Both the position numbers and the translations under genes were made by a program. From PVC group bacterium (GTDB taxonomy: Bacteria; Omnitrophota; Gorgyraeia; B26-G9): a stretch of DNA of 64,000 nt. Positions within the stretch are counted from its first letter, which is position 1; every line of letters starts with the position of its first letter. The stretch lies in assembly GCA_024231215.1 (NCBI GenBank), contig JAAEQR010000195.1:226246-290245 (forward strand), read 5' to 3'. This document shows, one piece after another, positions 1-64,000 of this stretch. The notes beneath the pieces are model-generated. The model had not been told where the DNA came from. It did not search any database and worked only from the letters and a program-made list of their open reading frames with translations.

Positions 1-702
1 AGAGGCGATGCCATCGCTATGTTTGCCGGTGGTACCGAAAGCAGTATTACTCCTTTAGGCTTTGGCGGATTTTGTGCGGCAAAGGCGCTTACGAAAAGAA
101 ATGACGATCCAGAACATGCATCTCGCCCTTTTGATAAGGAACGGGATGGTTTTTTAATGGGTGAAGGATCGGGTATTGTTGTTTTAGAAGAACTAGAACA
201 CGCTAAAAAAAGAGGGGCGACAATTTACGCGGAAATGGTTGGCTATGGTATGAGCGGAGACGCATATCATATGACTGCACCTTGTCCTGACGGTAACGGC
301 GGAGCTCGTTGTATACGTGCTTGTCTGGATGATGCGGGTGTTAATCTAGAAGAGGTAGATTATATCAATGCTCACGGGACATCAACGCTTATGAACGATA
401 GAGTTGAAACAATGGCTGTAAAAACAGTCTTTGGCGACCAGGCTAAGAATCTGGTACTTGGGTCTACTAAGTCTATGACTGGTCATTTGTTGGGCGCAGC
501 TGGTGGGGTTGAATTTGCCGCAGGTGCTTTAGCTATAAAAGAAGGGGTTATCCCTCCCACGATTAATTATGAAAATCCGGATCCGGAATGCGATTTGGAC
601 TGTGCACCTAATCAAGCTCGAAAGAAAGAAATAAATGTAGTATTATCCAATTCTTTGGGGTTTGGAGGTCATAATGTTACACTGGGGCTGCGGAAGTTCT
701 AA
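1..702 (+). CDS. fabF: 3-oxoacyl-[acyl-carrier-protein] synthase II, C-terminal part (5' end lies outside the window)
   Basis: The ORF is open from base 1. Translation shows KAS-II C-terminal motifs ([17 protein letters not shown]). A stem-loop terminator follows. Confidence 0.85.
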
Positions 703-727
703 AGTTCTCTAAACATAACTATTCCAT

Positions 728-760
728 GGGCAACGCTTAAATCTGTTGCCCATTATTTTA
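728..760 (+). terminator. rho-independent terminator after fabF
   Basis: Stem GGGCAAC / GTTGCCC is followed by a T-rich run. Confidence 0.5.
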
Positions 761-773
761 TCAATATAGTGCA

Positions 774-802
774 TTGACATATAGCTCTATTTTCGGTATA
801 AT
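774..802 (+). promoter_or_regulatory. sigma70-like promoter (TTGACA, 17 nt spacer, TATAAT) upstream of the acyl-CoA dehydrogenase operon
   Basis: Perfect consensus -35 and -10 hexamers with 17-nt spacing, read directly from the sequence. Confidence 0.5.
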
Positions 803-871
803 AATTTGCAATTTAATAATAGAAATAACTTTCAGAATAAATATTTAATTTTTTGCTAAAGGAGGAAATTT

Positions 872-2035
872 ATGGATTATTTGCTTACTGAAGAGCAGAT
901 AATGGTAAGGGATCTAGCCAGAAAAATTGCTCAGGAAAAAGTTAAACCGATTGCCGCGGAACTTGACGCAAAGGATGAATTTTCCTGGCCGTTAATGAAA
1001 TTATTGGCAGAATCCGACCTTTTTGGTGTTTATATTGAAGAAAAATATGGCGGTATGGGCGGCGGCATTCTGGAATTATGTTTGGTTACAGAAGAGTTAT
1101 CCCGTGCTTGCGGCGGTATAGCGGTAAGCTATGCAGCGTCTGCTTTAGGTACTGATCCTATAATTCTTATGGGTACTGAAGAACAGAAACAAAAATATCT
1201 TCCTGATCTTGCTAGCGGTAGAAAGATTGCGGCATTTGGATTGACCGAGCCGAACGCAGGTAGTGATGCCGGAGCTATGGAATGTACGGCAAAAAAAGAT
1301 GGTGATCATTATATTTTAAACGGGACAAAACATTTTATTACTAATGGTGGAGAAGCTGAAACATATACGATCATCGCGATGACCGATAAGACTAAAGGAT
1401 CTCGCGGAGCTTCTGCGTTTATTCTGGAAAAAGGAATGCCGGGATTTACTTTTGGAAAGAAAGAAGACAAGATGGGGATTCGTCCGTCTGCTACCCGTGA
1501 ACTTGTGTTTACCGATTGTAAAGTGCCTAAAGCAAATCTTCTTGGTAAAGAAGGCCAGGGATTTATTCTTGCGATGAAGACATTTGATATGTCCCGTCCG
1601 GGTGTTGCAGCGCAGGCATTAGGTATTGCTCAGGGTGCGCTTGATCTGGCACTTGAATATTCCAGACAGCGTCAGCAGTTTGGTCGGCCGATATGCAGTT
1701 TTCAGGGGATTAAGTTTATGCTTGCGGATATGGCAGCACAGACAGAGGCTGCGCGTGGGCTGGTTTACGGTGTAGCCAGAATGATTGATAGCGGTAATAC
1801 TAAAGTTACCAAAGAATCAGCCATGGCTAAGATGTTTGCTTCAGATACAGCAATGAGAGTTACGACTGATGCTGTGCAGATATACGGTGGTTATGGATAC
1901 ATGAAAGAATATCCGGTAGAGAAATTTATGCGTGATGCAAAAATTACTCAGATCTATGAAGGGACGAATCAGATTTTGCGTGATGTAATCGCGAATAATT
2001 TAATCAAAGAATCTCTTGCGGCTTCTAAAAAATAA
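872..2035 (+). CDS. bcd: acyl-CoA dehydrogenase (short-chain, butyryl-CoA dehydrogenase-like)
   Basis: 387 aa with ACAD family hallmarks (FGLTEPNAGSDA, catalytic region YGGYGY..E). A strong RBS, AAAGGAGG, precedes it. Confidence 0.9.
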   Translation: MDYLLTEEQIMVRDLARKIAQEKVKPIAAELDAKDEFSWPLMKLLAESDLFGVYIEEKYGGMGGGILELCLVTEELSRACGGIAVSYAASALGTDPIILMGTEEQKQKYLPDLASGRKIAAFGLTEPNAGSDAGAMECTAKKDGDHYILNGTKHFITNGGEAETYTIIAMTDKTKGSRGASAFILEKGMPGFTFGKKEDKMGIRPSATRELVFTDCKVPKANLLGKEGQGFILAMKTFDMSRPGVAAQALGIAQGALDLALEYSRQRQQFGRPICSFQGIKFMLADMAAQTEAARGLVYGVARMIDSGNTKVTKESAMAKMFASDTAMRVTTDAVQIYGGYGYMKEYPVEKFMRDAKITQIYEGTNQILRDVIANNLIKESLAASKK

Positions 2036-2053
2036 CTAAAAAAAGCTAATATT

Positions 2054-2845
2054 ATGAATATTATAGTTTGTATAAAACAAGTTCCAGACACTACCGAAGT
2101 TCGGATTAATCCGGAGACCAATACGCTGATACGTGACGGGGTGGCTTCTATAATCAATCCGTTTGATACTTATGCGATTGAAGAAGGCTTGCGTTTAAAA
2201 GAGCGTTTTGGCGGTAAAGTAACTGTAATTACTATGGGGCCGCCTCAGGCAGAAACAGCATTAAGAGAAGCAGTTTCTCTGGGTGTTGATGAAGCAGTGC
2301 TTCTTTCGGATCGGGCATTTGCCGGCAGTGATACCTTAGCTACTAGTTATGCTTTAGCTATGGGTATTAAAAAACTAGGTGAAGTTGATGTTATCCTTTG
2401 CGGAAAGCAGGCGATTGACGGAGATACTGCACAGGTTGGTCCGGGAATAGCGATCTGGCTTGATATGCCGCAGGCTACTTATGTAAAGAAAATTGAAGAT
2501 TGTAAAGAAGAAAGCGGTAAAAAAGTATTTCGCGTACATCGTATGGTTGAAGAAGGACATGAAGTTCTGGATGTTCCTTTGCCATGCATGCTCACAGTAG
2601 TAAAAGAGATTAATGAGCCGAGGATGCCTTCTTTAAAAGGGATGATGCGTTCGAAAAAGGCTGAGATTATAAAATGGAGTGCAGCTGATATTCAGGCTGA
2701 AGAAGAGAATATTGGTTTAGATGGTTCGCCAACTCAGGTTATGCGTATTTTTAGTCCCGAACAAAGAAAAGGCGGGGAAATGCTGCACGGAGAGGTGCAT
2801 GAAATTGCGGATAGACTGCAGGATGTTTTAAAAGAACTGATATAA
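2054..2845 (+). CDS. etfB: electron transfer flavoprotein beta subunit
   Basis: 263 aa. The N-terminus MNIIVCIKQVPD and the overall match are typical of EtfB. It lies immediately downstream of bcd. Confidence 0.9.
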   Translation: MNIIVCIKQVPDTTEVRINPETNTLIRDGVASIINPFDTYAIEEGLRLKERFGGKVTVITMGPPQAETALREAVSLGVDEAVLLSDRAFAGSDTLATSYALAMGIKKLGEVDVILCGKQAIDGDTAQVGPGIAIWLDMPQATYVKKIEDCKEESGKKVFRVHRMVEEGHEVLDVPLPCMLTVVKEINEPRMPSLKGMMRSKKAEIIKWSAADIQAEEENIGLDGSPTQVMRIFSPEQRKGGEMLHGEVHEIADRLQDVLKELI

Positions 2846-2917
2846 GAATATATTATTTGGGTATTGTGTTTTGAGATTTATTTATAATTTGGAATTTTCG
2901 AGCGAAGCGAGAATAAT

Positions 2918-4102
2918 ATGGCAATAGAAGTAATTCAACAAAAATGTGTCGGATGTGCGCTGTGTTTAAAGAGTTGTCCTTTTGCCGCGATTGAGATGGT
3001 TAATAAAGTCGCAGTGATTAAGGACAATTGCGTTGCTTGCGGTGCTTGTATTGAAAGTTGTAAGTTCGATGCAATTATTTTAAGAAAGCATGACGAAGGT
3101 GTTTTGCCGGAAGAAGAGTATGCTGATGTATGGGTATTCGGGGAACAGAAAAAAAGTGTTATCCAGTCGGTAGTTTATGAGCTTTTGGGCGAGGGAAAAA
3201 AACTGGCTCAGAAAAGAGGCCAAAAACTAGCGGTGGTTTTATTAGGAGATAAGGGGATTGAAAAACAAGCCCAGAAACTTATTCAACGCGGTGCAGATAA
3301 AGTTTATGTGGTTGAATCTCCGGAGTTGAAAAATTATCAGGATGAAACTTATACCTGCGTGCTTACAAAGTTGATTAAAGATTATAAGCCGGAGATTGTT
3401 TTAACCGGGGCAACAAGTATTGGCCGTTCATTGATTCCGCGTGTAGCTGTAAATTTAAAAACCGGACTTACCGCAGATTGCACAGGCCTTGATATTGACG
3501 AAGAAAAAGGCTTACTGCTTCAGACACGTCCTGCTTTTGGCGGTAATATTATGGCGACAATTATTTGCCCGCATCGTCGTCCTCAAATGGCAACGGTACG
3601 GCATAAAGTAATGAAAGAAGCCCAGATCGATTTGAAGTATAAGGGTGAAATTATAAAAATAGATGCTAAGGATTTTTGTTTAAGTGCTTGCGCTAAACTG
3701 ATTGATATTATTGAAGCAATTGAAGAGACGATCAACCTTACTGAAGCGGACATTATTGTTTCGGGGGGACGTGGTATTGGAAATCCTGAAAATTTTAAAC
3801 TTATTGAGGAATTCGCCAAAACTATTGGTGCGGCAGTTGGTGCATCTCGTGCTACTGTAGATGCCGGATGGATTCCTTATTCTCATCAAGTCGGACAGAC
3901 CGGGAAAACTGTATGTCCGAAAATCTATTTTGCCTGTGGTATATCCGGCCAAATTCAGCATTTAGTCGGCATGCAGTCTGCAGATATTATTATCGCAATT
4001 AACAAAGACCCCGATGCTCCAATCTTTAAAATTGCCACCTATGGCATAGTCGGAGATATTTTTGAAGTGCTTCCAGCCTTAATTAAAAAATTCAAAAAGT
4101 AA
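2918..4102 (+). CDS. etfA: electron transfer flavoprotein alpha subunit with an N-terminal 2x[4Fe-4S] ferredoxin domain
   Basis: Two CxxCxxCxxxCP motifs lie in the first 60 aa. The EtfA FAD-binding C-terminal half follows. Confidence 0.9.
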   Translation: MAIEVIQQKCVGCALCLKSCPFAAIEMVNKVAVIKDNCVACGACIESCKFDAIILRKHDEGVLPEEEYADVWVFGEQKKSVIQSVVYELLGEGKKLAQKRGQKLAVVLLGDKGIEKQAQKLIQRGADKVYVVESPELKNYQDETYTCVLTKLIKDYKPEIVLTGATSIGRSLIPRVAVNLKTGLTADCTGLDIDEEKGLLLQTRPAFGGNIMATIICPHRRPQMATVRHKVMKEAQIDLKYKGEIIKIDAKDFCLSACAKLIDIIEAIEETINLTEADIIVSGGRGIGNPENFKLIEEFAKTIGAAVGASRATVDAGWIPYSHQVGQTGKTVCPKIYFACGISGQIQHLVGMQSADIIIAINKDPDAPIFKIATYGIVGDIFEVLPALIKKFKK

Positions 4103-4302
4103 TTTTTATCAAGTTTTAATACACTACATCTTGTGTTTTTTGGTGAAAAATCAAGTTTTTTACCAAATATCTTGCATTATAAAAAAAAGTTTGATATACT
4201 TCAATTAAGAAATAGTATATATAAATATAATAACAAATAGTAGTAACAAACATGTCCAACAGACAAGGGAATGTCTCTTCTCTTTTATTATAAGGATATA
4301 AA

Positions 4303-7300
4303 ATGTATTTTAAAAAGTTAGAACTTTATGGTTTTAAATCTTTTGTAGATAAAACCACCCTTCTTTTTGAGCCTGGAGTAACTGCAATTGTTGGTCCTAA
4401 TGGTACCGGTAAAAGTAATATTTCCGATGCAATAAAATGGGTTTTGGGCGAACAAAGTGTAAAATCCATGCGCGGCAGTAAAATGGAAGATGTTATTTTT
4501 AACGGTACAGAGTTGCGTCCGCCGGTAAATATGGCTGAAGTTTCACTTACGCTGTCTAATGAAGGAAGACACCTGCCTATAGATTACGATGAGATCAGGA
4601 TTACCCGAAGGCTTTATCGTTCCGGTGAAAGTGAATATCTTCTGAATAAAACTCCGGTAAGATTAAGAGACATTAATGAGCTTTTAATGGGGACAGGGAT
4701 TGGGACTGAATCTTATTCTCTTTTAGAACAGGGCCGAATAGACTCGATAATAAGTTCTAAGCCGGAAGATCGCCGCATTATTTTTGAAGAAGCAAGCGGG
4801 ATTACTAAATTCAAAAAGAAAAAAAATGAAGCTATGCGTAAGCTGCAGCAGACAGAAGAGAATTTGCTGCGCGTTAATGATATTGTAGTTGAAGTTAACA
4901 GGCAATTAAATTCCATCCAAAGACAGGTGAATAAAGCCAGGCGTTACCAAGAACATTTCCAAGAGCTTAAAAACCTGGATACACAGTATACCTACCGTGA
5001 ATATAATATTTTAAAATCCGAGCAGGATCAGTTCCTGGGAGAAGAGAATCAATGTCGTGGTTCTCAGGAGCAGATAGAAAATGAACTGGTAAGCATTTCG
5101 CAGCTTTTTGAAGATGTGAAGAATACGCTTACTCAGGTAGAGAATGATTATAAAGATCTGACTAATAAGGTCATGATTGCCGAGACACAGATTGAAAAAA
5201 ATACTGATCGTGTGAACTTAAATAAAGAGCGTATTGATGAGTTTACTCAGAGAGTAAACGATGCAGTAATAGATATTGGAAATACAAATAAAAAGATAGA
5301 AGAAGTAGAGCAGCAGCGCACTCTTCTTAATGAACGCATTGTTTCTTTTCAGGAAGAAAAGCATATTAAGGAAAATCAATTAAACCTGAAGAAAACAAGT
5401 CTTGAAGAGATTGAAAACCAGATTAGAGAAGCTAAGGATACCATTGCTCTGGCTAAAGAGAAAGCTGTAAATCTTTTATCTGAACATGCCCAGCTGAAAA
5501 ATAATCTCGCAAAACTTTCTGCTAACATTCATAACGCAAATGCGCGTCTGACTAGATTGCGTCAGGAAAAAAGCAAGACAGAAGAAGAATTTAATGAGAT
5601 AAATACATCTTTAGAGGGAAAAATAAATGAGCTCAATCAGCTGAAGGGGCGGGTTGATGATGAAGAAAAGAAAGAATCATCGTTACGTTCTTCTCAGGAA
5701 TTACTTGCCGGAGGCATAAAAAATCTGGAAGAAGAAATTCAGAAGTCTAAAGAGGGATTAATTGCTAAACAATCACAGCTTATTGTTCTTGAAGATTTAA
5801 GCAAAACTTACGAAGGGTTTTCTAACGCGGTAAAGGCATTGATGCCTCAAAAAGAAGAATTCCCCGAACAGTTTGAAGGGGTGCATGATGTCTTAGTGAA
5901 CTTGATCGAGGTCAGTTCCGGATATGAAATGTGCGTGGAAAACGCATTAACTGATTATTTGCAGGCTGTGGTGGTAGAAGATAGTCAGGCAATGTTGCGT
6001 TTGCGGGATTTTCTTGATTCTCAGAATATCGGCAGGGTGCGAATTATTGCTCTGGATACTATTCCGGTGGATTTAACTTCTCAGGTTTCTGGTGATGATT
6101 TACAAGCAATAACAAATTTTGTTAATTGTGAGGATAAATATAAAGGCTTAATGGCTTATCTTTTGAGGAATACGTTTCTAGTTTCTAAAGATAAGATCGA
6201 GACTGTCTCAGGAGAAAATTTTACAGCAACCCCAGAGTTGGTAGAATTTACTTATCGTGGTTTTAATTTGAATAGTGTTGAGATAATCGGTGATTTTAAT
6301 AATTGGCAGCCGTCTTCTGATACAACATTGGAACTTACCGATCCGGGGATATGGACGCGAAAGGTTTTTTTAAGCCCGGGGCATTATCGTTATAAATTTA
6401 TTGTTGATGGACAATGGATAACTGATCCGGAAAATAATAATATAGAGACAGATATTATCGGTAATTCAAATTCTATTTTAGAAATAACAGAAGCCGTAGA
6501 GAAAAAAGAAATAAAGTCGAATATATTTGATCAATTAGATGTCTCAACGCAGTTGGTAACAACCGAAGGTGAAATTTATACCCGGACTGAACTTGTAACC
6601 AAACCGACAAATGAACACAGCCTTGGTTTAATTTCTCAAAAGGCCCAGATGAGGCAACTAAAGGAAGATTGTATATATATTGATCAAAGAATTGAAGAGC
6701 TGGCGAATAAGGAAGCTTTAGAAAGTGAACAGCTGGAGAAAGTAGAAGCAGAACTGTCTCAGTTAACTGAAATATTGCATCATGAGAAAGTTATTTTTGC
6801 AAATAAAGACTCAGAAAGAGTGAGTATTGAATCTGCAAAAAAGAAACTGGATGATGAGTTATCCGTGGTTAATCTAGAAATAGAAGAAACAACTCTGGAT
6901 CTAAACGAATTAGTTGAAAAAGAAAAACAAAGCAAAGAATCCCTAGAAGCAGTTGAACAGCAGATTGCTCAGAATGAGCAGGAGATGAATTGTTCTCAGG
7001 ATCTAATATCTGATAAGACTCGGGAACGGGAAGATTTGCTGGTGGTTATTGCAGAGAAGAAAACGGAATTTTCTTTAGTTAATGAACAAGAGGCATCATT
7101 GAATCAGAACATGATCATGCTAACTGAAAATTATGACCAGATGCGTAATAACGTAGAAGAGCTGACCCGGCAGAAAGAAGAATCAACCCGACGGATCGGG
7201 GAACTGTCTGAGCAGGTAGTTAATTTAGAGCAGAATACAACGGTGCTGGGCGAAGAAAAACAGCAAATTGACACACAACTAGAACAGACAACGATGCAGC

Positions 7301-8214
7301 GCAGTAGATTGCTTGAAGAATTTGAATCGATGCAAATACAAATCAGAGAAAAAGAAAATAATTTAAACCAGATTAAAAATAGAATTAGAGATATGGATGT
7401 TAGAAATGTAGAACTAAAATTCAAGCTGGATGCGTTAATAAATACTAGTTATCAATCTTATAAGATTGATTTGGCCTCTCTGGTTATGGAGCTTCCGGAA
7501 GATATCGATTGGGATCAGCAAAAAGAACAAATTGATGTTTTAAAGCAGAAGGTTGATCGGCTAGGTTCGGTTAATTTAGCGGCAGTAGAAGAAGAGGAAG
7601 AATTAAGGGAGCGTGCGGAATTTTTAAATAGCCAGAGGGAAGATTTAGTTGCGGCAAAAGAGACTTTGATGCAGGCTATACGAAAGATAAACAGAACGAC
7701 TAAGACTCTTTTTCTGGATACTTTTGAACAGGCGAAGGTGGCTTTCCGGGAATATTATAAGCTGCTTTTTAGCGGTGGGGATGCTCAGCTATACTTATCG
7801 GAAGATAAAGATGTTTTAGAGAGCGGTGTTGAGATAGTTGTTCGCCCTCCGGGAAAACGCTTACAAAGCATAACTCTACTTTCCGGAGGAGAAAAAACAC
7901 TAACTGCTATCGCATTACTATTCGCGGTATTTAAAATAAAACCTACTCCGTTTTGTGTGCTTGATGAAATGGATGCGCCTTTGGATGAATCAAATATTGA
8001 TCGTTTCACCCGGGTTTTGCAGGAGTTTTTGAAGAATTCCCAATTTATTATTATCACTCATAATAAGAAGACCATTGGTATGGCAGATGTTATGTATGGA
8101 GTGACTATGGGAGAACCCGGCATTTCCAAATTGGTATCGGTAAAATTCAGTGAGTATAAAGATGCTCCTGTTGCCGAGCCTGTCGAAGAAGAGCCTGTTG
8201 CGTCTGCTGCATAA
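4303..8214 (+). CDS. smc: chromosome segregation protein SMC carrying an inserted CBM48/AMPK-beta-like glycogen-binding domain in the hinge
   Basis: N-terminal Walker A GPNGTGKSN, long coiled coils, a hinge, and a C-terminal ABC signature LSGGEKTLTAIALLFA with Walker B. It is 1303 aa against about 1180 for canonical SMC. The extra ~110 aa lie at nt 6214-6549. Confidence 0.9.
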   Translation: MYFKKLELYGFKSFVDKTTLLFEPGVTAIVGPNGTGKSNISDAIKWVLGEQSVKSMRGSKMEDVIFNGTELRPPVNMAEVSLTLSNEGRHLPIDYDEIRITRRLYRSGESEYLLNKTPVRLRDINELLMGTGIGTESYSLLEQGRIDSIISSKPEDRRIIFEEASGITKFKKKKNEAMRKLQQTEENLLRVNDIVVEVNRQLNSIQRQVNKARRYQEHFQELKNLDTQYTYREYNILKSEQDQFLGEENQCRGSQEQIENELVSISQLFEDVKNTLTQVENDYKDLTNKVMIAETQIEKNTDRVNLNKERIDEFTQRVNDAVIDIGNTNKKIEEVEQQRTLLNERIVSFQEEKHIKENQLNLKKTSLEEIENQIREAKDTIALAKEKAVNLLSEHAQLKNNLAKLSANIHNANARLTRLRQEKSKTEEEFNEINTSLEGKINELNQLKGRVDDEEKKESSLRSSQELLAGGIKNLEEEIQKSKEGLIAKQSQLIVLEDLSKTYEGFSNAVKALMPQKEEFPEQFEGVHDVLVNLIEVSSGYEMCVENALTDYLQAVVVEDSQAMLRLRDFLDSQNIGRVRIIALDTIPVDLTSQVSGDDLQAITNFVNCEDKYKGLMAYLLRNTFLVSKDKIETVSGENFTATPELVEFTYRGFNLNSVEIIGDFNNWQPSSDTTLELTDPGIWTRKVFLSPGHYRYKFIVDGQWITDPENNNIETDIIGNSNSILEITEAVEKKEIKSNIFDQLDVSTQLVTTEGEIYTRTELVTKPTNEHSLGLISQKAQMRQLKEDCIYIDQRIEELANKEALESEQLEKVEAELSQLTEILHHEKVIFANKDSERVSIESAKKKLDDELSVVNLEIEETTLDLNELVEKEKQSKESLEAVEQQIAQNEQEMNCSQDLISDKTREREDLLVVIAEKKTEFSLVNEQEASLNQNMIMLTENYDQMRNNVEELTRQKEESTRRIGELSEQVVNLEQNTTVLGEEKQQIDTQLEQTTMQRSRLLEEFESMQIQIREKENNLNQIKNRIRDMDVRNVELKFKLDALINTSYQSYKIDLASLVMELPEDIDWDQQKEQIDVLKQKVDRLGSVNLAAVEEEEELRERAEFLNSQREDLVAAKETLMQAIRKINRTTKTLFLDTFEQAKVAFREYYKLLFSGGDAQLYLSEDKDVLESGVEIVVRPPGKRLQSITLLSGGEKTLTAIALLFAVFKIKPTPFCVLDEMDAPLDESNIDRFTRVLQEFLKNSQFIIITHNKKTIGMADVMYGVTMGEPGISKLVSVKFSEYKDAPVAEPVEEEPVASAA

Positions 8215-8245
8215 TTAACGTCTTCTCGCTAAGTTCGCGGGGGTG

Positions 8246-9430
8246 TTATTCTAATTCTTTACTAAACATGCATACTCTGTTGCGGCCGGTGTTTTTAGCT
8301 GCGTAAAGCGCTTTATCTGCGCAGGCAATGAGGGAGTTTTTTTCCTGAGCGTCTTGGGGAAAGCTGGCTACGCCGATACTTATACCTATCTTTCTTTTTG
8401 TTTTTGTCTTGGGATCATAGAAATATGTTGCAGATACGGTTTTTCTTATTCTCTCAGCTGAAGAGTAGGCTTTTTCTTTAAAAGTTTCAGGGAGAATAAT
8501 TGCGAATTCTTCTCCTCCGTAGCGGGCGACAAGATCAACCTCGCGGCATGATTTTCTTAATATCCCAGCTAATTCCTGCAGGAGTTTATCCCCGGTAAGA
8601 TGCCCGAAATTATCATTAAAGCTTTTAAAAAAATCAAGATCTGCCATAAGCAGACTTACATGCCGGTTAAAGCGGGCGGCTCTTTTAATTTCTTCTTTTA
8701 ATTGATGCTGAAAATATCCATAATTCCAGAGATTAGTTAGTCGGTCCGTATTAGATAGAACTAATGTTCGTTCAAATTCCTGCGAGTTTTCGATCGCCAA
8801 TCCAGCTTGATTGGCAAACATGTTCAGTTTCCAGATATCTTCTTTAGTGATCGTTTTCTTTGAATAGAAATTATCAACTAACATTACTCCGACTACACGA
8901 TCTTTTGCTAGTAACGGTACGGTAACAAAATAATTCATATTGAAAAGAGATACTACCAGGTCATTGCTTTTTATTGTTTTTTTTGTTTTTGAGTCAATTA
9001 TATTAAAAGGATGGCGTTTTTTTACGGTTTGAGATAGAATCCCAGTTGATGTTTCCAGGGGGAGTTGAATCTTTGTTACCAGATTATTAAGATGTGAGTC
9101 AGGACGGCGGCCGAATTCTTCGTAGGCACTAACCAGTTCATCCAGGGTTGTTTGTTCTTTCTCCAAGTGCTTCCAGATGCTATGCGCATCTTCTCCTGAA
9201 TCCGGGCCGATACCCATGCGTCCTTCCAGGGTATTGTTTGTTTCATTTACCAGAAATACCATAGCTCGGTTAAACCCAAGGCCTTCATGCGCAGTAACGC
9301 TGGTAAGAATGATGTAAAGGATTTCATCCAATCTCAATGTAGAACGCATGGCATTGCCGATCTCATATAGCATAAGGAGCTCGGATTGATGTTTTTGGAT
9401 AGTTTTCGGGATATTTTTCTTATTAAGCAT
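8246..9430 (-). CDS. GAF domain-containing diguanylate cyclase (GGDEF)
   Basis: C-terminal GGDEF domain with an intact RYGGEEF motif and an N-terminal GAF-like domain. Confidence 0.85.
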   Translation of the reverse strand: MLNKKNIPKTIQKHQSELLMLYEIGNAMRSTLRLDEILYIILTSVTAHEGLGFNRAMVFLVNETNNTLEGRMGIGPDSGEDAHSIWKHLEKEQTTLDELVSAYEEFGRRPDSHLNNLVTKIQLPLETSTGILSQTVKKRHPFNIIDSKTKKTIKSNDLVVSLFNMNYFVTVPLLAKDRVVGVMLVDNFYSKKTITKEDIWKLNMFANQAGLAIENSQEFERTLVLSNTDRLTNLWNYGYFQHQLKEEIKRAARFNRHVSLLMADLDFFKSFNDNFGHLTGDKLLQELAGILRKSCREVDLVARYGGEEFAIILPETFKEKAYSSAERIRKTVSATYFYDPKTKTKRKIGISIGVASFPQDAQEKNSLIACADKALYAAKNTGRNRVCMFSKELE

Positions 9431-9848
9431 AATCTTATTGTATAGTTATGTGATTTTTTGTCAACAGAGAAATGAAAATTTACCTGTTTTTTGAGGGGGC
9501 ATTCGTTTTTAGTAAATTTGCTTGACATTTTTAGCTATTCGTTGTATTAAAGATGTATACAGTATATGTAGTTAAAACAATTAAACGTTTATAAAAATAT
9601 AAAATCCCATAAATAACCATAAATACATATAATATTTAATAAACATCTTAACCTCATACAATCCCTAGTAAAGTCCTAAATTTGTACGGAAATATTTACT
9701 CAAGTAGTTAACTGATAGTGATTTCATAACTTATATTATTTTAAGCTTTATTCATCTGCTTAAAAAGATTGCATATATTATATAGAATCTGTCTTAGAGC
9801 GGGTAGAGGGTAATCAGAATAAAGCTGCAAAAATTTTAATGAGGTTTT

Positions 9849-19388: not shown

Positions 19389-20681
19389 ATGCCAGTAGTT
19401 CGTTTTGCCCCGTCTCCAACCGGGTACTTACACGTTGGAGGAGCACGCACCTGTCTTTTTAATTGGCTTTATGCCCGCTCAACCGGAAGCAAATTTATCC
19501 TGCGTATCGAAGATACCGATCTTACCAGATCTAAAAAAGAATACCTTGATGAAATCCTGGATAGTCTTAAATGGATGGGCTTAGATTGGGACGAACTATA
19601 TCATCAGAGCGAGCGATTTGATCTCTATCGTGAACATGCACAGAAACTTCTAGAAGAAGGTAAAGCATACAAAGACGGAGAAGCAATCATCTACAAAGTT
19701 AAAGATGATACCGCGATCAGATTTTTTGATGTCTTACACGGAGAAATCAAGATCGAAGCCGATCATATTAAAGACCAGGTACTATTAAAATCAGACGGCT
19801 CTCCGGCATACAACTTCTGCTGTGTAGTTGACGACGCATCAATGGGCTTAACCCATATTATTAGGGGTGACGACCATATCGCAAACACTCCCAAGCAGAT
19901 ACTAATCTACGAAGCCTTAGGTTTTAAAGTGCCGAAATTCGTACACATTCCCATGATTCTGGGCGAGGACAAATCAAGACTTTCAAAAAGACACGGTGCA
20001 ACCGCGATTAGCGACTACCGCAAACAGGGAGTACTCCCGGAAGCATTAGTAAACTACCTGGCTTTATTGGGCTGGAACCCCGGCACAGAAAGAGAACTTT
20101 TTACCCTGCCGGAACTAGTAAAGACATTCTCTCTAAAGAGAGTAAATAAAACCGCGGCAGTTTTTGATAACGAAAAACTAGGCTGGGTAAACGGTGAATA
20201 CATAAAAAAATTAGATTCAGATAAGCTGGTAGCGTTGCTATTACCGCTTTTAAAAGACAAAGGCTATATTGATGATAATATTGATCAGCCATGGCTGATT
20301 GGGTTAGTTAACCTATACAAAACCAGATTCAATAACCTTAATCGTTTTGTTGAACTGACAGGATTTTTCTTTAACGATGAAATTGAATACGACCAAGAAT
20401 CAGAGCAAAAATACCTAGTGCCTGAAATAACTGATGCACTAGAAGCTTTCAAAAACAAACTAATAACCGCAGATACATTTGATGTTTCCACAATAGAGAC
20501 TACGACCAGGGCATTAGTAGAGGAGCTAAATATCAAATCCGGAGAACTAATACATCCTTTGAGAGTGGCTTTGACCGGGGGAACAGTCAGCCCCGGTATA
20601 TTTGAAGTAATATACTACCTGGGTAAAGACAAAGTAATCATGCGGTTGGACAAGGTAATCACCAAACTCCGCGCAGTTTGA
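19389..20681 (+). CDS. gltX: glutamyl-tRNA synthetase
   Basis: HVGGARTCLFNW is the HIGH region and LSKRHG the KMSKS-like motif. It is 430 aa, on the short side for GluRS. Confidence 0.9.
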   Translation: MPVVRFAPSPTGYLHVGGARTCLFNWLYARSTGSKFILRIEDTDLTRSKKEYLDEILDSLKWMGLDWDELYHQSERFDLYREHAQKLLEEGKAYKDGEAIIYKVKDDTAIRFFDVLHGEIKIEADHIKDQVLLKSDGSPAYNFCCVVDDASMGLTHIIRGDDHIANTPKQILIYEALGFKVPKFVHIPMILGEDKSRLSKRHGATAISDYRKQGVLPEALVNYLALLGWNPGTERELFTLPELVKTFSLKRVNKTAAVFDNEKLGWVNGEYIKKLDSDKLVALLLPLLKDKGYIDDNIDQPWLIGLVNLYKTRFNNLNRFVELTGFFFNDEIEYDQESEQKYLVPEITDALEAFKNKLITADTFDVSTIETTTRALVEELNIKSGELIHPLRVALTGGTVSPGIFEVIYYLGKDKVIMRLDKVITKLRAV

Positions 20682-20816
20682 CAAAATAAACAAAATTTGA
20701 TATCCTTATAGAACACAATTTTTTGCCCCGTGGTGCCTGTACCACAAGGGAAAATTAGGTGTGTAAAAAAAGTTTGAAAGAAAGCATCAATTAGGTGTGA
20801 TCTTTAAAGTAGCGAA

Positions 20817-20891
20817 TGCCCCGTGGTGTAATTGGCAACACGAATGATTCTGGTTCATTTATCCATGGTTCGAGTCCATGCGGGGCAGCCA
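20817..20891 (+). tRNA. tRNA-Gln (anticodon CUG) with U1:A72 and G73, CCA encoded
   Basis: TGCCCCG acceptor, anticodon arm AATGA-TTCTGGT-TCATT, T arm CATGG-TTCGAGT-CCATG, 3' CGGGGCA-G-CCA. Confidence 0.85.
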
Positions 20892-20904
20892 TAGTTCGAC
20901 GCAG

Positions 20905-20934
20905 AAAAACCCCTCTTTTTAGAGGGGTTTTTCT
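20905..20934 (+). terminator. rho-independent terminator after tRNA-Gln
   Basis: AAAAACCCCTC-TTTTTA-GAGGGG-TTTTTC. Confidence 0.7.
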
Positions 20935-20940
20935 TTGCTC

Positions 20941-21134
20941 ACTATTGCCCCGCATGGACTCGAACAAAGGGGAGTGGGGAGATTGTCCCCACTCTTTCGG
21001 GGTAACAGCGAACGTAGTGAGCGCCATAGGGGCAGAGCCCCTTTGGGGAACGAGACCGGTAGTCCCGCTGTAAGCGGGAACGGAGCTGTACAGAGTACAG
21101 CGCAGTGTCGAGAGACGTGAGATGTCCATGCGGG
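20941..21134. other. GC-rich, highly structured segment of unknown function, bracketed by repeats of the tRNA-Gln 3' end
   Basis: A run of local hairpins (GAGTGGGGA/TCCCCACTC, GGGG-CAGAG-CCCC, CCCGC-TGTAA-GCGGG, GCTGTA/TACAGC) in a segment of about 58% GC, against a roughly 38% GC background. A 20-nt inverted copy of the tRNA 3' end lies at 20941-20960, and an 11-nt direct copy at 21124-21134. Confidence 0.3.
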
Positions 21135-21250
21135 TGTTTATCTCATAACCCCTTGCATTTCCCCCACTAAAGAGTTAAAATTAGGTGCGTTGTTCTATTT
21201 AACAATGTTTTGGAAGTAGCTAAACTCAAACGTTATACGAAAGGAATCTT

Positions 21251-21841
21251 ATGAGAAAAATAATTTTACTTTTATCTTTATGTTTTGTTTTATCTGGATG
21301 CCTTAGATATGGGGAATATTCATTTAAATTTGATTATAATAGTGGAAAAGTAGAAAAAACTTATCATGATTTCCGTTCTCAGAAAGGCTTTGACGAAAAA
21401 GAATATAGTATTGAAAGAGATTGGGCTATGTTGAAAGAAGCTACAGGCGAAGAATTTGGCGATGAATTTGACCCTGATGTTATTAAGCCTATTAAAGCTG
21501 AACTTTTTCAGGAAGACGAGGCATTGTCTGGTAGAACAACATTTGAGGTGCAATTACCAAAAGCTTTTCCATCAAAAACAGCCATCCTCGAAAAGCTTCA
21601 TGAAGAGGGGGAGGAAAAATTTGAGTTTAAGATCTTGAGTGGTGAAATATTTCTATTTACACAAAACAGAAATATCAGATCAACAAATGGTAAAGTAATC
21701 AAAACTGCCAAGAATAACATAGTTGTATGGCCTGGGGATCAGATTATGTTTGAATTTACAGTTGATAGTGATAATGGGGGAGGAAAATCTCTTCTGCCTT
21801 TTTATCTGGAGGAAAAGAAGCAAAAAGAGAAAAAAGAATAA
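21251..21841 (+). CDS. hypothetical lipoprotein
   Basis: Signal peptide with a lipobox, LSGC. No recognisable domain. Confidence 0.6.
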   Translation: MRKIILLLSLCFVLSGCLRYGEYSFKFDYNSGKVEKTYHDFRSQKGFDEKEYSIERDWAMLKEATGEEFGDEFDPDVIKPIKAELFQEDEALSGRTTFEVQLPKAFPSKTAILEKLHEEGEEKFEFKILSGEIFLFTQNRNIRSTNGKVIKTAKNNIVVWPGDQIMFEFTVDSDNGGGKSLLPFYLEEKKQKEKKE

Positions 21842-21955
21842 CACATAACAACTTACTCCCATCGCCATGGCGAGGTAAGTCGTTCCCCCCCCCGCTAACG
21901 AAGTGTAGCGAGGAGCTCAAATGGTATACTAATAAAAACAAAAAAGGAGGATTAG

Positions 21956-22198
21956 ATGGATTTAGCAAAATTACAAGATTTTTTTCTGTGGGGACTTATA
22001 ATTAATATTGCAATTTGTATAATACAATTTTTACTCTGCATATGTTTGCGCGGTTTTGTTATTAAAACTCATGGAAAATTATTCGGCTTAAGTGAAGAGG
22101 CTGTCAGTAAAGCTATTTATAACTATTTTGGCATTTACAAAATAGTTATAAATGCATTGTTCTTAGCGCCCTGGATTGCAATTCAAATAATTAAATAA
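21956..22198 (+). CDS. small hypothetical membrane protein (2 TM)
   Basis: 80 aa and hydrophobic. An RBS, AAAGGAGG, precedes it. Confidence 0.45.
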   Translation: MDLAKLQDFFLWGLIINIAICIIQFLLCICLRGFVIKTHGKLFGLSEEAVSKAIYNYFGIYKIVINALFLAPWIAIQIIK

Positions 22199-22221
22199 TT
22201 AGAAAACAACAGGCGCAGCCC

Positions 22222-23307
22222 TTGCCTGTCCCGCCTTGGCGGGGATTGGATAGTATGAATAACACAAATAACGAACCCATTAAGCCGAAGCGTCGTACCC
22301 GATACAAAGGTGCTTACCCTCGCCATTTTAATGAAAAATATAAAGAACATAATTCTGAGAAATATCCGGAAGATGTAGAAAAGGTCATTGCAGCCGGGAA
22401 AACTCCCGTGGGTACTCATCGGCCGATCTGCGTAGATGAAATCTTGGATGTTCTAAAGCCGCTATCCGGGCAAATCGGTATGGACGCGACTTTAGGTTTT
22501 GGCGGGCATGCCGTGGAATTTTTAAAAAAAATTCGTCCTGACGGACGATTATTTGCTTTGGACGTTGACCCTTTAGAGCTTGAGAATACGGAAAAACGAT
22601 TACGTGCTAGGGGGTTTAGCGACAAGGAACTGATCATTAAACACAGTAATTTCGCGGGAATGTTTAAATTCTTACCTGAGGCAGGAGGGAGTTTTGATTT
22701 TATCCTGGCTGATCTGGGCGTATCATCAATGCAATTGGATAATCCCGCACGTGGATTTACGTTTAAGTACGAAGGCCCGTTAGATCTGCGTTTAAATCCA
22801 AACCGCGGCCAAACCGCTGCAGAATTGATTCGGGGGCTGGACCAAAAACAGTTAGAGAACTTATTTATCGAAAATTCCGATGAGCCTTGTGCCCGGATTA
22901 TTGCTCAGGTAGTTTTTAAAAATAGAGATGAGATCAATACGACCACGGATTTAGCCAATGTTATTGCACGAGGTCTGGGGAATAAATCGTTTCGTGGCTG
23001 CGCTGATGTAGCAAAAGATTCTATCCGCCGGGTATTTCAAGCTCTACGGATTGAAGTCAACGATGAATTTTCTGTGCTTGAGCAATTTTTGCGGAATTTG
23101 CCGTTTTGTTTGAAATCTCAGGGCCGGGTAGCGATTTTAAGCTTTCATCCCGGGGAGGATAAGCGTGTGGTTGATTTCTTCGAGCAGGGACTAAGCGATG
23201 GCGTATATGCCGATATCAGTCATGAACCTATCCGCCCCAGCGCCAAAGAGCAAGAGTCCAATTCTCGTTCTCAAAGTGCCAGATTACGCTGGGCCATAAA
23301 AAAATAG
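22222..23307 (+). CDS. RsmH/MraW-like SAM-dependent 16S rRNA (cytosine-N4) methyltransferase paralog with an N-terminal basic extension
   Basis: RsmH family pattern (H.P..VDE .. DATLGFGGH .. LGVSSMQLD .. RGFTFKYEGPLDLRLNP .. RIEVNDE ..). It is not in a dcw cluster. The start is uncertain (22222 or 22255). Confidence 0.7.
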   Translation: MPVPPWRGLDSMNNTNNEPIKPKRRTRYKGAYPRHFNEKYKEHNSEKYPEDVEKVIAAGKTPVGTHRPICVDEILDVLKPLSGQIGMDATLGFGGHAVEFLKKIRPDGRLFALDVDPLELENTEKRLRARGFSDKELIIKHSNFAGMFKFLPEAGGSFDFILADLGVSSMQLDNPARGFTFKYEGPLDLRLNPNRGQTAAELIRGLDQKQLENLFIENSDEPCARIIAQVVFKNRDEINTTTDLANVIARGLGNKSFRGCADVAKDSIRRVFQALRIEVNDEFSVLEQFLRNLPFCLKSQGRVAILSFHPGEDKRVVDFFEQGLSDGVYADISHEPIRPSAKEQESNSRSQSARLRWAIKK

Positions 23308-23319
23308 ACAGGATAGAAA

Positions 23320-23811
23320 ATGAACAGTTTTATTAAAAAAATTGTTAGTATCGGCATTATTCCCTATGTTATTTGGCTGATATTTTCCTACCACTATCAC
23401 TTTATTGACGGGGCGAATTTGCTTTTTCATGAAGCAGGGCATATGGTTTTATCATTTTCAGGAGAAACAATTCACTTTCTGGGTGGCAGTATAGGGCAAT
23501 TAGTTTTTCCCGCGATTTGTTTTGTAAGTTTTTTAAGGCGCGGACAGAAATTTGAATCTGCGATTTGCGGGATATGGTTTGGAGAGAATGTGATCAATAT
23601 AGCCTGGTACCTGGGAGATGCTCAGGCCCAAGGAATTCCTTTGGTAGGAGGGGGTATTCATGATTGGAATTGGCTGCTTTCAAAAGCAGGATTATTATCA
23701 GAATGTAGGTTAATATCAACAGTTGTACATGTTTTAGGAGCTATGATTTTAATAAGTGCTGTTATTTTTTTATTTTACGAATCTTTTTTTTGCGAGAAAA
23801 AAGTACAATAA
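23320..23811 (+). CDS. hypothetical polytopic membrane protein with an HExxH motif (possible membrane-embedded metalloprotease-like)
   Basis: 163 aa, 4-5 TM helices, the motif LFHEAGHMV, and a conserved-looking GGGIHDWNW. Confidence 0.5.
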   Translation: MNSFIKKIVSIGIIPYVIWLIFSYHYHFIDGANLLFHEAGHMVLSFSGETIHFLGGSIGQLVFPAICFVSFLRRGQKFESAICGIWFGENVINIAWYLGDAQAQGIPLVGGGIHDWNWLLSKAGLLSECRLISTVVHVLGAMILISAVIFLFYESFFCEKKVQ

Positions 23812-23927
23812 AAGGGTCAGACCTCCACTTTCCACATTAGCCCAAACAAAACACGGAAACCGAAGGTTCTGCGAAGCACAACCGAAAAACTAATACAACA
23901 TCTAACCAATATGATAAAATAAACCTC

Positions 23928-24431
23928 ATGCAAAACCTTAAAACCGACTTATACCAAATTGCGCAATTGGCGAAAGATCAAGAGGAAGAGAACTTGGAGT
24001 TTAGTTCTTTTTTGAGATCTGGTCTGGATTCTCAGAAAATAGATGAAATTGTTAAAAGCCTTTATGATCAAGTATTACCAAGGATAGATTGTACGAGCTG
24101 TGGTAATTGCTGTGAACTCATGGATCCGGTGTTTAAAGAAAAGGACATTCTGAAACTTTCAAAATGTTGGAAAGATAAGAATATAAGAGATCATTTAATA
24201 GAGGATAGAGAAGAAAATGAGTTTATGTTTAACAACAGCCCCTGTCCTTTTCTTAAAGAGTCTAAGTGCCTGGAGTATTCATCTCGTCCCGAGGGTTGTA
24301 AGTCTTACCCTCATTTGCACAAAGAAGGTTTCATTTCAAGATTAGTCGAAGTAATGGAAAGTTATTCAATTTGTCCGATTGTGTTTAATGTCTATGAAAG
24401 TTTGAAGGTTGAAGTTTACGGGAAATGTTAG
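23928..24431 (+). CDS. YkgJ-family cysteine-cluster protein (CxxCxxCC putative Fe-S/zinc-binding)
   Basis: CTSCGNCCE plus a downstream CPF...C..Y..RP..C..YP pattern. Confidence 0.7.
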   Translation: MQNLKTDLYQIAQLAKDQEEENLEFSSFLRSGLDSQKIDEIVKSLYDQVLPRIDCTSCGNCCELMDPVFKEKDILKLSKCWKDKNIRDHLIEDREENEFMFNNSPCPFLKESKCLEYSSRPEGCKSYPHLHKEGFISRLVEVMESYSICPIVFNVYESLKVEVYGKC

Positions 24432-24442
24432 AAGGAAACCCA

Positions 24443-24877
24443 ATGAAAAATAAAATCATAACAATCACTGTAATCCTACTCCTAATTATTTCTAGCAAGC
24501 ATACAAATGCAAGAAATAAAGAAGACAATATTCTCATGGATGATCCAAGTGTTGAAGCTGCCCAAGAGTATATCAAAGATAATGATCTTGAAAGGGTGTA
24601 TGACGCTTTATTTCCCATAAGAATACAAACACCCGCTGCTCAGCCAGAAGATATCCTGGGATTTCCTTTAAAGAAGCAGCATTCGATCCTGCAGCAAGAT
24701 GACAAGTACATGGAATTAGGAATAATATTTTATTTTAATTTGTATACTAAAGCAATCATGGATATTGAAGAGTATCCTAATGCAAGAGAGGGCAAGTATA
24801 TTATTACGCTTGATGAAAATAATAACTTTACAGGGTGGCGGCTAATAAAAGACTATAAAGAATTAAAAGACTTATAA
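24443..24877 (+). CDS. hypothetical secreted protein
   Basis: Signal peptide MKNKIITITVILLLIISS. No recognisable domain. Confidence 0.5.
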   Translation: MKNKIITITVILLLIISSKHTNARNKEDNILMDDPSVEAAQEYIKDNDLERVYDALFPIRIQTPAAQPEDILGFPLKKQHSILQQDDKYMELGIIFYFNLYTKAIMDIEEYPNAREGKYIITLDENNNFTGWRLIKDYKELKDL

Positions 24878-24940
24878 TATTAAAAACATTGAGGGAACTA
24901 ATAGGATAGCATAAGAAACCAACAGACAAAGGAAAATAAA

Positions 24941-25180
24941 ATGACTCAGGACGAAATAAATAAAGCAGAATGGGAAAATCCGGCTAATTGGACAAAAGGA
25001 TCAAAATTAATGTGCATCTATTTTAGCCAGAAAGATTCAAGAACCTGGGTGCCCAAGCGAATGCCGTGGATGGGCAGTACGATCAACTTAGGAAAACCCG
25101 CCGGTGTTGCATGGCTTATGGGTTTTCTTGTTGGTATTCCTGCCCTTATTATATTCTCAATGCTGTTGAGCTTGAAATGA
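24941..25180 (+). CDS. small conserved membrane protein (W.NP.NW ... WVPKR ... G.T.N motif, C-terminal TM), translationally coupled to the downstream radical SAM gene
   Basis: 79 aa; its stop overlaps the radical SAM ATG (ATGA). Confidence 0.5.
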   Translation: MTQDEINKAEWENPANWTKGSKLMCIYFSQKDSRTWVPKRMPWMGSTINLGKPAGVAWLMGFLVGIPALIIFSMLLSLK

Positions 25181-26700
25181 ACTCCCAAATAATCCTTACA
25201 ACCCTAAACGCAAAATACGCCCACACTGCAATAGGCTTGCGATATTTATACGCAAACCTTAAGGAACTGAAGAGCAGTGCTGCGATTCAAGAATATATTA
25301 TTTCCGACAATCTTAATGAGGTCGCCGAGAAAATAATATCTTCTTTTCCGAGCATTTTAGGCATTAGTGTCTATATCTGGAACGCAGTAGAAACTTCCCA
25401 GCTAATTAATATTATAAAAAAGGTAGCACCTGAAATAACAATTATCCTTGGTGGCCCGGAAGTGAGCTATTTACCAATGCGGGTGGATTTTAGTTCAGCA
25501 GATTATATCATACAAGGGGAAGGGGAGGATTCTTTTTGTTCTTTATGTAAGAGTGTGTTAACCCGGGAATTGCCGAGTGAAAAGATAATTAAATCAGAAC
25601 CGGTTGATTTAAAAAAAATCGAATTACCTTATGATTTCTATACAGATGAAGATGTTTTGCATAGGGTTATTTATGTTGAGGCATCGCGGGGCTGTCCTTT
25701 TAGCTGTGAATTTTGCTTATCTGCAATAGATAAAACTGTCCGGGAGTTTGATCTTGATCTTGTTTTGTCGCATGTATCTAAATTGTGGGAGCGTGGGGTT
25801 AGGAAGTTTAAGTTTGTTGATCGGACTTTTAATCTAAATATAAATACTGCTGATCGTATCCTGGATTATTTTTTAGAAAAACAATCTCCGTATTTCATTC
25901 ACTTTGAAGTGATTCCCGAGCATTTCCCCGAGAGTTTAAAAGAGAAAATAAAACAATTCCCGCCGGCGGCTATTCAATTAGAGATTGGCATTCAAACCCT
26001 AAAGCCGAAAACAGCTGAAACGATTAAACGTAAATTAGATTTTGAGAAGATAAAAGAGAATTTGTTTTTTCTGCAGAATCAGACAAATGCGCATTTGCAT
26101 GTGGATTTAATTCTCGGACTTCCGGGGGAGACGATTGAAGATTTCGGCGATAATTTAAATATACTGACGGCTTTATCTGACTCTGAGATTCAGCTGGGTA
26201 TTTTAAAGAAACTTTCAGGCACCGCGATTTCCCGGCATGATGAGGAATATGGCATGGTTTATTCAGATCTGCCGCCTTATGAAATCCTGCAAAATAATTT
26301 AATTCCATTTGAGCTGATGCAAAAGATGAAACGCTTTGTCCGTTTTTGGGACTTGGTTTATAATAGCGGGAATTTTAATAAAACAGCTAGACTTCTCTGG
26401 GCAGAGGGTAATGTTTTTGAATGTTTTCATGCATTCTCTGAATGGGTTTATACAGAGACAGACGCAACTTGGAAAATATCTTTAAATAGGCTGGCTAAGC
26501 TGATTTTTAAATATCTTGTGGAAATTAAAAAAAAGGATAAAACTGCGATTGCAGATATGATCGTTAGAGATCTTTTAATTGTTAAAGGTAGAAGGATTCC
26601 GGGGTTTTTGAGAGATCAGATTTCTTTTGTCCCGGAGAGCAGTAAAAAAGATGCAGTAAAGATGTATCACCGGCAGATAAAACATTCAGTAAAAGATTAG
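25177..26700 (+). CDS. B12-binding domain radical SAM protein with a C-terminal DUF4080-like region
   Basis: N-terminal B12-binding fold, the CPFSCEFC radical SAM cluster motif, and a ~200 aa C-terminal extension. The start was chosen at MNSQIILTT rather than the track start at 25066. Confidence 0.85.
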   Translation: MNSQIILTTLNAKYAHTAIGLRYLYANLKELKSSAAIQEYIISDNLNEVAEKIISSFPSILGISVYIWNAVETSQLINIIKKVAPEITIILGGPEVSYLPMRVDFSSADYIIQGEGEDSFCSLCKSVLTRELPSEKIIKSEPVDLKKIELPYDFYTDEDVLHRVIYVEASRGCPFSCEFCLSAIDKTVREFDLDLVLSHVSKLWERGVRKFKFVDRTFNLNINTADRILDYFLEKQSPYFIHFEVIPEHFPESLKEKIKQFPPAAIQLEIGIQTLKPKTAETIKRKLDFEKIKENLFFLQNQTNAHLHVDLILGLPGETIEDFGDNLNILTALSDSEIQLGILKKLSGTAISRHDEEYGMVYSDLPPYEILQNNLIPFELMQKMKRFVRFWDLVYNSGNFNKTARLLWAEGNVFECFHAFSEWVYTETDATWKISLNRLAKLIFKYLVEIKKKDKTAIADMIVRDLLIVKGRRIPGFLRDQISFVPESSKKDAVKMYHRQIKHSVKD

Positions 26701-26909
26701 TCCCCGGATAGGTTTTTTACATATTCCCCCCTTAATTTGGTATAATAATACCAAAGACTAAAGATATCCCGGTTGTAACCATGTCCGGATATAAAGTGAA
26801 TATGGATAAGGTGAAAGAATATATGACAGACAACTGTATTCCGGTTATTGCTAAACCTGTCCATATAGAATTGATCGGAAAAATGCTTAGATACTTGCTT
26901 TAAGGAATA

Positions 26910-28190
26910 ATGCTAGAATATATTGAGATTAACAAAGACTTCGAAGAAGCCTTTGATTTAATAGAAAATTCAAATGAATGTGTGTTTGTCACCGGAAAAG
27001 CAGGAACCGGGAAATCCACATTTCTGAGATATTTAAAGAAAAATACCGGCAAAAACGCGGTTGTCTTAGCTCCTACCGGTTTGGCGGCAATTAATGTGCG
27101 TGGCCAGACGATTCATTCTTTTTTTAAATTCCCCCCTAAATTTATTGATAAACAAGATATTAAAAAACTACGACGCAAGAAGTTGTTTAAAAAAATCGAG
27201 ATGGTTATTATTGACGAAATTTCTATGGTTCGTGCGGACCTTATGGATGGGATTGATCATGCCTTGCGTCTTAACCGTGGTTTTGATGTGCCGTTTGGTG
27301 GAGCTCAGGTAGTAATGTTCGGAGATCTGTTCCAGCTTCCCCCGGTTATTCGGGGCAGAGAATTAAATGAATTTTTTGCCCAAAACTATGGGAGCGCTTA
27401 TTTTTTTAGTGCTAAGGTTTTTAGTGAAATATCTTTGCGTTATGTGGAGTTAAGTAAAATATATCGTCAAAGTGATAGTGAGTTTATAAATTTGTTGGAT
27501 AGGGTGAGGAATAAAAATTTACTGCCCCAGGATTTGAATTTTTTGAATCAACGTGTTGTAAGACAGAAAAATATTGATGATGAGGACGTTGCGATTACTT
27601 TGACAACTACAAACGCGATTGCGGCAAAAGTAAATGAGTATCATCTGAATAAATTAGAGGCTAATGAGTATCAATATCAGGCAGAGATTTCTGATAAATT
27701 CGGGGAATCGTTTTTTCCTACAGAGTTTGATTTGAAATTGAAAGTGGGTGCACAGGTAATGATGCTCATGAATGATCCGGAAAGACGCTGGGTAAACGGA
27801 AGTATCGGTGTGATTATGGAATTATCAGGTGATTTTATTAAAGTCCAGATAGACGAAGATATGTATGAGATTCCCCGTATGACTTGGCATAACATTAAAT
27901 ATCGTTTTGATAAAGAGCAGGATGCGGTTATTGAAGAAGTAGAAGGTACCTTTATGCAATACCCGATAAAGCTTGCCTGGGCAATAACCATCCATAAAAG
28001 TCAGGGTAAGACATTTGATCGGGTGGTTATTAATCTGGGGGCTGGGGCCTTTACCCACGGCCAGGTATATGTGGCTTTGAGTCGGTGTAGCTCATTAGAA
28101 GGGATATCACTTACCCGTCCGGTATGGCCCAGAGATGTTATTTTTGATAAGAAAATCTATGAATTTAGAGAAAGAGTTAAAAACTGCTAG
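26910..28190 (+). CDS. PIF1-like (RecD-like) AAA ATPase / DNA helicase
   Basis: Walker A GKAGTGKST and Walker B IIDEISMV, with PIF1 family conservation throughout. Confidence 0.8.
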   Translation: MLEYIEINKDFEEAFDLIENSNECVFVTGKAGTGKSTFLRYLKKNTGKNAVVLAPTGLAAINVRGQTIHSFFKFPPKFIDKQDIKKLRRKKLFKKIEMVIIDEISMVRADLMDGIDHALRLNRGFDVPFGGAQVVMFGDLFQLPPVIRGRELNEFFAQNYGSAYFFSAKVFSEISLRYVELSKIYRQSDSEFINLLDRVRNKNLLPQDLNFLNQRVVRQKNIDDEDVAITLTTTNAIAAKVNEYHLNKLEANEYQYQAEISDKFGESFFPTEFDLKLKVGAQVMMLMNDPERRWVNGSIGVIMELSGDFIKVQIDEDMYEIPRMTWHNIKYRFDKEQDAVIEEVEGTFMQYPIKLAWAITIHKSQGKTFDRVVINLGAGAFTHGQVYVALSRCSSLEGISLTRPVWPRDVIFDKKIYEFRERVKNC

Positions 28191-28286
28191 TTTCTATCCT
28201 GTTTGAGTGGTAAAACAACAGATTTTGTGATATACTTCTCATACCTTTTTCATATTATAAATTATTCTTTATGGGAGATGTGTTTA

Positions 28287-29342
28287 ATGCGTAATTTTAA
28301 AGTTTTTTGTTTAATTTCTGCAATACTGATTATCTTTAGCTCTAATGTTATCGCCTATAACCAGAGCAAATTCGCCCCTTCTGACGGAAAAACCATGGTA
28401 ATGATAGGACAGGATACCGGTAATATTAGTGATTTTGTCGGACAGGTTGGTCATACCCCTGCGGGGACAATGGCGTATACTTCAATCCAGAATTTAGAAG
28501 GTCTTTATAGCGCGAGCAATCACGGAGCAGGCTGGAACCATGCTCAGGGCCTTGCGGATACTTATATTAATAGCGTGATCCAGGTGGGGTTATATATGGT
28601 CGATGGCTTAGATGAGGTAAATGCCGGGACTTATGATAATAATATTCACAGTTTGGGATCATGGGCCAAAAGTGTAGACAGGCCTGTATATTTACGTATT
28701 GGTTATGAATTTGACGGAGATCATAATCACTATGATCCAGCTAAATACCAGCAGGCATATCGTCGCATTGTAGATACATTAAATGCAGATGGAGTAGATA
28801 ATATTGCTTATGTGTGGCATTCCCAGGCCATGAATGTTGATAAATCAATTGAAGATTGGTATCCGGGCGACGAATATGTTGATTGGTGTGGAGTTAGTTA
28901 TTTTAGGCAGGCAATGGGTTATTATAACGAGATGCTTGATTTTTCTGAACTGCATGATAAGCCAATAATGCTGGCTGAATCTACTCCGGTTAGATTGCAT
29001 ACGTATCAGGGACAAATGGTGTGGGATAATTTTTTTGCGCAATATTTTGAATTTATAGAAGAAAATGGAATTGAAGCATTATGCTATATTAATTGTGACT
29101 GGGATGCTATGCCGATGTGGATGGATTATGGATGGGGCGATTCACGCATTCAGGAAAGTGAATATTTAAAACAAAAGTGGCTAGCAGAGATGAGTAAAGA
29201 ACGTTATCTGCAAGCATCTAGTGACTTGTATTCTGAATTAGGGTATAATACTATACCAGAACCTTCTTCAGTGATGTTTTTAGGAAGTGGAATATTAATG
29301 TTATGGGGAATATTGAAGAACGGAAAAAGGGAGGTATTATGA
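28287..29342 (+). CDS. secreted glycoside hydrolase family 26-like protein with a PEP-CTERM sorting tail
   Basis: Signal peptide, the GH26-like WYPGDEYVDWCGVSYF, and a C-terminus IPEPSS + TM + KNGKRE that looks like PEP-CTERM. Confidence 0.65.
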   Translation: MRNFKVFCLISAILIIFSSNVIAYNQSKFAPSDGKTMVMIGQDTGNISDFVGQVGHTPAGTMAYTSIQNLEGLYSASNHGAGWNHAQGLADTYINSVIQVGLYMVDGLDEVNAGTYDNNIHSLGSWAKSVDRPVYLRIGYEFDGDHNHYDPAKYQQAYRRIVDTLNADGVDNIAYVWHSQAMNVDKSIEDWYPGDEYVDWCGVSYFRQAMGYYNEMLDFSELHDKPIMLAESTPVRLHTYQGQMVWDNFFAQYFEFIEENGIEALCYINCDWDAMPMWMDYGWGDSRIQESEYLKQKWLAEMSKERYLQASSDLYSELGYNTIPEPSSVMFLGSGILMLWGILKNGKREVL

Positions 29343-29896
29343 ATAAGAAAAAAATTGTTGTAGGATTGATGATTGTAGTGTTTAGTTGTGCTTTGGTTGG
29401 AAATAGTTTTGCTTTTGGGGGGATGAAAGGCAAGCATTATGATTTAAAAAAGAAACTTTCCAAAAAAATAAAGTGTATTCTTCAAATGGAAGAAAAACTC
29501 GAGCTTAATGAAAAGCAGGTTAATAAGATTAAAGCTTTGGAGCTTGAGGCTAAGAAAGAGATTATCAGAGCGGAAGCGGAAATTGAGATCCTGGGACTGG
29601 ATATTAAAACTAAATTGCATGAAGATAAAATAAATGTAAAAGAAGTTAACAAGCTTATTGATGAGAAATATGAATTTAAGAAAAAAAAGGCAAAGACTTT
29701 GGTTAACGGAATTGCAAAGCTTAAAGCTGTTTTAACCAAAGAGCAGACTCAAAAGCTAAAAGAATATTGGAAGGAATGTAAAAAACAGAAAAAATCCGGG
29801 ATGGCAGATTGTAAGCCTGGTTCAAGGATGTGGGATAGTGGTTACGGACAGATGATGAAAGACAAAATGTGTCCGCCGCTGAATGCCGGCAAATAA
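29339..29896 (+). CDS. periplasmic LTxxQ-motif protein (Spy/CpxP-like)
   Basis: Signal peptide, coiled-coil, and LNEKQ / LTKEQ motifs. The start overlaps the upstream stop (ATGA). Confidence 0.55.
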   Translation: MNKKKIVVGLMIVVFSCALVGNSFAFGGMKGKHYDLKKKLSKKIKCILQMEEKLELNEKQVNKIKALELEAKKEIIRAEAEIEILGLDIKTKLHEDKINVKEVNKLIDEKYEFKKKKAKTLVNGIAKLKAVLTKEQTQKLKEYWKECKKQKKSGMADCKPGSRMWDSGYGQMMKDKMCPPLNAGK

Positions 29897-29905
29897 AAGT
29901 TATTA

Positions 29906-29953
29906 ATAAAAACCCCTTTGTGGTAATTGTATGCCGCAAGGGGGTTTTTTATT
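29906..29953. terminator. bidirectional stem-loop terminator between convergent genes
   Basis: AAAACCCCTTTG...CAAGGGGGTTTTTT. Confidence 0.6.
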
Positions 29954-31010
29954 GGGTTTCGCGTAGCATTGCCAATTTTTCCGCTAATAATTCACCTGTT
30001 GTATGGTGGCCGCTGATAGTTAGATGAATACCGTCTTCATACCAGAGTTGTAGTTTGTCGGTACGAATGTCAGGGATGTTATTATTTAGATCCCAAAAGC
30101 TGATTTTGTTTTTCATGAGAAGTTTGTGCAGATTTTCAATATCATATTCTCTGCGAAACGGTAAAATCATAAATTTTACTAGAAAGTTATTCTCTTCTGA
30201 TAATTCCCGGATGTTTTGCAGGGTGCCTTCGAAATCACAGGAAAATAAAAAATTAGGTAAATCGTTTAAATTTTTCATTTTATGTTTAGTCTTAAAGGTG
30301 AATAGAGATAACGCTCTGTAGGTACTACTATTTAGAAGTAAATATCTGTCCCATTGATAGGGGATGGGAATATTGCGTGGCAGAGATAAGGTTAGATAGT
30401 GTATTTCGGACAGGTTTTTAAAAAAAAGATCATTGTCTATTATTGCTCCATTTGCTAATGCCTTTTTTTGTATTATATTATCCGGGTTATATTGAATTGG
30501 TGATGAGTGCAGATCATTGATACAGAATGCAAAGATGACCATGTTCGGAGATAGTTTTGAAAACTTATGTTTGAAGGCTATTAATTCCTGACGGGTATTA
30601 TAACCGTTTACTCCGGCATTTAATATTTCTACGGAAAGTCCTTGTTCTCTTAGACGGGCTTCGGCTATTTCAGTGAATAGCTGTTGAGGATTAAGATCTT
30701 TTCCTCCGAAAGTCACAGAATCGCCTAAGACAAGTATGCGGTATTTATCTTTTGGTGTTGAGGGCTCATTGTCTCTCATTCCCCAAGAGTTTATATTATA
30801 ATGCTCGTTTGTAAAATTTGGTTTCATTTCATAGAATAGGCCTGTGGTTTCAGAACGCTGGTGCATGGAAGAACTATTTAATTGCAGGTATATTTCTGTT
30901 TTAAGTGGAGGAAGTCGTTCGAAAAATTTAGCATAGACAACGTCAAATAGAAATATGAGTGAAAATATAAAAAATATATAAGCAAGGATTTGTATTTTTT
31001 TTGCAGGCAT
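29949..31010 (-). CDS. SGNH/GDSL-family hydrolase with an N-terminal membrane anchor
   Basis: The GDSV motif (ILVLGDSVTFGG) with a downstream DGIH block. Confidence 0.7.
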   Translation of the reverse strand: MPAKKIQILAYIFFIFSLIFLFDVVYAKFFERLPPLKTEIYLQLNSSSMHQRSETTGLFYEMKPNFTNEHYNINSWGMRDNEPSTPKDKYRILVLGDSVTFGGKDLNPQQLFTEIAEARLREQGLSVEILNAGVNGYNTRQELIAFKHKFSKLSPNMVIFAFCINDLHSSPIQYNPDNIIQKKALANGAIIDNDLFFKNLSEIHYLTLSLPRNIPIPYQWDRYLLLNSSTYRALSLFTFKTKHKMKNLNDLPNFLFSCDFEGTLQNIRELSEENNFLVKFMILPFRREYDIENLHKLLMKNKISFWDLNNNIPDIRTDKLQLWYEDGIHLTISGHHTTGELLAEKLAMLRETQ

Positions 31011-31048
31011 TATTTTTTATTATATAATTATATAGAAAGGGTGTAATA

Positions 31049-31957
31049 TTATCCGTAGCCGAATTGTTTAGAAAAAGAGCGGGTTCGGTTTTCCCCTTCT
31101 GTCTTGGCTTTCTTGAGCGCCGCTTGTGTTTGCGCGACCAGGTCATTTTTATCAACTGTATCCTTGCCGAAAGCGCTTACTCCGCAGCTTATAGTTACTT
31201 GCATAGTGCATATTTGTTTTCCGATTTCTGAGGTTGCCCAAATCTGACGCACTCTATCGGTTGAGAAAAAGGCATCTCTTAAATCTGCTTCCGGGAATAA
31301 TACTCCGAATTGATCCTGACCAAAACGGCATACTTCATCTACGGTTCTGATGTTTGCCTGGACTGTTTCAGCGATCTTTTTTAATAGGCAATTTCCGGTT
31401 TGATGACCAAACATGTTTGTGACCATTTCAAATTTATCTACGTCAATTATCGCAAAGCTTAAATTGCGGTTATATCTTTTACTGCGTGCGCATTCTTTTT
31501 GTAGTCGGTGTTGAAAATATTCCTGATTAAATGCTTTAGTAACATTATCATGGAAAGGGTGGTTGAGTACTTCGTCGAGTTTTTCTTTGCGTTTTAACAG
31601 GTTTTTAATCCTCATAAGTAATTCACGGTTATTGGTTCCTTTGGGCAGGAAGTCTGCGGCTCCCATTTCCAGCCCGAGAAGTTTATCATCTATGGTTCTA
31701 ATGATGCTGTAGAAAAGCACGGGTAGGCTCAAGAATCGTTTATCTTTACGGATGCGTTTGCATACTTCAAACCCGTCAGTATCCGGGAGTAAGATATCCA
31801 GAATAACCAGATCCGGCACTTCTTCACTGAGCAGTTCAAATGTTTCTTTTCCCGTTGCGGTATGCTTAACCTCATAGTTGTTCTCTTCCAGGACTATTTT
31901 TAGTTTCTGGAAATCATCTAAATTGTCTTCAACTATTAAAATCTTGTGTTTTTTCAT
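31049..31957 (-). CDS. response regulator receiver fused to a degenerate GGDEF domain (GQDQF in place of GG[DE]EF)
   Basis: N-terminal receiver (ILIVEDN .. DLVILDILLPD). In the GGDEF domain the signature reads RFGQDQF, and an RxxD I-site-like RTVD lies upstream. The start was chosen at MKKHKIL. Confidence 0.8.
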   Translation of the reverse strand: MKKHKILIVEDNLDDFQKLKIVLEENNYEVKHTATGKETFELLSEEVPDLVILDILLPDTDGFEVCKRIRKDKRFLSLPVLFYSIIRTIDDKLLGLEMGAADFLPKGTNNRELLMRIKNLLKRKEKLDEVLNHPFHDNVTKAFNQEYFQHRLQKECARSKRYNRNLSFAIIDVDKFEMVTNMFGHQTGNCLLKKIAETVQANIRTVDEVCRFGQDQFGVLFPEADLRDAFFSTDRVRQIWATSEIGKQICTMQVTISCGVSAFGKDTVDKNDLVAQTQAALKKAKTEGENRTRSFSKQFGYG

Positions 31958-32107
31958 AATTATATATATAAGCCTCCTAATACAAATATACCTGAAAATC
32001 GACAAATATACAAATGATATATAGTATATAAACTATTCCTTGCGTTGCAGATCTGCTTGTAATATGCTAAAATATGAATTTAACAAGGCTTATTTGAAAG
32101 GGTAAAT

Positions 32108-33799
32108 ATGACTACAGAGGGTGTTTCATCTAACTTTATTCGTGATATTATTGATCAGGATTTGCAGGCTAATAAGAATGCAGGGCTGGTACATACACGT
32201 TTTCCGCCGGAACCTAATGGTTATCTACATGTCGGACATGCTAAATCTATATGTCTTAATTTCGGTATAGCCTTTGATTATAATGGGTTATGCAACTTAA
32301 GATTTGACGATACTAACCCAACCAAAGAAGATACAGAATATGTGGATTCAATAAAGGAAGATGTGAAATGGCTTGGATTTGACTGGGATGACCGGTTGTT
32401 TTACGCATCTGACTATTTTGAACAATTATATAAATATGCGATTCAATTAGTTGAAAAAGGCAAGGCCTATGTTTGTGACTTAACCCCGGAGCAAATGAGA
32501 GAATATCGGGGTACTCTTACTGAACCGGGCCGGGAAAGCCCCGGTCGGGAGCGTTCTGTGGAGGACAATCTGGACTTGTTCAAGCGTATGCGGGCCGGGG
32601 AGTTTGAAGACGGCACGCGTGTTCTTAGGGCTAAGATTGATATGGCCTCACCAAATTTAAATATGCGGGATCCGATAATATACAGAATTCTCAGGGTCGA
32701 GCATCATCGTACAGGTAATAAATGGTGTATTTATCCTATGTATGATTTTGCGCACGGGCTTTCTGATTCTATGGAAGGAATTACACACTCTATTTGTACA
32801 TTAGAATTTGAAAACCATCGCCCATTGTATGATTGGTTTTTAGATGCCTTGGATATTCATCATCCACAGCAGATAGAGTTTGCCAGACTTAGTTTGAATT
32901 ATACGATAATGAGTAAACGCAAATTATTGAAATTGGTAGAAGATGGGCTGGTTAATGGCTGGGATGATCCGCGTATGCCTACATTATGCGGTTTGCGCCG
33001 GCGTGGATATACCCCGGAATCAATCCGGAATTTCTGTAAAATGATCGGGGTGGCTAAAGTTAATAGTAAAATTGATATTGCTGTACTTGAAAAAAGTATT
33101 CGAGATGATTTGAATAAACGTGCGTCGCGGGTTATGGCGGTTTTGCGACCTCTTAAAGTAGTTATTGAAAATTATCCGGAGGATCAGACAGAAGAATTAG
33201 AGGCGATTAATAATCCTGAAGATGATTCCATGGGTACACGTAAAGTTCCTTTTTCACGTGAATTATATATAGAACGTGATGATTTTATGGAAGATCCGCC
33301 TAAGAAATTTTTTCGGTTAGCCCCGGGACGTGAGGTGCGGTTAAGGTATGCATATTTTATTACTTGTAAAGAAGTTATTAGGGATGAAAATACGGGAGAG
33401 ATAGTTGAGTTACGCTGCGTATATGATCCCCAGACTAAAGGTGGAGATTCTCCGGATGGACGCAAGGTAAAAGCAACGCTGCATTGGGTTGCTGCAGCAC
33501 AGGCGATTAAAACTGAGGTGCGGTTGTATAATCATTTATTTATAAAAGAAAATCCTGAGGATACAGAGGCAGATGCGGATTTCACTTCAAATTTAAATCC
33601 TGAATCATTGGAAACATTAAATTCGTGTTGGATTGAGCCGAGTGTTGCAGGGGCTATTGAAGGTACCCGTTATCAGTTTGAGCGTTTAGGATATTTTTGT
33701 ATTGATCCTGATAGCAGTGCTCAAAAAATGGTATTTAATCGTATTGCCTCTTTGCGTGATACCTGGGCAAAAGTAAAAAAGAAAGAAGAAAAAAGATAG
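32108..33799 (+). CDS. glnS: glutaminyl-tRNA synthetase
   Basis: [16 protein letters not shown] is the HIGH region and IMSKRK the KMSKS region. Its length and the anticodon-binding beta-barrel region fit GlnRS. Confidence 0.9.
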
Positions 33800-33803
33800 A
33801 GCT

Positions 33804-34634
33804 ATGAAGAGATGGAATAGTATTTCTTTATTATTAATAGTATTGTTGTTGATTAACGGATGTGATAACAACCCGTTTGCCCGGGAGCGGTATCAGGTAA
33901 TAAAGGGGGTAGACGGAGCACTTTACCGGTTAGATAAAAAAACCGGGGAAATAAAAATAGTAAAAGTTAGCAACTATATAGAGGAAGAGCCGGAAATAGA
34001 TCCTAGTCTTAATGGAGCAGAGATTGAGGATACTGAGTTGGAGATTCCTAAGGATTGGGGAGAGCATCAGGTTCGTGGAAAGAATCTACGAATAAAATTA
34101 ATAACCTATTGGAAGTTAGGAAAGCTGCATTATGAATTTGAAGTTTATCCTTTTTCATCTTTAAAGAGGATGTTCCAGAGAAAGGAAAATGACGCATATT
34201 ATAGACTTAGGAAGCATGGTTTTTTGTTGAAGCTTGTCGATGAAAACAATTTTGTAATTTCTGAAATATTTGTAAACTTAAATGATATGAAGAAAGTTCC
34301 TGATCTAAAAGGCAAAACAAATAGTTTGTTTTTGAAGTCAAGTCTTGAGCTTGGAATGCGTGAATACAGACAGATTGAAAATTATAACTTTGACACAAAT
34401 CTGGATTGGATAGTGATTCCTAATTATAAGTTTCCGGATAAAGTTAAAGATTTGATACAGACTTATAATTGTTATGGAGAGGTTGATCCTAAGGTAGATA
34501 AAGATGCTCCTGTGGGCTCAAAATACTGGTGGATAACTTATCCTGAACGTAATAAAGTGTACTTTTCATCGGAAGAGGAACTTCTGAGAAGCTACGAAAA
34601 AACCATTCTGAATATCCTAGAAACAAATAAATAG
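33804..34634 (+). CDS. hypothetical lipoprotein
   Basis: Signal peptide with lipobox LINGC. Confidence 0.55.
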   Translation: MKRWNSISLLLIVLLLINGCDNNPFARERYQVIKGVDGALYRLDKKTGEIKIVKVSNYIEEEPEIDPSLNGAEIEDTELEIPKDWGEHQVRGKNLRIKLITYWKLGKLHYEFEVYPFSSLKRMFQRKENDAYYRLRKHGFLLKLVDENNFVISEIFVNLNDMKKVPDLKGKTNSLFLKSSLELGMREYRQIENYNFDTNLDWIVIPNYKFPDKVKDLIQTYNCYGEVDPKVDKDAPVGSKYWWITYPERNKVYFSSEEELLRSYEKTILNILETNK

Positions 34635-34753
34635 AGGCTCGCTAGGCGAGCGCCGAAGGGGACCTGGCGGAAGTATCAAATCAAGAAAATAATATAAAAA
34701 TCTATTGACATAATGATACTTGAATGGTATCATTACTATGAAAGGGAGGTGGA

Positions 34754-35053
34754 GTGATGAAGATTTTTTTTATAGCGGTTTTGGTGATGGCATTACTTAT
34801 TGGCGGAGCAATGGGTCCAATTTCTTATGCGCAGTGTGGCGGAGGTAAGTCAATGTGCGTCAGTGAGGGGGGCATGGCAAAAGGACCGATTAATGATGAA
34901 TGTCCGGTTATGGAAGGAAAAGTAAAGCAGGACACACAATACACAGCAGAGTATAATGGAAAAATAGTTGGGTTTTGTTGTGCGGATTGTGTGAAAACAT
35001 TTAACACAAACCCGGAAAAGTATTATAATAGTATACCGCAAGTGGAAAAGTAA
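34754..35053 (+). CDS. secreted YHS/TRASH-type metal-binding domain protein
   Basis: Signal peptide, then CPVMEGKV....YNGKIVGFCCADCVKTFNTNPEKY, a YHS-domain pattern. Confidence 0.6.
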   Translation: MMKIFFIAVLVMALLIGGAMGPISYAQCGGGKSMCVSEGGMAKGPINDECPVMEGKVKQDTQYTAEYNGKIVGFCCADCVKTFNTNPEKYYNSIPQVEK

Positions 35054-35158
35054 CATTTAACAGGGGATATCCGCCAAAAAGCACGGCGGATTAAATTCAG
35101 CCAGATCATTTATGTACGCTTTGCTTCATAAATGATGGCTTCATTTAAGGAGGCGAAT

Positions 35159-35233
35159 ATGTGGACTTTTAGATTCATGCTGCGTCCAGTGACGCATTGT
35201 AAAGAAGGTTGTAGTATGTGCCCGGCTATGTAA
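35159..35233 (+). CDS. candidate 24-aa Cys-rich small protein (MWTFRFMLRPVTHCKEGCSMCPAM)
   Basis: A strong RBS, TAAGGAGG, lies 6 nt upstream of the ATG, and a strong terminator sits just downstream. It is absent from the ORF track because it is shorter than 60 aa. Confidence 0.3.
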   Translation: MWTFRFMLRPVTHCKEGCSMCPAM

Positions 35234-35247
35234 TAGTCGGGCTATGC

Positions 35248-35281
35248 AAGGGGGCAGTTTATGCTGCCCCCTTGTTTTTTT
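35248..35281 (+). terminator. rho-independent terminator
   Basis: GGGGGCAG-TTTATG-CTGCCCCC followed by TTGTTTTTTT. Confidence 0.75.
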
Positions 35282-35343
35282 CTTCAAAGTGTAGTAAATT
35301 GGTCTAGGCTTAAACAGCGTAAAATAAAGGCCAAGGAGTGATT

Positions 35344-36531
35344 ATGCAAAAACAAATAGTTTATCTCGATAATAACGCAACTACGCCGCTTCATCCGGAA
35401 GTGTGTAAAGCGCTGAATGAGGCGATGGAATTCTATGGCAATCCATCCAGTTTACATGCTTTGGGTAGAATGGCACGACAGAGAGTTGAGCAGGCCAGAG
35501 AAAATATCGCTGCGTTTATCGGGGCGGATAAAGATGAAGTTATATTTGTCGGCAGCGGTTCTGAGGCCAACAATACGGTATTATCTATATTTACTTGTCC
35601 TTCACGGAATTGTGCCTGTGCGCCGAATAAACATATAGGGATTATAACTACAACTATAGAGCATCCTTGTGTTATGGAAACTTCAAGATGTTTGTCAGAC
35701 CGTGGATTAGGAGTTTCATATCTTGATGTTGATAAGGATGGAAAAGTTGATGTTAATCAATTAGAAGAGCAGCTTGCTAAAAAGGCTGGATTGGTATCGA
35801 TCATGATGGCTAACAATGAGATTGGCACTGTGCAGGATATTAAAAAGCTTGCGGAAATTGTGCATAAACATGGAGCATTATTTCATACAGATGCAGTTCA
35901 GGCAGTTGGTAAGTTCCCGATAAATGTGCGAGAATTGGGAGTTGATTTTTTGACTCTTTCCGGGCATAAAATATATGGTCCTAAAGGTATTGGGGCATTG
36001 TATGTTAAAAAGGGCGTGCACTTTTGTCCTCTAATCAGGGGCGGTCATCAGGAGTACGGCCGTAGGGCTGGTACGGAAAATACTTTGGGAATCATTGGCT
36101 TAGAAAAGGCCATTCAAATGCGTGCTCAGGAAATGGAGCAGGAAGAAAAGCGTTTGTTTGAGTTCAAAGCTATTTTGAAAAAAGGTATTGAGGAGCAAAT
36201 CCCGGACATTAGATTTAACGGGCATCCTGAAGATTGCTTAGCGGGAACTCTAAATGTATCTTTTAACGGGGCTGAAGGCGAAGCTATTTTATTGTATTTA
36301 GATTTAGAGGGGGTTGCAGTCTCGACAGGATCTGCATGTGCGTCTGGTTCGCTTGATCCGTCACATGTATTGTTAGCAACCGGACTTGACGCAGAGAGAG
36401 CTCATGGGTCTATTAGAATTAGTATGGGGCGTCAGACGACAAAAGAAGAAATTGATTATTTATTAGAAGTGCTGCCGAGAGTTATAAAGAAAATAAGAGA
36501 AATGTCTACAGCTTACAATAAGGTTAAATAA
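35344..36531 (+). CDS. nifS: cysteine desulfurase (NifS/IscS type)
   Basis: Class V aminotransferase fold with the PLP lysine in SGHKIYGPKG and the active-site Cys loop STGSACASGS. An RBS, AAGGAG, precedes it. Confidence 0.9.
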   Translation: MQKQIVYLDNNATTPLHPEVCKALNEAMEFYGNPSSLHALGRMARQRVEQARENIAAFIGADKDEVIFVGSGSEANNTVLSIFTCPSRNCACAPNKHIGIITTTIEHPCVMETSRCLSDRGLGVSYLDVDKDGKVDVNQLEEQLAKKAGLVSIMMANNEIGTVQDIKKLAEIVHKHGALFHTDAVQAVGKFPINVRELGVDFLTLSGHKIYGPKGIGALYVKKGVHFCPLIRGGHQEYGRRAGTENTLGIIGLEKAIQMRAQEMEQEEKRLFEFKAILKKGIEEQIPDIRFNGHPEDCLAGTLNVSFNGAEGEAILLYLDLEGVAVSTGSACASGSLDPSHVLLATGLDAERAHGSIRISMGRQTTKEEIDYLLEVLPRVIKKIREMSTAYNKVK

Positions 36532-37127
36532 TGGATTGGGCATATACAGATAAAGTTAAAGAGCATTTTACAGATCCGCATAATATCTTACGTGACGGAG
36601 AAGATTTTCCTTCAGATGGCAAGGGCAAAGTAGGCAATGTCAAATGCGGGGATGAGATGATGTTCCTTATCCAGGTGGATAAAGAAAAGAAAACAATCAA
36701 AGACTGTCGCTGGAAGACTTATGGTTGTGCTAGTGCGATTGCCAGTACTTCGATGCTCTCTGATATGATTAAAGGCATGGAACTGGAAAAGGCTTATCAG
36801 ATAACACCGAAGGAGATTATGCAGCAATTAGGAGGTCTTCCGGAGCATAAGGTGCATTGCTCAGTGCTGGGAGATAAAGCCTTGCGTGCGGCGATTGATG
36901 ATTATTATCAGAACAGCGGGCAGGAAGATAAAATAGAAAAAGAAGAGGCAAAGATCATTTGCCAATGTATGAATGTTACCGATCATGAAATAGAGCATGC
37001 GGTTTTAGAAGGCGCGCGTACATATTATGAGCTCCAGGAAAGAACCAAGCTGGGGACTGTGTGCGGCCAATGCAAAGATGATGCCGAGCGCCTGCTCTCC
37101 GAATATATCCAAAAACACTATTCTTAA
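36531..37127 (+). CDS. nifU: NifU-like Fe-S cluster scaffold (IscU-type N-domain plus C-terminal BFD-like [2Fe-2S] domain)
   Basis: Scaffold cysteines in GKVGNVKCGD ... YGCASAIAS, and C-terminal CQC...CGQC. Confidence 0.85.
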   Translation: MDWAYTDKVKEHFTDPHNILRDGEDFPSDGKGKVGNVKCGDEMMFLIQVDKEKKTIKDCRWKTYGCASAIASTSMLSDMIKGMELEKAYQITPKEIMQQLGGLPEHKVHCSVLGDKALRAAIDDYYQNSGQEDKIEKEEAKIICQCMNVTDHEIEHAVLEGARTYYELQERTKLGTVCGQCKDDAERLLSEYIQKHYS

Positions 37128-37186
37128 ATAAATCAAAATTTAAATTTATTACTCAAAATATTTATTTGCAAGTAAATCTTTTCGAA

Positions 37187-37313
37187 AGTGCAAAAATTTT
37201 CTTTGAGTGGCGCTTTGAGCCGCGATTTTTACAAGGATGTGAAAATAGGCGAGACGCGCGGCCGCAAGGCACGATGCCGTAGCGGGCTTAGCGCAAAGAC
37301 GTGTTTTTGCACT
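37187..37313 (+). ncRNA. copy 2 of the conserved structured intergenic element (candidate small RNA) between nifU and the acyl ligase gene
   Basis: The core is nearly identical to 19225-19353. The closing stem is AGTGCAAAAA / TTTTTGCACT, whose sequence differs from copy 1 while preserving the pairing. Confidence 0.5.
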
Positions 37314-37379
37314 ATAGTGGAAGCTGAGTGACTTATATCCCCTTGACCTCTCCTTTATATTAATGATACAGTATTATTC

Positions 37380-40103
37380 ATGACTAAAGAAAAATTATAT
37401 ACTCTGCCTGAGAAACTGCGTCAAGTTTGCGAAGAGTCTTCCGATGCAGTAGTTGCACACATAAAAGAGGGATCAGCTTATCGTGAAATTACTTATAAAG
37501 AGTTTTATGATACGGCGCAGTCAATTGCAGCTGCTTTAATTAGTAAAGATTTTAAAAAAGGGGATAGGGCGGCAATTGTTTTAGAAAATTGCCCGGAATG
37601 GGGCATGGTTTATTTTGGGATTATGCTTGCCGGCGGGGTTGCGGTTCCGGTTGATTCTCAGAGTTCATTTGATGATCTGGATTATTTTTTGAGGCATTCA
37701 AGTGCAAAAATAGTTTTTACAAATGCTAAAGCAATTCCTGTATTTACCGAACTCGCCAAAAATATTGATTCCCTGAAAAATACTGTTGTCGTCGAAGAAA
37801 TCAGATCAAATTTTATATCTAAAGGTTTTGATACACAATATGATCTGCCTCAGGTAGTCACAGATGATACAGCTTCAATTTTATATACCTCAGGTACCAC
37901 GGGCCGGCCAAAAGGGGTGATGCTTACCCACGGTAATTTCTATGCTAATTTTTTGAGTATTAAAAAATTGGGTGTTGTCTCTGACAGGGATACTGTACTT
38001 TCAATATTACCTATGCATCATGCATTTCCATTTACAGTAAGTCTGATTATTCCTCTTTTTATTCAAGGTAAAATAACGTATGTTTCCAGTCTTAAAAGTG
38101 AAGAGCTTTTGCAGGCGATGAGAGATACCGGAGTTACTGTGTTTGTCGCTGTTCCACAGCTAATGTATATGTTCTATAAACATATTTATGAGGAGATGAA
38201 AAAGCTGCCTTGGCTGTTGGGAGCTCTTATTTACATTCTTAGGGAAATATTATGGCAGGTTCGCAGGATAAGCGGAATTAATTTGAGTAAAATATTATTT
38301 TCTAAAGTGCATCATGCTTTTGGGAAAAGTTTTAGATTTTTTGCCTGCGGCGGCGCAAAGTTAAACGAAGAAGCCGGTCTTTTTCTCTCGAAAATTGGAT
38401 TTACAGTTCTTGAAGGTTATGGGCTTACCGAGACGGCTCCGATAGTTACGCTTAATTCGTTGAAAAGTCTAAAAATTGGTTCTCCGGGCATGGTAATCCC
38501 GGATGTTGAATTAAAAATATTAAGTCCTGATATAGATGGCATTGGCGGAGTGGCGATTAAAGGTCCTAATATTATGAAGGGATATTATAATAACAAAGAA
38601 GAAACATTAGTTGTTCTTAATAAGGGATGGTTTTATTCCGGAGATTTGGGGTATATCGATAAAAGAGGATATCTTCATCTTACCGGCAGAGAGAAGGAAT
38701 TAATTATTTTAAGTTCCGGGAAGAATATTTCTCCGGAAGAGGTTGAAGCTCATTATTCGGAAACGCCGTTTATTAAAGAGATATGCGTACTTGCTGTGGG
38801 AGGAAAGGAAAAGACAGAGGAAAAACTCATGGCAGTTGTTGTGCCGGATATGGATTATTATCGCCGAATTGGTGAAGTAAACATTTATGCTAAGATTAAA
38901 TGGGAGCTGGAAAATTTCTCTAAAACTTATGCTTCTTATAAAAGAATAATGGGATTTATTATTGCCAAGGAAGAGTTTTCGAGAACTCGTTTAGGTAAAC
39001 TAAAGCGTTTTGAAATTCGGGATAAATATATGGATGAACTTCTGGGCTTGGGAAAGAAGAGAGCCGAAGGAGATATTGTGCATAAGGATGCCGATCTTAA
39101 AATACTGGCATCTTCTGCCGGCAAAAAAATAATGAAAGCCTTGGAAGAAGAATTGAACTTAGATCGTCAAATTCAATTGGATGATAACTTGGAGATTGAT
39201 CTGGGACTTGATTCTTTGGGCAGGGTTGAGCATATGTCGGCTCTGGAGAAATTTCTAAATGTAAGTATCCCGGACGAGGCAATGGATAGTATTTTTACTG
39301 TGAGGGAATTAATCCTGACGATTGAAAAACTAATGTTGGAAAAAGGGATAAAGGCAGAGAGCATTCCATCTAAGAGGACAGAAGCTGCTTTATGGAGCGA
39401 TATTTTAAAAAGTGATCCTTCAGAGGATGTTGTGGGCAAGATCGATTTATCTCCTAATCGTTTAACTGAGAGTGGAATGATCGTTATTTGTAGCATTTGG
39501 AATTTATTGTTCAGAGTGATCTGGAGGCTTAAAATTAGAGGTATAGAAAATTTGTCCCGGAATGAAAGCGTTATTCTTTGTCCTAATCACGGGAGTTATC
39601 TGGATGGATTTTTAATTGCTGCGGCTATGCCGGTGTGGTTGAAAAGACAGACTTTTTTTCTCGGATATAGAGGGTATTTCGAAACACGATTCCTGAAACA
39701 TATTATAAGACATATTAAAATAATTCCGATTGATCCGGGAGCAAGATTAATGGATGCTATGCGGGCTTGTGCGTATATTTTAAAAAAAGGAAAATCCGCT
39801 TGTCTTTTTTCCGAAGGACAGAGATCTCCTGACGGGGAGGTGCAGGAATTTAAAAAAGGCATTGGTATTTTGGCAAAAGAAATGAATGTTCGGCTTGTTC
39901 CGGTATATATAGATGGATCCTATGAGTCCTGGCCCCGGACAAGTTCTATGCCTAAACCTTATCCGATTACGATACAATTTGGTCTTCCTCAGGAAGCAGC
40001 GGATCTTAAAAAACAGGGAATTAAATTAGGAGCTAAGGATGATTACCAGGCAATTGCGATGGCGATAAGAGAGCATGTTATCACATTGAAGAAAAAGGTA
40101 TAG
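37380..40103 (+). CDS. tri-domain long-chain fatty acid AMP-ligase - acyl carrier (PP-binding) domain - lysophospholipid acyltransferase (Aas-like)
   Basis: AMP-binding motifs (YTSGTTGRPKGV, GYGLTE); a carrier domain with DLGLDSLGRVE; a PlsC motif NHGSYLDGF and a downstream FSEGQRS. Confidence 0.85.
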   Translation: MTKEKLYTLPEKLRQVCEESSDAVVAHIKEGSAYREITYKEFYDTAQSIAAALISKDFKKGDRAAIVLENCPEWGMVYFGIMLAGGVAVPVDSQSSFDDLDYFLRHSSAKIVFTNAKAIPVFTELAKNIDSLKNTVVVEEIRSNFISKGFDTQYDLPQVVTDDTASILYTSGTTGRPKGVMLTHGNFYANFLSIKKLGVVSDRDTVLSILPMHHAFPFTVSLIIPLFIQGKITYVSSLKSEELLQAMRDTGVTVFVAVPQLMYMFYKHIYEEMKKLPWLLGALIYILREILWQVRRISGINLSKILFSKVHHAFGKSFRFFACGGAKLNEEAGLFLSKIGFTVLEGYGLTETAPIVTLNSLKSLKIGSPGMVIPDVELKILSPDIDGIGGVAIKGPNIMKGYYNNKEETLVVLNKGWFYSGDLGYIDKRGYLHLTGREKELIILSSGKNISPEEVEAHYSETPFIKEICVLAVGGKEKTEEKLMAVVVPDMDYYRRIGEVNIYAKIKWELENFSKTYASYKRIMGFIIAKEEFSRTRLGKLKRFEIRDKYMDELLGLGKKRAEGDIVHKDADLKILASSAGKKIMKALEEELNLDRQIQLDDNLEIDLGLDSLGRVEHMSALEKFLNVSIPDEAMDSIFTVRELILTIEKLMLEKGIKAESIPSKRTEAALWSDILKSDPSEDVVGKIDLSPNRLTESGMIVICSIWNLLFRVIWRLKIRGIENLSRNESVILCPNHGSYLDGFLIAAAMPVWLKRQTFFLGYRGYFETRFLKHIIRHIKIIPIDPGARLMDAMRACAYILKKGKSACLFSEGQRSPDGEVQEFKKGIGILAKEMNVRLVPVYIDGSYESWPRTSSMPKPYPITIQFGLPQEAADLKKQGIKLGAKDDYQAIAMAIREHVITLKKKV

Positions 40104-40113
40104 TAGATATTTT

Positions 40114-40710
40114 TTATACCTGGATGCCGACAATCTTATTAAGAGTTTTTATTTCTTTTCCCTGGATGAGTAAAGGTTCGCAAGATTCCGACATTAAAAT
40201 ACTTTGTAGGGTTATTGTTCTTTTGTTTTGAAAGTATCTTCGGAAATGATATTCTCCGTTTGCCAGGATCGCAAAAACAAAATCGCTGTTATTAATAGGT
40301 GCTTTTTCACGATAAATAATTTTTTGTCCTTTAAGAACAAATGGTGCCAGGGAATTGGTGGTAATTTTTATTGCTTTGCAGTCTTTGAAATTAATATACT
40401 CGCCTGATTCTAACGGTTTTAGTTCGAAATTATTTTCATTATTGGATGTTACTTCCCAGATCACTGGTATATTGGAAGCTCTTTTGTATTCTGCTTCTGC
40501 TTCTTTGACCGGAGGTATTCCGCCGAACAGTTCTGCTTCGGTAATATCGAAAAATTTGGCAAGTTTTTTGCGTTGTTTAGTGTTTGGTTCTTGCCTGCCT
40601 GATTCCCAATGCGATACCGTGCTTTGGTTGACTAAAAGCGCATAAGCAAGTGCTTTTTGCTGGATTTTTCTTTCTTTTCTCAGGGATTTTATCGTGTCGC
40701 GTAATTCCAT
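40114..40710 (-). CDS. XRE-family HTH repressor with a C-terminal S24 (LexA/cI-like) peptidase domain
   Basis: N-terminal HTH (QKALAYALLVNQSTVSHWESG) and a C-terminal S24-like beta domain. Confidence 0.7.
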   Translation of the reverse strand: MELRDTIKSLRKERKIQQKALAYALLVNQSTVSHWESGRQEPNTKQRKKLAKFFDITEAELFGGIPPVKEAEAEYKRASNIPVIWEVTSNNENNFELKPLESGEYINFKDCKAIKITTNSLAPFVLKGQKIIYREKAPINNSDFVFAILANGEYHFRRYFQNKRTITLQSILMSESCEPLLIQGKEIKTLNKIVGIQV

Positions 40711-40763
40711 AATTGCCTTCTATTATTAATAATAAGTAATATTAAAATTTTATTACAAAATGG

Positions 40764-40780
40764 ATTGCTTAACAAGCAAT
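40764..40780. promoter_or_regulatory. palindrome ATTGCTT-AAC-AAGCAAT upstream of the XRE/S24 repressor gene (candidate operator)
   Basis: A perfect 7-3-7 inverted repeat about 55 bp upstream of the repressor start. Confidence 0.35.
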
Positions 40781-41115
40781 ATGTTTTTACAAAAAGGCAT
40801 ATTTGGAGTTATTCGTAGATCTAATGTGCTTAAATATTACAAAATAGGATATATTTTAGTGAATAACAGGCAAATATGTATTTTTAAAAGCATTGTAATT
40901 TCAGAATGGAATGTGCTATGAAAAAACAAAATTTAAGAATTGGGAAGATATTTTAAGCTATATTAGGGTAAGGAATATTTATTGGTGGTTTTATTTTTTT
41001 AAGCGTGAAGAAACGCAGGAAAGAAAAAATACAAAATAAAAAAGAAATATAGAGAGTGTTGTAGAATAAAATTTTTTTGACAAGTCTATTATAACGTAGT
41101 ATCATAATATCTGTT

Positions 41116-41499
41116 ATGACAGATATTATTGATAAAGAAAACTATGACGGGAAAGAACGTCGCTGTTTTCCGCGAGTGAATGCATTTGTAAGTTATCAGA
41201 TATTGGATAAAGAAACTGCGGAAAAAATAAGTTGCAGCAAAAATATAAGTGCTGGAGGAATTTCCTTTTTTGCTAAGAAAAGCGTAAAGATAGACGAAGT
41301 ATTATTGTTATCTATCAGTCTGCCGGATCATACTGATTTGATTGCCAAAGGGAAAGTTATCTGGGCGGAACCGGTTTCTGTTTCATGGGATCCGGAAATC
41401 TTTTATGAGTTGGGCGTGACGTTTGTTGAGATAACAGAAGATGATCGTAAGAAAATAGCTAAATATGTGTTTTTAAGACTTGATCAGGGTTGCTCCTGA
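41116..41499 (+). CDS. PilZ domain c-di-GMP binding protein
   Basis: RxxxR (RRCFPR) and (D/N)xSxxG (NISAGGISF) motifs. A TTGACA-17-TATCAT promoter lies immediately upstream. Confidence 0.75.
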   Translation: MTDIIDKENYDGKERRCFPRVNAFVSYQILDKETAEKISCSKNISAGGISFFAKKSVKIDEVLLLSISLPDHTDLIAKGKVIWAEPVSVSWDPEIFYELGVTFVEITEDDRKKIAKYVFLRLDQGCS

Positions 41500-41522
41500 T
41501 CGCATAAGGAGGGTAGTAGATA

Positions 41523-41723
41523 ATGGCAAAAGGTAAAGTAAAATGGTTTAGTAATAAAAAAGGATACGGTTTTATTACCACTGAATCCGGGACTGATGTA
41601 TTTGTGCATCATAACTCAGTTCAAGGTGAGGGGTTCAAGACTTTGGATGAAGGTCAGGAAGTAGAATTTGAGATTGAGCAGGGTCCAAAAGGCGAACAGG
41701 CAGTAAATGTTGTAAAGCTATAA
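41523..41723 (+). CDS. cspA: cold-shock protein (CspA family)
   Basis: 66 aa; [16 protein letters not shown] and VFVHH are the RNP1 and RNP2 motifs. Confidence 0.9.
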
Positions 41724-41844
41724 CTTAAAAAAATAAAAGCGAATCTTTATTGAGAATATGTGGTTAGTCTTATTAAAGGTTCGCTTTTTTCGTCGCTTAT
41801 GCGGCGAATTCTCCATGTTCTGTGGAGGATAATGGAACTCTCTA

Positions 41845-42807
41845 ATGTTTAAATTTGGAAATCTCTCATTATCGACACCTATAATTCTTGCCCCGATGGC
41901 CGGGATAACTTCATATCCTGTCCGAATGCTTAATCGCAGATTTGGCTGTGAGTTTGCATTTACGGAAATGGTTGATGCTAATTCATTAAATTATACCAGT
42001 CGCAAGACTATAGAAATTCTGCGTACAGGATCGGAGGATAGACCGCTAGGAATTCAACTTCTCGGGAATGATGCTGATCAGTTGCGGCAGAATATAGATA
42101 TATTACGTGATTGGGAATTTGATATCCTGGATCTTAATGCTGCGTGTCCACAGCGGAAAGTTACACGCCGGGACAAAGGAGCATGTCTTTTGAAATCTAC
42201 TCGCAGGTTAAATAAGTTGCTTAAAGTAGTTGTGAAACATTCTCATGTTCCGGTTACAGTAAAAATAAGGCTGGGCTGGGATGATCCCGAGCAGGGGCGT
42301 GATATAGCACTTTGTGCGCAGGATGCCGGAGTGTGTGCTGTGATTGTGCATGGAAGAACAAAAATTCAGATGTTTACGGGAACGGTTGATTATGCATCTT
42401 TAAAAAAGGTTAAAGATGCAGTTAATATTCCGGTTATTGCCAGTGGAGATGTTTTTTCAGCTCAGTTAGCAAAAAAGATGTTTGATGAGACCGGAGCTGA
42501 TGCAGTGGCTGTGGCGCGTGGCTCGCTGGGAAATCCCTGGATTTTTAAGGAGATAGAGACTTTTTTAAAGACTGGGAAAATTCCACTTCGACCAAGTTCC
42601 GATGAGCTGGTGCAGACGATGAAACTGCATTTTGATATGTTTAATGAATTTTATGGAGAACAGCGGAGTGTGGTTAATTTTCGTTCTTTTTTTATCTGGT
42701 ATACTCGGGGTGCGGTTGGAGTAAGGCCACTGAGGAACAGAATATCTCAGGTAAAAACAAAACAGGATATGCTTGATCTTATAGATGAATTCAGAAATAA
42801 TTTGTAG
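41845..42807 (+). CDS. dus: tRNA-dihydrouridine synthase
   Basis: Dus family TIM barrel with an FMN-binding pattern (LAPMAGIT .. DLNAACP .. catalytic Cys). The RBS GGAGGA precedes it. Confidence 0.85.
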   Translation: MFKFGNLSLSTPIILAPMAGITSYPVRMLNRRFGCEFAFTEMVDANSLNYTSRKTIEILRTGSEDRPLGIQLLGNDADQLRQNIDILRDWEFDILDLNAACPQRKVTRRDKGACLLKSTRRLNKLLKVVVKHSHVPVTVKIRLGWDDPEQGRDIALCAQDAGVCAVIVHGRTKIQMFTGTVDYASLKKVKDAVNIPVIASGDVFSAQLAKKMFDETGADAVAVARGSLGNPWIFKEIETFLKTGKIPLRPSSDELVQTMKLHFDMFNEFYGEQRSVVNFRSFFIWYTRGAVGVRPLRNRISQVKTKQDMLDLIDEFRNNL

Positions 42808-43039
42808 GGGTGGCCCTTGCGCCCGCCCGTAACCATTTAATCTTGACCGGAATTCCAGATAGTGATAAATTGTTCTTTAGTCGTAGGTATAATTTTATAT
42901 AAAGTCCGGGTGCAAAAATAATGGGGTAAATCTTCTTTGAACATTGACCCCATAGCACCGCGGACATAATTCACAGACGTACTAATGGCCTATAATTTAC
43001 ATGAATGTAAATTATCTGTTCATTAAGGGGGAGTTGTAT

Positions 43040-45514
43040 ATGGCCAGACAATTAAAAAGTAAAGTTGGCAGTAAGTGGGTTACAATCCATAAAGATATGA
43101 CCAAAGAGGGTATCCAGACATCTTTTCAAAATAACCGGGTCTGTACGCTTGGCAAAGATCAATATACCTCAACGCAGTATGACAATTTCCTATCTATGGC
43201 GATTGCTATCCGGGATCGAATCATGGAGCGGTGGATACTTACTCAGCAGAAATACCATAAGGAAAATCGCAAACGGGTTTATTACCTTTCTCTTGAATTC
43301 CTGATCGGTCGTTTGATGGGCAATAATATGATTAATCTTGGCTTAATTGAAGAAGCGACAAAGGCTATGCAAGAGATGGGATTTGATATCGAAGAGATCA
43401 GAGATCAAGAGCATGATGCGGGGTTGGGTAATGGTGGCTTAGGCAGGCTTGCGGCATGTTTTCTTGATTCTATGGCTACACTTGGAATTCCGGCACATGG
43501 TTATGGGATAAGATATGATTATGGTATTTTTAAACAGAAGATTATTAACGGTCATCAGGTGGAGCAACCGGATGAGTGGCTGAGGCATGGTAATCCTTGG
43601 GAGATCGCGCGGCCGGAGTATACCGTAGAAATAAAATTATACGGGCGTACTCAGATGTACCATGACTATAAAGGAAAACTTTGTGTTAGATGGTCGGACA
43701 CACAAAATGTACAAGCAGTACCATATGATATGCCTATTCCCGGGTATGGAAATGATATTGTGAATACACTTCGTCTTTGGTCGGCAAGAAGCACCGAAGA
43801 ATTTGACTTTGAATATTTCAATGATGGCGATTATGAAAAGGCGGTATATTCAAAGATGTTTTCGGAGAATATTTCCAAGGTTCTTTATCCTAACGATAAT
43901 TCCAGCCAGGGGCGGGAGCTTAGACTAAAGCAGGAGTATTTTTTTACAGCAGCTTCCATTGCCGATATCATTCGTAGATTTAAAGAAGAGAATCTGTATT
44001 TAAAAAATTTACCGGATAAGGTGACAATCCAGCTTAATGATACACATCCTGCTTTGGCTATTCCTGAACTTATGCGGATTCTTATAGATAAAGAACATAT
44101 GGATTGGGATGATGCTTGGGATATCGTTGTGCAGTGTTTTGCCTATACAAATCATACGGTTATGCCGGAAGCCTTGGAATGCTGGTCTGTAGCGCTTTTT
44201 GGAAAAGTTCTGCCGCGGCATTTGCAGATAATTTATGAGATTAACGCGCGTTTTTTGCGTGAGGTGGCAAATGAATTTCCCGGGGATACTGATCGGCTTA
44301 CAAGAATGTCTATTATAGAGGAAGGAACGCCTAAAAGGATACGCATGGCGTTTTTGTCTATAGTGGGTAGTCATTCTCTCAACGGAGTTTCCGAGTTGCA
44401 TTCAGAGCTTTTAAAGACACAGTTATTTAAAGATTTTTATGAGTTTTGTCCGGAGAAGTTTAATAATAAGACTAATGGGATTACCCAAAGGCGATGGCTG
44501 CTCAAATCTAATTCTCGATTATCATCACTTATTAGTGAAGCGATTGGAAATAAATGGATTACGAATTTGCATGAGATGAAAAAATTGCTTCCATTAAAAG
44601 ATGATCGCTCTTTTAGAAATAAATGGAGGAGTATAAAGGCAGCAAATAAAGAGCAGTTTGCAGAGTATATTTATAAAACTAATGGCGTAATTATAAATCC
44701 TCATTCTATATTTGATGTGCAGATCAAGAGAATTCATGAATATAAACGCCAGCTTCTTTTTGGGCTTTATATTATTGCACAGTATTTGAAGCTAAAAAGG
44801 GATCCTAAAAGCGTGGATGTACCGCGTACTTGTATTTTTGGAGGTAAAGCTGCGCCGGGATATTATATGGCGAAACTGACCATTAAATTTATTAATAATA
44901 TTGCTAACGTTATTAATCGTGATAAATCGATTAAGGATAAATTACGTGTGGTGTTCTTGGAAAATTACCGGGTATCTTTGGCGGAAAAGATTTTTCCGGC
45001 TAGCGATCTCTCTGAACAGATATCTACAGCGGGTACGGAAGCTTCTGGTACCGGATGTATGAAATTCATGGTAAACGGAGCATTAACGATCGGAACTTTA
45101 GACGGAGCAAATATTGAGATGGCTAGGGAAGTAGGTAAAGAGAATATGTTCATCTTTGGATTGCAGGCAAAGCAGGTAGAACAGTTAAAGATTGAAGGGT
45201 ATAGCCCGTGTGACTATATAGAGAAAGCTCCGATGCTAAAGGAAATAATACATCTGATTCAAAGTAATTTCTTTTCTCCGGTTGAACAAGGTATTTTTGA
45301 ACCGATTGTGCGTAATTTGTTAGATATAGACCCATTTTTTGTCTGTGCTGATTTTGATTCTTATTGTGCTATGCAGGATCAAGTATCGTCGGTATATAGA
45401 AATACCGAAGAATGGACAAAGCGGTCTATTATTAATGTGGCTAAATCCGGAAAGTTTTCCAGTGACAGAACAATTCACCAGTATGCGCAGGAGATCTGGG
45501 GGCTTGATCTGTAA
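43040..45514 (+). CDS. glgP: glycogen/alpha-glucan phosphorylase
   Basis: GT35 family pattern with the PLP-binding EASGTGCMKFMVNGALTIGTLDGANIE region. The RBS AAGGGGGAG precedes the ATG at 43040. Confidence 0.9.
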   Translation: MARQLKSKVGSKWVTIHKDMTKEGIQTSFQNNRVCTLGKDQYTSTQYDNFLSMAIAIRDRIMERWILTQQKYHKENRKRVYYLSLEFLIGRLMGNNMINLGLIEEATKAMQEMGFDIEEIRDQEHDAGLGNGGLGRLAACFLDSMATLGIPAHGYGIRYDYGIFKQKIINGHQVEQPDEWLRHGNPWEIARPEYTVEIKLYGRTQMYHDYKGKLCVRWSDTQNVQAVPYDMPIPGYGNDIVNTLRLWSARSTEEFDFEYFNDGDYEKAVYSKMFSENISKVLYPNDNSSQGRELRLKQEYFFTAASIADIIRRFKEENLYLKNLPDKVTIQLNDTHPALAIPELMRILIDKEHMDWDDAWDIVVQCFAYTNHTVMPEALECWSVALFGKVLPRHLQIIYEINARFLREVANEFPGDTDRLTRMSIIEEGTPKRIRMAFLSIVGSHSLNGVSELHSELLKTQLFKDFYEFCPEKFNNKTNGITQRRWLLKSNSRLSSLISEAIGNKWITNLHEMKKLLPLKDDRSFRNKWRSIKAANKEQFAEYIYKTNGVIINPHSIFDVQIKRIHEYKRQLLFGLYIIAQYLKLKRDPKSVDVPRTCIFGGKAAPGYYMAKLTIKFINNIANVINRDKSIKDKLRVVFLENYRVSLAEKIFPASDLSEQISTAGTEASGTGCMKFMVNGALTIGTLDGANIEMAREVGKENMFIFGLQAKQVEQLKIEGYSPCDYIEKAPMLKEIIHLIQSNFFSPVEQGIFEPIVRNLLDIDPFFVCADFDSYCAMQDQVSSVYRNTEEWTKRSIINVAKSGKFSSDRTIHQYAQEIWGLDL

Positions 45515-45618
45515 GGATTGTCGGAGTGCTAAATTTGTTTGACAAAACAGGAAAAAGGTGTATACTAAATTTGTTGGTTTTTTTGTTGGTGTAACACTGT
45601 AACAGAAAGGTTGTCGGT

Positions 45619-45819
45619 ATGCCGAAGGGAAAAGTAAAGTGGTTTAGTAATAAAAAGGGATATGGGTTCATCACTGCTGATTCAGGCACTGATGTATTTG
45701 TGCATCACAGCACAATCCAGGGAGATGGGTTTAAAACTTTGGATGAAGGTCAGGAAGTAGAATTTGAGGTTGAGCAGGGTCCGAAGGGTGATCAAGCTAG
45801 AAATGTAGTAAAACTCTAA
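45619..45819 (+). CDS. cspA: cold-shock protein (CspA family), paralog of 41523-41723
   Basis: About 85% identical to the other copy. A TTGACA-17-TATACT promoter lies upstream. Confidence 0.9.
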
Positions 45820-45836
45820 ACCAAAAGCTCTAAAAA

Positions 45837-45865
45837 CCCGGCTCTAAAAAGCCGGGTTTTTTTTT
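45837..45865 (+). terminator. rho-independent terminator after csp
   Basis: CCCGGCT-CTAAAAA-GCCGGG followed by T9. Confidence 0.8.
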
Positions 45866-45972
45866 AATCGGAGCGCAGAAATTATTGAATTGAATGACAA
45901 TATTTAATAAATGCGCGATGATTATCCGCCGATGCTTTGTGGCGGATAGTACAGAATCATTTGGAGAGAATC

Positions 45973-46386
45973 ATGATGTCAAAATTAGTCCGGTTCGGAG
46001 TTTCATTAGAGCAGGAATTGTTGACGAAATTCGATCGTCTTATCAAAGCAAGGAATTATACCAACCGTTCAGAAGCAATCCGTGATTTAATCCGTGAAGA
46101 ATTAGTGGAAAGAGAGTGGCAGACATCGGGTGAGATTGCCGGCGCAATTACTATCGTGTATGATCATCACTGCCGGGATCTAGGAAATAAACTTACGGAT
46201 ATCCAGCATGACTTTCTCAATATAATAATTTCTACGCAACACTTACATCTTGATCATCACAATTGTTTAGAGATATTAGCGATAAAAGGTAGTGCTAAAA
46301 AGGCACAGAAATTAGCGAACATTTTACAGTCGGTCAAGGGAGTAAAGCATGCGACCCTGAGCATGACCGGAACAGGAAAGATATAA
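45973..46386 (+). CDS. nikR: nickel-responsive regulator NikR
   Basis: N-terminal ribbon-helix-helix (RFGVSLEQELLTKFDRLI) and a C-terminal nickel-binding ACT-like domain with conserved His/Cys. An RBS, GGAGAG, precedes the ATG at 45973. Confidence 0.85.
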   Translation: MMSKLVRFGVSLEQELLTKFDRLIKARNYTNRSEAIRDLIREELVEREWQTSGEIAGAITIVYDHHCRDLGNKLTDIQHDFLNIIISTQHLHLDHHNCLEILAIKGSAKKAQKLANILQSVKGVKHATLSMTGTGKI

Positions 46387-46389
46387 ATT

Positions 46390-47355
46390 ATGATTATATT
46401 AACTGGTGGCGCAGGATTTATCGGAAGCTGTTTTCTGCAGAAGTTGAATGCAGAAGGAATTAACGATATTCTGGTTGTCGACCATATGGGTGAAGCTGAT
46501 AAAAAGAAAAATTTAGAGAATAAAAGTTTTTCTGATTATGTGGAGAAAGATGTTTTTCTGCGCATGGTGAAAGAAGATAAATTACCAAAAACCACACACA
46601 TTATTCATATGGGGGCTTGTAGTTCGACTACCTTGAATGATGCTGATTATTATTTCAAAAATACTTATGAGTATTCCCGGATCCTGGGGCAATGGTCATT
46701 TGATAATAAAGTACCATTTTTATATGCTTCATCTGCGGCAACATACGGTGATGGCGGGTTCGGGTATGATGATCGCAATGAGAATACATATCGTTTGCTG
46801 CCCCTGAATATGTATGGATATTCTAAACATCTTTTTGATTTATGGATACTAAATAACGGTTTTGAAAATAAATCTACCGGACTTAAGTTTTTTAATGTGT
46901 TCGGGCCGAATGAATATCACAAAGGCGAAATGATGAGTGTTGTGTGTAAAAAATTCCAAGAAGTTTCTGAACAGGGGTGTATTAAGCTTTTTAAATCCTA
47001 TATTGAAGATTACGCAAATGGAGATCAGAAGCGTGATTTTATTTATATAAAGGATGCTGTAGAAATAATGTATTACTTTTTTAAGAATCCTGAAAAAGGC
47101 GGGGTGTTTAATTTGGGTACAGGAAAAGCCCATTCCTGGAATGAGCTGGCAAGAGCGATGTTTGCGGCGCTGGATAAAGAACCAAAGATTGAATATATCG
47201 AAATGCCGGAATACTTAAGGCCTAAATATCAGTATTTTACAGAAGCGGTTATGAATAAGACAAAAGATGCCGGTGCGCCGGTCGATTTTCAGTCATTGGA
47301 AGATTCTGTGCGTGACTATATGGTAAATTATTTGCAAAAAGGAGAATGTTTGTAG
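46390..47355 (+). CDS. hldD: ADP-L-glycero-D-manno-heptose-6-epimerase
   Basis: Strong end-to-end resemblance to RfaD/HldD (MIILTGGAGFIGS .. HMGACSSTT .. FLYASSAATYG .. YGYSK). Confidence 0.85.
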   Translation: MIILTGGAGFIGSCFLQKLNAEGINDILVVDHMGEADKKKNLENKSFSDYVEKDVFLRMVKEDKLPKTTHIIHMGACSSTTLNDADYYFKNTYEYSRILGQWSFDNKVPFLYASSAATYGDGGFGYDDRNENTYRLLPLNMYGYSKHLFDLWILNNGFENKSTGLKFFNVFGPNEYHKGEMMSVVCKKFQEVSEQGCIKLFKSYIEDYANGDQKRDFIYIKDAVEIMYYFFKNPEKGGVFNLGTGKAHSWNELARAMFAALDKEPKIEYIEMPEYLRPKYQYFTEAVMNKTKDAGAPVDFQSLEDSVRDYMVNYLQKGECL

Positions 47356-47358
47356 AGA

Positions 47359-47973
47359 ATGAAGAAGTTTTCTCAAAAGACAATTTCCCGTTCATTCTTA
47401 TATATCAGAACATTAGAGCAGCTGATCAGAGCTGGAGAGACACTTGTTTCTTCTAAAAAGCTAGCGGATATTACTGGGCTTACTGATGTACAGATTCGGA
47501 AAGATATCTCTAATTTTGGAAAAGTCGGCCGGCCGAGGATTGGTTATAAGATTACGGAACTAAAGAAGATATTGGAAGATTTTGTACTGCAGCATATAGT
47601 ACATGTATCTTTGTTTGGCGTAGGAAATCTTGGTTCGGCAATTTTGAAATATCCTGGATTTCATCAGGAGAAAGTAGAGATTGTCGCAGCTTTTGAAAAA
47701 GATAAACGAAAGATTGGTAAAAAAATTAACGGGGTGAGTATTTATAGTGTTGAAGATGCTCCCCGTGTTGTTTCGAAAATGCATACAGAAATCGGGATTA
47801 TTGCTGTTCCCGAAGAATATGCGCAGCAGGTAGCGGATATTATTGTTGCTTGTGGCTTGCATGGAATTATAAATTTTTCACCGGTATCAATTAATGTACC
47901 TAAAGATGTTTCGGTTAAAAATATTGATCTGGCAATAGAGTTTCTTTCGCTTTACTGTGAAATGCAACTTTAA
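47359..47973 (+). CDS. rex: redox-sensing transcriptional repressor Rex
   Basis: Winged-helix N-domain plus a Rossmann GxGxxG (LFGVGNLGSA), with typical Rex length and pattern. Confidence 0.85.
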   Translation: MKKFSQKTISRSFLYIRTLEQLIRAGETLVSSKKLADITGLTDVQIRKDISNFGKVGRPRIGYKITELKKILEDFVLQHIVHVSLFGVGNLGSAILKYPGFHQEKVEIVAAFEKDKRKIGKKINGVSIYSVEDAPRVVSKMHTEIGIIAVPEEYAQQVADIIVACGLHGIINFSPVSINVPKDVSVKNIDLAIEFLSLYCEMQL

Positions 47974-47975
47974 AT

Positions 47976-47994
47976 AAGTTATAAATTATAACTT
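47976..47994. promoter_or_regulatory. perfect palindrome AAGTTATAA-A-TTATAACTT between rex and hypA
   Basis: A 19-nt inverted repeat. It shares the 13-mer TTATAACTTACAAC with the hypC upstream region. Confidence 0.35.
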
Positions 47995-48030
47995 ACAACT
48001 CATGAAAGTAATCCTGGAGGTAGCTACAAA

Positions 48031-48402
48031 ATGCATGAGATGTCAATTGCTTCCGCACTGATGGATCAGATAATGGAGACAGCCAAACTTAATAATCTGG
48101 TAAAGGTTGAAGAGGTTGAAATTCAGGCTGGGTTATTGAAGCAGGTGGTGCCGGATGTTATGCAGGCGGCTTTTGAAGCGGTGATTAGCGGGACAATTGT
48201 CGAAGGAGCGCGGCTTAAAATAATTGAGGTTAAGGCAGAAGCTCGTTGTCTGAGCTGTGGGCAGGTGTTTGAGCCTAAGGTGGATAATTTTTTATGTTCT
48301 GTGTGTAATAAGGCAGATGTGGAAATTATTAAAGGTAATGAGATTATTCTTAAATCATTAACTGGTAAAAACCTGGAAGAGGAAGATAAAAATGAAAGTT
48401 AA
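48031..48402 (+). CDS. hypA: hydrogenase nickel incorporation protein HypA
   Basis: MHEMSIA N-terminus, and a zinc site CLSCG ... CSVCN. Confidence 0.85.
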   Translation: MHEMSIASALMDQIMETAKLNNLVKVEEVEIQAGLLKQVVPDVMQAAFEAVISGTIVEGARLKIIEVKAEARCLSCGQVFEPKVDNFLCSVCNKADVEIIKGNEIILKSLTGKNLEEEDKNES

Positions 48403-49075
48403 TGTAATAAAAAACGTATTACAAGCCAATGATATAATTGCGGCAAAGAACAGGAAAGTATTTAAAGAAGCCGGATTGTTGGGAATAAATATAATTAGTT
48501 CGCCGGGAAGTGGAAAAACTACGCTGCTTGAAAAAACAATACCCACGCTAATGCCAGAGCAAAAGTCGATTGTACTGGTGGGAGATCTGGAGACAACTCG
48601 CGATGCCGATAGGGTAGCGCCGTATGCCGAAGAAGTGGTGCAGATTAACACAGGGATGAGCTGTCACCTTTACGCGAATCAGATTGCTGAATCTTTAACC
48701 GAGCTTGAATTAAATAAAGCTGATTTTTTGTTTATTGAGAATGTTGGGAATATGGTTTGTCCGGGAGAGTTTGATTTAGGGGAGAATGTTAAAGTTATCT
48801 TGTTGAGTATTCCGGAAGGGGATGATAAGGTAGCTAAATATCCAACTATTTTCCGGGCGGCGGATATGGTTTTATTAACCAAGATTGACTTGTTGGGAGT
48901 GCTTAATTTTGATCTAGATCGGGTGATGGAGGATTTGCGCAAACTCAATGAGAATGTACCGGTAATTAAGATGTCTTCGTTAGCAGGTGAGGGTATGGAG
49001 GAGTGGCTTGGCTGGCTGAAAGAACAGAGGAATAAATCTATCGGTAATCAGGCAAAATTCATCACACCGGAGTGA
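48392..49075 (+). CDS. hypB: hydrogenase nickel incorporation GTPase HypB
   Basis: P-loop SSPGSGKTTLLE and the CH-motif region. It overlaps the hypA end. Confidence 0.85.
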   Translation: MKVNVIKNVLQANDIIAAKNRKVFKEAGLLGINIISSPGSGKTTLLEKTIPTLMPEQKSIVLVGDLETTRDADRVAPYAEEVVQINTGMSCHLYANQIAESLTELELNKADFLFIENVGNMVCPGEFDLGENVKVILLSIPEGDDKVAKYPTIFRAADMVLLTKIDLLGVLNFDLDRVMEDLRKLNENVPVIKMSSLAGEGMEEWLGWLKEQRNKSIGNQAKFITPE

Positions 49076-49109
49076 TTCTTTTCTTACTAGGGGGAAATAA
49101 AAAAAACAC

Positions 49110-49137
49110 TTGCAAACTTTAGAATTAGTGATATACT
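49110..49137 (+). promoter_or_regulatory. candidate promoter TTGCAA-16-TATACT for the hox operon
   Basis: The hexamers are read directly from the sequence. Confidence 0.4.
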
Positions 49138-49154
49138 TACTTTAATAAGGTTAA

Positions 49155-49172
49155 TTGTTAAAAATTTCACGA
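49155..49172 (+). promoter_or_regulatory. candidate Rex operator TTGTTAA-AAAT-TTCACGA
   Basis: It matches the Rex box consensus TTGT[GT]AA-N4-TT[CA]ACAA in 16 of 18 positions. It lies between the candidate promoter and the hoxF start, and rex is encoded 1.2 kb upstream. Confidence 0.45.
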
Positions 49173-49200
49173 TTAAATCTAACGAAAAAGGGTAGAGCTG

Positions 49201-51012
49201 ATGGATAATAAGTTAGAACAGGCAGTAAAGCAGATTTGTGACGAGTGTGGAAATGACCGTACGAGAATAATGGACATTGTTATTGCTTTGCAAAAAAGCC
49301 AGGGTTGTGTGAGCAGCCAAGCCATGGACTTGATTGCCAAGCAGGTAAATGCACATCGTGTAGAAGTAGAAGGGGTTGTTTCTTTTTACGCTTTCCTTTC
49401 CAAAGATCCTAAAGGAAAAGTAGTGATCCGGGTTTGTACGGATGTTGTTGATCGGATGAAAGGTGTAAATGAAGTCGGACAGGCATTTCAAGCAGAACTT
49501 GGTATTGGATTAGGCGAGACTACAGAGGATGGCAATATTACGCTTGAACATACCCCTTGTATTGGGATGTGTGACCAGGCTCCGGCGGCTTTGATTAATG
49601 ATGAAGTATTTACTAATTTATCTGAGGACAAGGCAAAAGCTATTGTCCAGGCATTGAAAAAAGATGCTGATCCTAAAAAAATATCCATAGAGCTAGGTGA
49701 TGGAAATAATGCGAATGAACTAGTTAAATCGGAAGTTAAAAATAATATTTGCAAAAAAGGCGAAATTATTTTTGCTGATAATGAGTCGGGAGCTGGCTTG
49801 AAAAAAGCGTTAGAATTAGCGCCGGCTGATGTTATTAAGGAAATTAAAGAGTCTAAATTAAGAGGCCGCGGTGGTGCAGGATTTCCCACAGGACTTAAGT
49901 GGGATTTTGCTAGCAAGGCTGAAGGCGATCAGAAATATGTGCTTTGTAATGCAGATGAAGGAGAGCCGGGAACTTTTAAAGACAGAGTGCTTCTTACTGA
50001 GCGTTATGATTTGTTATTTGAAGGTATGACTATTACCGGTTATGCGATCGGTGCTAATGCCGGGGTGATTTATTTGCGCGGTGAATATGCTTATTTACGT
50101 GCTTTTCTGGAAAATAAGCTTGTAGAACGTAGAGATAAGAATTTATTAGGTAAAAATGTGCTTGGCAAGGATGGGTTTGATTTTGATATCCGAATCCAGA
50201 TGGGAGCCGGGGCATATGTATGCGGAGAAGAAACAGCGCTTATTAGTTCCTGCGAAGGCATGCGCGGTGATCCGAAAAATCGTCCTCCGTTTCCAGCTCA
50301 AAAAGGATATCTTGGTTGTCCGACTGTAGTGAATAACGTTGAAACATTATCCATTGTGACCAGAATAATGGAAAAGGGTGCAGCCTGGTTTACGGGAATT
50401 GGAACTGAGGCTAGTGCTGGAACAAAAATTTTAAGTATTTCCGGTGATTGTGAAGCTCCCGGAGTATATGAATTTCCGATTGGTATAAAAATAGAAGACT
50501 TGCTTAAAGAAGTAAAAGCAGAAAATGCGCAGGCAGTTTTGATTGGTGGTCCTGCCGGACAGATAATTAGTGCTACGGAATTTAATAGATATATTTGTTT
50601 TGATGATTTGGCTACGGGTGGTGCGATTGTTATCTTTGGTGCGCAGCGTAATATATTGGAAATCGTTAATGAATATATGGATTTCTTTATTGAAGAGAAC
50701 TGTGGTTATTGCACTCCTTGTCGTGTAGGCAATGTTTTGTTGAAGCAGCGTTTGGAAAAGATAATTTCCGGAAAAGGGGAAAAGGCAGATCTTGATTATT
50801 TGCAGGACTTGGGAGATAGTGTGATTTTGACCAGCCGTTGCGGCTTGGGGCAGACTTCTCCAAATCCGATTCTTACCACCTTGAAGAATTTCCGGTCTTT
50901 ATATGAAGGCTTGATTAAAGTAGAAAAAGATATTATGGAACCGACATTTGATGTTAAGGCTGCACTTAATGATGCAGAAACTGTTGCAGAACGACAATCA
51001 GTAATATATTGA
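49201..51012 (+). CDS. hoxF: NAD(P)-linked diaphorase subunit of a bidirectional [NiFe] hydrogenase (HoxF) with a fused N-terminal NuoE/HoxE-like 2Fe-2S domain
   Basis: An N-terminal thioredoxin-like 2Fe-2S domain (C...C...CxxxC), then a NuoF-like NADH/FMN-binding region (GRGGAGFPTG) and a 4Fe-4S site. Confidence 0.85.
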   Translation: MDNKLEQAVKQICDECGNDRTRIMDIVIALQKSQGCVSSQAMDLIAKQVNAHRVEVEGVVSFYAFLSKDPKGKVVIRVCTDVVDRMKGVNEVGQAFQAELGIGLGETTEDGNITLEHTPCIGMCDQAPAALINDEVFTNLSEDKAKAIVQALKKDADPKKISIELGDGNNANELVKSEVKNNICKKGEIIFADNESGAGLKKALELAPADVIKEIKESKLRGRGGAGFPTGLKWDFASKAEGDQKYVLCNADEGEPGTFKDRVLLTERYDLLFEGMTITGYAIGANAGVIYLRGEYAYLRAFLENKLVERRDKNLLGKNVLGKDGFDFDIRIQMGAGAYVCGEETALISSCEGMRGDPKNRPPFPAQKGYLGCPTVVNNVETLSIVTRIMEKGAAWFTGIGTEASAGTKILSISGDCEAPGVYEFPIGIKIEDLLKEVKAENAQAVLIGGPAGQIISATEFNRYICFDDLATGGAIVIFGAQRNILEIVNEYMDFFIEENCGYCTPCRVGNVLLKQRLEKIISGKGEKADLDYLQDLGDSVILTSRCGLGQTSPNPILTTLKNFRSLYEGLIKVEKDIMEPTFDVKAALNDAETVAERQSVIY

Positions 51013-51038
51013 GGATTCCGGGCATAAAGATAGTGTGG

Positions 51039-51085
51039 TTTACCACACAGTGCCGCGGATATAATTCGCCCTGAAACTTCAGGGC
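51039..51085 (+). promoter_or_regulatory. internal promoter-like TTTACC-16-ATAATT plus a perfect 5'UTR hairpin GCCCTGAA-AC-TTCAGGGC before hoxU
   Basis: Read from the sequence. The block CCGCGGATATAATTC resembles CCGCGGACATAATTC upstream of glgP (42956-42971). Confidence 0.3.
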
Positions 51086-51095
51086 TCATTAAAGG

Positions 51096-51818
51096 ATGAT
51101 TATGGAAAAAACAGTAAAGTTTACGATTGATGGAGTAGAAATAACGGCCAAGGCGGGGCAGACGATTATGCAGGCTGCCGATGAAGCAGGGATTTATATC
51201 CCTCGTTTATGCTACATGAATGAGCTAAAGCCACACGGAAGCTGTCGTGTATGTACAGTAATGGTAAACGGTAACCCTCAGGCTGCTTGTACTCAGCCGG
51301 TTGCCGAAGGTACAGTTGTAAAAAGTGAAACTGAAAAGATTCAGGCTAGTCGCCGGGATATCGTGGATATGCTTTTTGTGGAAGGAAATCATTTTTGCAT
51401 GGTTTGTGAAAAAAGCGGTAATTGCGAACTTCAGGCAATGGCGTATCGTTTGGGTATCTGCGCTCCAAAATATCCTTATCTTTTCCCGAAATTGGATGTC
51501 GATGGTTCTCATCCGGATATTTTTATTGACCGCAATCGTTGTATTTTATGCGGCCGCTGCGTGGAAGCGTCACAGGATATTGACGGTAAAGGCGTGTTCG
51601 AATTTGTCGGACGCGGGCAGGAGAAGAGAGTTGCGGTAAATGCCGAAGCAAAACTTGCAGATACGAATATGGAAGTAACAGATAAGGCAGCGGATGTTTG
51701 TCCGGTAGGTGCAATAATTAAAAAACGTGTAGGGTTCGCTGTTCCTGTAGGAGAGCGGTTATATGATAAGGAACCGATCGGTTCGGATATTGAGAGGAAA
51801 AAAAATGGGAAAACCTAA
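51096..51818 (+). CDS. hoxU: hydrogenase diaphorase Fe-S subunit HoxU (NuoG N-terminal-like)
   Basis: An N-terminal 2Fe-2S ferredoxin-like fold followed by several Cys clusters (CxxCxxxxxC, CILCGRC). Confidence 0.85.
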   Translation: MIMEKTVKFTIDGVEITAKAGQTIMQAADEAGIYIPRLCYMNELKPHGSCRVCTVMVNGNPQAACTQPVAEGTVVKSETEKIQASRRDIVDMLFVEGNHFCMVCEKSGNCELQAMAYRLGICAPKYPYLFPKLDVDGSHPDIFIDRNRCILCGRCVEASQDIDGKGVFEFVGRGQEKRVAVNAEAKLADTNMEVTDKAADVCPVGAIIKKRVGFAVPVGERLYDKEPIGSDIERKKNGKT

Positions 51819-52350
51819 AATTGCTACTGCTTCATTAGCAGGATGTTTCGGATGCCATATGTCTATACTTGATATTGATGATCGTATTCTGAAACTTGTG
51901 GAATTAGTGGATTTTGATAAATCTCCGGTAAATGATATTAAAAAGTTTACGGGAAGATGTTTAGTCGGTTTGATTGAAGGCGGCTGTGCAAATGAAGAAA
52001 ACGTGCATGTGCTTAAGTATTTTCGTGAAAATTGCGATATACTTATTTCTGTTGGGGACTGTGCGATTAATGGTGGTGTGCCGGCAATGCGTAACGGTAT
52101 TCCGCTAAAGGAATGTTTGGAAGAAGCTTATATCAACGGTCCGACGGTGTATAATCCAAGTAAACAGATTCCTAATGATAAAGAAATTCCGCTATGTCTT
52201 GATAAGGTTTATCCTTGTCATCATGTAGTGAAAATAGATTATTATCTGCCGGGTTGTCCACCTTCTGCAGATACTATATGGGAAGCATTGGTGGCATTGT
52301 TAAACGGCAAGCCGCTTGATCTGCCGTATGAATTAATTAAATATGATTAA
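51805..52350 (+). CDS. hoxY: [NiFe] hydrogenase small subunit HoxY
   Basis: MGKPKIATASLAGCFGCHMS proximal-cluster motif and a C-terminal LPGCPP. It overlaps the hoxU end by 14 nt. Confidence 0.85.
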   Translation: MGKPKIATASLAGCFGCHMSILDIDDRILKLVELVDFDKSPVNDIKKFTGRCLVGLIEGGCANEENVHVLKYFRENCDILISVGDCAINGGVPAMRNGIPLKECLEEAYINGPTVYNPSKQIPNDKEIPLCLDKVYPCHHVVKIDYYLPGCPPSADTIWEALVALLNGKPLDLPYELIKYD

Positions 52351-52361
52351 GGAGTAATATC

Positions 52362-53798
52362 GTGAGTGATGCTAAATTAAAAAGAGTGATTATAGAGCCG
52401 GTAACCCGTGTCGAAGGTCATGGGAAAGTATCTTTGTTGCTTGATGAGCAAAATCAGGTTAAACAAGCTAGACTGCATATTGTAGAATTTCGCGGGTTTG
52501 AGCGTTTTGTTCAGGGTAGGCCTTTCTGGGAAGTTCCGGTATTAGTACAGAGATTATGTGGTATATGTCCGGTAAGCCATCACTTGGCTGCGGCAAAGGC
52601 TATGGATCGTATTGTTGGCGGTGAAAACCTTACCCCGACTGCGGAAAAGATGCGTCGTTTAATGCATTATGGACAGACTTTTCAGTCTCATGTTTTGCAT
52701 TTCTTTCATTTGGTTTCTCCTGATCTGTTATTTGGTTTTGATGCGGATCCGGCAATCCGGAATGTAATTGGCGTAGCTCAGAAATTCCCGGAACTTGCGG
52801 TACAGGGCGTTATGATGCGTAAGTATGGGCAGGAAATCATCAAAGCTACAGCTGGAAAGAAAATCCACGGAACAGGAGCAATCCCGGGTGGTATAAATAA
52901 GAATCTTTCTATTGCTGAACGTGATGAATTATTGAAAGATATTGACCAGATGGTTGAATGGGCACGCAGTGCATTGAAGATAGCTAAAGATTATACTACA
53001 GAAAACTTGGAGAAGATTGCTCCGTTTGGTTCTTTTGATTCAAATCATCTAAGTATTGTGCGTAAAGATGGATGTCTGGATCTTTATGATGGAAACTTAA
53101 GAGCGATTGATGCAGAAGGTAATAAGATAATTGATCAGGTTGATCCTCAGGATTATATGGAGCATATTGCTGAGGAAGTAAAGCCTTGGTCTTATATGAA
53201 GTTCCCGTTCATTAAATCAGTAGGTCCGGAAAATGGATGGTGTCGTGTAGGTCCTTTGGCCAGAATCAATACTTGTGATTTTATTGATACTCCGGAAGCG
53301 GAAAAAGAACGTCAGGAATTTATGGCGCTAACCAAAGGTAAACCGAATAATATTACCATGGCTTATCACTGGACACGTATGATTGAAACTTTGCATTCAA
53401 TTGAAAAAATAAAAGAATTGCTGCATGATAAGGATCTTCAGGGTACAGATTTGGTTGTTAAGGGTGAGCGTAGAGAAGAGACTGTAGCGATTATCGAAGC
53501 ACCTAGAGGCACATTGTATCACCATTATAAAGTTGATAAGAATGACCAGGTTACAATGGCTAACTTGATCGTATCTACTACCAGTAATAACGAACCAATG
53601 AATCGTGCGGTACAAAAAGTTGCGCAGGATCATTTAAGCGGTGTGGAAATTACCGAAGGGTTATTAAATCATATCGAAGTAGCAATTCGTGCGTATGATC
53701 CATGCTTATCTTGTGCTACACACGCTATGGGCAAAATGCCTTTAATTATCAGTCTTTTTGATCATAAGGGCAATCTTGTTGATCAGAGAGCAAAATAA
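52362..53798 (+). CDS. hoxH: [NiFe] hydrogenase large subunit HoxH
   Basis: N-terminal RxCGxCxxxH (RLCGICPVSH) and a C-terminal DPCLSCATH nickel-binding motif, followed by a cleavable C-terminal extension. GTG start after an AAGGAG RBS. Confidence 0.9.
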   Translation: MSDAKLKRVIIEPVTRVEGHGKVSLLLDEQNQVKQARLHIVEFRGFERFVQGRPFWEVPVLVQRLCGICPVSHHLAAAKAMDRIVGGENLTPTAEKMRRLMHYGQTFQSHVLHFFHLVSPDLLFGFDADPAIRNVIGVAQKFPELAVQGVMMRKYGQEIIKATAGKKIHGTGAIPGGINKNLSIAERDELLKDIDQMVEWARSALKIAKDYTTENLEKIAPFGSFDSNHLSIVRKDGCLDLYDGNLRAIDAEGNKIIDQVDPQDYMEHIAEEVKPWSYMKFPFIKSVGPENGWCRVGPLARINTCDFIDTPEAEKERQEFMALTKGKPNNITMAYHWTRMIETLHSIEKIKELLHDKDLQGTDLVVKGERREETVAIIEAPRGTLYHHYKVDKNDQVTMANLIVSTTSNNEPMNRAVQKVAQDHLSGVEITEGLLNHIEVAIRAYDPCLSCATHAMGKMPLIISLFDHKGNLVDQRAK

Positions 53799-54262
53799 TG
53801 ACTGCAAAAGTAGAAAAGGTTCTGCTGATTGGATACGGGAACCCGGGAAGACTTGATGATGGGTTGGGCCCGGCTTTGGCGGAAGTAATAGAGGCGGAAA
53901 ATATTCCAGGTGTAACCGTGGACGCGAATTATCAACTTTCAGTTGAAGACGCGGCTGCGGTTGCTGAGCATGATGTAGTGATTTTTGCTGACGCATCGGT
54001 GAATGCTACAGAACCATTTTCTTTCACACAAATCCATCCTAAATCCAATACTTTAAGTTTCAGTAGTCATAGTGTTGAACCAGAGGCAGTGATTGCTCTG
54101 GCGCAGGAATTATTTAAAGCAGATACAGTTGGCTATGCCTTGGGAATTCGCGGATATGAATTTAATGAGTTTGGTCAAAAAATCTCTACTCAGGCTAAAG
54201 AAAATCTAGAAAAAGCAATAGAGTTTATAGTTCCTGCCTTACGTAAAAAAATATTCCAATAA
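53798..54262 (+). CDS. hoxW: hydrogenase maturation endopeptidase (HoxW/HycI family)
   Basis: A ~150 aa protein with LLIGYGNPGRLDDGLG. It follows directly after hoxH. Confidence 0.8.
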   Translation: MTAKVEKVLLIGYGNPGRLDDGLGPALAEVIEAENIPGVTVDANYQLSVEDAAAVAEHDVVIFADASVNATEPFSFTQIHPKSNTLSFSSHSVEPEAVIALAQELFKADTVGYALGIRGYEFNEFGQKISTQAKENLEKAIEFIVPALRKKIFQ

Positions 54263-54303
54263 TTCATTGACTAAAACCTTTGTTTTTGTGTATTGTAATT
54301 AAT

Positions 54304-56565
54304 ATGACCGAGACTAATATACTTAGATTACGTGTTTCTATCTGCGGAGCTGTTCAGGGAGTGGGATTTCGTCCGTTTATTTATCGTTTAGCTCATGAGT
54401 TAAACCTTGCCGGATGGGTTTTGAATTCTTCCGGAGGTGTTCTTATTGAGGTTGAAGGAGAACGCAAACAACTGAATAAATTCCTACTGCGGATTGAAAA
54501 GGATAAACCGCAAAATGCTTTTATTCAGAGCTTAGAGCCTGCATTTCTCGATCAAGTTGGATATAAAAAATTTGAAATACGTGAAAGTATTATCGGAGAG
54601 AAAAGCGTTTTAATCCTTCCGGATATAGCTACATGTCCGGAATGTATTAAGGAAATTTTTGATCCGCAAAATAGACGTTATTTATATCCGTTTACTAACT
54701 GTACTCACTGTGGTCCCCGCTATAGTATTATCGAAGCTCTTCCTTATGACCGGCCGAATACGACAATGAAAAATTTTACTATGTGTCAAAACTGTGAGGC
54801 TGAATACAATAATCCTCAGGATCGGCGTTTTCACGCTCAGCCTAATGCCTGCTCGGAATGCGGCCCTTATCTTCGTCTATGGGATGCTCAGGGTCAAGTT
54901 ACGGCAACGCGTCAGCAAGCTTTGGAAAAGACAGTTCAGGCAATTAAAGCGGGCCAGATTGTCGCGGTAAAAGGCTTGGGAGGATTCCATCTTATGGTGG
55001 ATGCTTTAGATCAGGATGCAATAAGCCGGCTGCGTTTACGCAAGCATCGGGAATCAAAACCGTTAGCTCTAATGTATCCTTCCTTGGTGGATATTTATAA
55101 TGATTGTGAATTAACTCCGTTACAAGAGAGGCTTTTAAACTCAGCAGAAGCACCGATTGTTATGGTGCGTAGGAAAGAAGAATGCAGTTTGCCGAATAAT
55201 ATTGCTCCGCATAATCCGTATCTCGGAGTAATGGTACCCTATACGCCGTTGCATCATTTGTTATTACAACAGTTAGGATCTCCGGTGGTGGCAACCAGTG
55301 CAAATCTTAGTAATGAGACAATTTGTATTGATGAGCAGGAAGCTTTGCGTTGTTTAGCTGGTATTGCGGATATCTTTTTAATACATAATCGCCCGATTAC
55401 CAGGCATGCTGATGATTCTATTGTCCGCATATTTTCCGGACGGGAAATAGTAATGCGTCGGGCTCGTGGATACGCACCATTGCCGATCACATTAACAGCT
55501 CCGGTAAAAAATACAGTGCTTGCCGTAGGCGGACATTTAAAAAACACGATTGCTATTGGCAGGGGTAGAAATGTATTTGTCAGTCCGCATATCGGAGATC
55601 TGGATGCCGCCAGGACATTTGATACATTTGTTAGAACTATTGATGATTTTAAAGATTTATATGAATTTGATTTTAAAAATGCAGTTTGTGATTTACATCC
55701 GGCTTATCGCTCTACTCAGTTTGTTAAAAGTTTAGATTTTCCAGTATTACAGGTACAGCATCATTATGCACATATCCTTTCTTGTATGGCTGAAAATGAG
55801 CTTGCGGCGCCTGTGCTTGGGGTTTCATGGGATGGGACCGGTTATGGCCCGGATAAAACAGTTTGGGGTGGAGAGTTTCTTAAAATAAATGATAAGGGGT
55901 TTGAGCGTTTTATGCATTTACGTGAGTTCCATCTTCCGGGAGGAACTTCGGCTGTACGTGAACCGCGACGAATAGCGGCGAGGATTTTGTATGAGTTGTT
56001 TGGGGATGAATTATTTGACATGCATAAGTTGCTGTGTTTACAAGCTTTTTCAGAAGCTGAACTTAAAAATCTAAGAGTTGTGTTGGAAAAGAAAATAAAC
56101 AGTCCGGTTACCTCCAGTATGGGGCGTCTTTTTGACGCAGTATCTTCTCTTTTAGGAATAAGGAATATTATTCAATTTGAGGGTCAGGCAGCAATGGAGC
56201 TTGAGTTTGCGATCAAAGATGCTAGTACAGAGGATATATTTTCTATTGATATCAAAGATGGGATTATCGACGGACATCTGGTTTTAAAAGAAATATTAGG
56301 GGACATAGAGAAGAGTGTAAATACTAAAATAATTGCAGCAAAGTTTCATAATACTCTGGCTCAGATAATCGTGGAAGTTGCTAAGGAAGCAAAAATAGAA
56401 AAGGTTGTTTTAAGCGGCGGCTGTTTTCAAAATAAATATTTAACTGAACATGCAATTGATAGGCTTAGGAAAGCTGGTTTTAAGCCGTATTGGCATCAGC
56501 GTGTGCCGCCTAATGATGGAGGAATTTCTTTGGGACAGATAATATCAGCGCAGAGGGATGGATAA
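54304..56565 (+). CDS. hypF: carbamoyltransferase HypF
   Basis: Acylphosphatase domain, two zinc-finger CxxC pairs, a YrdC-like and a Kae1-like domain. The start was chosen at MTETNIL. Confidence 0.9.
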   Translation: MTETNILRLRVSICGAVQGVGFRPFIYRLAHELNLAGWVLNSSGGVLIEVEGERKQLNKFLLRIEKDKPQNAFIQSLEPAFLDQVGYKKFEIRESIIGEKSVLILPDIATCPECIKEIFDPQNRRYLYPFTNCTHCGPRYSIIEALPYDRPNTTMKNFTMCQNCEAEYNNPQDRRFHAQPNACSECGPYLRLWDAQGQVTATRQQALEKTVQAIKAGQIVAVKGLGGFHLMVDALDQDAISRLRLRKHRESKPLALMYPSLVDIYNDCELTPLQERLLNSAEAPIVMVRRKEECSLPNNIAPHNPYLGVMVPYTPLHHLLLQQLGSPVVATSANLSNETICIDEQEALRCLAGIADIFLIHNRPITRHADDSIVRIFSGREIVMRRARGYAPLPITLTAPVKNTVLAVGGHLKNTIAIGRGRNVFVSPHIGDLDAARTFDTFVRTIDDFKDLYEFDFKNAVCDLHPAYRSTQFVKSLDFPVLQVQHHYAHILSCMAENELAAPVLGVSWDGTGYGPDKTVWGGEFLKINDKGFERFMHLREFHLPGGTSAVREPRRIAARILYELFGDELFDMHKLLCLQAFSEAELKNLRVVLEKKINSPVTSSMGRLFDAVSSLLGIRNIIQFEGQAAMELEFAIKDASTEDIFSIDIKDGIIDGHLVLKEILGDIEKSVNTKIIAAKFHNTLAQIIVEVAKEAKIEKVVLSGGCFQNKYLTEHAIDRLRKAGFKPYWHQRVPPNDGGISLGQIISAQRDG

Positions 56566-56720
56566 TTGTGATAGAATGCAAAATAGCTATAAGTGGTAAG
56601 GAGGAAGAGAAAACAGAAAAAATAAAAAAGGTATATAGTTTGTTAGTTTGTGTTTTATTGGGAGAGTATTAATAGTTGTGCAACATAAGGGGATTATTAT
56701 GAGTTATAGGTTTATTGTTT

Positions 56721-56760
56721 TATACTTATAACTTACAACGTATAACTTATAACTGGAGAT
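56721..56760. promoter_or_regulatory. direct repeats of TATAACTTA upstream of hypC (candidate operator)
   Basis: CTTATAACTTACAACGTATAACTTATAACT; it shares TTATAACTTACAAC with the hypA upstream region. Confidence 0.35.
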
Positions 56761-56764
56761 TAGT

Positions 56765-57007
56765 ATGTGTTTAGCAGTGCCGGGAAAAATTACTAGTATA
56801 ATTGAAAACGATGATCCTTTGCAGAAGACTGGAAAGGTTAGTTTTAGCGGAGTAGTGCAGGAAATAAATCTGGCTTATGTCCCGGAGGCAAAGGTGGGGG
56901 ATTATGTAATTGTGCATGTGGGGTTTGCTTTAAATATAGTGGACGAAGAGGAAGCTCAAAAGATTTTTGAAGCATTAAAGCAGGCAACAGGGGAAGAATT
57001 TTTATGA
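56765..57007 (+). CDS. hypC: hydrogenase assembly chaperone HypC
   Basis: [10 protein letters not shown]-terminus, 80 aa. Confidence 0.85.
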
Positions 57008-58101
57008 AATATGTAGATGAATATCGTAGGGCAGAAGATGTTAAAAAGGTATCACAGGCAATTGCCAAGATTACTACCAAACCGTGGACAATAATGGAAA
57101 TTTGCGGTGGGCAGACGCATGCTATCGTGAAATTTGGGTTGGATGAGCTGTTGCCGGATAATATAACTTTAGTGCATGGCCCGGGATGTCCGGTATGTGT
57201 AACACCGTTAGAGGCGATTGACCGTGCAGTTATGATTGCTTCCCGGGAGGATGTTATTTTTTGTTCTTTTGGAGATATGGTGCGTGTGCCGGGTTCGGAG
57301 AAAGATCTTTTAACTGTAAAATCTCAGGGTGGAGATTTAAGAATAGTTTATTCTCCTTTGGATGCAGTTGAAATTGCCAGACAAAATCCTAATAAGAAAG
57401 TAGTATTTTTTGCGATCGGGTTTGAAACTACAGCTCCGGCTAATGCGATGGCTGTGTATCAGGCAAAACTAAAAGGTATTAATAATTTTTCCGTGTTAGT
57501 TTCTCATGTGCTTGTACCTCCGGCAATGGAGATTATCTTATCTTCGCCGGCAAATAAAGTGCAGGGATTTTTAGCGGCCGGACATGTATGTACGGTAATG
57601 GGATATACTCAATATGAAGCTATTGCAGAAAAATTTAAAGCGCCGATTGTTGTTACCGGGTTTGAACCTCTGGATATTTTAGAAGGAATATATATGTGTG
57701 TGCAGCAGCTTGAAGCTGGTAAGCATGAAGTTGTTAATGAATATTCGCGTGTAGTAAAAAGAGAAGGTAATTTGCCGGCACAGGATGTTATTAAAAAGGT
57801 ATTTAAAATAGTGAACCAGAAGTGGAGAGGTATCGGAGAAATTCCAGATAGCGGGTTGGCTTTGGCTGATGAATACAGTAGTTTTGATGCAGATAAAGTT
57901 TTTAATTTAGAACATATAAATGTAGAAGAGCCCGCAGAATGTATTAGCGGATTGGTTTTGCAGGGAGTTAAAAAACCGGATGAGTGTTCTGAATTTGGCA
58001 AAAAATGTTCTCCGGAACATCCGCTTGGGGCGCCCATGGTTTCTACTGAAGGTGCTTGCGCGGCATATTATAGGTATCGTAGTCATGAAATAGTAGGCTA
58101 A
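57004..58101 (+). CDS. hypD: hydrogenase formation protein HypD
   Basis: [13 protein letters not shown] and a C-terminal CxxC pattern. Confidence 0.9.
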
Positions 58102-58126
58102 GTTTTGATTGCAAAGGTAATTAGGT

Positions 58127-58292
58127 GTTAAAACATGTATTTTTCTCACTCTAGCTTGATTTTACCCTTCGATTTCGCTCAGGGTCGCAACGAATGGCTA
58201 AAAATATCCTCCCGGCCTGACGGGCTCGTCAATTTTTTTAACGCCATATCTTATGCTAAAATCAAGGGTCGTTTAAAAACACATGTTTTAAC
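58127..58292. repeat. structured ~166-nt element bounded by 12-bp inverted repeats (GTTAAAACATGT / ACATGTTTTAAC) between hypD and hypE
   Basis: Perfect terminal inverted repeats, nested inner inverted repeats CTTGATTTTA / TAAAATCAAG, and an internal GC hairpin. It splits the usually contiguous hypDE pair. Confidence 0.35.
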
Positions 58293-58335
58293 AAAGTTAT
58301 TATAATATTGTTGTTCAGTGAGAGGAAATTAAGAA

Positions 58336-59391
58336 ATGAATGATTTTGATGTAACAAATTTAACGTGTCCAATTCCGATATCCGATTATCCAAATGTGCT
58401 TTTAGCGCATGGATCCGGCGGGATTTTGATGAATCAGTTGATTGAAAAGATATTTTTAGCGGCATTTAAGAATCCGATCTTAGAACAAAAACATGATGCA
58501 TCGGTTTTAGAGCCGGGAAAAGGCAAGCTGGCAATGACCACTGACTCTTATGTCATTCATCCATTGTTTTTTCCGGGAGGAGATATTGGTTCTTTAGCAG
58601 TGCATGGGACGGTTAATGATTTAGCGATGTGTGGAGCAAAACCATTATATCTTTCTGCTGGATTTATCTTAGAAGAAGGGCTTCCTATGGATACTCTTTG
58701 GAAAGTAGTTGTATCTATGGCTCAGGCAGCTAAGAACGCAGGAGTGCAGATTGTTACCGGAGATACAAAGGTTGTAAATAAAGGTAAGGGCGATGGGATA
58801 TTTATAAATACCGCAGGTATTGGCGTAATTGAGCATGATTTAAGTATAGCTCCAGCTTCGATAAGAGAAGGCGATGCGATTATTCTAAGCGGTGATATTG
58901 CAAGACATGGTATGGCGGTTATGGCTGTACGTGAAGGGCTAGAGTTTGAAAGCATGATCACCAGTGATTCTGCGCCGGTAAACGCAATCGTAGAAAAACT
59001 TATTGCTTCCGATATAGATATACATTGTATGCGTGATCTTACACGGGGTGGTGTAGCTAGTGCTTTAGTTGAACTTGCTAAAAGTGCTAATGTCCATATT
59101 AATATTGAAGAAGAAAAAATTCCAGTGCATGAAGATGTGAGAGGGGCTTGTGAAATATTGGGATTAGATCCGATGTATGTAGCTAATGAAGGCAGGTTTG
59201 TTTGCTTTGTACCTGAGGGACAGGCTGATAAAGTGATTCAGATTATGCGGGAATACTCAGATGCAGAAGAAGTTGTTTGTATTGGCAAAGTCAGTTTGGA
59301 TAAAAAAGGACAGGTAACTCTTAAAACCAGCATTGGTACTACCCGCTATGTAGATATGCTTTCCGGAGAACAATTGCCGCGTATTTGTTAA
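58336..59391 (+). CDS. hypE: carbamoyl dehydratase HypE
   Basis: AIR synthase-related fold and a C-terminal PRIC motif. Confidence 0.9.
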
Positions 59392-59407
59392 AAATTTATA
59401 TAAAAAC

Positions 59408-59432
59408 GGGCGGACACATCGGTCCGCCCCTA
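59408..59432. terminator. bidirectional terminator between hypE and gpmA
   Basis: GGGCGGAC-ACATC-GGTCCGCCC. Confidence 0.6.
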
Positions 59433-59457
59433 CAATTTGTAAATATACAACTTTTTC

Positions 59458-60204
59458 TTATTTTGATTTCCCTTGATTTGCTACCGCGTTCATTGCTTTT
59501 GCGATTGCTTCCTGATCTCCCAGATAATAATGCTTTATTGGTTTTAGATCATCGTCAAGTTCGTATACCAGTGGGACTCCGGTAGGAATATTTAGTTTTA
59601 CGATTTCTTCTTCAGATATGTTGTCTAAGTACATTACTAGTGCACGCAAACTGTTACCATGTGCGGCAATAAGTACATTTTTCCCGGATTTGATAGCCGG
59701 TGCAATGGTTTCATGCCAATAGGGTAGAAAACGTTCTACAGTATCTTTAAGGCATTCGGTTAATGGAAGATCTTTTTCGTCTAAATCTTTGTATCTGGGA
59801 TCATTTCCCGGCCAGCGCGAATCGCTCTTTTCCAAAGCTTTAGGCGGAATATCATAGCTTCTTCTCCAGACCAAAACCTGCTCATCACCGTATTGGGTGG
59901 CTGTTTCTGCTTTGTTGAGTCCCTGTAATGCTCCATAATGTCTTTCGTTGAGTCTCCAGCATCTTTCTACCGGTATCCACATCAAATCCATACCGGATAG
60001 GGTCAGCCAAAGGGTTCTGATTGCTCGTTTTAAGACGGATGTAAAGGCAATGTCAAATGTGTAACCCTCTTGTTTTAAGACTGTTCCGGCATTTCCTGCT
60101 TCCTGCAGGCCTTTTTCTGAAAGATCTACATCAGTCCATCCGGTAAATTTATTTTCCTTATTCCAGACACTTTCTCCATGACGCAATAATACTACTTTTT
60201 TCAT
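59458..60204 (-). CDS. gpmA: 2,3-bisphosphoglycerate-dependent phosphoglycerate mutase
   Basis: [10 protein letters not shown] catalytic His motif over the full length. The RBS GGAGGA precedes it. Confidence 0.9.
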
Positions 60205-60511
60205 GTTTATCCTCCTTCGATGATTAAAATTAGCCAAGTTTTGTAACGAATCGTTTCCCTTATTATATCCAAAAACTTGAAATATGCAACCCCTAAAATC
60301 AACAAAAAAATATTGACTTTTATGGTTAGCTAAGTTATAATTTCATTCTCGTTTTTATATCGAAGATCATGGTTTTTTCAGGCTGTGAAAAAAATTTTTA
60401 TTTTTTTCTTGCAAAATCTTGAATTTTTGGTTTAATAGTAATATGCAAAATATTAGCCTGTATTTTAGGTTATAACCCATTGCTGGAAGAAGGGATATTT
60501 GAAATAAAGAA

Positions 60512-60880
60512 ATGAAGAAAAAAGGAAAAAAAATATTTGGTTATGAATTGGTGTTGGATTTGTTTGAATGTGACGCCGATGTGATCACTTCTAAGAAAAA
60601 GCTGAAGGAATATGTTGATACGCTGTGTAAGCTGATCAAGATGAAGAAGTATGGCAAGACACTTCTGCCGTATTTTGGGGAAAAAGAAGAATTTACAAAA
60701 GGATATTCCCTGGTTCAGCTGATTGAAACTAGTTCTATTACCGGGCATTTTTCCGATTACTGGAAGACCGCGTATATCAATATTTTTTCTTGCAGAGAAT
60801 ATGATCAGAACCTGGCAAAGAAATTCTCCAAAGAGTTTTTTGGGGCAAAGAGGGTAAAATCACGTTTCCTTGTCCGCTAA
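60512..60880 (+). CDS. pyruvoyl-dependent AdoMetDC-family decarboxylase proenzyme (S-adenosylmethionine decarboxylase-like; substrate uncertain)
   Basis: 122 aa, small class 1 AdoMetDC fold. The processing/pyruvoyl site ETSS-ITGHF corresponds to ESH..H.WPE of SpeD-type proenzymes. Confidence 0.8.
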   Translation: MKKKGKKIFGYELVLDLFECDADVITSKKKLKEYVDTLCKLIKMKKYGKTLLPYFGEKEEFTKGYSLVQLIETSSITGHFSDYWKTAYINIFSCREYDQNLAKKFSKEFFGAKRVKSRFLVR

Positions 60881-60913
60881 GAGCCAATTATTGCATATAG
60901 AGTAAATATAAAA

Positions 60914-60945
60914 CAGCAGGCACAAACCTGCTGTTTTTTTCGTTA
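60914..60945 (+). terminator. rho-independent terminator or attenuator between the AdoMetDC-like gene and nspC
   Basis: CAGCAGG-CACAAAC-CTGCTG followed by T7. Confidence 0.6.
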
Positions 60946-60957
60946 AGGGGCTGAACA

Positions 60958-62055
60958 ATGAAAATAGAAACACCTTATTATTTGATTGATGAGAAACAGC
61001 TGCTGAAAAACCTCAAGGTAATCAGGCGTATTCGGGAAAAGTCCGGGGCAAAGTCGGTATTAGCTCTGAAATGTTTTTCTACTTGGTGTGTTTTTGATCT
61101 TATGAAGCAGTATCTGGACGGAACAACTTCCAGTTCTTCTTATGAGGCACGCCTGGGATATGAAAAAATTGGTAAAGAAGTTCACGCCTATTCCGTTGCC
61201 TATTCCAAAGAAGATATAAAAGAAATCAGTAAATTCTCTGATAAAATTATTTTTAATTCTATATCTCAATTAAAGATGTTTTCTAAGCAGGTGTGTGATT
61301 GCCAGATTGGCTTAAGGCTGAATCCGCAGATCAGTTATTCTCATTTTGATCTGGCTGATCCATCACGTAAATATTCTCGTTTGGGAGTATCTGATAAAAA
61401 ATCTATACTTAGAGTACTGCCGAAGCTTAGTGGTGTAATGTTTCACTTTAATTGCGAAAACGCTGATTTTAAAAATTTCTCTAAAAATATTGATTATCTT
61501 AGCCGTACATATGGGAAGATACTAGGTTCTTTAAATTGGGTTAGCTTGGGTGGAGGGCTTTATTTTACCAAACAAGGATATCCAGTGGATAAGTTTTGTC
61601 GAAAGCTTAAAAGTTTCAGTGAGAGATTTAATGTGCAGGTGTATTTAGAACCTGGGGAAAGTGCGATCACCCAATCTTGCGAGCTTGTTACAAAAGTCCT
61701 GGATATTGTTCATAATAAAATGGATATTGCGATAGTTGATGCTTCTATTGAAGCGCATATGCTGGATTTATTGGTTTACCGGGAAAATGCTAAAATAAAA
61801 AGTACTGGCCGGTACAAGTATATGATTGCCGGGCGTTCTTGTTTAGCAGGGGATGTCTTTGGTACTTACAATTTTAAATCCCGGTTAAAAGTTGGCAGTA
61901 TTATTAGATTCCCGGATGCTGCCGGATATACGATGGTTAAAAAGAATTGGTTTAACGGGCTAAAAATGCCTGCTATAGTAGTGAAAAGATTAAACGGCAA
62001 AGTTGAAGTGGTTCGTGAATTTAAATATGATGATTTTGTAAACGCTTTATCATAG
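60958..62055 (+). CDS. nspC: carboxynorspermidine/carboxyspermidine decarboxylase
   Basis: PLP-dependent fold III decarboxylase with NspC family length and pattern. Confidence 0.85.
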   Translation: MKIETPYYLIDEKQLLKNLKVIRRIREKSGAKSVLALKCFSTWCVFDLMKQYLDGTTSSSSYEARLGYEKIGKEVHAYSVAYSKEDIKEISKFSDKIIFNSISQLKMFSKQVCDCQIGLRLNPQISYSHFDLADPSRKYSRLGVSDKKSILRVLPKLSGVMFHFNCENADFKNFSKNIDYLSRTYGKILGSLNWVSLGGGLYFTKQGYPVDKFCRKLKSFSERFNVQVYLEPGESAITQSCELVTKVLDIVHNKMDIAIVDASIEAHMLDLLVYRENAKIKSTGRYKYMIAGRSCLAGDVFGTYNFKSRLKVGSIIRFPDAAGYTMVKKNWFNGLKMPAIVVKRLNGKVEVVREFKYDDFVNALS

Positions 62056-62065
62056 AGGAGAAAAA

Positions 62066-63316
62066 ATGAAAAAAAATGTATTAATTGTCGGAGCCGGAGG
62101 AGTTGCTCATGTTGCCGCACATAAATGCGCGCAGAATAATAATGTGTTAGGCGATATTTGTATTGCTTCTCGAACCCAAAGTAAGTGTGATGCGATTATT
62201 GAAAGTATTAAGAAAAAGGATCATCTTAAAGCTAAAACCAAAAAGTTGTATTCACGACAGCTTAATGCATTGGATCTTGAAGCGGCAAAAAAGCTGATAC
62301 AGGAAACAAATTCTCACATAGTAATTAACCTTGCGCAATCATATGTGAATATGACTCTGCTTCAGGCTTGTATAGATGTAGGCGTAGCTTATATGGATAC
62401 GGCTATCCATGAAGACCCGGATAAGGTTTGCGAGGATCCGCCTTGGTATGCTAACTACGAATGGAAAAAATTAGATATTTGTAAGGAAAAAGGAATAACC
62501 GCTATTTTAGGGGCTGGTTTTGATCCGGGGGTAGTTAATGCGTATTGTGCCTTAGCCGTAAAACATCATTTTGATAAGATTGATACTATAGATATTATGG
62601 ATGTTAATGCTGGAAATCACGGAAAATATTTCGCAACCAATTTCGACCCGGAAATAAATTTCCGGGAATTTAAAAAAGTCTGGACTTGGATTGATCGTAA
62701 ATGGGTGATGGAAAAGGTTCATGCGATAAAGATGGTTTATGATTTCCCAGTGGTTGGAAAACAGCCGGTGTATTTAAACGGTCATGATGAACTTCATTCT
62801 TTATGGAAAAACATTGATGCGAATAGTATCCGGTTTTGGATGGGGTTTGGGGATCATTATATAAATGTGTTTTCGGTTTTGACCAATCTTGGTTTGACTT
62901 CAGAACAGCCGATTAAAACAGCTGAAGGAGTAGAGGTAGTTCCGTTAAAAGTTATAAAAGCGATTTTACCGGATCCTTTATCTCTTGCGCCTAATTATAC
63001 AGGTAAGACTTGTATCGGTAATTATGTTAAAGGCACCAAAGATGGTAAGCCGAAAGAGATTTTTATTTATAATACATGTGATCATGCAGAGTGTTATAAA
63101 GAGGTAGAGTCTCAGGCGATTTGCTATACTGCCGGAGTTCCTCCTGTGGCGGCGGCGATGCTTATCGCCCGGGGGGATTGGGATGTTAATCATATGGTTA
63201 ATGTTGAAGAGCTTGATCCTGATCCGTTCATTGCGATACTTGATAAAATTGGGTTGCCGACAATTGTTCATGAAAACCCAATAGTTCTTCCGGAAAGTGA
63301 AAGAGTTAAATCTTAG
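62066..63316 (+). CDS. carboxynorspermidine/carboxyspermidine dehydrogenase (saccharopine dehydrogenase-like)
   Basis: N-terminal Rossmann fold (VLIVGAGGVAHVAAH) and the C-terminal family pattern. Confidence 0.85.
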   Translation: MKKNVLIVGAGGVAHVAAHKCAQNNNVLGDICIASRTQSKCDAIIESIKKKDHLKAKTKKLYSRQLNALDLEAAKKLIQETNSHIVINLAQSYVNMTLLQACIDVGVAYMDTAIHEDPDKVCEDPPWYANYEWKKLDICKEKGITAILGAGFDPGVVNAYCALAVKHHFDKIDTIDIMDVNAGNHGKYFATNFDPEINFREFKKVWTWIDRKWVMEKVHAIKMVYDFPVVGKQPVYLNGHDELHSLWKNIDANSIRFWMGFGDHYINVFSVLTNLGLTSEQPIKTAEGVEVVPLKVIKAILPDPLSLAPNYTGKTCIGNYVKGTKDGKPKEIFIYNTCDHAECYKEVESQAICYTAGVPPVAAAMLIARGDWDVNHMVNVEELDPDPFIAILDKIGLPTIVHENPIVLPESERVKS

Positions 63317-63422
63317 GTTGTATTTAAAGAGAAAAAGAGTGTTTTTTTAAACAAATCGCGTTATAATTAATATTCTATAATTCTATTTATGAGCAGTCTT
63401 TAAAAACGAAAGGAAGGTTAGA

Positions 63423-64000
63423 ATGAGTGGTATTTTCGGTGTTGTTTCCCAGGATGATTGTGTGCAGGATTTATTGTATGGAACAGATTATCATTCTCAT
63501 TTAGGTACCGAATATGGCGGTATGGCTATTTGGGGAGAAACTTTTGTGAGGCAGATACATAATATAAGCCGCGGGCAATTTAAGTCAAAATTTTATGAAG
63601 ATTCAAAACATATGCCGGGAAATAAAGGGATCGGTGTAATTAGTGATATGGATGAACAGCCGATATATCTTAATTCAAAATTTGGCTCTTTTTGTATTGT
63701 CACTACTGGTTTTATTGATAATATGAATACCTTGGTAGACGACTTGTTGCAACAAGGTATATCTTTTAGTGAAGTAAGTAACGGTAGGGTAAACGCAACA
63801 GAACTTGTGGCTAAACTGATAAATCAGGGAGAGAGTCTGGTTGACGGTATCGAAAAGATGTTTGCTGCGATTGAAGGATCCTGTTCACTTCTTGTGCTGA
63901 ATGAACAGGGTGTATATGCGGCAAGAGATCGTTGGGGGTATATGCCGCTTACAATTGGTAAAAAAGAAAATGCCTGGGCTGTAACTACCGAGACGAGTGC
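63423..64000 (+). CDS. class-II (Ntn) glutamine amidotransferase-like protein, 5' part; position 2 is Ser instead of the usual nucleophilic Cys
   Basis: MSGIFGV... resembles the MCGI(V/F)G start of PurF/AsnB/GlmS-type domains. An RBS, AAGGAAGG, precedes it. The gene runs off the window end. Confidence 0.45.
   Translation, partial: MSGIFGVVSQDDCVQDLLYGTDYHSHLGTEYGGMAIWGETFVRQIHNISRGQFKSKFYEDSKHMPGNKGIGVISDMDEQPIYLNSKFGSFCIVTTGFIDNMNTLVDDLLQQGISFSEVSNGRVNATELVAKLINQGESLVDGIEKMFAAIEGSCSLLVLNEQGVYAARDRWGYMPLTIGKKENAWAVTTETS

Follow-up and report, generated by a model that had tools for sequence, protein, structure and literature searches.

A conserved AMPK-beta-type carbohydrate-binding module in the SMC hinge of an uncultivated Omnitrophota lineage hints at a possible link between chromosome and sugar store

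The hinge of SMC is a highly conserved domain, and its part in DNA binding or gating is under debate. The locus described here raises the question of what a domain resembling the glycogen-binding domain of AMPK beta subunits is doing inside such a hinge. The window, by which we mean the whole stretch of 64,000 nucleotides that was analysed (part of contig JAAEQR010000195.1), was said in an earlier note to contain an smc gene encoding 1303 aa, about 110 more than is usual. Both statements were confirmed: the gene is a single open reading frame, and insert-free relatives of the protein are 1190-1209 aa. The gene and the parts of its ATPase head are as follows.

4303..8214, + strand: smc gene with the CBM insert, 1303 aa, single open frame
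4393..4416, + strand: Walker A motif GPNGTGKS, aa 31-38, N-terminal ATPase head (motif scan)
7879..7968, + strand: C-terminal head, with the signature LSGGE (aa 1193) and Walker B CVLDE (aa 1218) (motif scan)

The product is identical to the NCBI entry MCP4650759.1, which is titled 'AAA family ATPase [PVC group bacterium]'. It matches TIGR02168 (SMC_prok_B) at equivalog level, with 957.7 bits against a curated cut-off of 567.35 bits, in two stretches that are broken at aa 628, and Pfam SMC_N (PF02463) matches at 197 bits. The motif scan also placed a Q-loop, EQG, at aa 142, and a D-loop, DEMDAPLD (aa 1221), and an H-loop, IIITH (aa 1249), just downstream of Walker B. All these motifs of the split head, together with the ABC signature, are intact, and the gene encodes the regular, ATPase-competent Smc condensin of this organism. 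The insert leads NCBI's pipeline to name such SMCs 'AAA family ATPase', so that the genomes that encode them seem to lack an SMC.

The break in the SMC profile falls in the hinge, which is divided as follows.

5872..6186, + strand: N-terminal part of the hinge, aa 524-628, with the conserved strand LLRNTFLV at its end (PF06470)
6187..6243, + strand: linker 1, aa 629-647, standing where the canonical hinge helix would begin (homologue alignment, model)
6244..6492, + strand: AMPK-beta-type CBM48 module, aa 648-730, 83 aa (PF16561, model, Foldseek)
6493..6549, + strand: linker 2, aa 731-749 (homologue alignment, model)
6550..6636, + strand: C-terminal hinge strands, aa 750-778, QLVTTEGEIYTRTELVTKPTNEHSLGLIS, without the canonical glycine motif (aligns to T. 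maritima RIATLDGELISGRGAITGG)

SMC_hinge (PF06470) scores 73 bits over aa 524-628, where positions 1-107 of its 116 are matched. This part can be aligned with the hinge of T. maritima (1GXL) and was modelled with a pLDDT of 94-98. The hinge model compares with 1GXL at a TM of 0.76-0.80 and with 5H69 at E=2e-12. The profile match breaks at aa 628 and a hinge strand is back at aa 750; the insert lies inside the hinge, as had been claimed. A short surface helix or loop that lies between the LLxNTF(I/L)V strand and the last hinge strands is replaced by linker, CBM48 and linker. The extra segment had been given as aa 638-749; the peptide read from 6214-6549 was exact, while the boundaries were off by up to about 10 residues, as the alignment puts the segment at about aa 629-749.

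The insert had been likened to the glycogen-binding domain of AMPK beta, and the HMM search gave a significant match. In the whole protein, AMPK1_CBM (PF16561; gathering threshold 26.8 bits) matches aa 648-730 at 52.2 bits (E=7e-14), and the insert by itself scores 57.1 bits. CBM_48 (PF02922; cut-off 22.4 bits) gave a borderline result, 20.9 bits with the whole protein and 25.8 bits with the insert alone. A phmmer search of PDB matched the CBMs of AMPK beta1 and beta2 (E about 4e-7). The AlphaFold model, which is confident (pLDDT 91), shows the CBM as a beta-sandwich, a separate all-beta domain (pLDDT 95-98) on two low-confidence linkers (pLDDT 64-79 for linker 1 and 72-78 for linker 2). With Foldseek, the CBM model matched 1Z0M_C, the glycogen-binding domain of AMPK beta1, with a TM of 0.93 and an rmsd of 1.1 Å over 85 columns at 30% identity, and matched 4YEE with a TM of 0.88-0.89. 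With hits taken up to E=1, the whole protein matched no Pfam family for the C-terminal domain by which AMPK beta interacts with the alpha and gamma subunits. As only the CBM is common to the two proteins, the SMC is not a homologue of AMPK beta as a whole.

Because the window belongs to a metagenome-assembled genome, the insert might be an assembly chimera, or it might be a functionless accretion carried as a neutral passenger; its loss from at least one lineage, described below, would fit such a reading. Both now appear extremely improbable. The same in-frame architecture is found at the same site in 23 Omnitrophota SMC clusters from independent samples and assemblers, 50-69% identical, four species-representative genomes among them, and this recurrence in 23 independent assemblies removes the concern about misassembly that the earlier note had raised. 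Composition is continuous across the junctions, with the GC content of the insert matching that of the remainder of the gene, and no meaningful repeats flank the insert. A search for signs of mobile insertion returned only short repeats at chance level. One of them is an exact repeat of 10 nt at 6202 and 6753, of a kind for which chance alone would give about 0.5 pairs per kb. Among the 23 homologues the CBM has a fixed length of 82-83 aa, while linker 1 varies from 9 to 37 aa and linker 2 from 15 to 27 aa. Mean column identity is 0.60 in the CBM, 0.63 in the hinge and 0.65 in the coiled coil, but 0.27 in linker 1 and 0.29 in linker 2; the domain is conserved like the rest of SMC and the linkers drift, which argues against a passenger. 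Recurrence, column identity like that of the hinge and coiled coil, fixed length and matching GC content together indicate that the module is real and under selection. That a complete ligand-binding domain has been inserted at a defined site in the hinge, and kept by selection, shows that this site tolerates cargo.

The insert was found in a clade of Omnitrophota SMCs. In the orthologue alignment, the module was absent from 92 other Omnitrophota SMCs and from the Verrucomicrobiota SMCs that were fetched, and the fetched SMCs of about 1230 aa from Verrucomicrobiota, Kiritimatiellales and Sumerlaeota all lack it. Four of the 80 loci fetched have the module, all of them from Omnitrophota. The gene order acyl-CoA dehydrogenase, etfB, etfA, smc, followed by a GAF-GGDEF gene on the opposite strand, is common to the window, the insert-bearing P0027 and the insert-free P0045. 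With flanking genes that agree between the window, an insert-bearing locus (L086) and an insert-free one (L085), the smc genes are positional orthologues. Neither scpA nor scpB turned up among the ORFs of the window, and scpAB showed no linkage to smc in L085 or L086. In a neighbour-joining (NJ) tree the clade is monophyletic with the insert-free P0045 nested in it; its other insert-free members are the P0042/43/47 and P0044 lineages. At least one lineage, that of P0045, thus lost the module while keeping smc, so the module is dispensable. A count of at least two losses from the rooted NJ tree was dropped, as the root inside the clade shifts with gamma correction or with subsets of slow sites. 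We also abandoned a possible CBM remnant in P0045 (EGNSQIEQI, aligned by MAFFT with the last CBM strand), as 108-447 of 500 shuffles reached the local alignment scores.

When the hinge and CBM were used together to search 1.84 billion representatives, P0025 was the only one of the best 150 matches to span hinge, CBM and hinge; these 150 are dominated by proteins with 2-18 tandem CBMs, and a distant SMC-CBM protein below about 100 bits would escape. A word-index search with the hinge and insert returned matches to the CBM alone and no SMC. The matches in a profile search with the SMC-borne CBMs were all of 153 aa or less, and that search hence gives no census of SMC-CBM proteins.

Canonical hinge sequence had been said to resume immediately after the insert. 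This holds for the strand QLVTTEGE at aa 750 but not for the glycine block, as TRTELVTKP is found in the alignment at the position of GRGAITGG in T. maritima. The loss extends beyond this protein: the hinge GG is present in just one of 28 members of the clade, insert-bearing or insert-free, versus 78 of the 92 other Omnitrophota SMCs. We take the missing motif to argue for a variant hinge rather than against SMC identity. The motif is said to be important for dimerisation of the B. subtilis hinge, according to work by Hirano and Hirano in 2002, and a natural hinge without it challenges this presumed need.

The residues of the module that would contact a glucan are as follows.

6304-6306, + strand: W668, putative ligand residue
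6394-6396, + strand: K698, putative ligand residue
6415-6417, + strand: W705, putative ligand residue
6460-6462, + strand: G720, putative ligand residue
6469-6471, + strand: N723, putative ligand residue

The equivalents of W100, K126, G147 and N150 of AMPK beta1 (W668, K698, G720 and N723, respectively) are kept in all 23 insert-bearing SMCs, and that of W133 (W705) in 22 of them. The equivalents of L146 and T148 vary in the same set. N150 reportedly has a glycogen-contact role, as described in the paper on 1Z0M. In AMPK, glycogen binding is abolished by W100G and K126Q and weakened by W133L and G147R (PMC6274970). Conservation of the ligand residues suggests that glucan binding by the SMC-borne CBM is probably retained.

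A CBM that no longer binds sugar could instead serve protein interaction, by recruiting a glycogen enzyme, an SMC partner or a membrane or cell-pole factor, or by adding a dimer contact to the hinge that offsets the loss of the glycines. The variable L146 and T148 equivalents and the loss of the glycine motif in the clade are consistent with this, and the CBM48 of AMPK beta is known to dock on the kinase domain and to bind debranching enzyme independently of glycogen (PMC6274970). However, just those residues at which mutation abolishes or weakens glycogen binding do not vary although the sequences diverge by about 50%, and this would be difficult to account for if there were no sugar ligand. 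In addition, insert-free members of the clade cope without the module, and the flexible linkers speak against a fixed structural role. We therefore consider it unlikely that protein interaction is what the module is for.

The cell appears to have a glucan for the module to bind. A glycogen phosphorylase had been reported in the window and it is real.

43001..45514, + strand: glycogen/maltodextrin phosphorylase, full length (PF00343, 1127.9 bits), context only

The gene lies 35 kb from smc and is unlinked to it, but its presence shows that the cell handles cytoplasmic alpha-glucan. Glycogen synthesis has been reported for many Omnitrophota MAGs (PMC8542988). The same CBM was also found in other proteins. 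ParA/MinD-type ATPases of Planctomycetota carry it at their C-terminus, where it is 42-49% identical and keeps the ligand residues, with K changed to R, and it is fused to XRE-type HTH domains in small proteins. Thus, three DNA-associated chassis bear the CBM, namely SMC, a ParA/MinD-type ATPase and an XRE-type HTH domain. The ParA-CBM fusions suggest that glycogen may be a nucleoid-positioned cargo in Planctomycetota.

A module that binds glucan could act as a sensor. As in AMPK, occupancy of the CBM by glycogen or a branched oligosaccharide would alter its packing on the host domain and so modulate hinge opening, DNA contact or the stability of the dimer. Chromosome compaction or segregation would in this way respond to carbon status; in a variant of this, glycogen could draw SMC off DNA. 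The conserved ligand residues are compatible with sensing, as is the position of the module within a functionally sensitive domain and not at a free terminus, and the HTH-CBM fusions resemble ligand-responsive regulators. Moreover, with the hinge of the clade remodelled and its glycine motif gone, the dimer interface may be unusual and open to regulation. In AMPK, carbohydrate binding loosens the contact between CBM and kinase domain (PMC4650587), and glycogen inhibits the enzyme through the CBM (PMC6274970). However, the long, variable and poorly conserved linkers, with their low pLDDT, fit loose tethering better than allostery, and the insert-free members of the clade share the glycine-less hinge, so that the remodelling is independent of the CBM. 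Sensing is, in our estimate, a rather improbable role.

The explanation that we prefer, tentatively and at somewhat short of an even chance, is that the SMC-borne CBM tethers glycogen to the SMC-bound nucleoid. A single open reading frame joins a chromosome-associated part to one predicted to bind a storage polymer. Because the module keeps the AMPK glycogen-binding residues, each SMC dimer would most likely present two predicted alpha-glucan sites at the far tip of the coiled coil, the point most distant from the DNA-clamping heads. Many chromosome-loaded complexes could then form a multivalent tether that holds cytoplasmic glycogen particles at the nucleoid, and the segregating chromosome would position the glycogen store and split it between the daughter cells. 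There is precedent for this in PHB granules (PhaM, PhaF, PhaH) and polyphosphate granules (AlgP), which are spread by a nucleoid tether and inherited with the nucleoid (PMC13052382), and further precedent for nucleoid-tethered storage granules has been described (PMC3806658). Several points count against a tether. A bulky granule borne on the hinge might disturb transactions between hinge and DNA. No glycogen genes were found linked to smc, either in the window or in the related loci L085 and L086. As the AMPK CBM doubles as a protein-docking and regulatory element, sugar-binding residues alone need not imply a tether. Finally, the lineage of P0045 shows the module to be dispensable, and the L146 equivalent is not conserved.

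The conserved AMPK-beta-type module at the tip of the SMC arm hints that chromosome and sugar store may be physically linked in one uncultivated lineage of Omnitrophota. A wider scheme, which we regard as unlikely, is that glycogen is positioned or partitioned in the PVC superphylum, in a way so far unrecognised, via CBM48 on chromosome-organising ATPases, at the Smc hinge tip in the Omnitrophota clade and at the C-terminus of ParA/MinD in Planctomycetota, with the HTH-CBM proteins as a third link between DNA and glycogen elsewhere. Glycogen would then be a nucleoid-organised 'organelle' like carboxysomes and PHB or polyphosphate granules, and SMC would gain a cargo role besides its role on DNA. 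The earlier note had supposed that a CBM in an SMC hinge was undescribed, and literature searches on a CBM or AMPK1_CBM in SMC proteins, and on ParA-driven positioning of glycogen granules, found nothing relevant. Should the module bind glycogen, we would know of no earlier bacterial SMC with a non-DNA polymer as ligand and, together with the ParA-CBM fusions, this SMC would offer a first molecular handle on the positioning and inheritance of glycogen in bacteria.

Compared with the bacterial Smc of Smc-ScpAB (B. subtilis, T. maritima; 1GXL, 5H69), the protein has the same order of head, coiled coil, hinge, coiled coil and head and the same chromosomal housekeeping context, but it has 121 residues of linker, CBM48 and linker in place of a short hinge helix or loop, and no glycine motif in the hinge. 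The module shares about 30% identity with the CBM of AMPK beta (CAZy CBM48, PF16561; 1Z0M, 2F15, 4YEE), with an rmsd of 1.1-1.5 Å over about 85 residues and the W, K, W, G and N residues kept. In AMPK, however, it lies in the N-terminal region of a kinase scaffold, whereas here it is embedded in another domain via two linkers. Plant PTST1, PTST2 and PTST3, which act with the coiled-coil proteins MFP1 and MRC in starch granule initiation, are likewise long coiled-coil proteins with a single CBM48 that link alpha-glucan to a subcellular scaffold. Their coiled coil is unrelated to that of SMC, they have no ATPase, their CBM is C-terminal, and they are plastid proteins not known to be on DNA.

For ParA/MinD-family ATPases, such as the McdA-McdB system of carboxysomes, the nucleoid serves as a matrix on which cargo other than DNA is positioned (PMC11407121); the review that describes them does not mention glycogen. 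Their ATPase is of a class other than SMC, and the known systems use a separate adaptor and not a fused cargo-binding domain. The nucleoid tethers reviewed in PMC13052382 include no glycogen system and none with SMC. PhaM, PhaF, PhaH and AlgP are small, sequence-unrelated proteins that bind DNA non-specifically by histone-like or HhH domains. They nevertheless share the logic proposed here, a granule-binding part and a chromosome-associated part in one polypeptide, as a functional analogy without homology.

The smc gene (4303-8214, + strand) is borne out as a single uninterrupted open reading frame encoding 1303 aa, as the earlier note had it, and its product is a member of the bacterial SMC family. 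The protein scored 957.7 bits against TIGR02168 (SMC_prok_B; cut-off 567), with the match split in two at aa 628, and Pfam identified SMC_N as well as SMC_hinge at aa 524-628, equivalent to profile positions 1-107 of 116. The ATPase motifs are complete (Walker A, aa 31; Q-loop, aa 142; LSGGE, aa 1193; Walker B, aa 1218; H-loop, aa 1249), and by these motifs Smc is predicted to be ATPase-competent.

Directly after the hinge match, Pfam AMPK1_CBM (PF16561) was found at aa 648-730 (E = 7e-14; 52 bits, cut-off 26.8), and the insert scored alone against this profile reached 57 bits. Matches to CBM_48 (PF02922) and to the pullulanase X25 domain were weaker and borderline. In a PDB sequence search, the insert matched the carbohydrate-binding modules of AMPK beta1 and beta2 (E ~4e-7) as well as a pullulanase CBM. 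The insert is a member of the CBM48/AMPK1_CBM family, as had been proposed. As Pfam detected no alpha/gamma-interaction domain, the window SMC is not an AMPK beta homologue. The insert was placed by aligning the window SMC to its relatives and to the Thermotoga maritima hinge. In the usual hinge order, the strand LLRNTFLV is followed by a helix/loop of ~15-30 residues, the strand (R/K)hVTxxGE and a glycine-rich turn. In the window SMC, the place of the helix/loop after LLRNTFLV (to aa 626) is taken by three pieces:

aa 629-647, linker 1, first piece replacing the hinge helix/loop
aa 648-730, CBM, second piece
aa 731-749, linker 2, third piece

The hinge strand restarts at QLVTTEGE (aa 750). 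Positions 6214-6549, which the earlier note had singled out, do translate to aa 638-749, and its boundaries were right to within about 10 residues.

An AlphaFold2 model of aa 486-800, built on 30 aligned homologues with and without the insert, had a mean pLDDT of 91.1 and a pTM of 0.66. The insert is modelled as an all-beta domain (model residues ~160-243, pLDDT 95-98) that is joined to the hinge by two segments with pLDDT of 64-79. Foldseek matches in the PDB fell into two groups, SMC hinges (5H69; 1GXL, with a target-normalised TM of 0.76-0.80) and AMPK beta CBMs (1Z0M_C, TM 0.93, rmsd 1.1 A over 85 columns at 30% identity; 4YEE, TM 0.88-0.89). From the model and its matches to both groups, the segment is a genuine CBM48-type beta-sandwich, the fold for which modelling had been suggested as a check, embedded in a genuine SMC hinge. 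Each Smc hinge bears one flexibly linked CBM48, so a dimer would carry two, and we regard this structural finding as solid.

Another 27 close SMC clusters came up in a full-length search, at 50-69% identity and mostly labelled Omnitrophota. PF16561 is carried by 22/27 (1278-1336 aa when complete) and is missing from five (P0042-P0045 and P0047), which are 1190-1209 aa, confirming that the window protein has an extra segment. The 23 insert-bearing SMCs, window protein included, stem from assemblies of different samples (NCBI, JGI, ENA and Logan), and four belong to species-representative genomes (L001, L002, L007 and L009). The module is in frame at an identical site in 23/23 and is 82-83 aa long, with linkers of 9-37 aa (linker 1) and 15-27 aa (linker 2). 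GC content is continuous across the insert junctions, and no meaningful flanking repeats were found there. The insert is not a misassembly. Mean column identity across the 23 SMCs is 0.60 in the CBM, 0.63 in the hinge, 0.65 in the coiled coil and 0.27-0.29 in the linkers, and the insert is under selection. That it is an artefact or a neutral passenger is extremely improbable.

An acyl-CoA dehydrogenase gene, etfB, Fer4-etfA, smc and a convergent GAF-GGDEF gene are common to the window, the insert-free P0045 (locus L085) and the insert-bearing P0027 (locus L086). Thus, the three genes are positional orthologues of one housekeeping smc. The GAF-GGDEF gene encodes a diguanylate cyclase (8246-9430, - strand) with ~30 nt between its stop codon and that of smc, and this layout is kept in L085 (9643-10827) and L086 (9974-11158). 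A second GGDEF protein in the window is a response regulator (31049-32005, - strand).

The earlier note held that canonical hinge sequence resumes after the insert; the strand QLVTTEGE does, but the glycine block does not. T. maritima GRGAITGG aligns to TRTELVTKP in a stretch without the glycine motif (6550-6636, aa 750-778), and the clade (P0024-P0051) has likewise lost the motif. A 'GG' follows the last hinge strand in 1/28 members of the clade, whereas 78/92 other Omnitrophota SMCs have it, and the motif window has on average 0.43 versus 2.86 glycines. The loss extends over the whole clade, with or without the CBM, so the hinge is remodelled whether or not a member still has the CBM. Hinge glycines are reportedly important for hinge dimerisation in Bacillus subtilis, a finding attributed to Hirano and Hirano (2002). 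Their clade-wide absence is a second, previously unreported peculiarity.

The module was found in 0/92 other Omnitrophota SMCs retrieved and in 0/76 non-Omnitrophota-clade loci fetched (Verrucomicrobiota, Kiritimatiellales, Sumerlaeota and others). When 1.84 billion cluster representatives were scanned with HMMER, where distant SMC-CBM fusions below about 100 bits could escape detection, the SMC P0025 was the only match spanning hinge, CBM and hinge among the top matches listed, and the rest were proteins with 2-18 tandem CBMs. At E<=0.001, 7896 representatives matched, and a very large bacterial set has 2-18 tandem AMPK1_CBM repeats (P0001-P0006, P0144-P0292), including P0144 (1812 aa, 18 matched stretches) and ~480-aa proteins with four repeats and CBM53. 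Some single-domain relatives, P0353 among them, bear a lipoprotein-like signal, and the set is therefore not wholly cytoplasmic.

In NJ trees of SMCs with the insert region left out, the 28 clade members were monophyletic in 100% of bootstraps, insert-bearers never formed a clade excluding insert-free members, and P0045 nested at 100% with the P0027 group. With gamma-corrected distances or slow sites, the position of the root within the clade shifts, and we therefore limit the claim to secondary loss of the module in at least one lineage. Other insert-free lineages may be early-branching or represent further losses. Such loss shows that the module is dispensable. A possible CBM remnant in P0045 was dropped, as it was without statistical support.

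Residues of the AMPK beta1 CBM correspond to the SMC inserts as follows:

AMPK beta1 W100, W668 here, kept in 23/23 SMC inserts
AMPK beta1 K126, K698 here, kept in 23/23
AMPK beta1 W133, W705 here, kept in 22/23
AMPK beta1 G147, G720 here, kept in 23/23
AMPK beta1 N150, N723 here, kept in 23/23

The equivalents of L146 and T148 are variable. Glycogen binding by the beta1 CBM is abolished by W100G and K126Q and weakened by W133L and G147R (PMC6274970), and the key residue in beta2 is W99 (PMC4650587). The SMC-borne module has probably retained glucan binding and, as SMC is cytoplasmic, the ligand would be a cytoplasmic alpha-glucan. A role in protein interaction without sugar binding seems unlikely, as the sugar-contact residues are invariant. 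The glycogen phosphorylase already noticed in the window is a full-length glycogen/maltodextrin phosphorylase gene (43001-45514), and glycogen synthesis genes have been reported in many Omnitrophota MAGs (PMC8542988). A hydrogenase region (48392-59391) agrees with the description of Omnitrophota as fermentative and H2-metabolising:

48392-49075, HypB-like GTPase
49201-51012, NuoF-like flavoprotein with 2Fe-2S and 4Fe-4S domains
52362-53798, NiFe hydrogenase large subunit
54280-56565, HypF
57004-58101, HypD
58336-59391, HypE

Elsewhere, directly after a Pif1-like SF1 helicase gene (26910-28190) comes an ORF (28203-29342) that weakly matches GH26 glycoside hydrolases, an odd pair, and a 276-aa ORF (33804-34634) had no Pfam match at E<=1e-5.

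Among the insert's nearest relatives outside SMC are ParA/MinD-type ATPases of Planctomycetota (Phycisphaerae, Sedimentisphaerales, Anaerohalosphaeraceae), which combine a deviant Walker A (KGGCGKT) with a variable linker and a C-terminal AMPK1_CBM/CBM48 (P0007-P0022, 400-450 aa; gene at 8001-9221 in loci L081-L084). Their CBMs are 42-49% identical to the SMC insert and keep the ligand residues in 16/16 cases, with K replaced by R at the K126 position. One of them, P0021, was seen on 63 contigs. The gene context in L081-L084 was uninformative, with no parB or clear glycogen gene adjoining, and no description of these proteins was found. They could be glycogen-positioning ATPases. A profile of SMC-borne CBMs also retrieved many stand-alone 'glycogen-binding domain' proteins of 80-150 aa, from which the insert could plausibly have come, and small proteins combining an XRE-type HTH (HTH_3, aa 6-60) with AMPK1_CBM (aa 75-147). 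The latter (P0356, P0406 and P0407; ~150 aa, from Logan assemblies) keep the ligand residues and are possibly glycogen-responsive regulators or DNA-glycogen tethers. Fusion of this kind of module to three unrelated DNA-associated chassis (SMC, ParA and HTH) lends circumstantial support to a real DNA-glycogen connection.

If the module binds glycogen, CBMs at the hinge, the point of the SMC rod most distant from the DNA-clamping heads, could reach outside the nucleoid. Many chromosome-loaded SMC complexes would then hold glycogen particles by multivalent tethering, and the particles would take their position from the chromosome and be passed on together with it. This whole chain is the model we prefer, tentatively. 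AMPK-like sensing, whereby bound glucan would alter how the hinge behaves or would sequester SMC, is rather doubtful, as linkers so long and unconserved fit a tethered ball better than tight allostery.

Full-text literature searches turned up no publication that pairs SMC with AMPK1_CBM or with a carbohydrate-binding module, and glycogen is unmentioned in two recent reviews on how bacteria position cargo and organelles. SMC-CBM sequences are already public, though mis-named, and automated Pfam tables list PF16561 on them. Indeed, the window protein is identical to MCP4650759.1 (507-kb contig), 'AAA family ATPase [PVC group bacterium]'. NCBI gives the name 'AAA family ATPase' to most insert-bearing SMCs and 'chromosome segregation protein SMC' to most insert-free relatives (P0024-P0041 versus P0047, P0053 and others). 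Evidently the NCBI naming rule fails on account of the insert, so insert-bearing genomes can look SMC-less.

A CBM in the hinge would surprise SMC specialists; the biology proposed for it is readily testable in vitro. Plant PTST proteins, which combine a coiled coil with CBM48 and target proteins to starch, are functionally analogous to SMC-CBM and not homologous. [quoted passage not shown]

Follow-up and report, generated by a model that had tools for sequence, protein, structure and literature searches.

The question raised by this locus is what kind of sequence follows the tRNA-Gln gene downstream of gltX: is it a structured RNA, or is it the scar of an element that integrated at the tRNA 3' end? 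A sequence-only reading had offered these as alternatives, and each proved partly right. The explanation we favor, at a probability only slightly better than even (about 0.55), is that the sequence at 20946-21141 is a diverged copy of a structured RNA, not described before, that derives from tRNA-Gln, is capped by a minihelix and, in a clade of the Omnitrophota, moves as a tiny cassette at the 3' end of tRNA-Gln. All positions are those of the window, by which we mean the whole 64-kb stretch of DNA that was analysed.

The tRNA-Gln locus and the fold of the adjoining segment

The order of features in the window is gltX (19389-20681; Pfam tRNA-synt_1c and Anticodon_2), a promoter-like site, tRNA-Gln(CTG), a bidirectional terminator and the GC-rich segment. 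The genes for both GluRS and GlnRS lie within the window. The features upstream of the segment are as follows.

20678 to 20706, + strand: promoter-like sequence TTGACA-17-TATCCT with a TG extension (consensus scan, 10/12 matches; a consensus match only)
20724 to 20735, + strand: direct copy of tRNA-Gln nucleotides 1-12 (TGCCCCGTGGTG), followed by a small hairpin, in the tRNA leader (repeat family D3)
20817 to 20891, + strand: tRNA-Gln, anticodon CTG, with G73-CCA encoded (ARAGORN; Rfam RF00005, 57.7 bits)
20903 to 20934, no single strand: bidirectional intrinsic terminator hairpin (A-run, CCCCTCT/AGAGGGG, T-run) 3' of the tRNA (inverted repeat I2, 14 nt, 100%; terminator scan, both strands)

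The promoter-like site overlaps the gltX stop codon and is the probable promoter of the tRNA-Gln transcription unit, judging from its sequence; one of the relatives described below (L087) has TTGACA-17-TATTCT at the equivalent place. The tRNA model RF00005 matches only 20817-20888 at this locus. The terminator, which had already been recognized in the sequence-only reading, stands between tRNA-Gln and the segment. A consensus scan recognized no promoter directly upstream of the segment and a terminator scan found no terminator-like site 3' of it. Farther along, a separate promoter-like site (21199-21226) lies between the segment and a lipoprotein gene on the same strand (21251-21841).

The segment is bracketed by copies of the tRNA 3' end. 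The last 20 nucleotides of tRNA-Gln (GTTCGAGTCCATGCGGGGCA) do recur as a perfect inverted copy, as had been noticed, at positions that needed correction: the pair lies at 20868-20887 and 20946-20965 rather than at 20869-20888 and 20941-20960. The inverted arms extend to 25 nt at 92% complementarity (20863-20887 and 20946-20970). An 11-mer, GTCCATGCGGG, is found on the + strand at 20874-20884 (not 20875-20885, as first placed) and again, where it had been reported, at 21124-21134, and on the - strand at 20949-20959. By chance about 0.43 matches to the 11-mer are expected, and three were reached in 1/100 shuffles. A tRNA-Leu gene in the window has no repeats comparable to those of tRNA-Gln.

The reported enrichment in GC held up, with values of 0.55-0.61 across 20900-21150 against a window mean of 0.387, and the highest-GC 120-nt stretch of the 64-kb window falls in this interval. 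The hairpins listed earlier also exist (GGAGUGGGGA/UCCCCACUCU, 10 bp; UCCCGCU/AGCGGGA, 7 bp; GCUGUAC/GUACAGC, 7 bp; GGGGC-AGA-GCCCC), and yet the count of five consecutive hairpins was too high by one, because GGGG-CAGAG-CCCC and CCCC-TTT-GGGG use a single CCCC run and cannot both form. For 20946-21141, the minimum free energy is lower on the + strand (-93.3 kcal/mol, z -6.7) than on the - strand (-82.6 kcal/mol, z -5.9). The three mutually overlapping ORFs reported here are present. Protein coding was rejected, since 1-nt indels among the homologues break every frame, and Pfam gave no match for the two of the three ORFs that were scanned.

What had been missed is that the inverted and direct copies pair with each other as an acceptor/T-stem minihelix of tRNA-Gln. 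The parts of the window copy are these.

20946 to 21141, + strand: the element, a divergent A-type member of the putative minihelix-capped structured RNA derived from tRNA-Gln (covariance model R1, 105.8 bits, E 8e-26, model positions 1-187)
20946 to 20965, + strand: P1 5' strand (read from the sequence; 20-nt reverse-complement match to the tRNA 3' end)
20971 to 20995, + strand: P2 hairpin, 10 bp, pentaloop GAUUG, A-U closed (fold)
20996 to 21021, + strand: mostly unpaired, highly conserved segment UUCGGGGUAACAGCGAACGUAGUGAG (nearly invariant in alignment A1; only short weak pairs predicted)
21022 to 21048, + strand: P3 hairpin CGCCAUAGGGGC-AGA-GCCCCUUUGGGG (fold; consensus helix 4 is 100% paired in four sequences)
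21045 to 21056, + strand: purine-rich conserved motif GGGGAACGAGAC, which is GGGGAGUGAGAC in relatives and GGGAGUGAGUGGAC in the B-type (alignment A1; B-type sequence)
21063 to 21116, + strand: window-specific 3' half with three short perfect hairpins at 21063-21079, 21085-21101 and 21107-21116 (fold)
21121 to 21137, + strand: P1 3' strand, holding the direct 11-mer copy at 21124-21134 (fold, alignment)

P1 pairs 20947-20961 with 21121-21137. Its nucleotides 1-12 (UGCCCCG+CAUGG) equal tRNA-Gln nucleotides 1-7 plus 49-53 and pair with CCAUG+CGGG; at its base P1 is thus the acceptor-stem/T-stem minihelix of the adjoining tRNA-Gln, its strands being what had been noted as the "inverted copy" and the "direct copy" of the tRNA 3' end. 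The 3' half of the window copy departs from the pattern of its relatives, which have one long P4 hairpin where the window has three short ones, and the R1 alignment skips 48 nt here. The 3' strand of P1 is shortened to GUCCAUGCGGGUG, and the GCAGCCA tail and terminator are gone, so that the 3' end reads GCGGGUGUUUAUCUC rather than the CGGGGCA-G-CCA plus terminator of intact relatives. The G-CCA end and the relatives' own terminator had likewise escaped the earlier reading, as had the status of the window copy as a 3'-altered variant. The window copy keeps the conserved 5' half and 13-15 bp of P1; it may be a lineage-specific variant or a decaying copy, and may be non-functional. A partial copy of P2 is also seen at 21157.

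Relatives and the case for an RNA gene

The window belongs to a Candidatus Omnitrophota genome, and the closest gltX relatives are all from Candidatus Omnitrophota metagenome-assembled genomes (MAGs), at 74-50% amino-acid identity. The gltX protein itself is on record from a MAG labelled "PVC group bacterium", and look-ups of three window proteins by exact sequence returned nothing. Homologues of the element of about 187 nt follow gltX, tRNA-Gln and a terminator in at least three other Omnitrophota MAGs (L007 and L010, found by BLAST of the element against fetched loci, and L087, from a later look-up). Covariance model R1 was built from these three and scores each above 200 bits, compared with 105.8 bits for the window copy, for which posterior probabilities are near 1 as far as model position 112. 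The model aligns the window over P1, P2 (loop GAUUG), the unpaired segment, P3 and the GGGGARYGAGAC motif, all 3' of the tRNA-Gln terminator. An R1 search of the 64-kb window found no second copy.

The intact copies share well-defined ends. The left end is UGCC(C/U)..GGA(C/U/G)UCGAACC and the right end is ..GCGACAYGACGGUUYGAUGU(U/C)C(A)UGCGGGGCA-G-CCA, with CGGGGCAGCCA terminal. P1 in these copies is a closing helix of about 19 bp that leaves GCCA unpaired, and the junction inside it holds P2 (10-12 bp, pentaloop GAUUG), a near-invariant unpaired stretch (CGGGGUAACAGCGAAYGAAGUGAGCGCC), P3 followed by the GGGGARYGAGAC motif, and a long P4. An intrinsic terminator lies 3' of each of the complete copies in L087 and L002; L087 has three terminators, 3' of three successive units (the tRNA, the A-type element and a smaller second element). 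A longer relative, which we call B-type, is found in L002 (identical to L082), and its 5' part, clipped by contig ends, in L005 and L006. Weaker or degenerate relatives are the second element of L087 and those of L084, L090 and L001.

Between the window and L007, L010 and L087, identity is 0.66-0.69 for gltX DNA and 0.92-0.96 for the tRNA, and the spacer between gltX and the tRNA barely aligns. The 5' half of the element (20946-21060) reaches 0.86-0.88, and the 3' half 0.60-0.68. The non-tRNA core of the 5' half is thus about as conserved as a tRNA. No description of such an element was found in the literature. The 3'-end motif, when run against metagenomes, brought up a single true member (identical to L002) and two chance matches in coding regions; viral contigs gave no match in four pattern scans, nor did phages and plasmids by BLAST.

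Is this conservation that of an RNA? In a consensus fold of the four A-type sequences, 60 pairs have 96.9% of their cells paired, compared with 35-49% when the partners are slid. Both partners change in six of the pairs, in 14 only one partner changes and pairing persists, and only three depart solely via unpaired cells, counts for which the statistics are thin since three of the four sequences are closely related and the alignments were fitted to the model. P2 stays in place between the A- and B-types, with compensatory changes in nine of its ten stem pairs and a loop that always reads GAYWG. In L084, compensating changes keep P1 paired though it no longer resembles tRNA-Gln. G.U cells outnumber A.C cells by 34 to 1, a ratio to be read with the G-richness of the + strand, which alone favors G.U. 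The + strand folds better than the - strand by 10-25 kcal/mol in all seven elements tested (7/7); the folds of the B-type element (L002) and of L084 are not better than those of shuffles (z -0.5 and -1.1). Taken together, the pairing kept by compensatory and G.U changes, the folding bias of the + strand, the exclusion of coding by indels and the terminators after the L087 units point to a + strand RNA gene.

Known RNA families were rejected. Rfam 15 in gathering mode found only tRNAs in the window and the intact relatives, and in E-value mode the best non-tRNA matches were terminator-driven and far below gathering scores. ARAGORN and the Rfam tRNA and tmRNA models did not match the element in the window or intact copies, even at E up to 10, and ARAGORN made no tmRNA call in the window, L001-L034 or L082-L093. 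The Rfam comparison proposed with the sequence-only reading thus assigned neither the window copy nor its intact relatives to a family, which, with the covariation and the strand-specific G.U pairs, supports the RNA option of that reading.

The tRNA-Gln 3' end as a site of insertion

The 3' ends of tRNA and tmRNA genes are classic integration sites, and the region 3' of gltX-tRNA-Gln in the relatives behaves accordingly. The element is patchy there, neither universal among relatives nor free of variation consistent with its structure, and one comparison gives an empty site: L009 lacks exactly the 312-nt block of L002, with a downstream flank common to both. This block, which holds the B-type relative and not a counterpart of the window copy itself, spans from just past the tRNA CCA to the CCA of the element. 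At the distal boundary, the tRNA 3' end is repeated directly over 11 nt in the window (20874-20884 and 21124-21134) and over 13-18 nt including CCA in L002, L007 and L087. Other inserts are likewise bounded by tRNA-Gln 3'-end repeats (L001, L008, L093, L019 and L025), and they are of several kinds. L008 has tandem 187-nt units, each closed by the tRNA 3' end; L093 and L094 have a different, duplicated unit of about 100 nt that ends in GGGCAGCCA and a terminator; and L019 and L025, from more distant Omnitrophota, have single-gene inserts between tRNA-Gln 3'-end copies (a radical-SAM-like gene, judged from its translation, and a DUF1016-like gene, respectively), with short repeat arrays preceding the distal tRNA copy. 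In L085 alone, a large serine recombinase gene adjoins tRNA-Gln. Synteny stops at tRNA-Gln in every genome compared, many contigs break there, and the gene downstream of the element differs in every relative. The integration option of the sequence-only reading is supported by the exact presence or absence of the block and by the repeats at its bounds.

The pattern is one of an attachment-site hot spot, as described for the partial tRNAs around integrative elements; that integration leaves partial tRNAs behind is well documented (bioRxiv 10.1101/2020.12.28.424599). Pieces of the tRNA 5' end are seen upstream of tRNA-Gln as well, and larger versions of the leader repeat at 20724 occur upstream of tRNA-Gln in L010/L092, L088/L089 and L095. 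A cobalamin-riboswitch-like sequence was suspected downstream in L008, for which Rfam gave no confirmation.

The main rival to our explanation, unlikely in our estimate, is that the segment is an inert scar left where one or more mobile elements entered the 3' end of tRNA-Gln, the pieces resembling tRNA being att remnants and the hairpins functionless. The hot spot itself, the exact 312-nt presence and absence, the inserts in L019 and L025 and the recombinase in L085 are what a scar would lead one to expect, as are the degenerate fragments in L001, in L090 and in the window (the tRNA 5' piece at 20724 and the partial P2 at 21157) and a window copy without CCA and without a terminator. An inert sequence, however, would hardly have kept its non-tRNA 5' half 86-88% identical where gltX DNA is 66-69% identical and intergenic DNA barely aligns, nor maintained its pairing through compensatory and G.U changes and the same unit boundaries in four genomes. 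Moreover, ordinary integrase recombination yields no inverted copy of a tRNA end.

An alternative that we rank after the scar, and regard as improbable, places the function in DNA. The segment would be a miniature inverted-repeat element (MITE) with terminal inverted repeats of about 20 bp that resemble the tRNA-Gln 3' end, or P1 would serve as a folded single-stranded recombination site, as in the integron attC or the CTX-phage attP; either would let a non-autonomous cassette enter a tRNA gene. Imperfect inverted repeats of about 20 nt do surround a variable core of 165-240 nt, and the succession of tRNA 3' end, 58-nt loop, inverted copy, core and direct copy is the layout expected from a circle with one folded arm pair and a crossover in the arm. 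The patchy distribution and the many metagenome contigs that break here are also in keeping with a mobile DNA. The element resembles MITEs in its size of 190-310 bp and its imperfect terminal inverted repeats, but it is single-copy in the 64-kb window, all copies in about 95 loci lie 3' of tRNA-Gln, no target-site duplication was seen, and its G.U signature is strand-specific. The attC R''/R' consensus is absent by eye: the arm ends CTCGAAC / GTTCGAT do not fit the RYYYAAC ... GTTRRRY of integron cassettes, and no integrase was found. No recombinase or integrase is linked to the ncRNA cassettes, and none was detected among the 20 window ORFs tested (259-605 aa). RNA is the better fit for the 34:1 ratio of G.U to A.C cells and for the terminator that follows every complete unit.

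A proposed cassette-borne RNA and its nearest counterparts

An intact RNA of the kind we propose would be about 187 nt long, with a P1 that starts with 12 bp of the tRNA-Gln acceptor and T stems, G73-CCA as its 3' tail and a junction in place of the T loop. The junction would hold P2 (loop GAYWG), about 30 nt of conserved unpaired sequence, P3 and a P4 that varies, and an intrinsic terminator would come after the RNA. Transcription would run rightward; it may start at the conserved promoter where gltX ends and read through the tRNA-Gln terminator, or it may start at some other, unrecognized promoter. The minimal substrate of the tRNA-end enzymes is a helix like that of the acceptor and T stems, with a discriminator base and CCA. 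Since P1 resembles a tRNA acceptor arm, the ends of the transcript may be trimmed by the tRNA-processing enzymes, with RNase P acting at the 5' end and 3' trimming back to CCA. In this model the mature RNA probably acts in trans via its conserved unpaired segment. A search for antisense targets of that segment gave one 13-nt match (L007) and nothing consistent across genomes. The block of terminator plus RNA gene ending in a tRNA 3'-end copy would behave as a small cassette, and its exact presence or absence in relatives, together with the like-bounded inserts at the site, suggests that recombination at the 3' end of tRNA-Gln brings it in and removes it, possibly through a site-specific integrase supplied in trans or by crossover between the repeats.

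A bolder version of this explanation, which we hold to be improbable, is that these are mobile RNA-gene cassettes of a new kind. The tRNA-Gln-like closing helix would double as the recombination site, whether folded or in duplex form, by which the cassette enters the tRNA-Gln 3' end, insertion would regenerate the tRNA and give each unit a terminator, and the product would be a tRNA-Gln minihelix that is processed, may be aminoacylatable and carries a body acting in trans.

It is very unlikely, in our view, that the RNA is a working tRNA mimic in translation, that is, a reduced tmRNA-like RNA or a minihelix aminoacylated via the acceptor identity of tRNA-Gln. Intact copies do retain U1-A72, G2-C71, G73 and the CCA of the local tRNA-Gln, genes for GluRS and GlnRS are at hand in the window, and the 5' segment GGAYUCGAAC resembles GGAUUCGAC, a conserved sequence near the 5' end of tmRNAs. 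In the B-type copies of L002 and L006, a stretch of 13 codons is common to both, with differences that are mostly synonymous and a UAA at the end. tmRNA (ssrA) is indeed the nearest counterpart in concept, as it too is a larger structured body closed by a helix like the acceptor of a tRNA, with the CCA encoded, and the 3' end of its gene is like that of a tRNA. The element's acceptor, UGCCCCG/CGGGGCA, nevertheless has C3-G70 instead of the G3.U70 alanine identity pair, and its sequence is that of tRNA-Gln. Its T-loop-like bases, the GGUUYGA segment, pair with the 5' strand, so there is no local T arm, and no T hairpin or D-loop analogue folds. A conserved tag frame is also lacking, in that stops and 1-nt indels interrupt every frame of the A-type and the coding-like stretch is confined to the two B-type copies, and the element is half the usual size. 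Identification as tmRNA was rejected on the G3.U70 pair, the T arm and the tag frame, and the window copy lacks a CCA end, while the ARAGORN and Rfam tmRNA/tRNA searches were blank to E 10.

Least credible of the readings that we weighed is that the element controls the lipoprotein gene at 21251-21841 in cis as its leader (a riboswitch or an attenuator, for instance); the element is upstream on the same strand with no terminator between them in the window, but the downstream gene differs in every relative, the complete copies of L087 and L002 are followed by terminators, and the lipoprotein gene has its own promoter-like site at 21199-21226. A guide RNA of the omega-RNA or bridge RNA kind, with 20 nt directed against tRNA-Gln as its guide, was rejected because no IscB, TnpB or IS110 gene is nearby and the "guide" is paired within P1 in relatives, and a retroviral-type primer-binding site was rejected because the complementarity stops short of G73-CCA.

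Three other known systems resemble the proposed RNA cassette in part. The integrase islands of tRNA genes (such as tycheposons; bioRxiv 10.1101/2020.12.28.424599) are alike in the distal direct repeat, the empty site, the nested or tandem inserts and the partial tRNA pieces. In contrast to those islands, the insert here is only 190-310 nt and carries no integrase or other protein gene, it also has an inverted copy of the tRNA end to which the direct copy pairs, and its interior is a conserved structured RNA. The YrlA Y RNAs and other tRNA-mimicking ncRNAs (PMC4201824) are stand-alone ncRNAs of similar size that also use part of the tRNA fold. In YrlA, the module that resembles tRNA lies inside the molecule and the Ro60-binding stem is made by the 5' and 3' ends, whereas in the element the termini themselves mimic the acceptor, Rfam finds no match, and no rsr gene was seen nearby. 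The tRNA-like 3' structures and mascRNA-type elements, which recruit RNase P and the CCA-adding enzyme, share the acceptor/T-stem-like helix, the discriminator base and the CCA; those structures are viral or eukaryotic and L-shaped, whereas the element belongs to a bacterial chromosome, owes its origin to the tRNA-Gln beside it and has no T loop.

What the locus would mean for the biology of its host depends on expression. If the element is not expressed, it would be an ordinary integration scar with an unusually tidy structure. If it is expressed, it would represent a new way to build a tRNA mimic, in which only the acceptor/T-stem minihelix is kept and a conserved junction replaces the T loop. 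The host phylum, Omnitrophota, is poorly known and has very small cells. If the cassette explanation is true, a single ncRNA gene would be an unusually small cargo to enter and leave a tRNA attachment site, and such cassettes would provide a handle on how hot spots of this kind produce RNA genes.

tRNA-Gln fragments on both sides of the gene

In several genomes, the leader preceding the genuine tRNA-Gln contains copies of the 12-nt 5' end of that tRNA (TGCCCCGTGGTG), each followed by a hairpin insertion. They are listed here by tRNA-Gln locus (L handles denote loci of other genomes or metagenome contigs).

Leader copies of the tRNA-Gln 5' end with hairpin insertions
20724-20735, the window
5440-5560, L010
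contig ends, L088 and L089
L092
3364-3460, L095

Debris derived from tRNA-Gln therefore flanks the gene on both sides. Shortly after the element, the predicted tRNA-Gln-derived structured RNA at 20946-21141, the sequence ATTTCCCCCACT (21157-21168) repeats, in direct orientation, part of the 3' strand of the element's P2 hairpin (ATTGTCCCCACT, 20982-20993) and may be a fragment of another element copy. Three copies of the motif AAATTAGGTG(T/C)G lie in a 440-bp stretch of the window (20752-20763, 20788-20799, and 21178-21189) and flank tRNA-Gln and the element from both sides. The motif is absent from the loci of relatives, and its three copies may have been left behind when a block was duplicated or inserted.

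Small inserts after tRNA-Gln

In L087, one of the A-type loci on which the covariance model is based, the first element is followed by a second, shorter related element (4259-4400; 29 bits) that has the 3' end GGAGCAGCCA and its own terminator at 4408-4427, and thus tRNA-Gln and the two elements make three RNA units in tandem. Locus L008 (5479-5852) carries two tandem 187-nt units, each ending in the 3' 24-mer of tRNA-Gln plus CCA; these units also hold a separate hairpin, TGCCCGG...CCGGGCAGCC, that resembles the minihelix of acceptor and T stems. A third type of small insert, a tandemly duplicated unit of ~100 nt with the 3' end GGGTAGGGCAGCCA followed by a terminator (fold z -4.4), is present in L093 (3755-3925) and L094.

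The B-type copies L002 (5600-5640) and L006 (5150-5190) share a 13-codon stretch (CGG CGN ACU GGN .. GAA UAY UAA) that differs between them by six synonymous and three conservative changes and, judging from these two sequences, looks like coding sequence.

Protein-coding inserts, contig ends and glutamine charging

Protein-coding genes
7143-8811, L019, single-gene insert, 483-aa radical-SAM-like protein (identity from translation only)
7136-8160, L025, single-gene insert, 239-aa DUF1016-like protein
3886-5328, minus strand, L085, large serine recombinase (Resolvase, Recombinase and Zn_ribbon_recom domains)
32108-33799, plus strand, the window, 563-aa GlnRS-type synthetase (catalytic and both GlnRS-type anticodon-binding domains)

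Both single-gene inserts have direct repeats of the local tRNA-Gln 3' end, CCA included, at their borders, and upstream of the distal copy lie TTTTGGTGGTG repeats and GAAATGGTAAAAT, which look like recombinase arm sites. The end of the L085 recombinase gene immediately adjoins the tRNA-Gln terminator, an arrangement that suggests an element integrated into this hot spot.

Since the GlnRS-type gene, whose coding sequence includes the GC-rich stretch at 32461-32650, lies 11 kb from the pair formed by gltX (19389-20681, plus strand) and tRNA-Gln, tRNA-Gln is probably charged directly in this genome.

A conspicuous fraction of the metagenome contigs stop at or just past tRNA-Gln or within the element (L005, L006, L010, L011, L012, L014, L086, L088, L089, L092, and L094), and the frequency of such ends suggests repeats or strain-level variation at the site.

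Follow-up and report, generated by a model that had tools for sequence, protein, structure and literature searches.

The 127-base element at positions 37187-37313 of the window, i.e. of the whole 64-kb stretch of DNA that was analysed, is a real feature and a copy of an undescribed, strongly folded repeat at the RNA level that occurs in dozens of copies per Omnitrophota genome, between the genes of operons. In regard to its nature, the balance tips somewhat towards a dispersed repeat family of an Omnitrophota clade, with units of about 130 nt, that would act as a REP/ERIC-like intercistronic RNA module and would not stop transcription. The preliminary description had named two copies in the window; what it missed is a multi-copy dispersed family, with about 50 further copies.

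Copy 2, the unit under study, has the ends AGTGCAAAAA...TTTTTGCACT, exactly as had been given for it before, and copy 1 ends in CATCACAAAAA...TTTTTGTGATG. BLAST aligns positions 19230-19348 with 37191-37309 as a 119-nt core of 93.3% identity and shows no further copy within the 64-kb window, and a 32-mer of the core occurs exactly twice there, compared to 0 occurrences expected from 100 shuffles. The closing helices of both copies share the segment C-A5...U5-G, and the arms outside it differ, yet are complementary. The outer arms of copy 1, ACATCAC/GTGATGT, form seven Watson-Crick pairs and one G.U pair, and those of copy 2, AGTGC/GCACT, form five pairs. The original observation, a second copy with different but complementary terminal arms, is therefore borne out both by the 93% core and by the self-complementarity of each arm pair. 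Between these two copies, which are the n=2 representatives of the window's own sub-type, three aligned pairs differ on both sides. Pfam domains also agree with the neighbours named at the outset (dxs and gltX for copy 1, nifU and an acyl ligase for copy 2), the acyl ligase being an AMP-binding/acyltransferase protein whose homologues are Omnitrophota proteins. The other long repeat of the window, at 41523-41730 and 45619-45826, consists of two cold-shock-protein paralogues and is unrelated to the element.

Table 1. Positions of the two element copies, the genes next to copy 2, and the structural parts of copy 2 within the window.
Feature	Positions	Strand	Evidence and remarks
Element copy 2 (studied unit)	37187..37313	+	Covariance model (CM R1 158.9 bits, CM R2 119.9 bits), BLAST, MFE fold
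Element copy 1	19225..19353	+	In the dxs-gltX spacer; BLAST, MFE fold, CM R1
nifU-like gene, upstream of copy 2	36531..37127	+	Pfam NifU_N + Fer2_BFD; stop codon ~60 nt before copy 2
AMP-binding/PP-binding/acyltransferase gene (Aas-like), downstream of copy 2	37380..40103	+	Pfam; start 67 nt past copy 2
P1 5′ strand	37187..37197	+	Copy-specific arm AGTG, then family-conserved CAAAAAU; MFE structure, alifold pair table, arm statistics
P2 5′ strand UCUUUGAGU	37200..37208	+	MFE fold, alifold pairs, 40-sequence alignment
Domain A: P3 (GCGC/GCGC), P3a (GCC/GGC), hairpin A	37210..37259	+	MFE fold, alifold pairs
Hairpin A apex ACAAGGAUGU	37231..37240	+	GGA within a loop of 4 nt closed by the stem ACA/UGU
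Hairpin B, CCGC-AA-GGCA-CGA-UGCC-GUA-GCGG	37262..37285	+	MFE fold
P2 3′ strand GCGCAAAGA	37291..37299	+	MFE fold, alifold pairs, 40-sequence alignment
P1 3′ strand	37303..37313	+	Conserved GUUUUUG, then copy-specific arm CACU; MFE fold, alifold pairs, arm statistics

The unit is built as a long closing helix, at whose inner end a three-way junction bears domain A, with hairpin A, and hairpin B. On the + strand the two window copies fold at -51.3 and -52.4 kcal/mol (z = -3.7 and -5.6 against shuffles), which is better by 8-12 kcal/mol than the - strand (-39.8 and -44.3 kcal/mol). Across 40 sequences of the family, 92.5% of the cells are paired, compared to 31-49% when the partners are slid, and helices 2 and 3 (domain A) reach 93.9% and 97.5%. 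Pairs changed on both sides number 23, against 9.8 +/- 1.8 in shuffles, none of the 500 shuffles being as high. Eight such pairs are found in helix 4 (hairpin B), and in P2 an A-U to G-C double change separates the window copies at alignment columns 21/110. Strand specificity is also visible in the non-canonical cells, with 140 G.U against 21 A.C, or 83 against 21 if minority variants alone are counted. The apex of hairpin B, GCA-CGA-UGC, is kept in 36 of the 40 members, and the unpaired stretches of the three-way junction (UUUSGAA, GAGAAC and GCUUAGC) are invariant across sub-families. Beyond A5/U5, contiguous pairing of the outer arm averages 3.89, compared to 3.11 after shuffling of partners (0 of 2000 shuffles as high), and in the three copies that come from other than L075-type genomes the outer arms form 8, 5 and 9 pairs, each with its own sequence. 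Changes on both sides of the closing stem, together with arms that stay paired, indicate that its pairing is under selection, and support the closing stem as a real feature. The data likewise support the two copies as one structured element that acts in the + (sense) orientation, in the simplest case as RNA; single-stranded DNA would account for the strand-specific fold just as well.

Searches with a degenerate 23-mer pattern gave 46 metagenome loci, two of them chance matches; L170 and L186 were rejected as copies, the pattern being met there by chance in G+C-rich coding DNA. The covariance model recovered 52 copies from related Omnitrophota MAGs and metagenomes in CM R1 and 55 genuine copies, a distant sub-family included, in CM R2, with up to five copies in 121 kb on the densest contig. 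Units are 127-132 nt long, with a single three-way junction. The family comprises sub-families and, in addition, a domain-swapped variant of about 200 nt, where hairpin A is absent and the GGA of the replacement domain is not conserved. An exact 25-mer of the core has 0 matches in the genome and metagenome contigs, the lineage of the window being either absent there or masked. Outside this group, no family match was found in plasmids or phages, nor in 5,426 E. coli genomes by blastn in distant mode. Matches in viral contigs to three sub-strings of the core and one 3′ pattern (0, 40, 18 and 0) were dismissed as chance, the covariance model finding no element. Rfam 15 returned only tRNAs, with gathering and with permissive thresholds alike, and nothing above noise for the element even at E<=10 on a 300-nt region, and neither ARAGORN nor the Rfam tRNA model found a tRNA-like cloverleaf in it. 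Loci L001-L004, where the nearest Aas homologue is encoded, differ in synteny and have no element, and nothing relevant on RNA motifs or repeats of Omnitrophota turned up in the literature.

All copies are intergenic. In co-directional spacers, 24 copies are in sense and 7 in antisense orientation (about 20 and 6 without orthologous duplicates), convergent spacers contain five copies and divergent ones a single copy. Many are located inside operons, 11-65 nt ahead of the next start codon, as in the arrangement MraY-29 nt-element-11 nt-MurD. Other flanking pairs are fumarase alpha-beta, LarB-LarC, RNase PH-RdgB (rph-rdgB), MoxR-DUF58 and MlaF-like-MlaD-like, and the spacer between lexA and dinB holds a copy in both L075 and L067. 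Genes found downstream include hemB, era, pyrK, murD, larC, fumarase beta, argH, murG, tgt, rdgB, gltX, aas and dinB. The dxs-gltX spacer is without the element in six relatives (L063, L066, L067, L068, L070 and L075), and the two genes are 11-20 nt apart in relatives (L070, L066), which indicates that they are co-transcribed. About one quarter of the copies are antisense to the genes around them, which would not be expected if the module were purely beneficial as sense RNA.

Comparison of orthologous spacers shows both conservation and turnover. Identity within four orthologous pairs of copies is 94.7-97.7%, compared to 79.8-87.8% for the coding DNA and 38-89% for the spacers flanking them, so that conservation of the element exceeds that of the protein genes next to it. 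Such high identity could, on the other hand, reflect gene conversion among copies instead of purifying selection. At the same time, L177 carries a copy at 8886-9017 where the matching site of L156 is empty, the copy is in opposite orientation in L165 and L172, and another shared locus holds the short variant in L163 and the long one in L178. In the lexA-dinB spacer, the main type is found in L075, a distant type in L067 and none in L068. Polymorphisms of presence, orientation and variant at orthologous spacers show that a spacer can gain or lose a unit or exchange it for another. The flanks of the L156/L177 pair are of low complexity and internally repetitive, with no clear target duplication. 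L068 was set aside as the empty counterpart of the L075 copy between lexA and dinB, since its whole spacer is remodelled and the insertion boundaries are unreadable; a clean empty site that would define the mobile unit was found at neither of these two loci.

Among the rival explanations, the closing stem had initially been credited with a terminator-like function, on account of the U-run at each 3′ arm, and would then act as an intrinsic terminator or attenuator on transcription from nifU or dxs. The element does share with Rho-independent terminators an A-tract and a U-tract around a structured segment, its A5...U5 layout resembles bidirectional terminators, and it lies 29-60 nt past a stop codon. 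The U-run is indeed present, but not in the place of a terminator, since within P1 it pairs with the A-run, and the bases GCACU or GUGAUG come after it; no G+C-rich hairpin directly precedes an unpaired U-tract, and the adjoining helix is A+U-rich and bulged. The terminator scan, whose positives elsewhere in the window are canonical A-tract/GC-stem/T-tract structures (at 29908, 35246 and 45832), passes over the closing stem. It flagged an internal hairpin with AUUUUU at 37207-37223, which was rejected as a terminator as it is not conserved in L075-type copies. Furthermore, copies reside inside obligate operons, 11-65 nt before essential genes, leaving a promoter no room, and a terminator is altogether very unlikely. 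Equally improbable is the earlier suggestion of independent sRNA genes, here a multi-copy family acting in trans. A compact, stable and conserved structure of about 130 nt would suit it, as would a weak promoter-like match ending 8 nt before copy 1, but the sequence upstream of about 50 copies carries almost no information and no conserved promoter-like signal, promoter-like matches in the scanned part of the window are not in excess (53 versus 61.7 in shuffles), no terminator follows the unit, and one copy in four runs antisense to the genes around it. Nor do the downstream genes, which are unrelated housekeeping genes, support a gene-specific leader. Finally, a new self-cleaving or ligand-sensing RNA, i.e. 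a ribozyme or global riboswitch punctuating operon transcripts, would account for the invariant junction stretches and for a sequence constraint above that of the flanking genes, and riboswitch aptamers, too, combine a conserved core with a variable but paired closing helix (a covarying P1). The element differs from them in having no common downstream function, no expression platform and no match among known ribozyme or riboswitch models, Rfam included, and in its tens of near-identical copies per genome, some of them antisense, which is unlike riboswitch paralogues; we regard this explanation as scarcely credible.

More weight, even if it is still unlikely, falls on a non-autonomous mobile element of single-stranded DNA, of the IS200/IS605-PATE or REP/RAYT type, in which the conserved fold would be a DNA hairpin that a Y1/HUH transposase recognises on the template of the lagging strand, effects as RNA being incidental. 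The strand-specific fold, the near-identical multiple copies and the presence/absence, inversion and variant replacement at orthologous spacers are consistent with it, as are terminal inverted repeats not exceeding about 8 nt and the lack of target duplication; even the orientation bias could track the direction of replication, with genes and copies co-oriented. However, the sampled loci contain no transposase and no long multi-copy sequence, all-against-all megablast having given orthologous blocks only, and an autonomous IS in the form of a long multi-copy sequence was not seen in about 0.45 Mb of element-bearing loci. IS200/IS605 derivatives carry separate hairpins at the left and right ends, not one closed three-way junction, conservation of orthologous copies above the flanking genes is unusual for selfish DNA unless homogenised, and the conserved GGA loop together with depletion from divergent spacers suits a transcribed role. 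As regards ends of the MITE type, the 8-nt GGCAAAAA/TTTTTGCC is conserved in L075-type copies and only CAAAAA/TTTTTG in the window type, the two ends being only loosely inverted further in. No direct target-site duplication was found, the flanks being inverted, not direct. The ends CAAAAAT...GTTTTTG are not the RYYYAAC...GTTRRRY of integron attC sites, and the neighbours are housekeeping operons. No retron reverse transcriptase is present among the annotated flanking genes. An alternative that we rate as improbable is a docking module for CsrA or another dimeric RNA-binding protein, in which GGA loops of hairpin A, and in some sub-families of hairpin B, would tie distal cistrons of many operons to one global regulator or titrate it. 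The CsrA SELEX consensus is RUACARGGAUGU (PMC4347634), and UUACAAGGAUGU at 37229-37240 matches it at 11 of 12 positions and retains both ACA and GGA, the latter in the loop. In the window this motif is found only in the two element copies, and the loop GGA is kept in 37 of the 40 family members, the preceding loop base taking all four values. The hairpin B of L067 and L167 also reads ACAGGAUGU or ACAGGAAGU, giving two sites about 40 nt apart, and, as an indirect hint, some Omnitrophota have flagellar gene sets, which CsrA-FliW usually accompanies. ACA-NGGA-UGU with GGA in the loop, the SELEX optimum, is likewise the hallmark of the CsrA/RsmA hairpins of CsrB, RsmZ and the glgC and hag leaders; the element, which is without its own promoter or terminator, usually has one such site per unit and not many, its hairpin B reading CGA in 36 of 40. 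Most copies have neither several GGA per RNA nor a second GGA over a Shine-Dalgarno sequence within about 10-63 nt, the distance to the next Shine-Dalgarno being variable and mostly >90 nt, and the long variant offers neither hairpin A nor a conserved GGA in its place. Queries with E. coli and B. subtilis CsrA (tblastn) found no csrA in the window or in about 0.6 Mb of related loci, a fraction of a genome and too small a sample to be informative.

Several families of dispersed repeats in other bacteria offer closer parallels. REP/BIME elements of Enterobacteria and Pseudomonas, including REPINs, are also multi-copy, confined to short transcribed spacers, often intercistronic within operons, and tolerated in essential operons; they form stems, and the family is conserved between species. 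REP elements stabilise upstream mRNA and bind proteins. REPs, on the other hand, are simple palindromes of 20-40 nt, alone or as doublets, that have a GTAG-type head and are partnered by a RAYT, whereas the element is a closed three-way junction of 130 nt with two distinct apical hairpins and no similarity in E. coli; no RAYT gene was seen in the sampled loci. ERIC/IRU (127 bp) is of nearly equal size and forms long imperfect hairpins in transcribed intergenic regions, in either orientation, but it has conserved terminal inverted repeats where the outermost arm of the element is copy-specific, and the element is branched inside and belongs to another phylum, with no counterpart in the E. coli genomes searched. 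Correia/NEMIS elements of Neisseria, of about 100-155 bp, are likewise dispersed and co-transcribed, with a long stem as possible RNase III substrate. They differ in that they end in terminal inverted repeats of 26 bp and duplicate a TA target, features not found for the element.

According to the reading favoured here, the intercistronic RNA module, a unit in a short co-directional spacer, mostly in sense, would be transcribed as part of a polycistronic mRNA, as its position inside operons and its orientation suggest. The RNA is predicted to fold from the copy-specific outer arm through C-A5/U5-G and P2 to the three-way junction with hairpins A and B. The core would be constrained in sequence and the outer arm only in its ability to pair, so that arms could come to differ between copies through compensatory changes. 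By analogy with REP/BIME, ERIC and Correia elements, such a module would be stable, double-stranded and recognisable by proteins. It would let transcription through, and may block 3′ exonucleases, provide a processing site of the RNase III type or attract an RNA-binding protein, for which the NGGA hairpin suggests a CsrA-like candidate. We infer the function of the module, be it in stability, processing or protein binding, from position and fold, and its mode of spread is an inference as well.

It is also conceivable, if rather unlikely, that the family represents a new class of operon "punctuation" RNA, a constrained three-way junction reused dozens of times per genome and either recognised by a dedicated protein (CsrA-like or an RNase) or self-cleaving. 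If so, one module would set the relative expression of neighbouring cistrons, and sub-families and swapped domains would give different responses. If the element is merely selfish, it would still be a new architecture of dispersed repeat, a closed three-way junction without inverted-repeat ends or target duplication. The ACA-NGGA-UGU hairpin provides a directly testable link with CsrA-type regulation, and the covariance model of the family is ready for annotating Omnitrophota genomes. To our knowledge, gene regulation in Omnitrophota, which are uncultured nanobacteria, is essentially unknown. An element that lies in essential operons, exceeds its neighbours in conservation, covaries and is without an Rfam model is a candidate for a lineage-wide post-transcriptional device.

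The spacer between nifU and the acyl ligase gene does hold, as the preliminary description had it, a second copy of the structured element found between dxs and gltX. The two copies are 93.3% identical over 119 nt (BLAST), show no likeness in their flanks outside the unit, and fold on the + strand far better than shuffled sequences (-51.3 and -52.4 kcal/mol, z = -3.7 and -5.6), the - strand folding more poorly (-39.8 and -44.3 kcal/mol). The neighbours named there were also correct: annotation gives dxs and gltX for copy 1, nifS-nifU and an AMP-binding/ACP/acyltransferase (Aas-like) gene for copy 2; beyond its own MAG, the Aas-like protein matched only Omnitrophota, at 61% identity or less. 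BLAST gave no third copy within the 64-kb window, and a covariance model run over all of it with filters off returned only copies 1 and 2, the remaining matches being plain hairpins. A 32-mer from the core occurs twice in the window, with none expected.

An exact 25-mer of the core was absent from both large collections, of genome contigs and of metagenome contigs. Relatives were found through the loci around dxs in GTDB genomes of Omnitrophota with Dxs identity of 70-82%, where a covariance model built from the window copies (R1) matched L075 (L-numbers denote loci from such relatives or metagenomes) at 4920-5051 with 88 bits and L067 weakly at 4838-4969, both between lexA and dinB. A degenerate 23-mer common to the window copies and L075, AAATTYTCTTTRAGYGGCGCTTT, served as a metagenome search pattern and gave 46 loci, 44 of them bearing the element; the other two were rejected as chance matches in coding DNA. 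R1 detected 52 copies and R2, built from 40 sequences, 55, adding members of a distant sub-family (L067, L167 3822-3953, L178 1304-1433, L144 4874-5004); at least five copies occur on a single 121-kb contig. With about 50 further copies in relatives, the window element is a member of a multi-copy family and not a private pair. On the - strand of L167, a copy of the distant type (3822-3953) and one of the main type (4032-4157) stand in tandem with 79 nt between them, so that both sub-families are present in one genome.

Seven copies represent a long variant of about 200 nt, in which hairpin A is swapped for a domain of about 100 nt (AAAUGAGAGCCUGACUUAC...GGAAUCAUU). This domain, which has no Rfam match, was also found alone, making a second structured repeat. 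At L181 and L185 the domain's reverse complement abuts a Shine-Dalgarno sequence and ATG, in L185 those of an epimerase-like gene, and CUCUC...GAGAG pairing could mask the Shine-Dalgarno there.

Positions of the element, its variants and associated spacer modules
Feature	Locus	Position	Strand	Remark
Copy 2	window	37187-37313	+	AGTGCAAAAA...TTTTTGCACT
Copy 1	window	19225-19353	+	CATCACAAAAA...TTTTTGTGATG
Long variant	L174	4990-5190		
Long variant	L162	3614-3814		
Long variant	L178	994-1194		
Long variant	L144	3159-3362		
Long variant	L168	1174-1374		
Long variant	L159	8479-8677		
Long variant	L176	12319-12519		
Stand-alone domain	L155	~11738		
Stand-alone domain	L172	~1766-1960		
Stand-alone domain	L181	~12626		
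Stand-alone domain	L185	~11810-11963	-	
Low-complexity modules	L075	4780-4850; 11905-12005		
Low-complexity modules	L067	4700-4830; 4975-5130		
Low-complexity module	L177	8850-8885		
Low-complexity module	L156	~6880-6915		
Low-complexity module	L171	~6740-6800		
Low-complexity modules	window	56720-56754; 4206-4250		milder

One minimum-free-energy architecture is common to every sub-family. Helix P1 consists of an outer arm and then C-A5-U/G-U5-G; a small internal loop leads to P2 (UCUCUUUGAGC/GCGAAAAGAYG), where the L075 type has tandem G.A/A.G and copy 1 two A-U pairs instead. A three-way junction bears domain A, composed of P3 (GCGC/GCGC), P3a and hairpin A (AUUUUKACA-NGGA-UGUMAAAAU), and hairpin B, an 11-bp stem with the apex GCA-CGA-UGC, from which GCUUA returns into P2. 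Between copies 1 and 2, three aligned pairs are changed on both sides, as is a fourth in P2 (A-U to G-C), and two more differences stay paired by wobble (C-G to U-G; U-A to U-G). In the alignment of 40 sequences, 92.5% of cells are paired, against 31-49% with partners slid by 1-3 columns, and 23 of 51 pairs show both-side changes, against 9.8 +/- 1.8 in 500 shuffles, none of which reached the observed values on any of five measures; as most sequences are close copies, cell counts overstate the independent events. Independent double changes do separate the sub-families, including A-U to G-C in P1, C-G to A-U in P2, GCGC/GCGC to GGAU/AUCC in P3, and AC/GU to GC/GC to GCC/GGC in P3a. Since transitions in a duplex without strand preference would give G.U and A.C equally, the excess of G.U over A.C cells in this alignment (140 against 21, or 83 against 21 among minority variants only) means that the fold is specific to one strand.

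The terminal arms are indeed different and complementary, as first claimed: beyond the common C-A5...U5-G they read ACATCAC/GTGATGT in copy 1 and AGTGC/GCACT in copy 2. Over 45 distinct copies, contiguous pairs beyond A5/U5 average 3.89, against 3.11 when the 3' flanks are dealt to other copies, none of 2000 such shuffles reaching 3.89. In L075-type genomes the first three arm pairs (C-G, G-C, G-C) are conserved, while positions 4-5 vary (U-A, A-U, G-U and G-C are seen) and are paired in 62-69% of copies. The three copies outside these genomes have long unrelated arms, of 8 pairs in copy 1, 5 in copy 2 and 9 in L173 (AAUAGCGC/GCGCUAUU). Most simply, the core would be held in sequence and the outer arm only to pair, which would account for the abrupt shift from about 7% core divergence to arm positions mostly changed but paired; P1 of many structured RNAs is likewise free in sequence and kept in pairing. 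Alternatively, the arms of the window copies could result from insertion into palindromic targets. In one L075-type subgroup, conserved CAAACAACTCTT comes after the variable 3' arm nucleotides, which places the arm within the repeated unit and not merely in unique flank. No target duplication, long inverted termini or linked transposase was seen in the sampled element-bearing loci.

Four orthologous pairs of copies from two related populations are 94.7-97.7% identical, against 79.8-87.8% for the alignable flanking coding DNA, so the unit is better conserved than the protein genes beside it; the 100-nt spacer on each side ranges from 38 to 89%. Either purifying selection on the sequence or continuing homogenisation among copies could be the cause. 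Occupancy, at the same time, turns over. The unit at L177 8886-9017 faces an empty orthologous site in L156, one spacer holds opposite orientations in L165 and L172, and one locus a short variant in L163 and a long one in L178. In the lexA-dinB spacer, L075, L166 and L148 have the main type, L067 the distant type and L068 no copy. A LexA/CI-like repressor gene (HTH_3 + Peptidase_S24, 40114-40710, - strand), lies in the window convergent with the aas-like gene that follows copy 2; its likeness to the placement between true lexA and dinB in relatives is probably coincidence.

All copies fall between genes. Where the flanking genes run in the same direction, 24 copies are sense and 7 antisense (about 20 and 6 with orthologous duplicates removed, two-sided binomial P ~0.01); five others are found between convergent genes and one between divergent genes. 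Several flanking pairs are classic operon partners: MraY and MurD (29 nt before and 11 nt after the element), fumarase alpha and beta, LarB (AIRC) and LarC, RNase PH and Ham1, MoxR and DUF58, and an ABC ATPase and an MlaD-like protein. Copy 1 ends 35 nt before the essential gltX; in relatives the dxs-gltX spacing is about 11-20 nt (L070, L066) or about 105 nt without the element (L067, L068, L075), which makes copy 1 a lineage-specific occupant of an operon spacer. This spacer is an N-run in L071 (~11930-12025), an assembly gap or masked stretch, and contains other G+C-rich inserts between inverted arms in L069 (~3700-3900) and L064 (~10180-10430), the L064 hairpin GCGGTAAAATTCTCTTTGATAATTTTACCGC having AAAATTCTCTTTGA in common with the element's 5' end.

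Three functions had been considered in the preliminary description. A terminator built into the closing stem is not supported: the U-run is paired within the helix, and the stem was not called by a terminator scan that recognises canonical terminators at 29908-29949, 35246-35275 and 45832-45861. At these operon sites a strong terminator would be lethal or would call for a promoter, and the spacers leave no space for one. Independent sRNA genes are unlikely, because the ~120 nt upstream of the copies share almost no signal and this stretch of the window yields no more promoter-like matches than shuffles do. The downstream genes are mutually unrelated housekeeping genes (ALAD/hemB, era, pyrK-like, murD, larC, the fumarase beta gene, argH, murG, tgt, ham1/rdgB), which rules out a leader or riboswitch for a specific pathway. 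What stands, much extended, is the reading as a structured RNA module.

A lead on a partner comes from hairpin A, whose apex is ACA-NGGA-UGU. The window form UUACAAGGAUGU agrees with the CsrA SELEX consensus RUACARGGAUGU at 11 of its 12 positions; in that consensus ACA and GGA never vary, and GGA is placed in a hairpin loop (PMC4347634). Within the window the motif ACANGGATGT is confined to copies 1 and 2; GGA is conserved in 37 of 40 family members, and the loop base before it, the most variable column of the core, can be any of the four nucleotides. Hairpin B, too, bears ACAGGAUGU or ACAGGAAGU in L067 and L167, and elsewhere it reads GCACGAUGC, one base off. Hairpin A is a candidate CsrA-type site by resemblance, not by demonstration; most units have a single site, and the long variant lacks hairpin A.

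Spacers of these Omnitrophota are also packed with odd low-complexity modules, degenerate short-period repeats such as GATGGCTAATAGCTAATGG, CAAGACACAAGACACAAGG, TTCATAATTCATAATTC, GGGTTTAGCATTTAGGGTGTAGGG and TATAGCGTATAGCGCAGAGCG, often in inverted pairs and often just 5' of the element; many bear AAGGA-like motifs, and orthologous modules keep the style with the repeated word changed. Elsewhere in the window, the 3' half of tRNA-Gln (20863-20887) has an inverted copy at 20946-20970, 58 nt downstream of the tRNA, followed at 20970-21150 by a G+C-rich stretch of ~170 nt with several perfect hairpins and no Rfam match; this could represent another structured RNA or what is left of an integration site. 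A 31-nt sequence with a GGGCGGAT...ATCCGCCC hairpin lies in opposite orientations at 15719-15749 and 59407-59437, each time just past the stop codon of a 351-aa ORF (14665-15720, 58336-59391), and is a possible small repeat of REP-like or terminator type. Paralogous cold-shock-protein genes (41523-41730 and 45619-45826) are 81% identical in DNA, the second followed by the canonical terminator at 45832-45861.

The element matched no Rfam family at any threshold and nothing in plasmids, phages or 5,426 E. coli genomes, ARAGORN found no tRNA-like fold, and nothing relevant was found in the literature. In behaviour, the closest known systems are REP/BIME, ERIC and Correia elements, which are small dispersed repeats co-transcribed in operon spacers. 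However, it departs from the structural features that define them: the element is not a short palindrome or doublet as in REP/BIME, does not match the ERIC consensus, and lacks the 26-bp TIR and TA duplication of Correia. Within this kind of dispersed operon-spacer repeat it stands apart by its architecture and its modular variants, and we infer that it is transcribed within the mRNA, where it would serve stability, processing or protein binding.

Follow-up and report, generated by a model that had tools for sequence, protein, structure and literature searches.

A predicted SpeDC-CASDC-CASDH gene cluster for SAM-independent spermidine synthesis in an Omnitrophota genome

Three co-directional plus-strand genes at 60512-63316 of the window (the whole stretch of Omnitrophota DNA that was analyzed, 64 kb in length) encode an AdoMetDC-fold proenzyme, a carboxy(nor)spermidine decarboxylase, and a carboxyspermidine dehydrogenase, as established by an ORF check. 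With a probability of roughly 85%, judged from sequence, they encode all the steps from L-ornithine to spermidine, independently of S-adenosylmethionine (SAM), with the small proenzyme acting first, as SpeDC. The completeness of this route follows from the identity of the small protein, which almost certainly belongs to the published SpeDC family, relatives of SAM decarboxylase that act on ornithine, and is a predicted ornithine decarboxylase (ODC). The first-pass annotation had described an AdoMetDC-like proenzyme with an ETSS processing site adjoining nspC and a dehydrogenase gene, and a terminator- or attenuator-like hairpin separating the small gene from nspC. The ORFs, the motif, and the protein families all agree with that description, and a terminator scan places a hairpin and T-run between the two genes (Table 1).

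The route can be outlined by homology. The SpeDC proenzyme would cleave itself between T73 and S74 to yield a 73-residue β chain and a 49-residue α chain, and the serine at the N terminus of the α chain (S74) would become the pyruvoyl cofactor. H79 and C94 would serve in processing and proton transfer, in line with the S63/H68/C83 set of T. maritima SpeD. The mature enzyme is predicted to convert L-ornithine to putrescine, with SAM not a substrate. From its family and signature residues, CASDH would then use NADPH to join putrescine and L-aspartate β-semialdehyde reductively, forming carboxyspermidine, and the PLP-dependent CASDC would decarboxylate this intermediate to spermidine.

Table 1. 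Features of the speDC-nspC-casdh locus (window coordinates)
Feature	Position	Strand	Description
sigma-70-like promoter candidate	60313..60341	+	TTGACT-17-TATAAT, 11/12 consensus matches; ~170 nt upstream of speDC start
speDC	60512..60880	+	122 aa; class 1b AdoMetDC-fold proenzyme, predicted pyruvoyl-dependent L-ornithine decarboxylase
predicted self-cleavage site in speDC (T73/S74)	codons 60728-60733	+	H79 at 60746-60748; C94 at 60791-60793
intrinsic-terminator-like hairpin + T-run	60910..60940	+	between speDC and nspC; terminator scan
nspC/casdc	60958..62055	+	365 aa; PLP-dependent carboxyspermidine/carboxynorspermidine decarboxylase; TIGR01047
casdh	62066..63316	+	416 aa; carboxyspermidine dehydrogenase, putrescine type; I114, W127, H240-D241

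Identity of the small proenzyme

The 122-aa protein matches Pfam PF02675 (AdoMet_dc) over residues 13-122 (59.2 bits, E 5.9e-16) and contains the motif ...VQLIETSSITGHF...AYINIFSC, which includes the ET-SS site. Its AlphaFold2 model (pLDDT 93.9) was matched by Foldseek to T. maritima SpeD structures 1TLU and 1VR7 with TM scores of 0.82-0.85, and superposition on T. maritima and A. aeolicus SpeD gave TM 0.80-0.85 and rmsd 1.7-2.0 Å. The processing and catalytic residues S74, H79, and C94 (Ser, His +5, Cys +20) align with S63, H68, and C83 of the T. maritima enzyme at identical spacing and are invariant in 68 orthologues, drawn from 68 GTDB loci in related genomes that were gathered with peptide words from the window. 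The family match and the predicted model place the protein in the class 1b AdoMetDC fold. Although the fold and the Ser/His/Cys spacing are those of T. maritima SpeD (PDB 1TLU/1VR7/1TMI), sequence identity is only 24-25%, T-S-S stands in place of E-S-H and S-D in place of W-P, and the substrate is predicted to differ.

Within this fold, Gln, Thr, Phe, and Tyr residues are diagnostic for SpeDC ODCs, and an invariant Pro characterizes bona fide AdoMetDCs (Li et al., JBC 2023, PMC10407285). With positions inferred by alignment and Fig. 8 of that paper taken as the definition, the window protein carries all four diagnostic residues (Q69, T73, F80, and Y88), which match two assayed ODC domains column for column. 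The position of the invariant Pro (+8, after the catalytic His) is occupied by D82, and T-S-S stands where bona fide AdoMetDCs have the E-S-H processing motif. Q, T, S, H, F, and C are invariant in all 68 orthologues, whereas 25 co-resident canonical SpeD paralogues read A..E-S-H..H-(T/S)-W-P..A..C, as in T. maritima.

The assayed ODC domains belong to SpeD-SpeDC fusions from Ca. Omnitrophica OLB16 (KXK35843) and Desulfotignum phosphitoxidans (EMS77273), whose C-terminal domains share Q..ETS..GHF..Y..FSC with the window protein. An S229A mutant of such a fusion had no ODC activity. The fusions differ from the window protein in being joined to a true AdoMetDC domain and serving the SpeE route, and residue +1 is Leu in their ODC domains but Ser here. 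In BLASTP comparisons, the window protein aligned with the OLB16 ODC domain at 41% identity (E 1e-28) and with that of D. phosphitoxidans at 40% (E 1e-24). The AdoMetDC domains of the two fusions gave no match, and T. maritima SpeD gave only a spurious 16-residue match (E 0.055). Two profiles were compared: one built from the two assayed ODC domains gave the protein 94.9 bits, and one built from three assayed AdoMetDCs gave it 24.3. The ODC-domain sequences were transcribed from an OCR reading of Fig. S5, so errors in them are possible. Against TIGR03330, the model for bona fide AdoMetDC/SpeD, it scored 24.9 bits, below the 75.65 cutoff, whereas a canonical Omnitrophota SpeD paralogue scored 131.8 bits.

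These comparisons bear on the possibility that the protein is a genuine SAM decarboxylase that serves an aminopropyltransferase encoded elsewhere, with its adjacency to nspC and casdh a coincidence. The GenBank annotation (S-adenosylmethionine decarboxylase), an above-threshold Pfam AdoMet_dc match, and the retained catalytic Ser/His/Cys would all fit. So would the precedent of Sinorhizobium phage phiN3, whose bona fide AdoMetDC is a divergent protein that clusters with ODCs. With 39 bits against the ODC profile and 7 against that of the AdoMetDCs, the phiN3 enzyme is a counter-example to discrimination by profile, and similarity to the ODC clade is not an infallible guide. Its TIGR03330 score (28.9 bits) also lies below the cutoff, so failure against that model is not decisive by itself and the cutoff was rejected as a sole discriminator. 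At the residue level, the phiN3 enzyme has the Q, F, and Y but lacks Thr(-1) and retains His(+1).

Against a SAM decarboxylase stand the ET-S-S in place of E-S-H, the missing Pro, and the disparity in both TIGR03330 and profile scores. Genomic context points the same way: the orthologue lies directly behind separate canonical SpeD and SpeE genes in 26 related loci, where a second AdoMetDC would be redundant, and linkage to CASDC/CASDH is kept in 28. Within the 64-kb window, a scan of 40 ORFs turned up neither speE, whose product is the obligatory partner of a true SpeD, nor a classical ADC/ODC; the two together are what the first-pass annotation had set against its own proposal. In addition, a SpeDC from another member of the Omnitrophota, Ca. 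Velamenicoccus archaeovorus LiM (WP_128700171), acts on L-ornithine only (Km 0.073 mM, kcat 0.008 s-1) and did not complement E. coli ΔspeD (PMC10407285). That protein is likewise a singleton small AdoMetDC homologue; the likeness is one of description, and WP_128700171 was absent from the 120 homologues listed and from the 68 loci that the window's peptide words retrieved. On this evidence, a SAM decarboxylase assignment is extremely improbable.

A pyruvoyl-dependent L-arginine decarboxylase (SpeDA) is also conceivable, its agmatine being converted to putrescine elsewhere or used directly in a CAPA route followed by a ureohydrolase. SpeDA has evolved several times within this fold and is hard to separate from AdoMetDC by sequence (PMC10407285). 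Pelagiphage HTVC201P has an arginine decarboxylase that lies near the SpeDC clade, and the enzyme of phage UCP01 acts on both ornithine and arginine. The yield of a tblastn search for phage references was limited to Synechococcus phage S-H9-2, a megaphage lacking annotation, and Sinorhizobium phages of the phiN3 type, and a threshold as loose as E = 10 failed to recover HTVC201P or the assayed phage ODCs. A SpeDA would be expected to lack the SpeDC signature and to be accompanied by agmatinase or AguA/B (or SpeY). The window protein has the full, conserved set of four SpeDC-diagnostic residues, and nearly all assayed bacterial and archaeal proteins bearing that signature used ornithine only, which makes SpeDA quite unlikely. 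Further evidence against it comes from the dehydrogenase (below).

The first-pass annotation had considered a genuine SAM decarboxylase unexpected here, and the SpeDC residues, the absent Pro, and profile scores of 95 versus 24 bits bear this out. Its further suggestion of a neofunctionalized pyruvoyl-dependent arginine or ornithine decarboxylase feeding CASDH/CASDC is supported by the residues, the similarity searches, the context in relatives, and the CASDH signature, and can be narrowed to ornithine. The window protein is predicted not to be a true SAM decarboxylase.

Partner enzymes and their predicted substrates

The 365-aa product scored 429.2 bits against NCBIfam TIGR01047 (nspC), above the equivalog cutoff of 409.05, and 471 bits against PDB 3MT1, a putative carboxynorspermidine decarboxylase. 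The 416-aa product matches both the N- and C-terminal saccharopine dehydrogenase domains (Sacchrp_dh) and scored 475.5 bits against NF043000 (carboxynorspermidine synthase), which is under the 800 equivalog cutoff of that model. The same nspC-casdh order and I/W/D signature occur in the Rhizobiales CASDH/CASDC systems (A. tumefaciens; S. meliloti pSymB; 3MT1), and the window CASDH is 66% identical to the Sinorhizobium meliloti pSymB protein. The S. meliloti locus examined differs from the window in having no speDC annotated beside the CASDC/CASDH pair.

The CAPA pathway of Synechocystis (CAPADH/CAPADC/APAUH; PMC10599626) likewise draws on aspartate semialdehyde and employs homologues of the dehydrogenase and the decarboxylase, and agmatine-using CASDH homologues are widespread. 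Structure-based scores could not separate the two types: the best PDB match gave 365 bits and the S. pneumoniae CAPADH structure 4RL6 a nearly equal 358. Because this comparison was uninformative and was rejected, the assignment was made from signature residues. Putrescine-type CASDH is marked by I113/W126/D241 (A. tumefaciens numbering), and CAPADH by N104/F113/E228, with a filter that requires E228, or N104 plus F113 (PMC10599626). The corresponding residues of V. cholerae CANSDH are V112/E125/D240. I113/W126/D241 of the S. meliloti pSymB CASDH align with I114/W127/D241 in the window enzyme, which therefore resembles A. tumefaciens CASDH and neither CAPADH nor V. cholerae CANSDH. The N104/F113/E228 residues of CAPADH are absent, and the dehydrogenase is predicted to be a putrescine-type CASDH.

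This signature argues against an arginine decarboxylase feeding agmatine into a CAPA route, as does the gene content. Spermine_synth, arginase-family (ureohydrolase), agmatine deiminase, and other PLP-dependent ADC/ODC genes were not detected among the 40 window ORFs scanned, and neither arginase-family nor agmatine deiminase genes were detected among 20 representative neighbor ORFs scanned in the related loci.

Another substrate, such as L-2,4-diaminobutyrate, would yield 1,3-diaminopropane and direct the cluster toward norspermidine, as made by Vibrio nspC/CANSDH-type enzymes; a non-catalytic regulatory paralogue can also be envisaged. Published assays were limited to Arg, Orn, Lys, and SAM complementation (PMC10407285), and position 114 of CASDH, which is I or V in the Omnitrophota, is Val in 8 of 26 proteins, as in V. 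cholerae CANSDH. The W and D are nevertheless kept in 26/26, and the Trp at position 127 is that of the putrescine-using A. tumefaciens enzyme, in contrast to Glu in Vibrio CANSDH. The same small-protein orthologue partners SpeE in other genomes, which also speaks against norspermidine. The invariance of the catalytic residues led to rejection of a dead or regulatory paralogue, and the mean column identity of 79% in the orthologue family also counts against a dead one. Both of these alternatives to ornithine decarboxylation are very improbable.

Conservation of speDC beside alternative aminopropyl modules

CASDC and CASDH genes adjoin the orthologue in 28 of the 68 loci, and the order canonical speD-speE-speDC is found in 26. 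Several loci share the same flanks, with RnfC and MFS genes on the opposite strand, then a module and forward-strand speDC, then FtsW and PBP genes again on the opposite strand, with or without opposite-strand DUF2344 and rSAM genes in between. These identical flanks indicate that the aminopropyl module was exchanged while speDC was kept. Since the orthologue adjoins either CASDC/CASDH or canonical SpeD and SpeE, speDC is predicted to be the constant putrescine supplier for interchangeable aminopropyl modules. A homologue from Pacearchaeota is followed by a deoxyhypusine-synthase-like gene, and SpeE-SpeDC fusion proteins exist. Putrescine is the shared requirement of all of these partners (CASDC/CASDH, SpeE, and the deoxyhypusine-synthase-like protein). 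A speDC-casdc-casdh cluster is also present in Ca. Electrothrix aarhusiensis, where RWX43081 was assayed as an ODC (PMC10407285); this organism belongs to a different phylum (Desulfobulbales), and its cluster is likened to that of the window by description.

Intergenic hairpin and implications of the cluster

The hairpin detected by the terminator scan occupies 60910-60937 and reads AAAACAGCAGG-CACAAA-CCTGCTGTTTT, an 11-bp stem with a 6-nt loop, followed by T7. Folding of the 77-nt intergenic region gives -21.5 kcal/mol (z = -3.3), a stability that none of 200 shuffled sequences reached. The 64-kb window contains a single copy of the pattern ACAGCAG-N(4-12)-CTGCTGT, with 0 expected. The arms of the hairpin, AAACAGCAG and CTGCTGTTT, are identical in nine related loci while the loop and flanks vary, and the motif was confined to the window and to loci L001-L007 and L009, each time directly 3′ of speDC. 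The three-gene cluster, the motif, and the hairpin are not chance features. A search for an Rfam leader at 60200-61000 returned only a sub-threshold Thr_leader match on the hairpin (21 bits, threshold 55), which was rejected as a resemblance to a terminator. A conserved 5′ leader was also rejected: the upstream block of the window is common only to L007, and other relatives share a different conserved leader, so there was no common 5′ structure to model.

With a G+C-containing stem-loop and a U-run right after the stop codon, the element is a putative intrinsic (Rho-independent) terminator, and most likely a leaky one. In the window the nspC start lies only ~20 nt beyond the T-run, so nspC and casdh would rely on read-through. 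Leaky termination might, speculatively, leave speDC mRNA more abundant than nspC-casdh mRNA, an excess that would fit the reports of very low turnover by SpeDC enzymes. An attenuator responsive to polyamines or ornithine, or an operator for a dimeric regulator, that tunes the ratio of a slow pyruvoyl-dependent ODC to CASDC/CASDH is possible but unlikely.

The initial idea about this locus is correct but was already described in 2023 (Li et al., PMC10407285), and because SpeDC biology is experimentally established, the finding raises no new question. The gene is misannotated in public records as S-adenosylmethionine decarboxylase, so metabolic reconstructions for this lineage of Omnitrophota would mistakenly assign it a polyamine route that depends on SAM and overlook the source of putrescine. 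Read as SpeDC-CASDC-CASDH, the operon is a compact SAM-independent pathway from ornithine to spermidine. The modest addition to the literature is that, within one phylum, speDC is retained next to either CASDC/CASDH or SpeD/SpeE, and the two modules sometimes occupy one and the same chromosomal slot. The exchange serves as a natural swap experiment, from which SpeDC emerges as the putrescine supplier.

Fold, catalytic residues, and family of the 122-residue protein

The three ORFs that the first-pass annotation had placed side by side, an AdoMetDC-like gene followed by CASDC and CASDH genes, were recovered at the same positions (table below). The casdh product scored 475.5 bits against the carboxynorspermidine synthase model, below its strict 800-bit cutoff. 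The nspC-casdh gap is 10 nt, and both genes are preceded by Shine-Dalgarno-like sequences. GenBank contains an identical copy of the 122-residue product, from a "PVC group bacterium" MAG, and the close relatives of this protein (120 homologues listed) are nearly all from Candidatus Omnitrophota and annotated as S-adenosylmethionine decarboxylase.

Features of the polyamine cluster and its surroundings in the window
Feature	Position	Strand	Description
Class-V aminotransferase	35338-36531		NifS/IscS-like
NiFe hydrogenase region	45937-59391		upstream of polyamine genes; NikR, HypA, HypB, NuoF/NuoG-like, small and large hydrogenase subunits (Pfam-assigned); HypC, HypD, HypE candidates (look-alikes by position and sequence)
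Histidine-phosphatase-family gene	59458-60237	-	gpmA-like
Putative sigma-70-like promoter	60313-60341		strong consensus match, TTGACT-17-TATAAT
speDC	60512-60880	+	122 aa; Pfam AdoMet_dc 59.2 bits, E 5.9e-16
Hairpin	60910-60940		11-bp stem, 6-nt loop, T7
nspC/casdc	60958-62055	+	365 aa; NCBIfam nspC equivalog 429.2 bits, above 409.05 cutoff
casdh	62066-63316	+	416 aa; both saccharopine-dehydrogenase domains
Glutamine amidotransferase candidate	63424 onward, past window end		purF-like by resemblance only; N-terminus MSGIFGVV

An AlphaFold2 model of the protein, built from a 54-sequence alignment, was confident (pLDDT 93.9) and superposed on the class 1b AdoMetDCs of Thermotoga maritima and Aquifex aeolicus (TM 0.80-0.85, rmsd 1.7-2.0 Å, 19-25% identity); none of the matches in a structure search with the model was a solved ornithine-decarboxylating member. 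T. maritima SpeD was barely detectable by sequence (E 0.2). Pairwise and MAFFT alignments matched S74, H79, and C94 to T. maritima S63, H68, and C83, which are required for self-processing and catalysis (PMC10407285). SpeDC ornithine decarboxylases carry four diagnostic residues (Gln, Thr, Phe, and Tyr), and one Pro is invariant among bona fide AdoMetDCs (PMC10407285). The window motif VQLIET/SSITGHFSD...AYINIFSC contains Q69, T73, F80, and Y88, and the Pro position is occupied by D82.

As references, the experimentally validated C-terminal ODC domains of two fusion proteins, from Ca. Omnitrophica OLB16 and Desulfotignum phosphitoxidans, were typed from the machine-read text of Fig. S5 in PMC10407285. 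Both read identically to the window protein in the four diagnostic columns, whereas the true-AdoMetDC N-terminal domains of these fusions and T. maritima SpeD have V/E-S-H/W-P/A at these positions. By BLASTP, identity was 41% to the OLB16 ODC domain (E 1e-28) and 40% to the D. phosphitoxidans one (E 1e-24); AdoMetDC sequences gave no meaningful alignment, with T. maritima SpeD matching over a spurious 16 residues only (E 0.055). Every sequence-level comparison applied placed the protein in the SpeDC family of Li, Liang, Phillips, and Michael (JBC 2023, PMC10407285). A profile search of 1.84 billion representatives returned 806 clusters at E <= 1e-10, in agreement with an earlier estimate that SpeDC homologues number at least 1,000 (PMC10407285); among the best 150 clusters, Gln(-5) was found in 141, Thr(-1) in 134, and all four residues in 88.

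Some representatives from this search were predicted to be multidomain proteins. Metagenomic sequences of 412-461 aa combine a spermidine synthase domain with an AdoMet_dc domain of SpeDC type (Q..ETS..H..) in either order (P0129, P0137, P0147, P0157, P0168, and P0239); these predicted SpeE-SpeDC fusions are possibly merged gene calls. Others are a predicted GNAT-SpeDC protein (P0211) and a predicted SpeDC-CxxCxxCC protein (P0267). SpeD-SpeDC fusions were published previously (PMC10407285).

Sinorhizobium phage phiN3 gp163 (L069, 1429-1845) groups with phage ODCs and is an AdoMetDC confirmed experimentally by complementation. It retains three of the four diagnostic residues (Gln, Phe, and Tyr), has D-S-H where the window protein has T-S-S, falls below the TIGR03330 cutoff (28.9 bits), and scores higher on the ODC profile (39 bits) than on the AdoMetDC profile (7 bits). 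Given this case, clade membership is no absolute guide to activity, and gp163 is a useful boundary case for sequence rules separating SpeD from SpeDC. Its residues therefore make Thr(-1) and loss of His(+1) the most telling positions, and both changes are present in the window protein.

Ornithine or arginine as substrate

The first-pass annotation had proposed a neofunctionalised arginine or ornithine decarboxylase supplying the diamine. Ornithine is favored by the SpeDC residues, and profile scores of 94.9 bits on the two ODC domains vs 24.3 bits on three assayed AdoMetDCs set the protein apart from SAM decarboxylases. The main alternative, an arginine decarboxylase, draws on the ability of CASDH/CASDC homologues to run a carboxyaminopropylagmatine route from agmatine (PMC10599626). 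The dehydrogenase of that route, CAPADH, is defined by N104, F113, and E228 (PMC10599626), but the window CASDH has I114, W127, and H240-D241 instead. The register was checked with the 66% identical Sinorhizobium meliloti pSymB CASDH, which has I113, W126, and D241 numbered as in the A. tumefaciens enzyme; W and D occur in 26/26 Omnitrophota CASDHs, with I or V at the first signature position. Scans of 40 ORFs of the 64-kb window and of 20 representative neighbor ORFs of related loci detected no arginase-family, agmatine deiminase, spermidine synthase, or additional PLP decarboxylase gene. Bacterial and archaeal proteins assayed as SpeDC, including one from Omnitrophota, used ornithine as sole substrate (PMC10407285). 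On these grounds, the protein is predicted to be an ornithine decarboxylase (probability about 0.85), and an arginine decarboxylase is very improbable.

Among solved structures, the Rhizobiales-type 3MT1 is closest to the CASDC (471 bits). Both partner genes are Rhizobiales-like and in the same order as in S. meliloti pSymB (60958-63316 vs L070 2360-4742), a pattern suggesting that the pair moved horizontally between Alphaproteobacteria and Omnitrophota. Three solved homologues, PDB 8DEB (deposited as carboxyspermidine dehydrogenase), 4INA, and 8H4Z (both saccharopine dehydrogenase), have N..F(+9) and H-E at the positions of the agmatine-type CAPADH signature of PMC10599626, and their true preferred substrate perhaps deserves re-examination.

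Gene neighborhoods in relatives

Neighboring ORFs were clustered and annotated at 68 loci from GTDB species representatives with an orthologue (44-91% identity). CASDC and CASDH genes adjoin it in 28/68, ordered speDC > casdc > casdh as in the window (L001-L006 and L009) or casdc > casdh > speDC. In another 26/68 loci, the orthologue follows a second AdoMet_dc gene (Pfam 123.7 bits; TIGR03330 131.8 bits, above cutoff) and a spermidine synthase gene (NCBIfam speE and PRK00811, both above cutoffs). Several loci of both kinds share the flanks RnfC< MFS< [module] speDC> then FtsW< PBP<, with or without DUF2344< rSAM< between, so the aminopropyl-adding module has been exchanged in place while speDC was kept. 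Identity between orthologues of the two locus types is 50-84%, against only about 25% to the canonical SpeD co-resident with them. A deoxyhypusine-synthase-like gene follows a Pacearchaeota homologue. Putrescine is a common requirement of CASDH, SpeE, and homospermidine enzymes; the constancy of speDC while its partners change, and its coexistence with a real SpeD, are best explained if it supplies putrescine.

An upstream block at 60395-60437 (TTTTTATTTTTTTCTTGCAAAATCT.GAATTTTTG.TTTAATA) is shared only with L007 (about 3580-3625). Other close relatives (L001-L005 and L009) have a different conserved leader, ACAAATTACTTTAACCCGGGGATTGCTGG...GCAGTCTAAAACTAGGTAAGGAAGACACTGGA, which in L001-L004 overlaps an ORF of 92 aa whose end lies 14 nt upstream of speDC. 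Two MAGs of the closest relatives, RS_8_62 (L001 and L035) and SRP191223_co1_41 (L003 and L041), hold one speDC copy in a speDC-casdc-casdh operon and another flanked by NifU-like and ArsR-family genes, whose product shares 70-75% identity with the window protein. Paralogy or mixed binning could explain the two copies, and a second copy may also exist in the genome of the window. Locus L015 (JAIWAR010000032.1), binned as a Methanosarcinales archaeon, shows full Omnitrophota synteny (RnfC< MFS< casdc> casdh> speDC> DUF2344<; 76% identity) and is likely mis-binned, which gains interest from Ca. Velamenicoccus being a predator of Methanosaeta.

The speDC-nspC hairpin and relation to published work

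The hairpin described between speDC and nspC was confirmed, with a folding energy of -21.5 kcal/mol for the intergenic region (z = -3.3). Its arms (AAACAGCAG / CTGCTGTTT) do not differ between the window and eight relatives (L001-L007 and L009), always directly 3' of the speDC stop, with varying loop and flanks; the motif occurs nowhere else in the 64-kb window. Most of these relatives have a speDC-nspC spacer of 109-520 nt, and several have a TGnTAAAAT-like -10 element 3' of the hairpin, suggesting that nspC-casdh has its own promoter there. In the window the two genes are only 77 nt apart, the nspC start comes about 20 nt after the T-run, and nspC-casdh probably depends on read-through. In the simplest reading, a leaky terminator would yield excess speDC transcript, which would suit an enzyme family whose kcat lies at 0.008-0.06 s-1 (PMC10407285). 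A sequence-specific regulatory role, as the invariant arms without covariation might indicate, is unlikely; Rfam gave only a sub-threshold Thr_leader resemblance for the hairpin region.

The interpretation in the first-pass annotation is correct and not new: Li et al. 2023 had already reported that speDC clusters with casdh/casdc and that Ca. Electrothrix aarhusiensis has the gene order seen in the window, and had assayed an Omnitrophota SpeDC (PMC10407285). To this the present analysis adds a SpeDC assignment for the mis-annotated gene, a dehydrogenase partner whose signature is of the putrescine type, an aminopropyl module swapped in place within Omnitrophota, and a conserved putative terminator after speDC. 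PLP biosynthesis was reported to be incomplete across Omnitrophota (PMC10407285). Among the window's products, at least two are PLP-dependent enzymes, the class-V aminotransferase and CASDC. SpeD/SpeE-type loci would provide spermidine without any PLP enzyme, whereas the CAS-type locus of the window still requires PLP.
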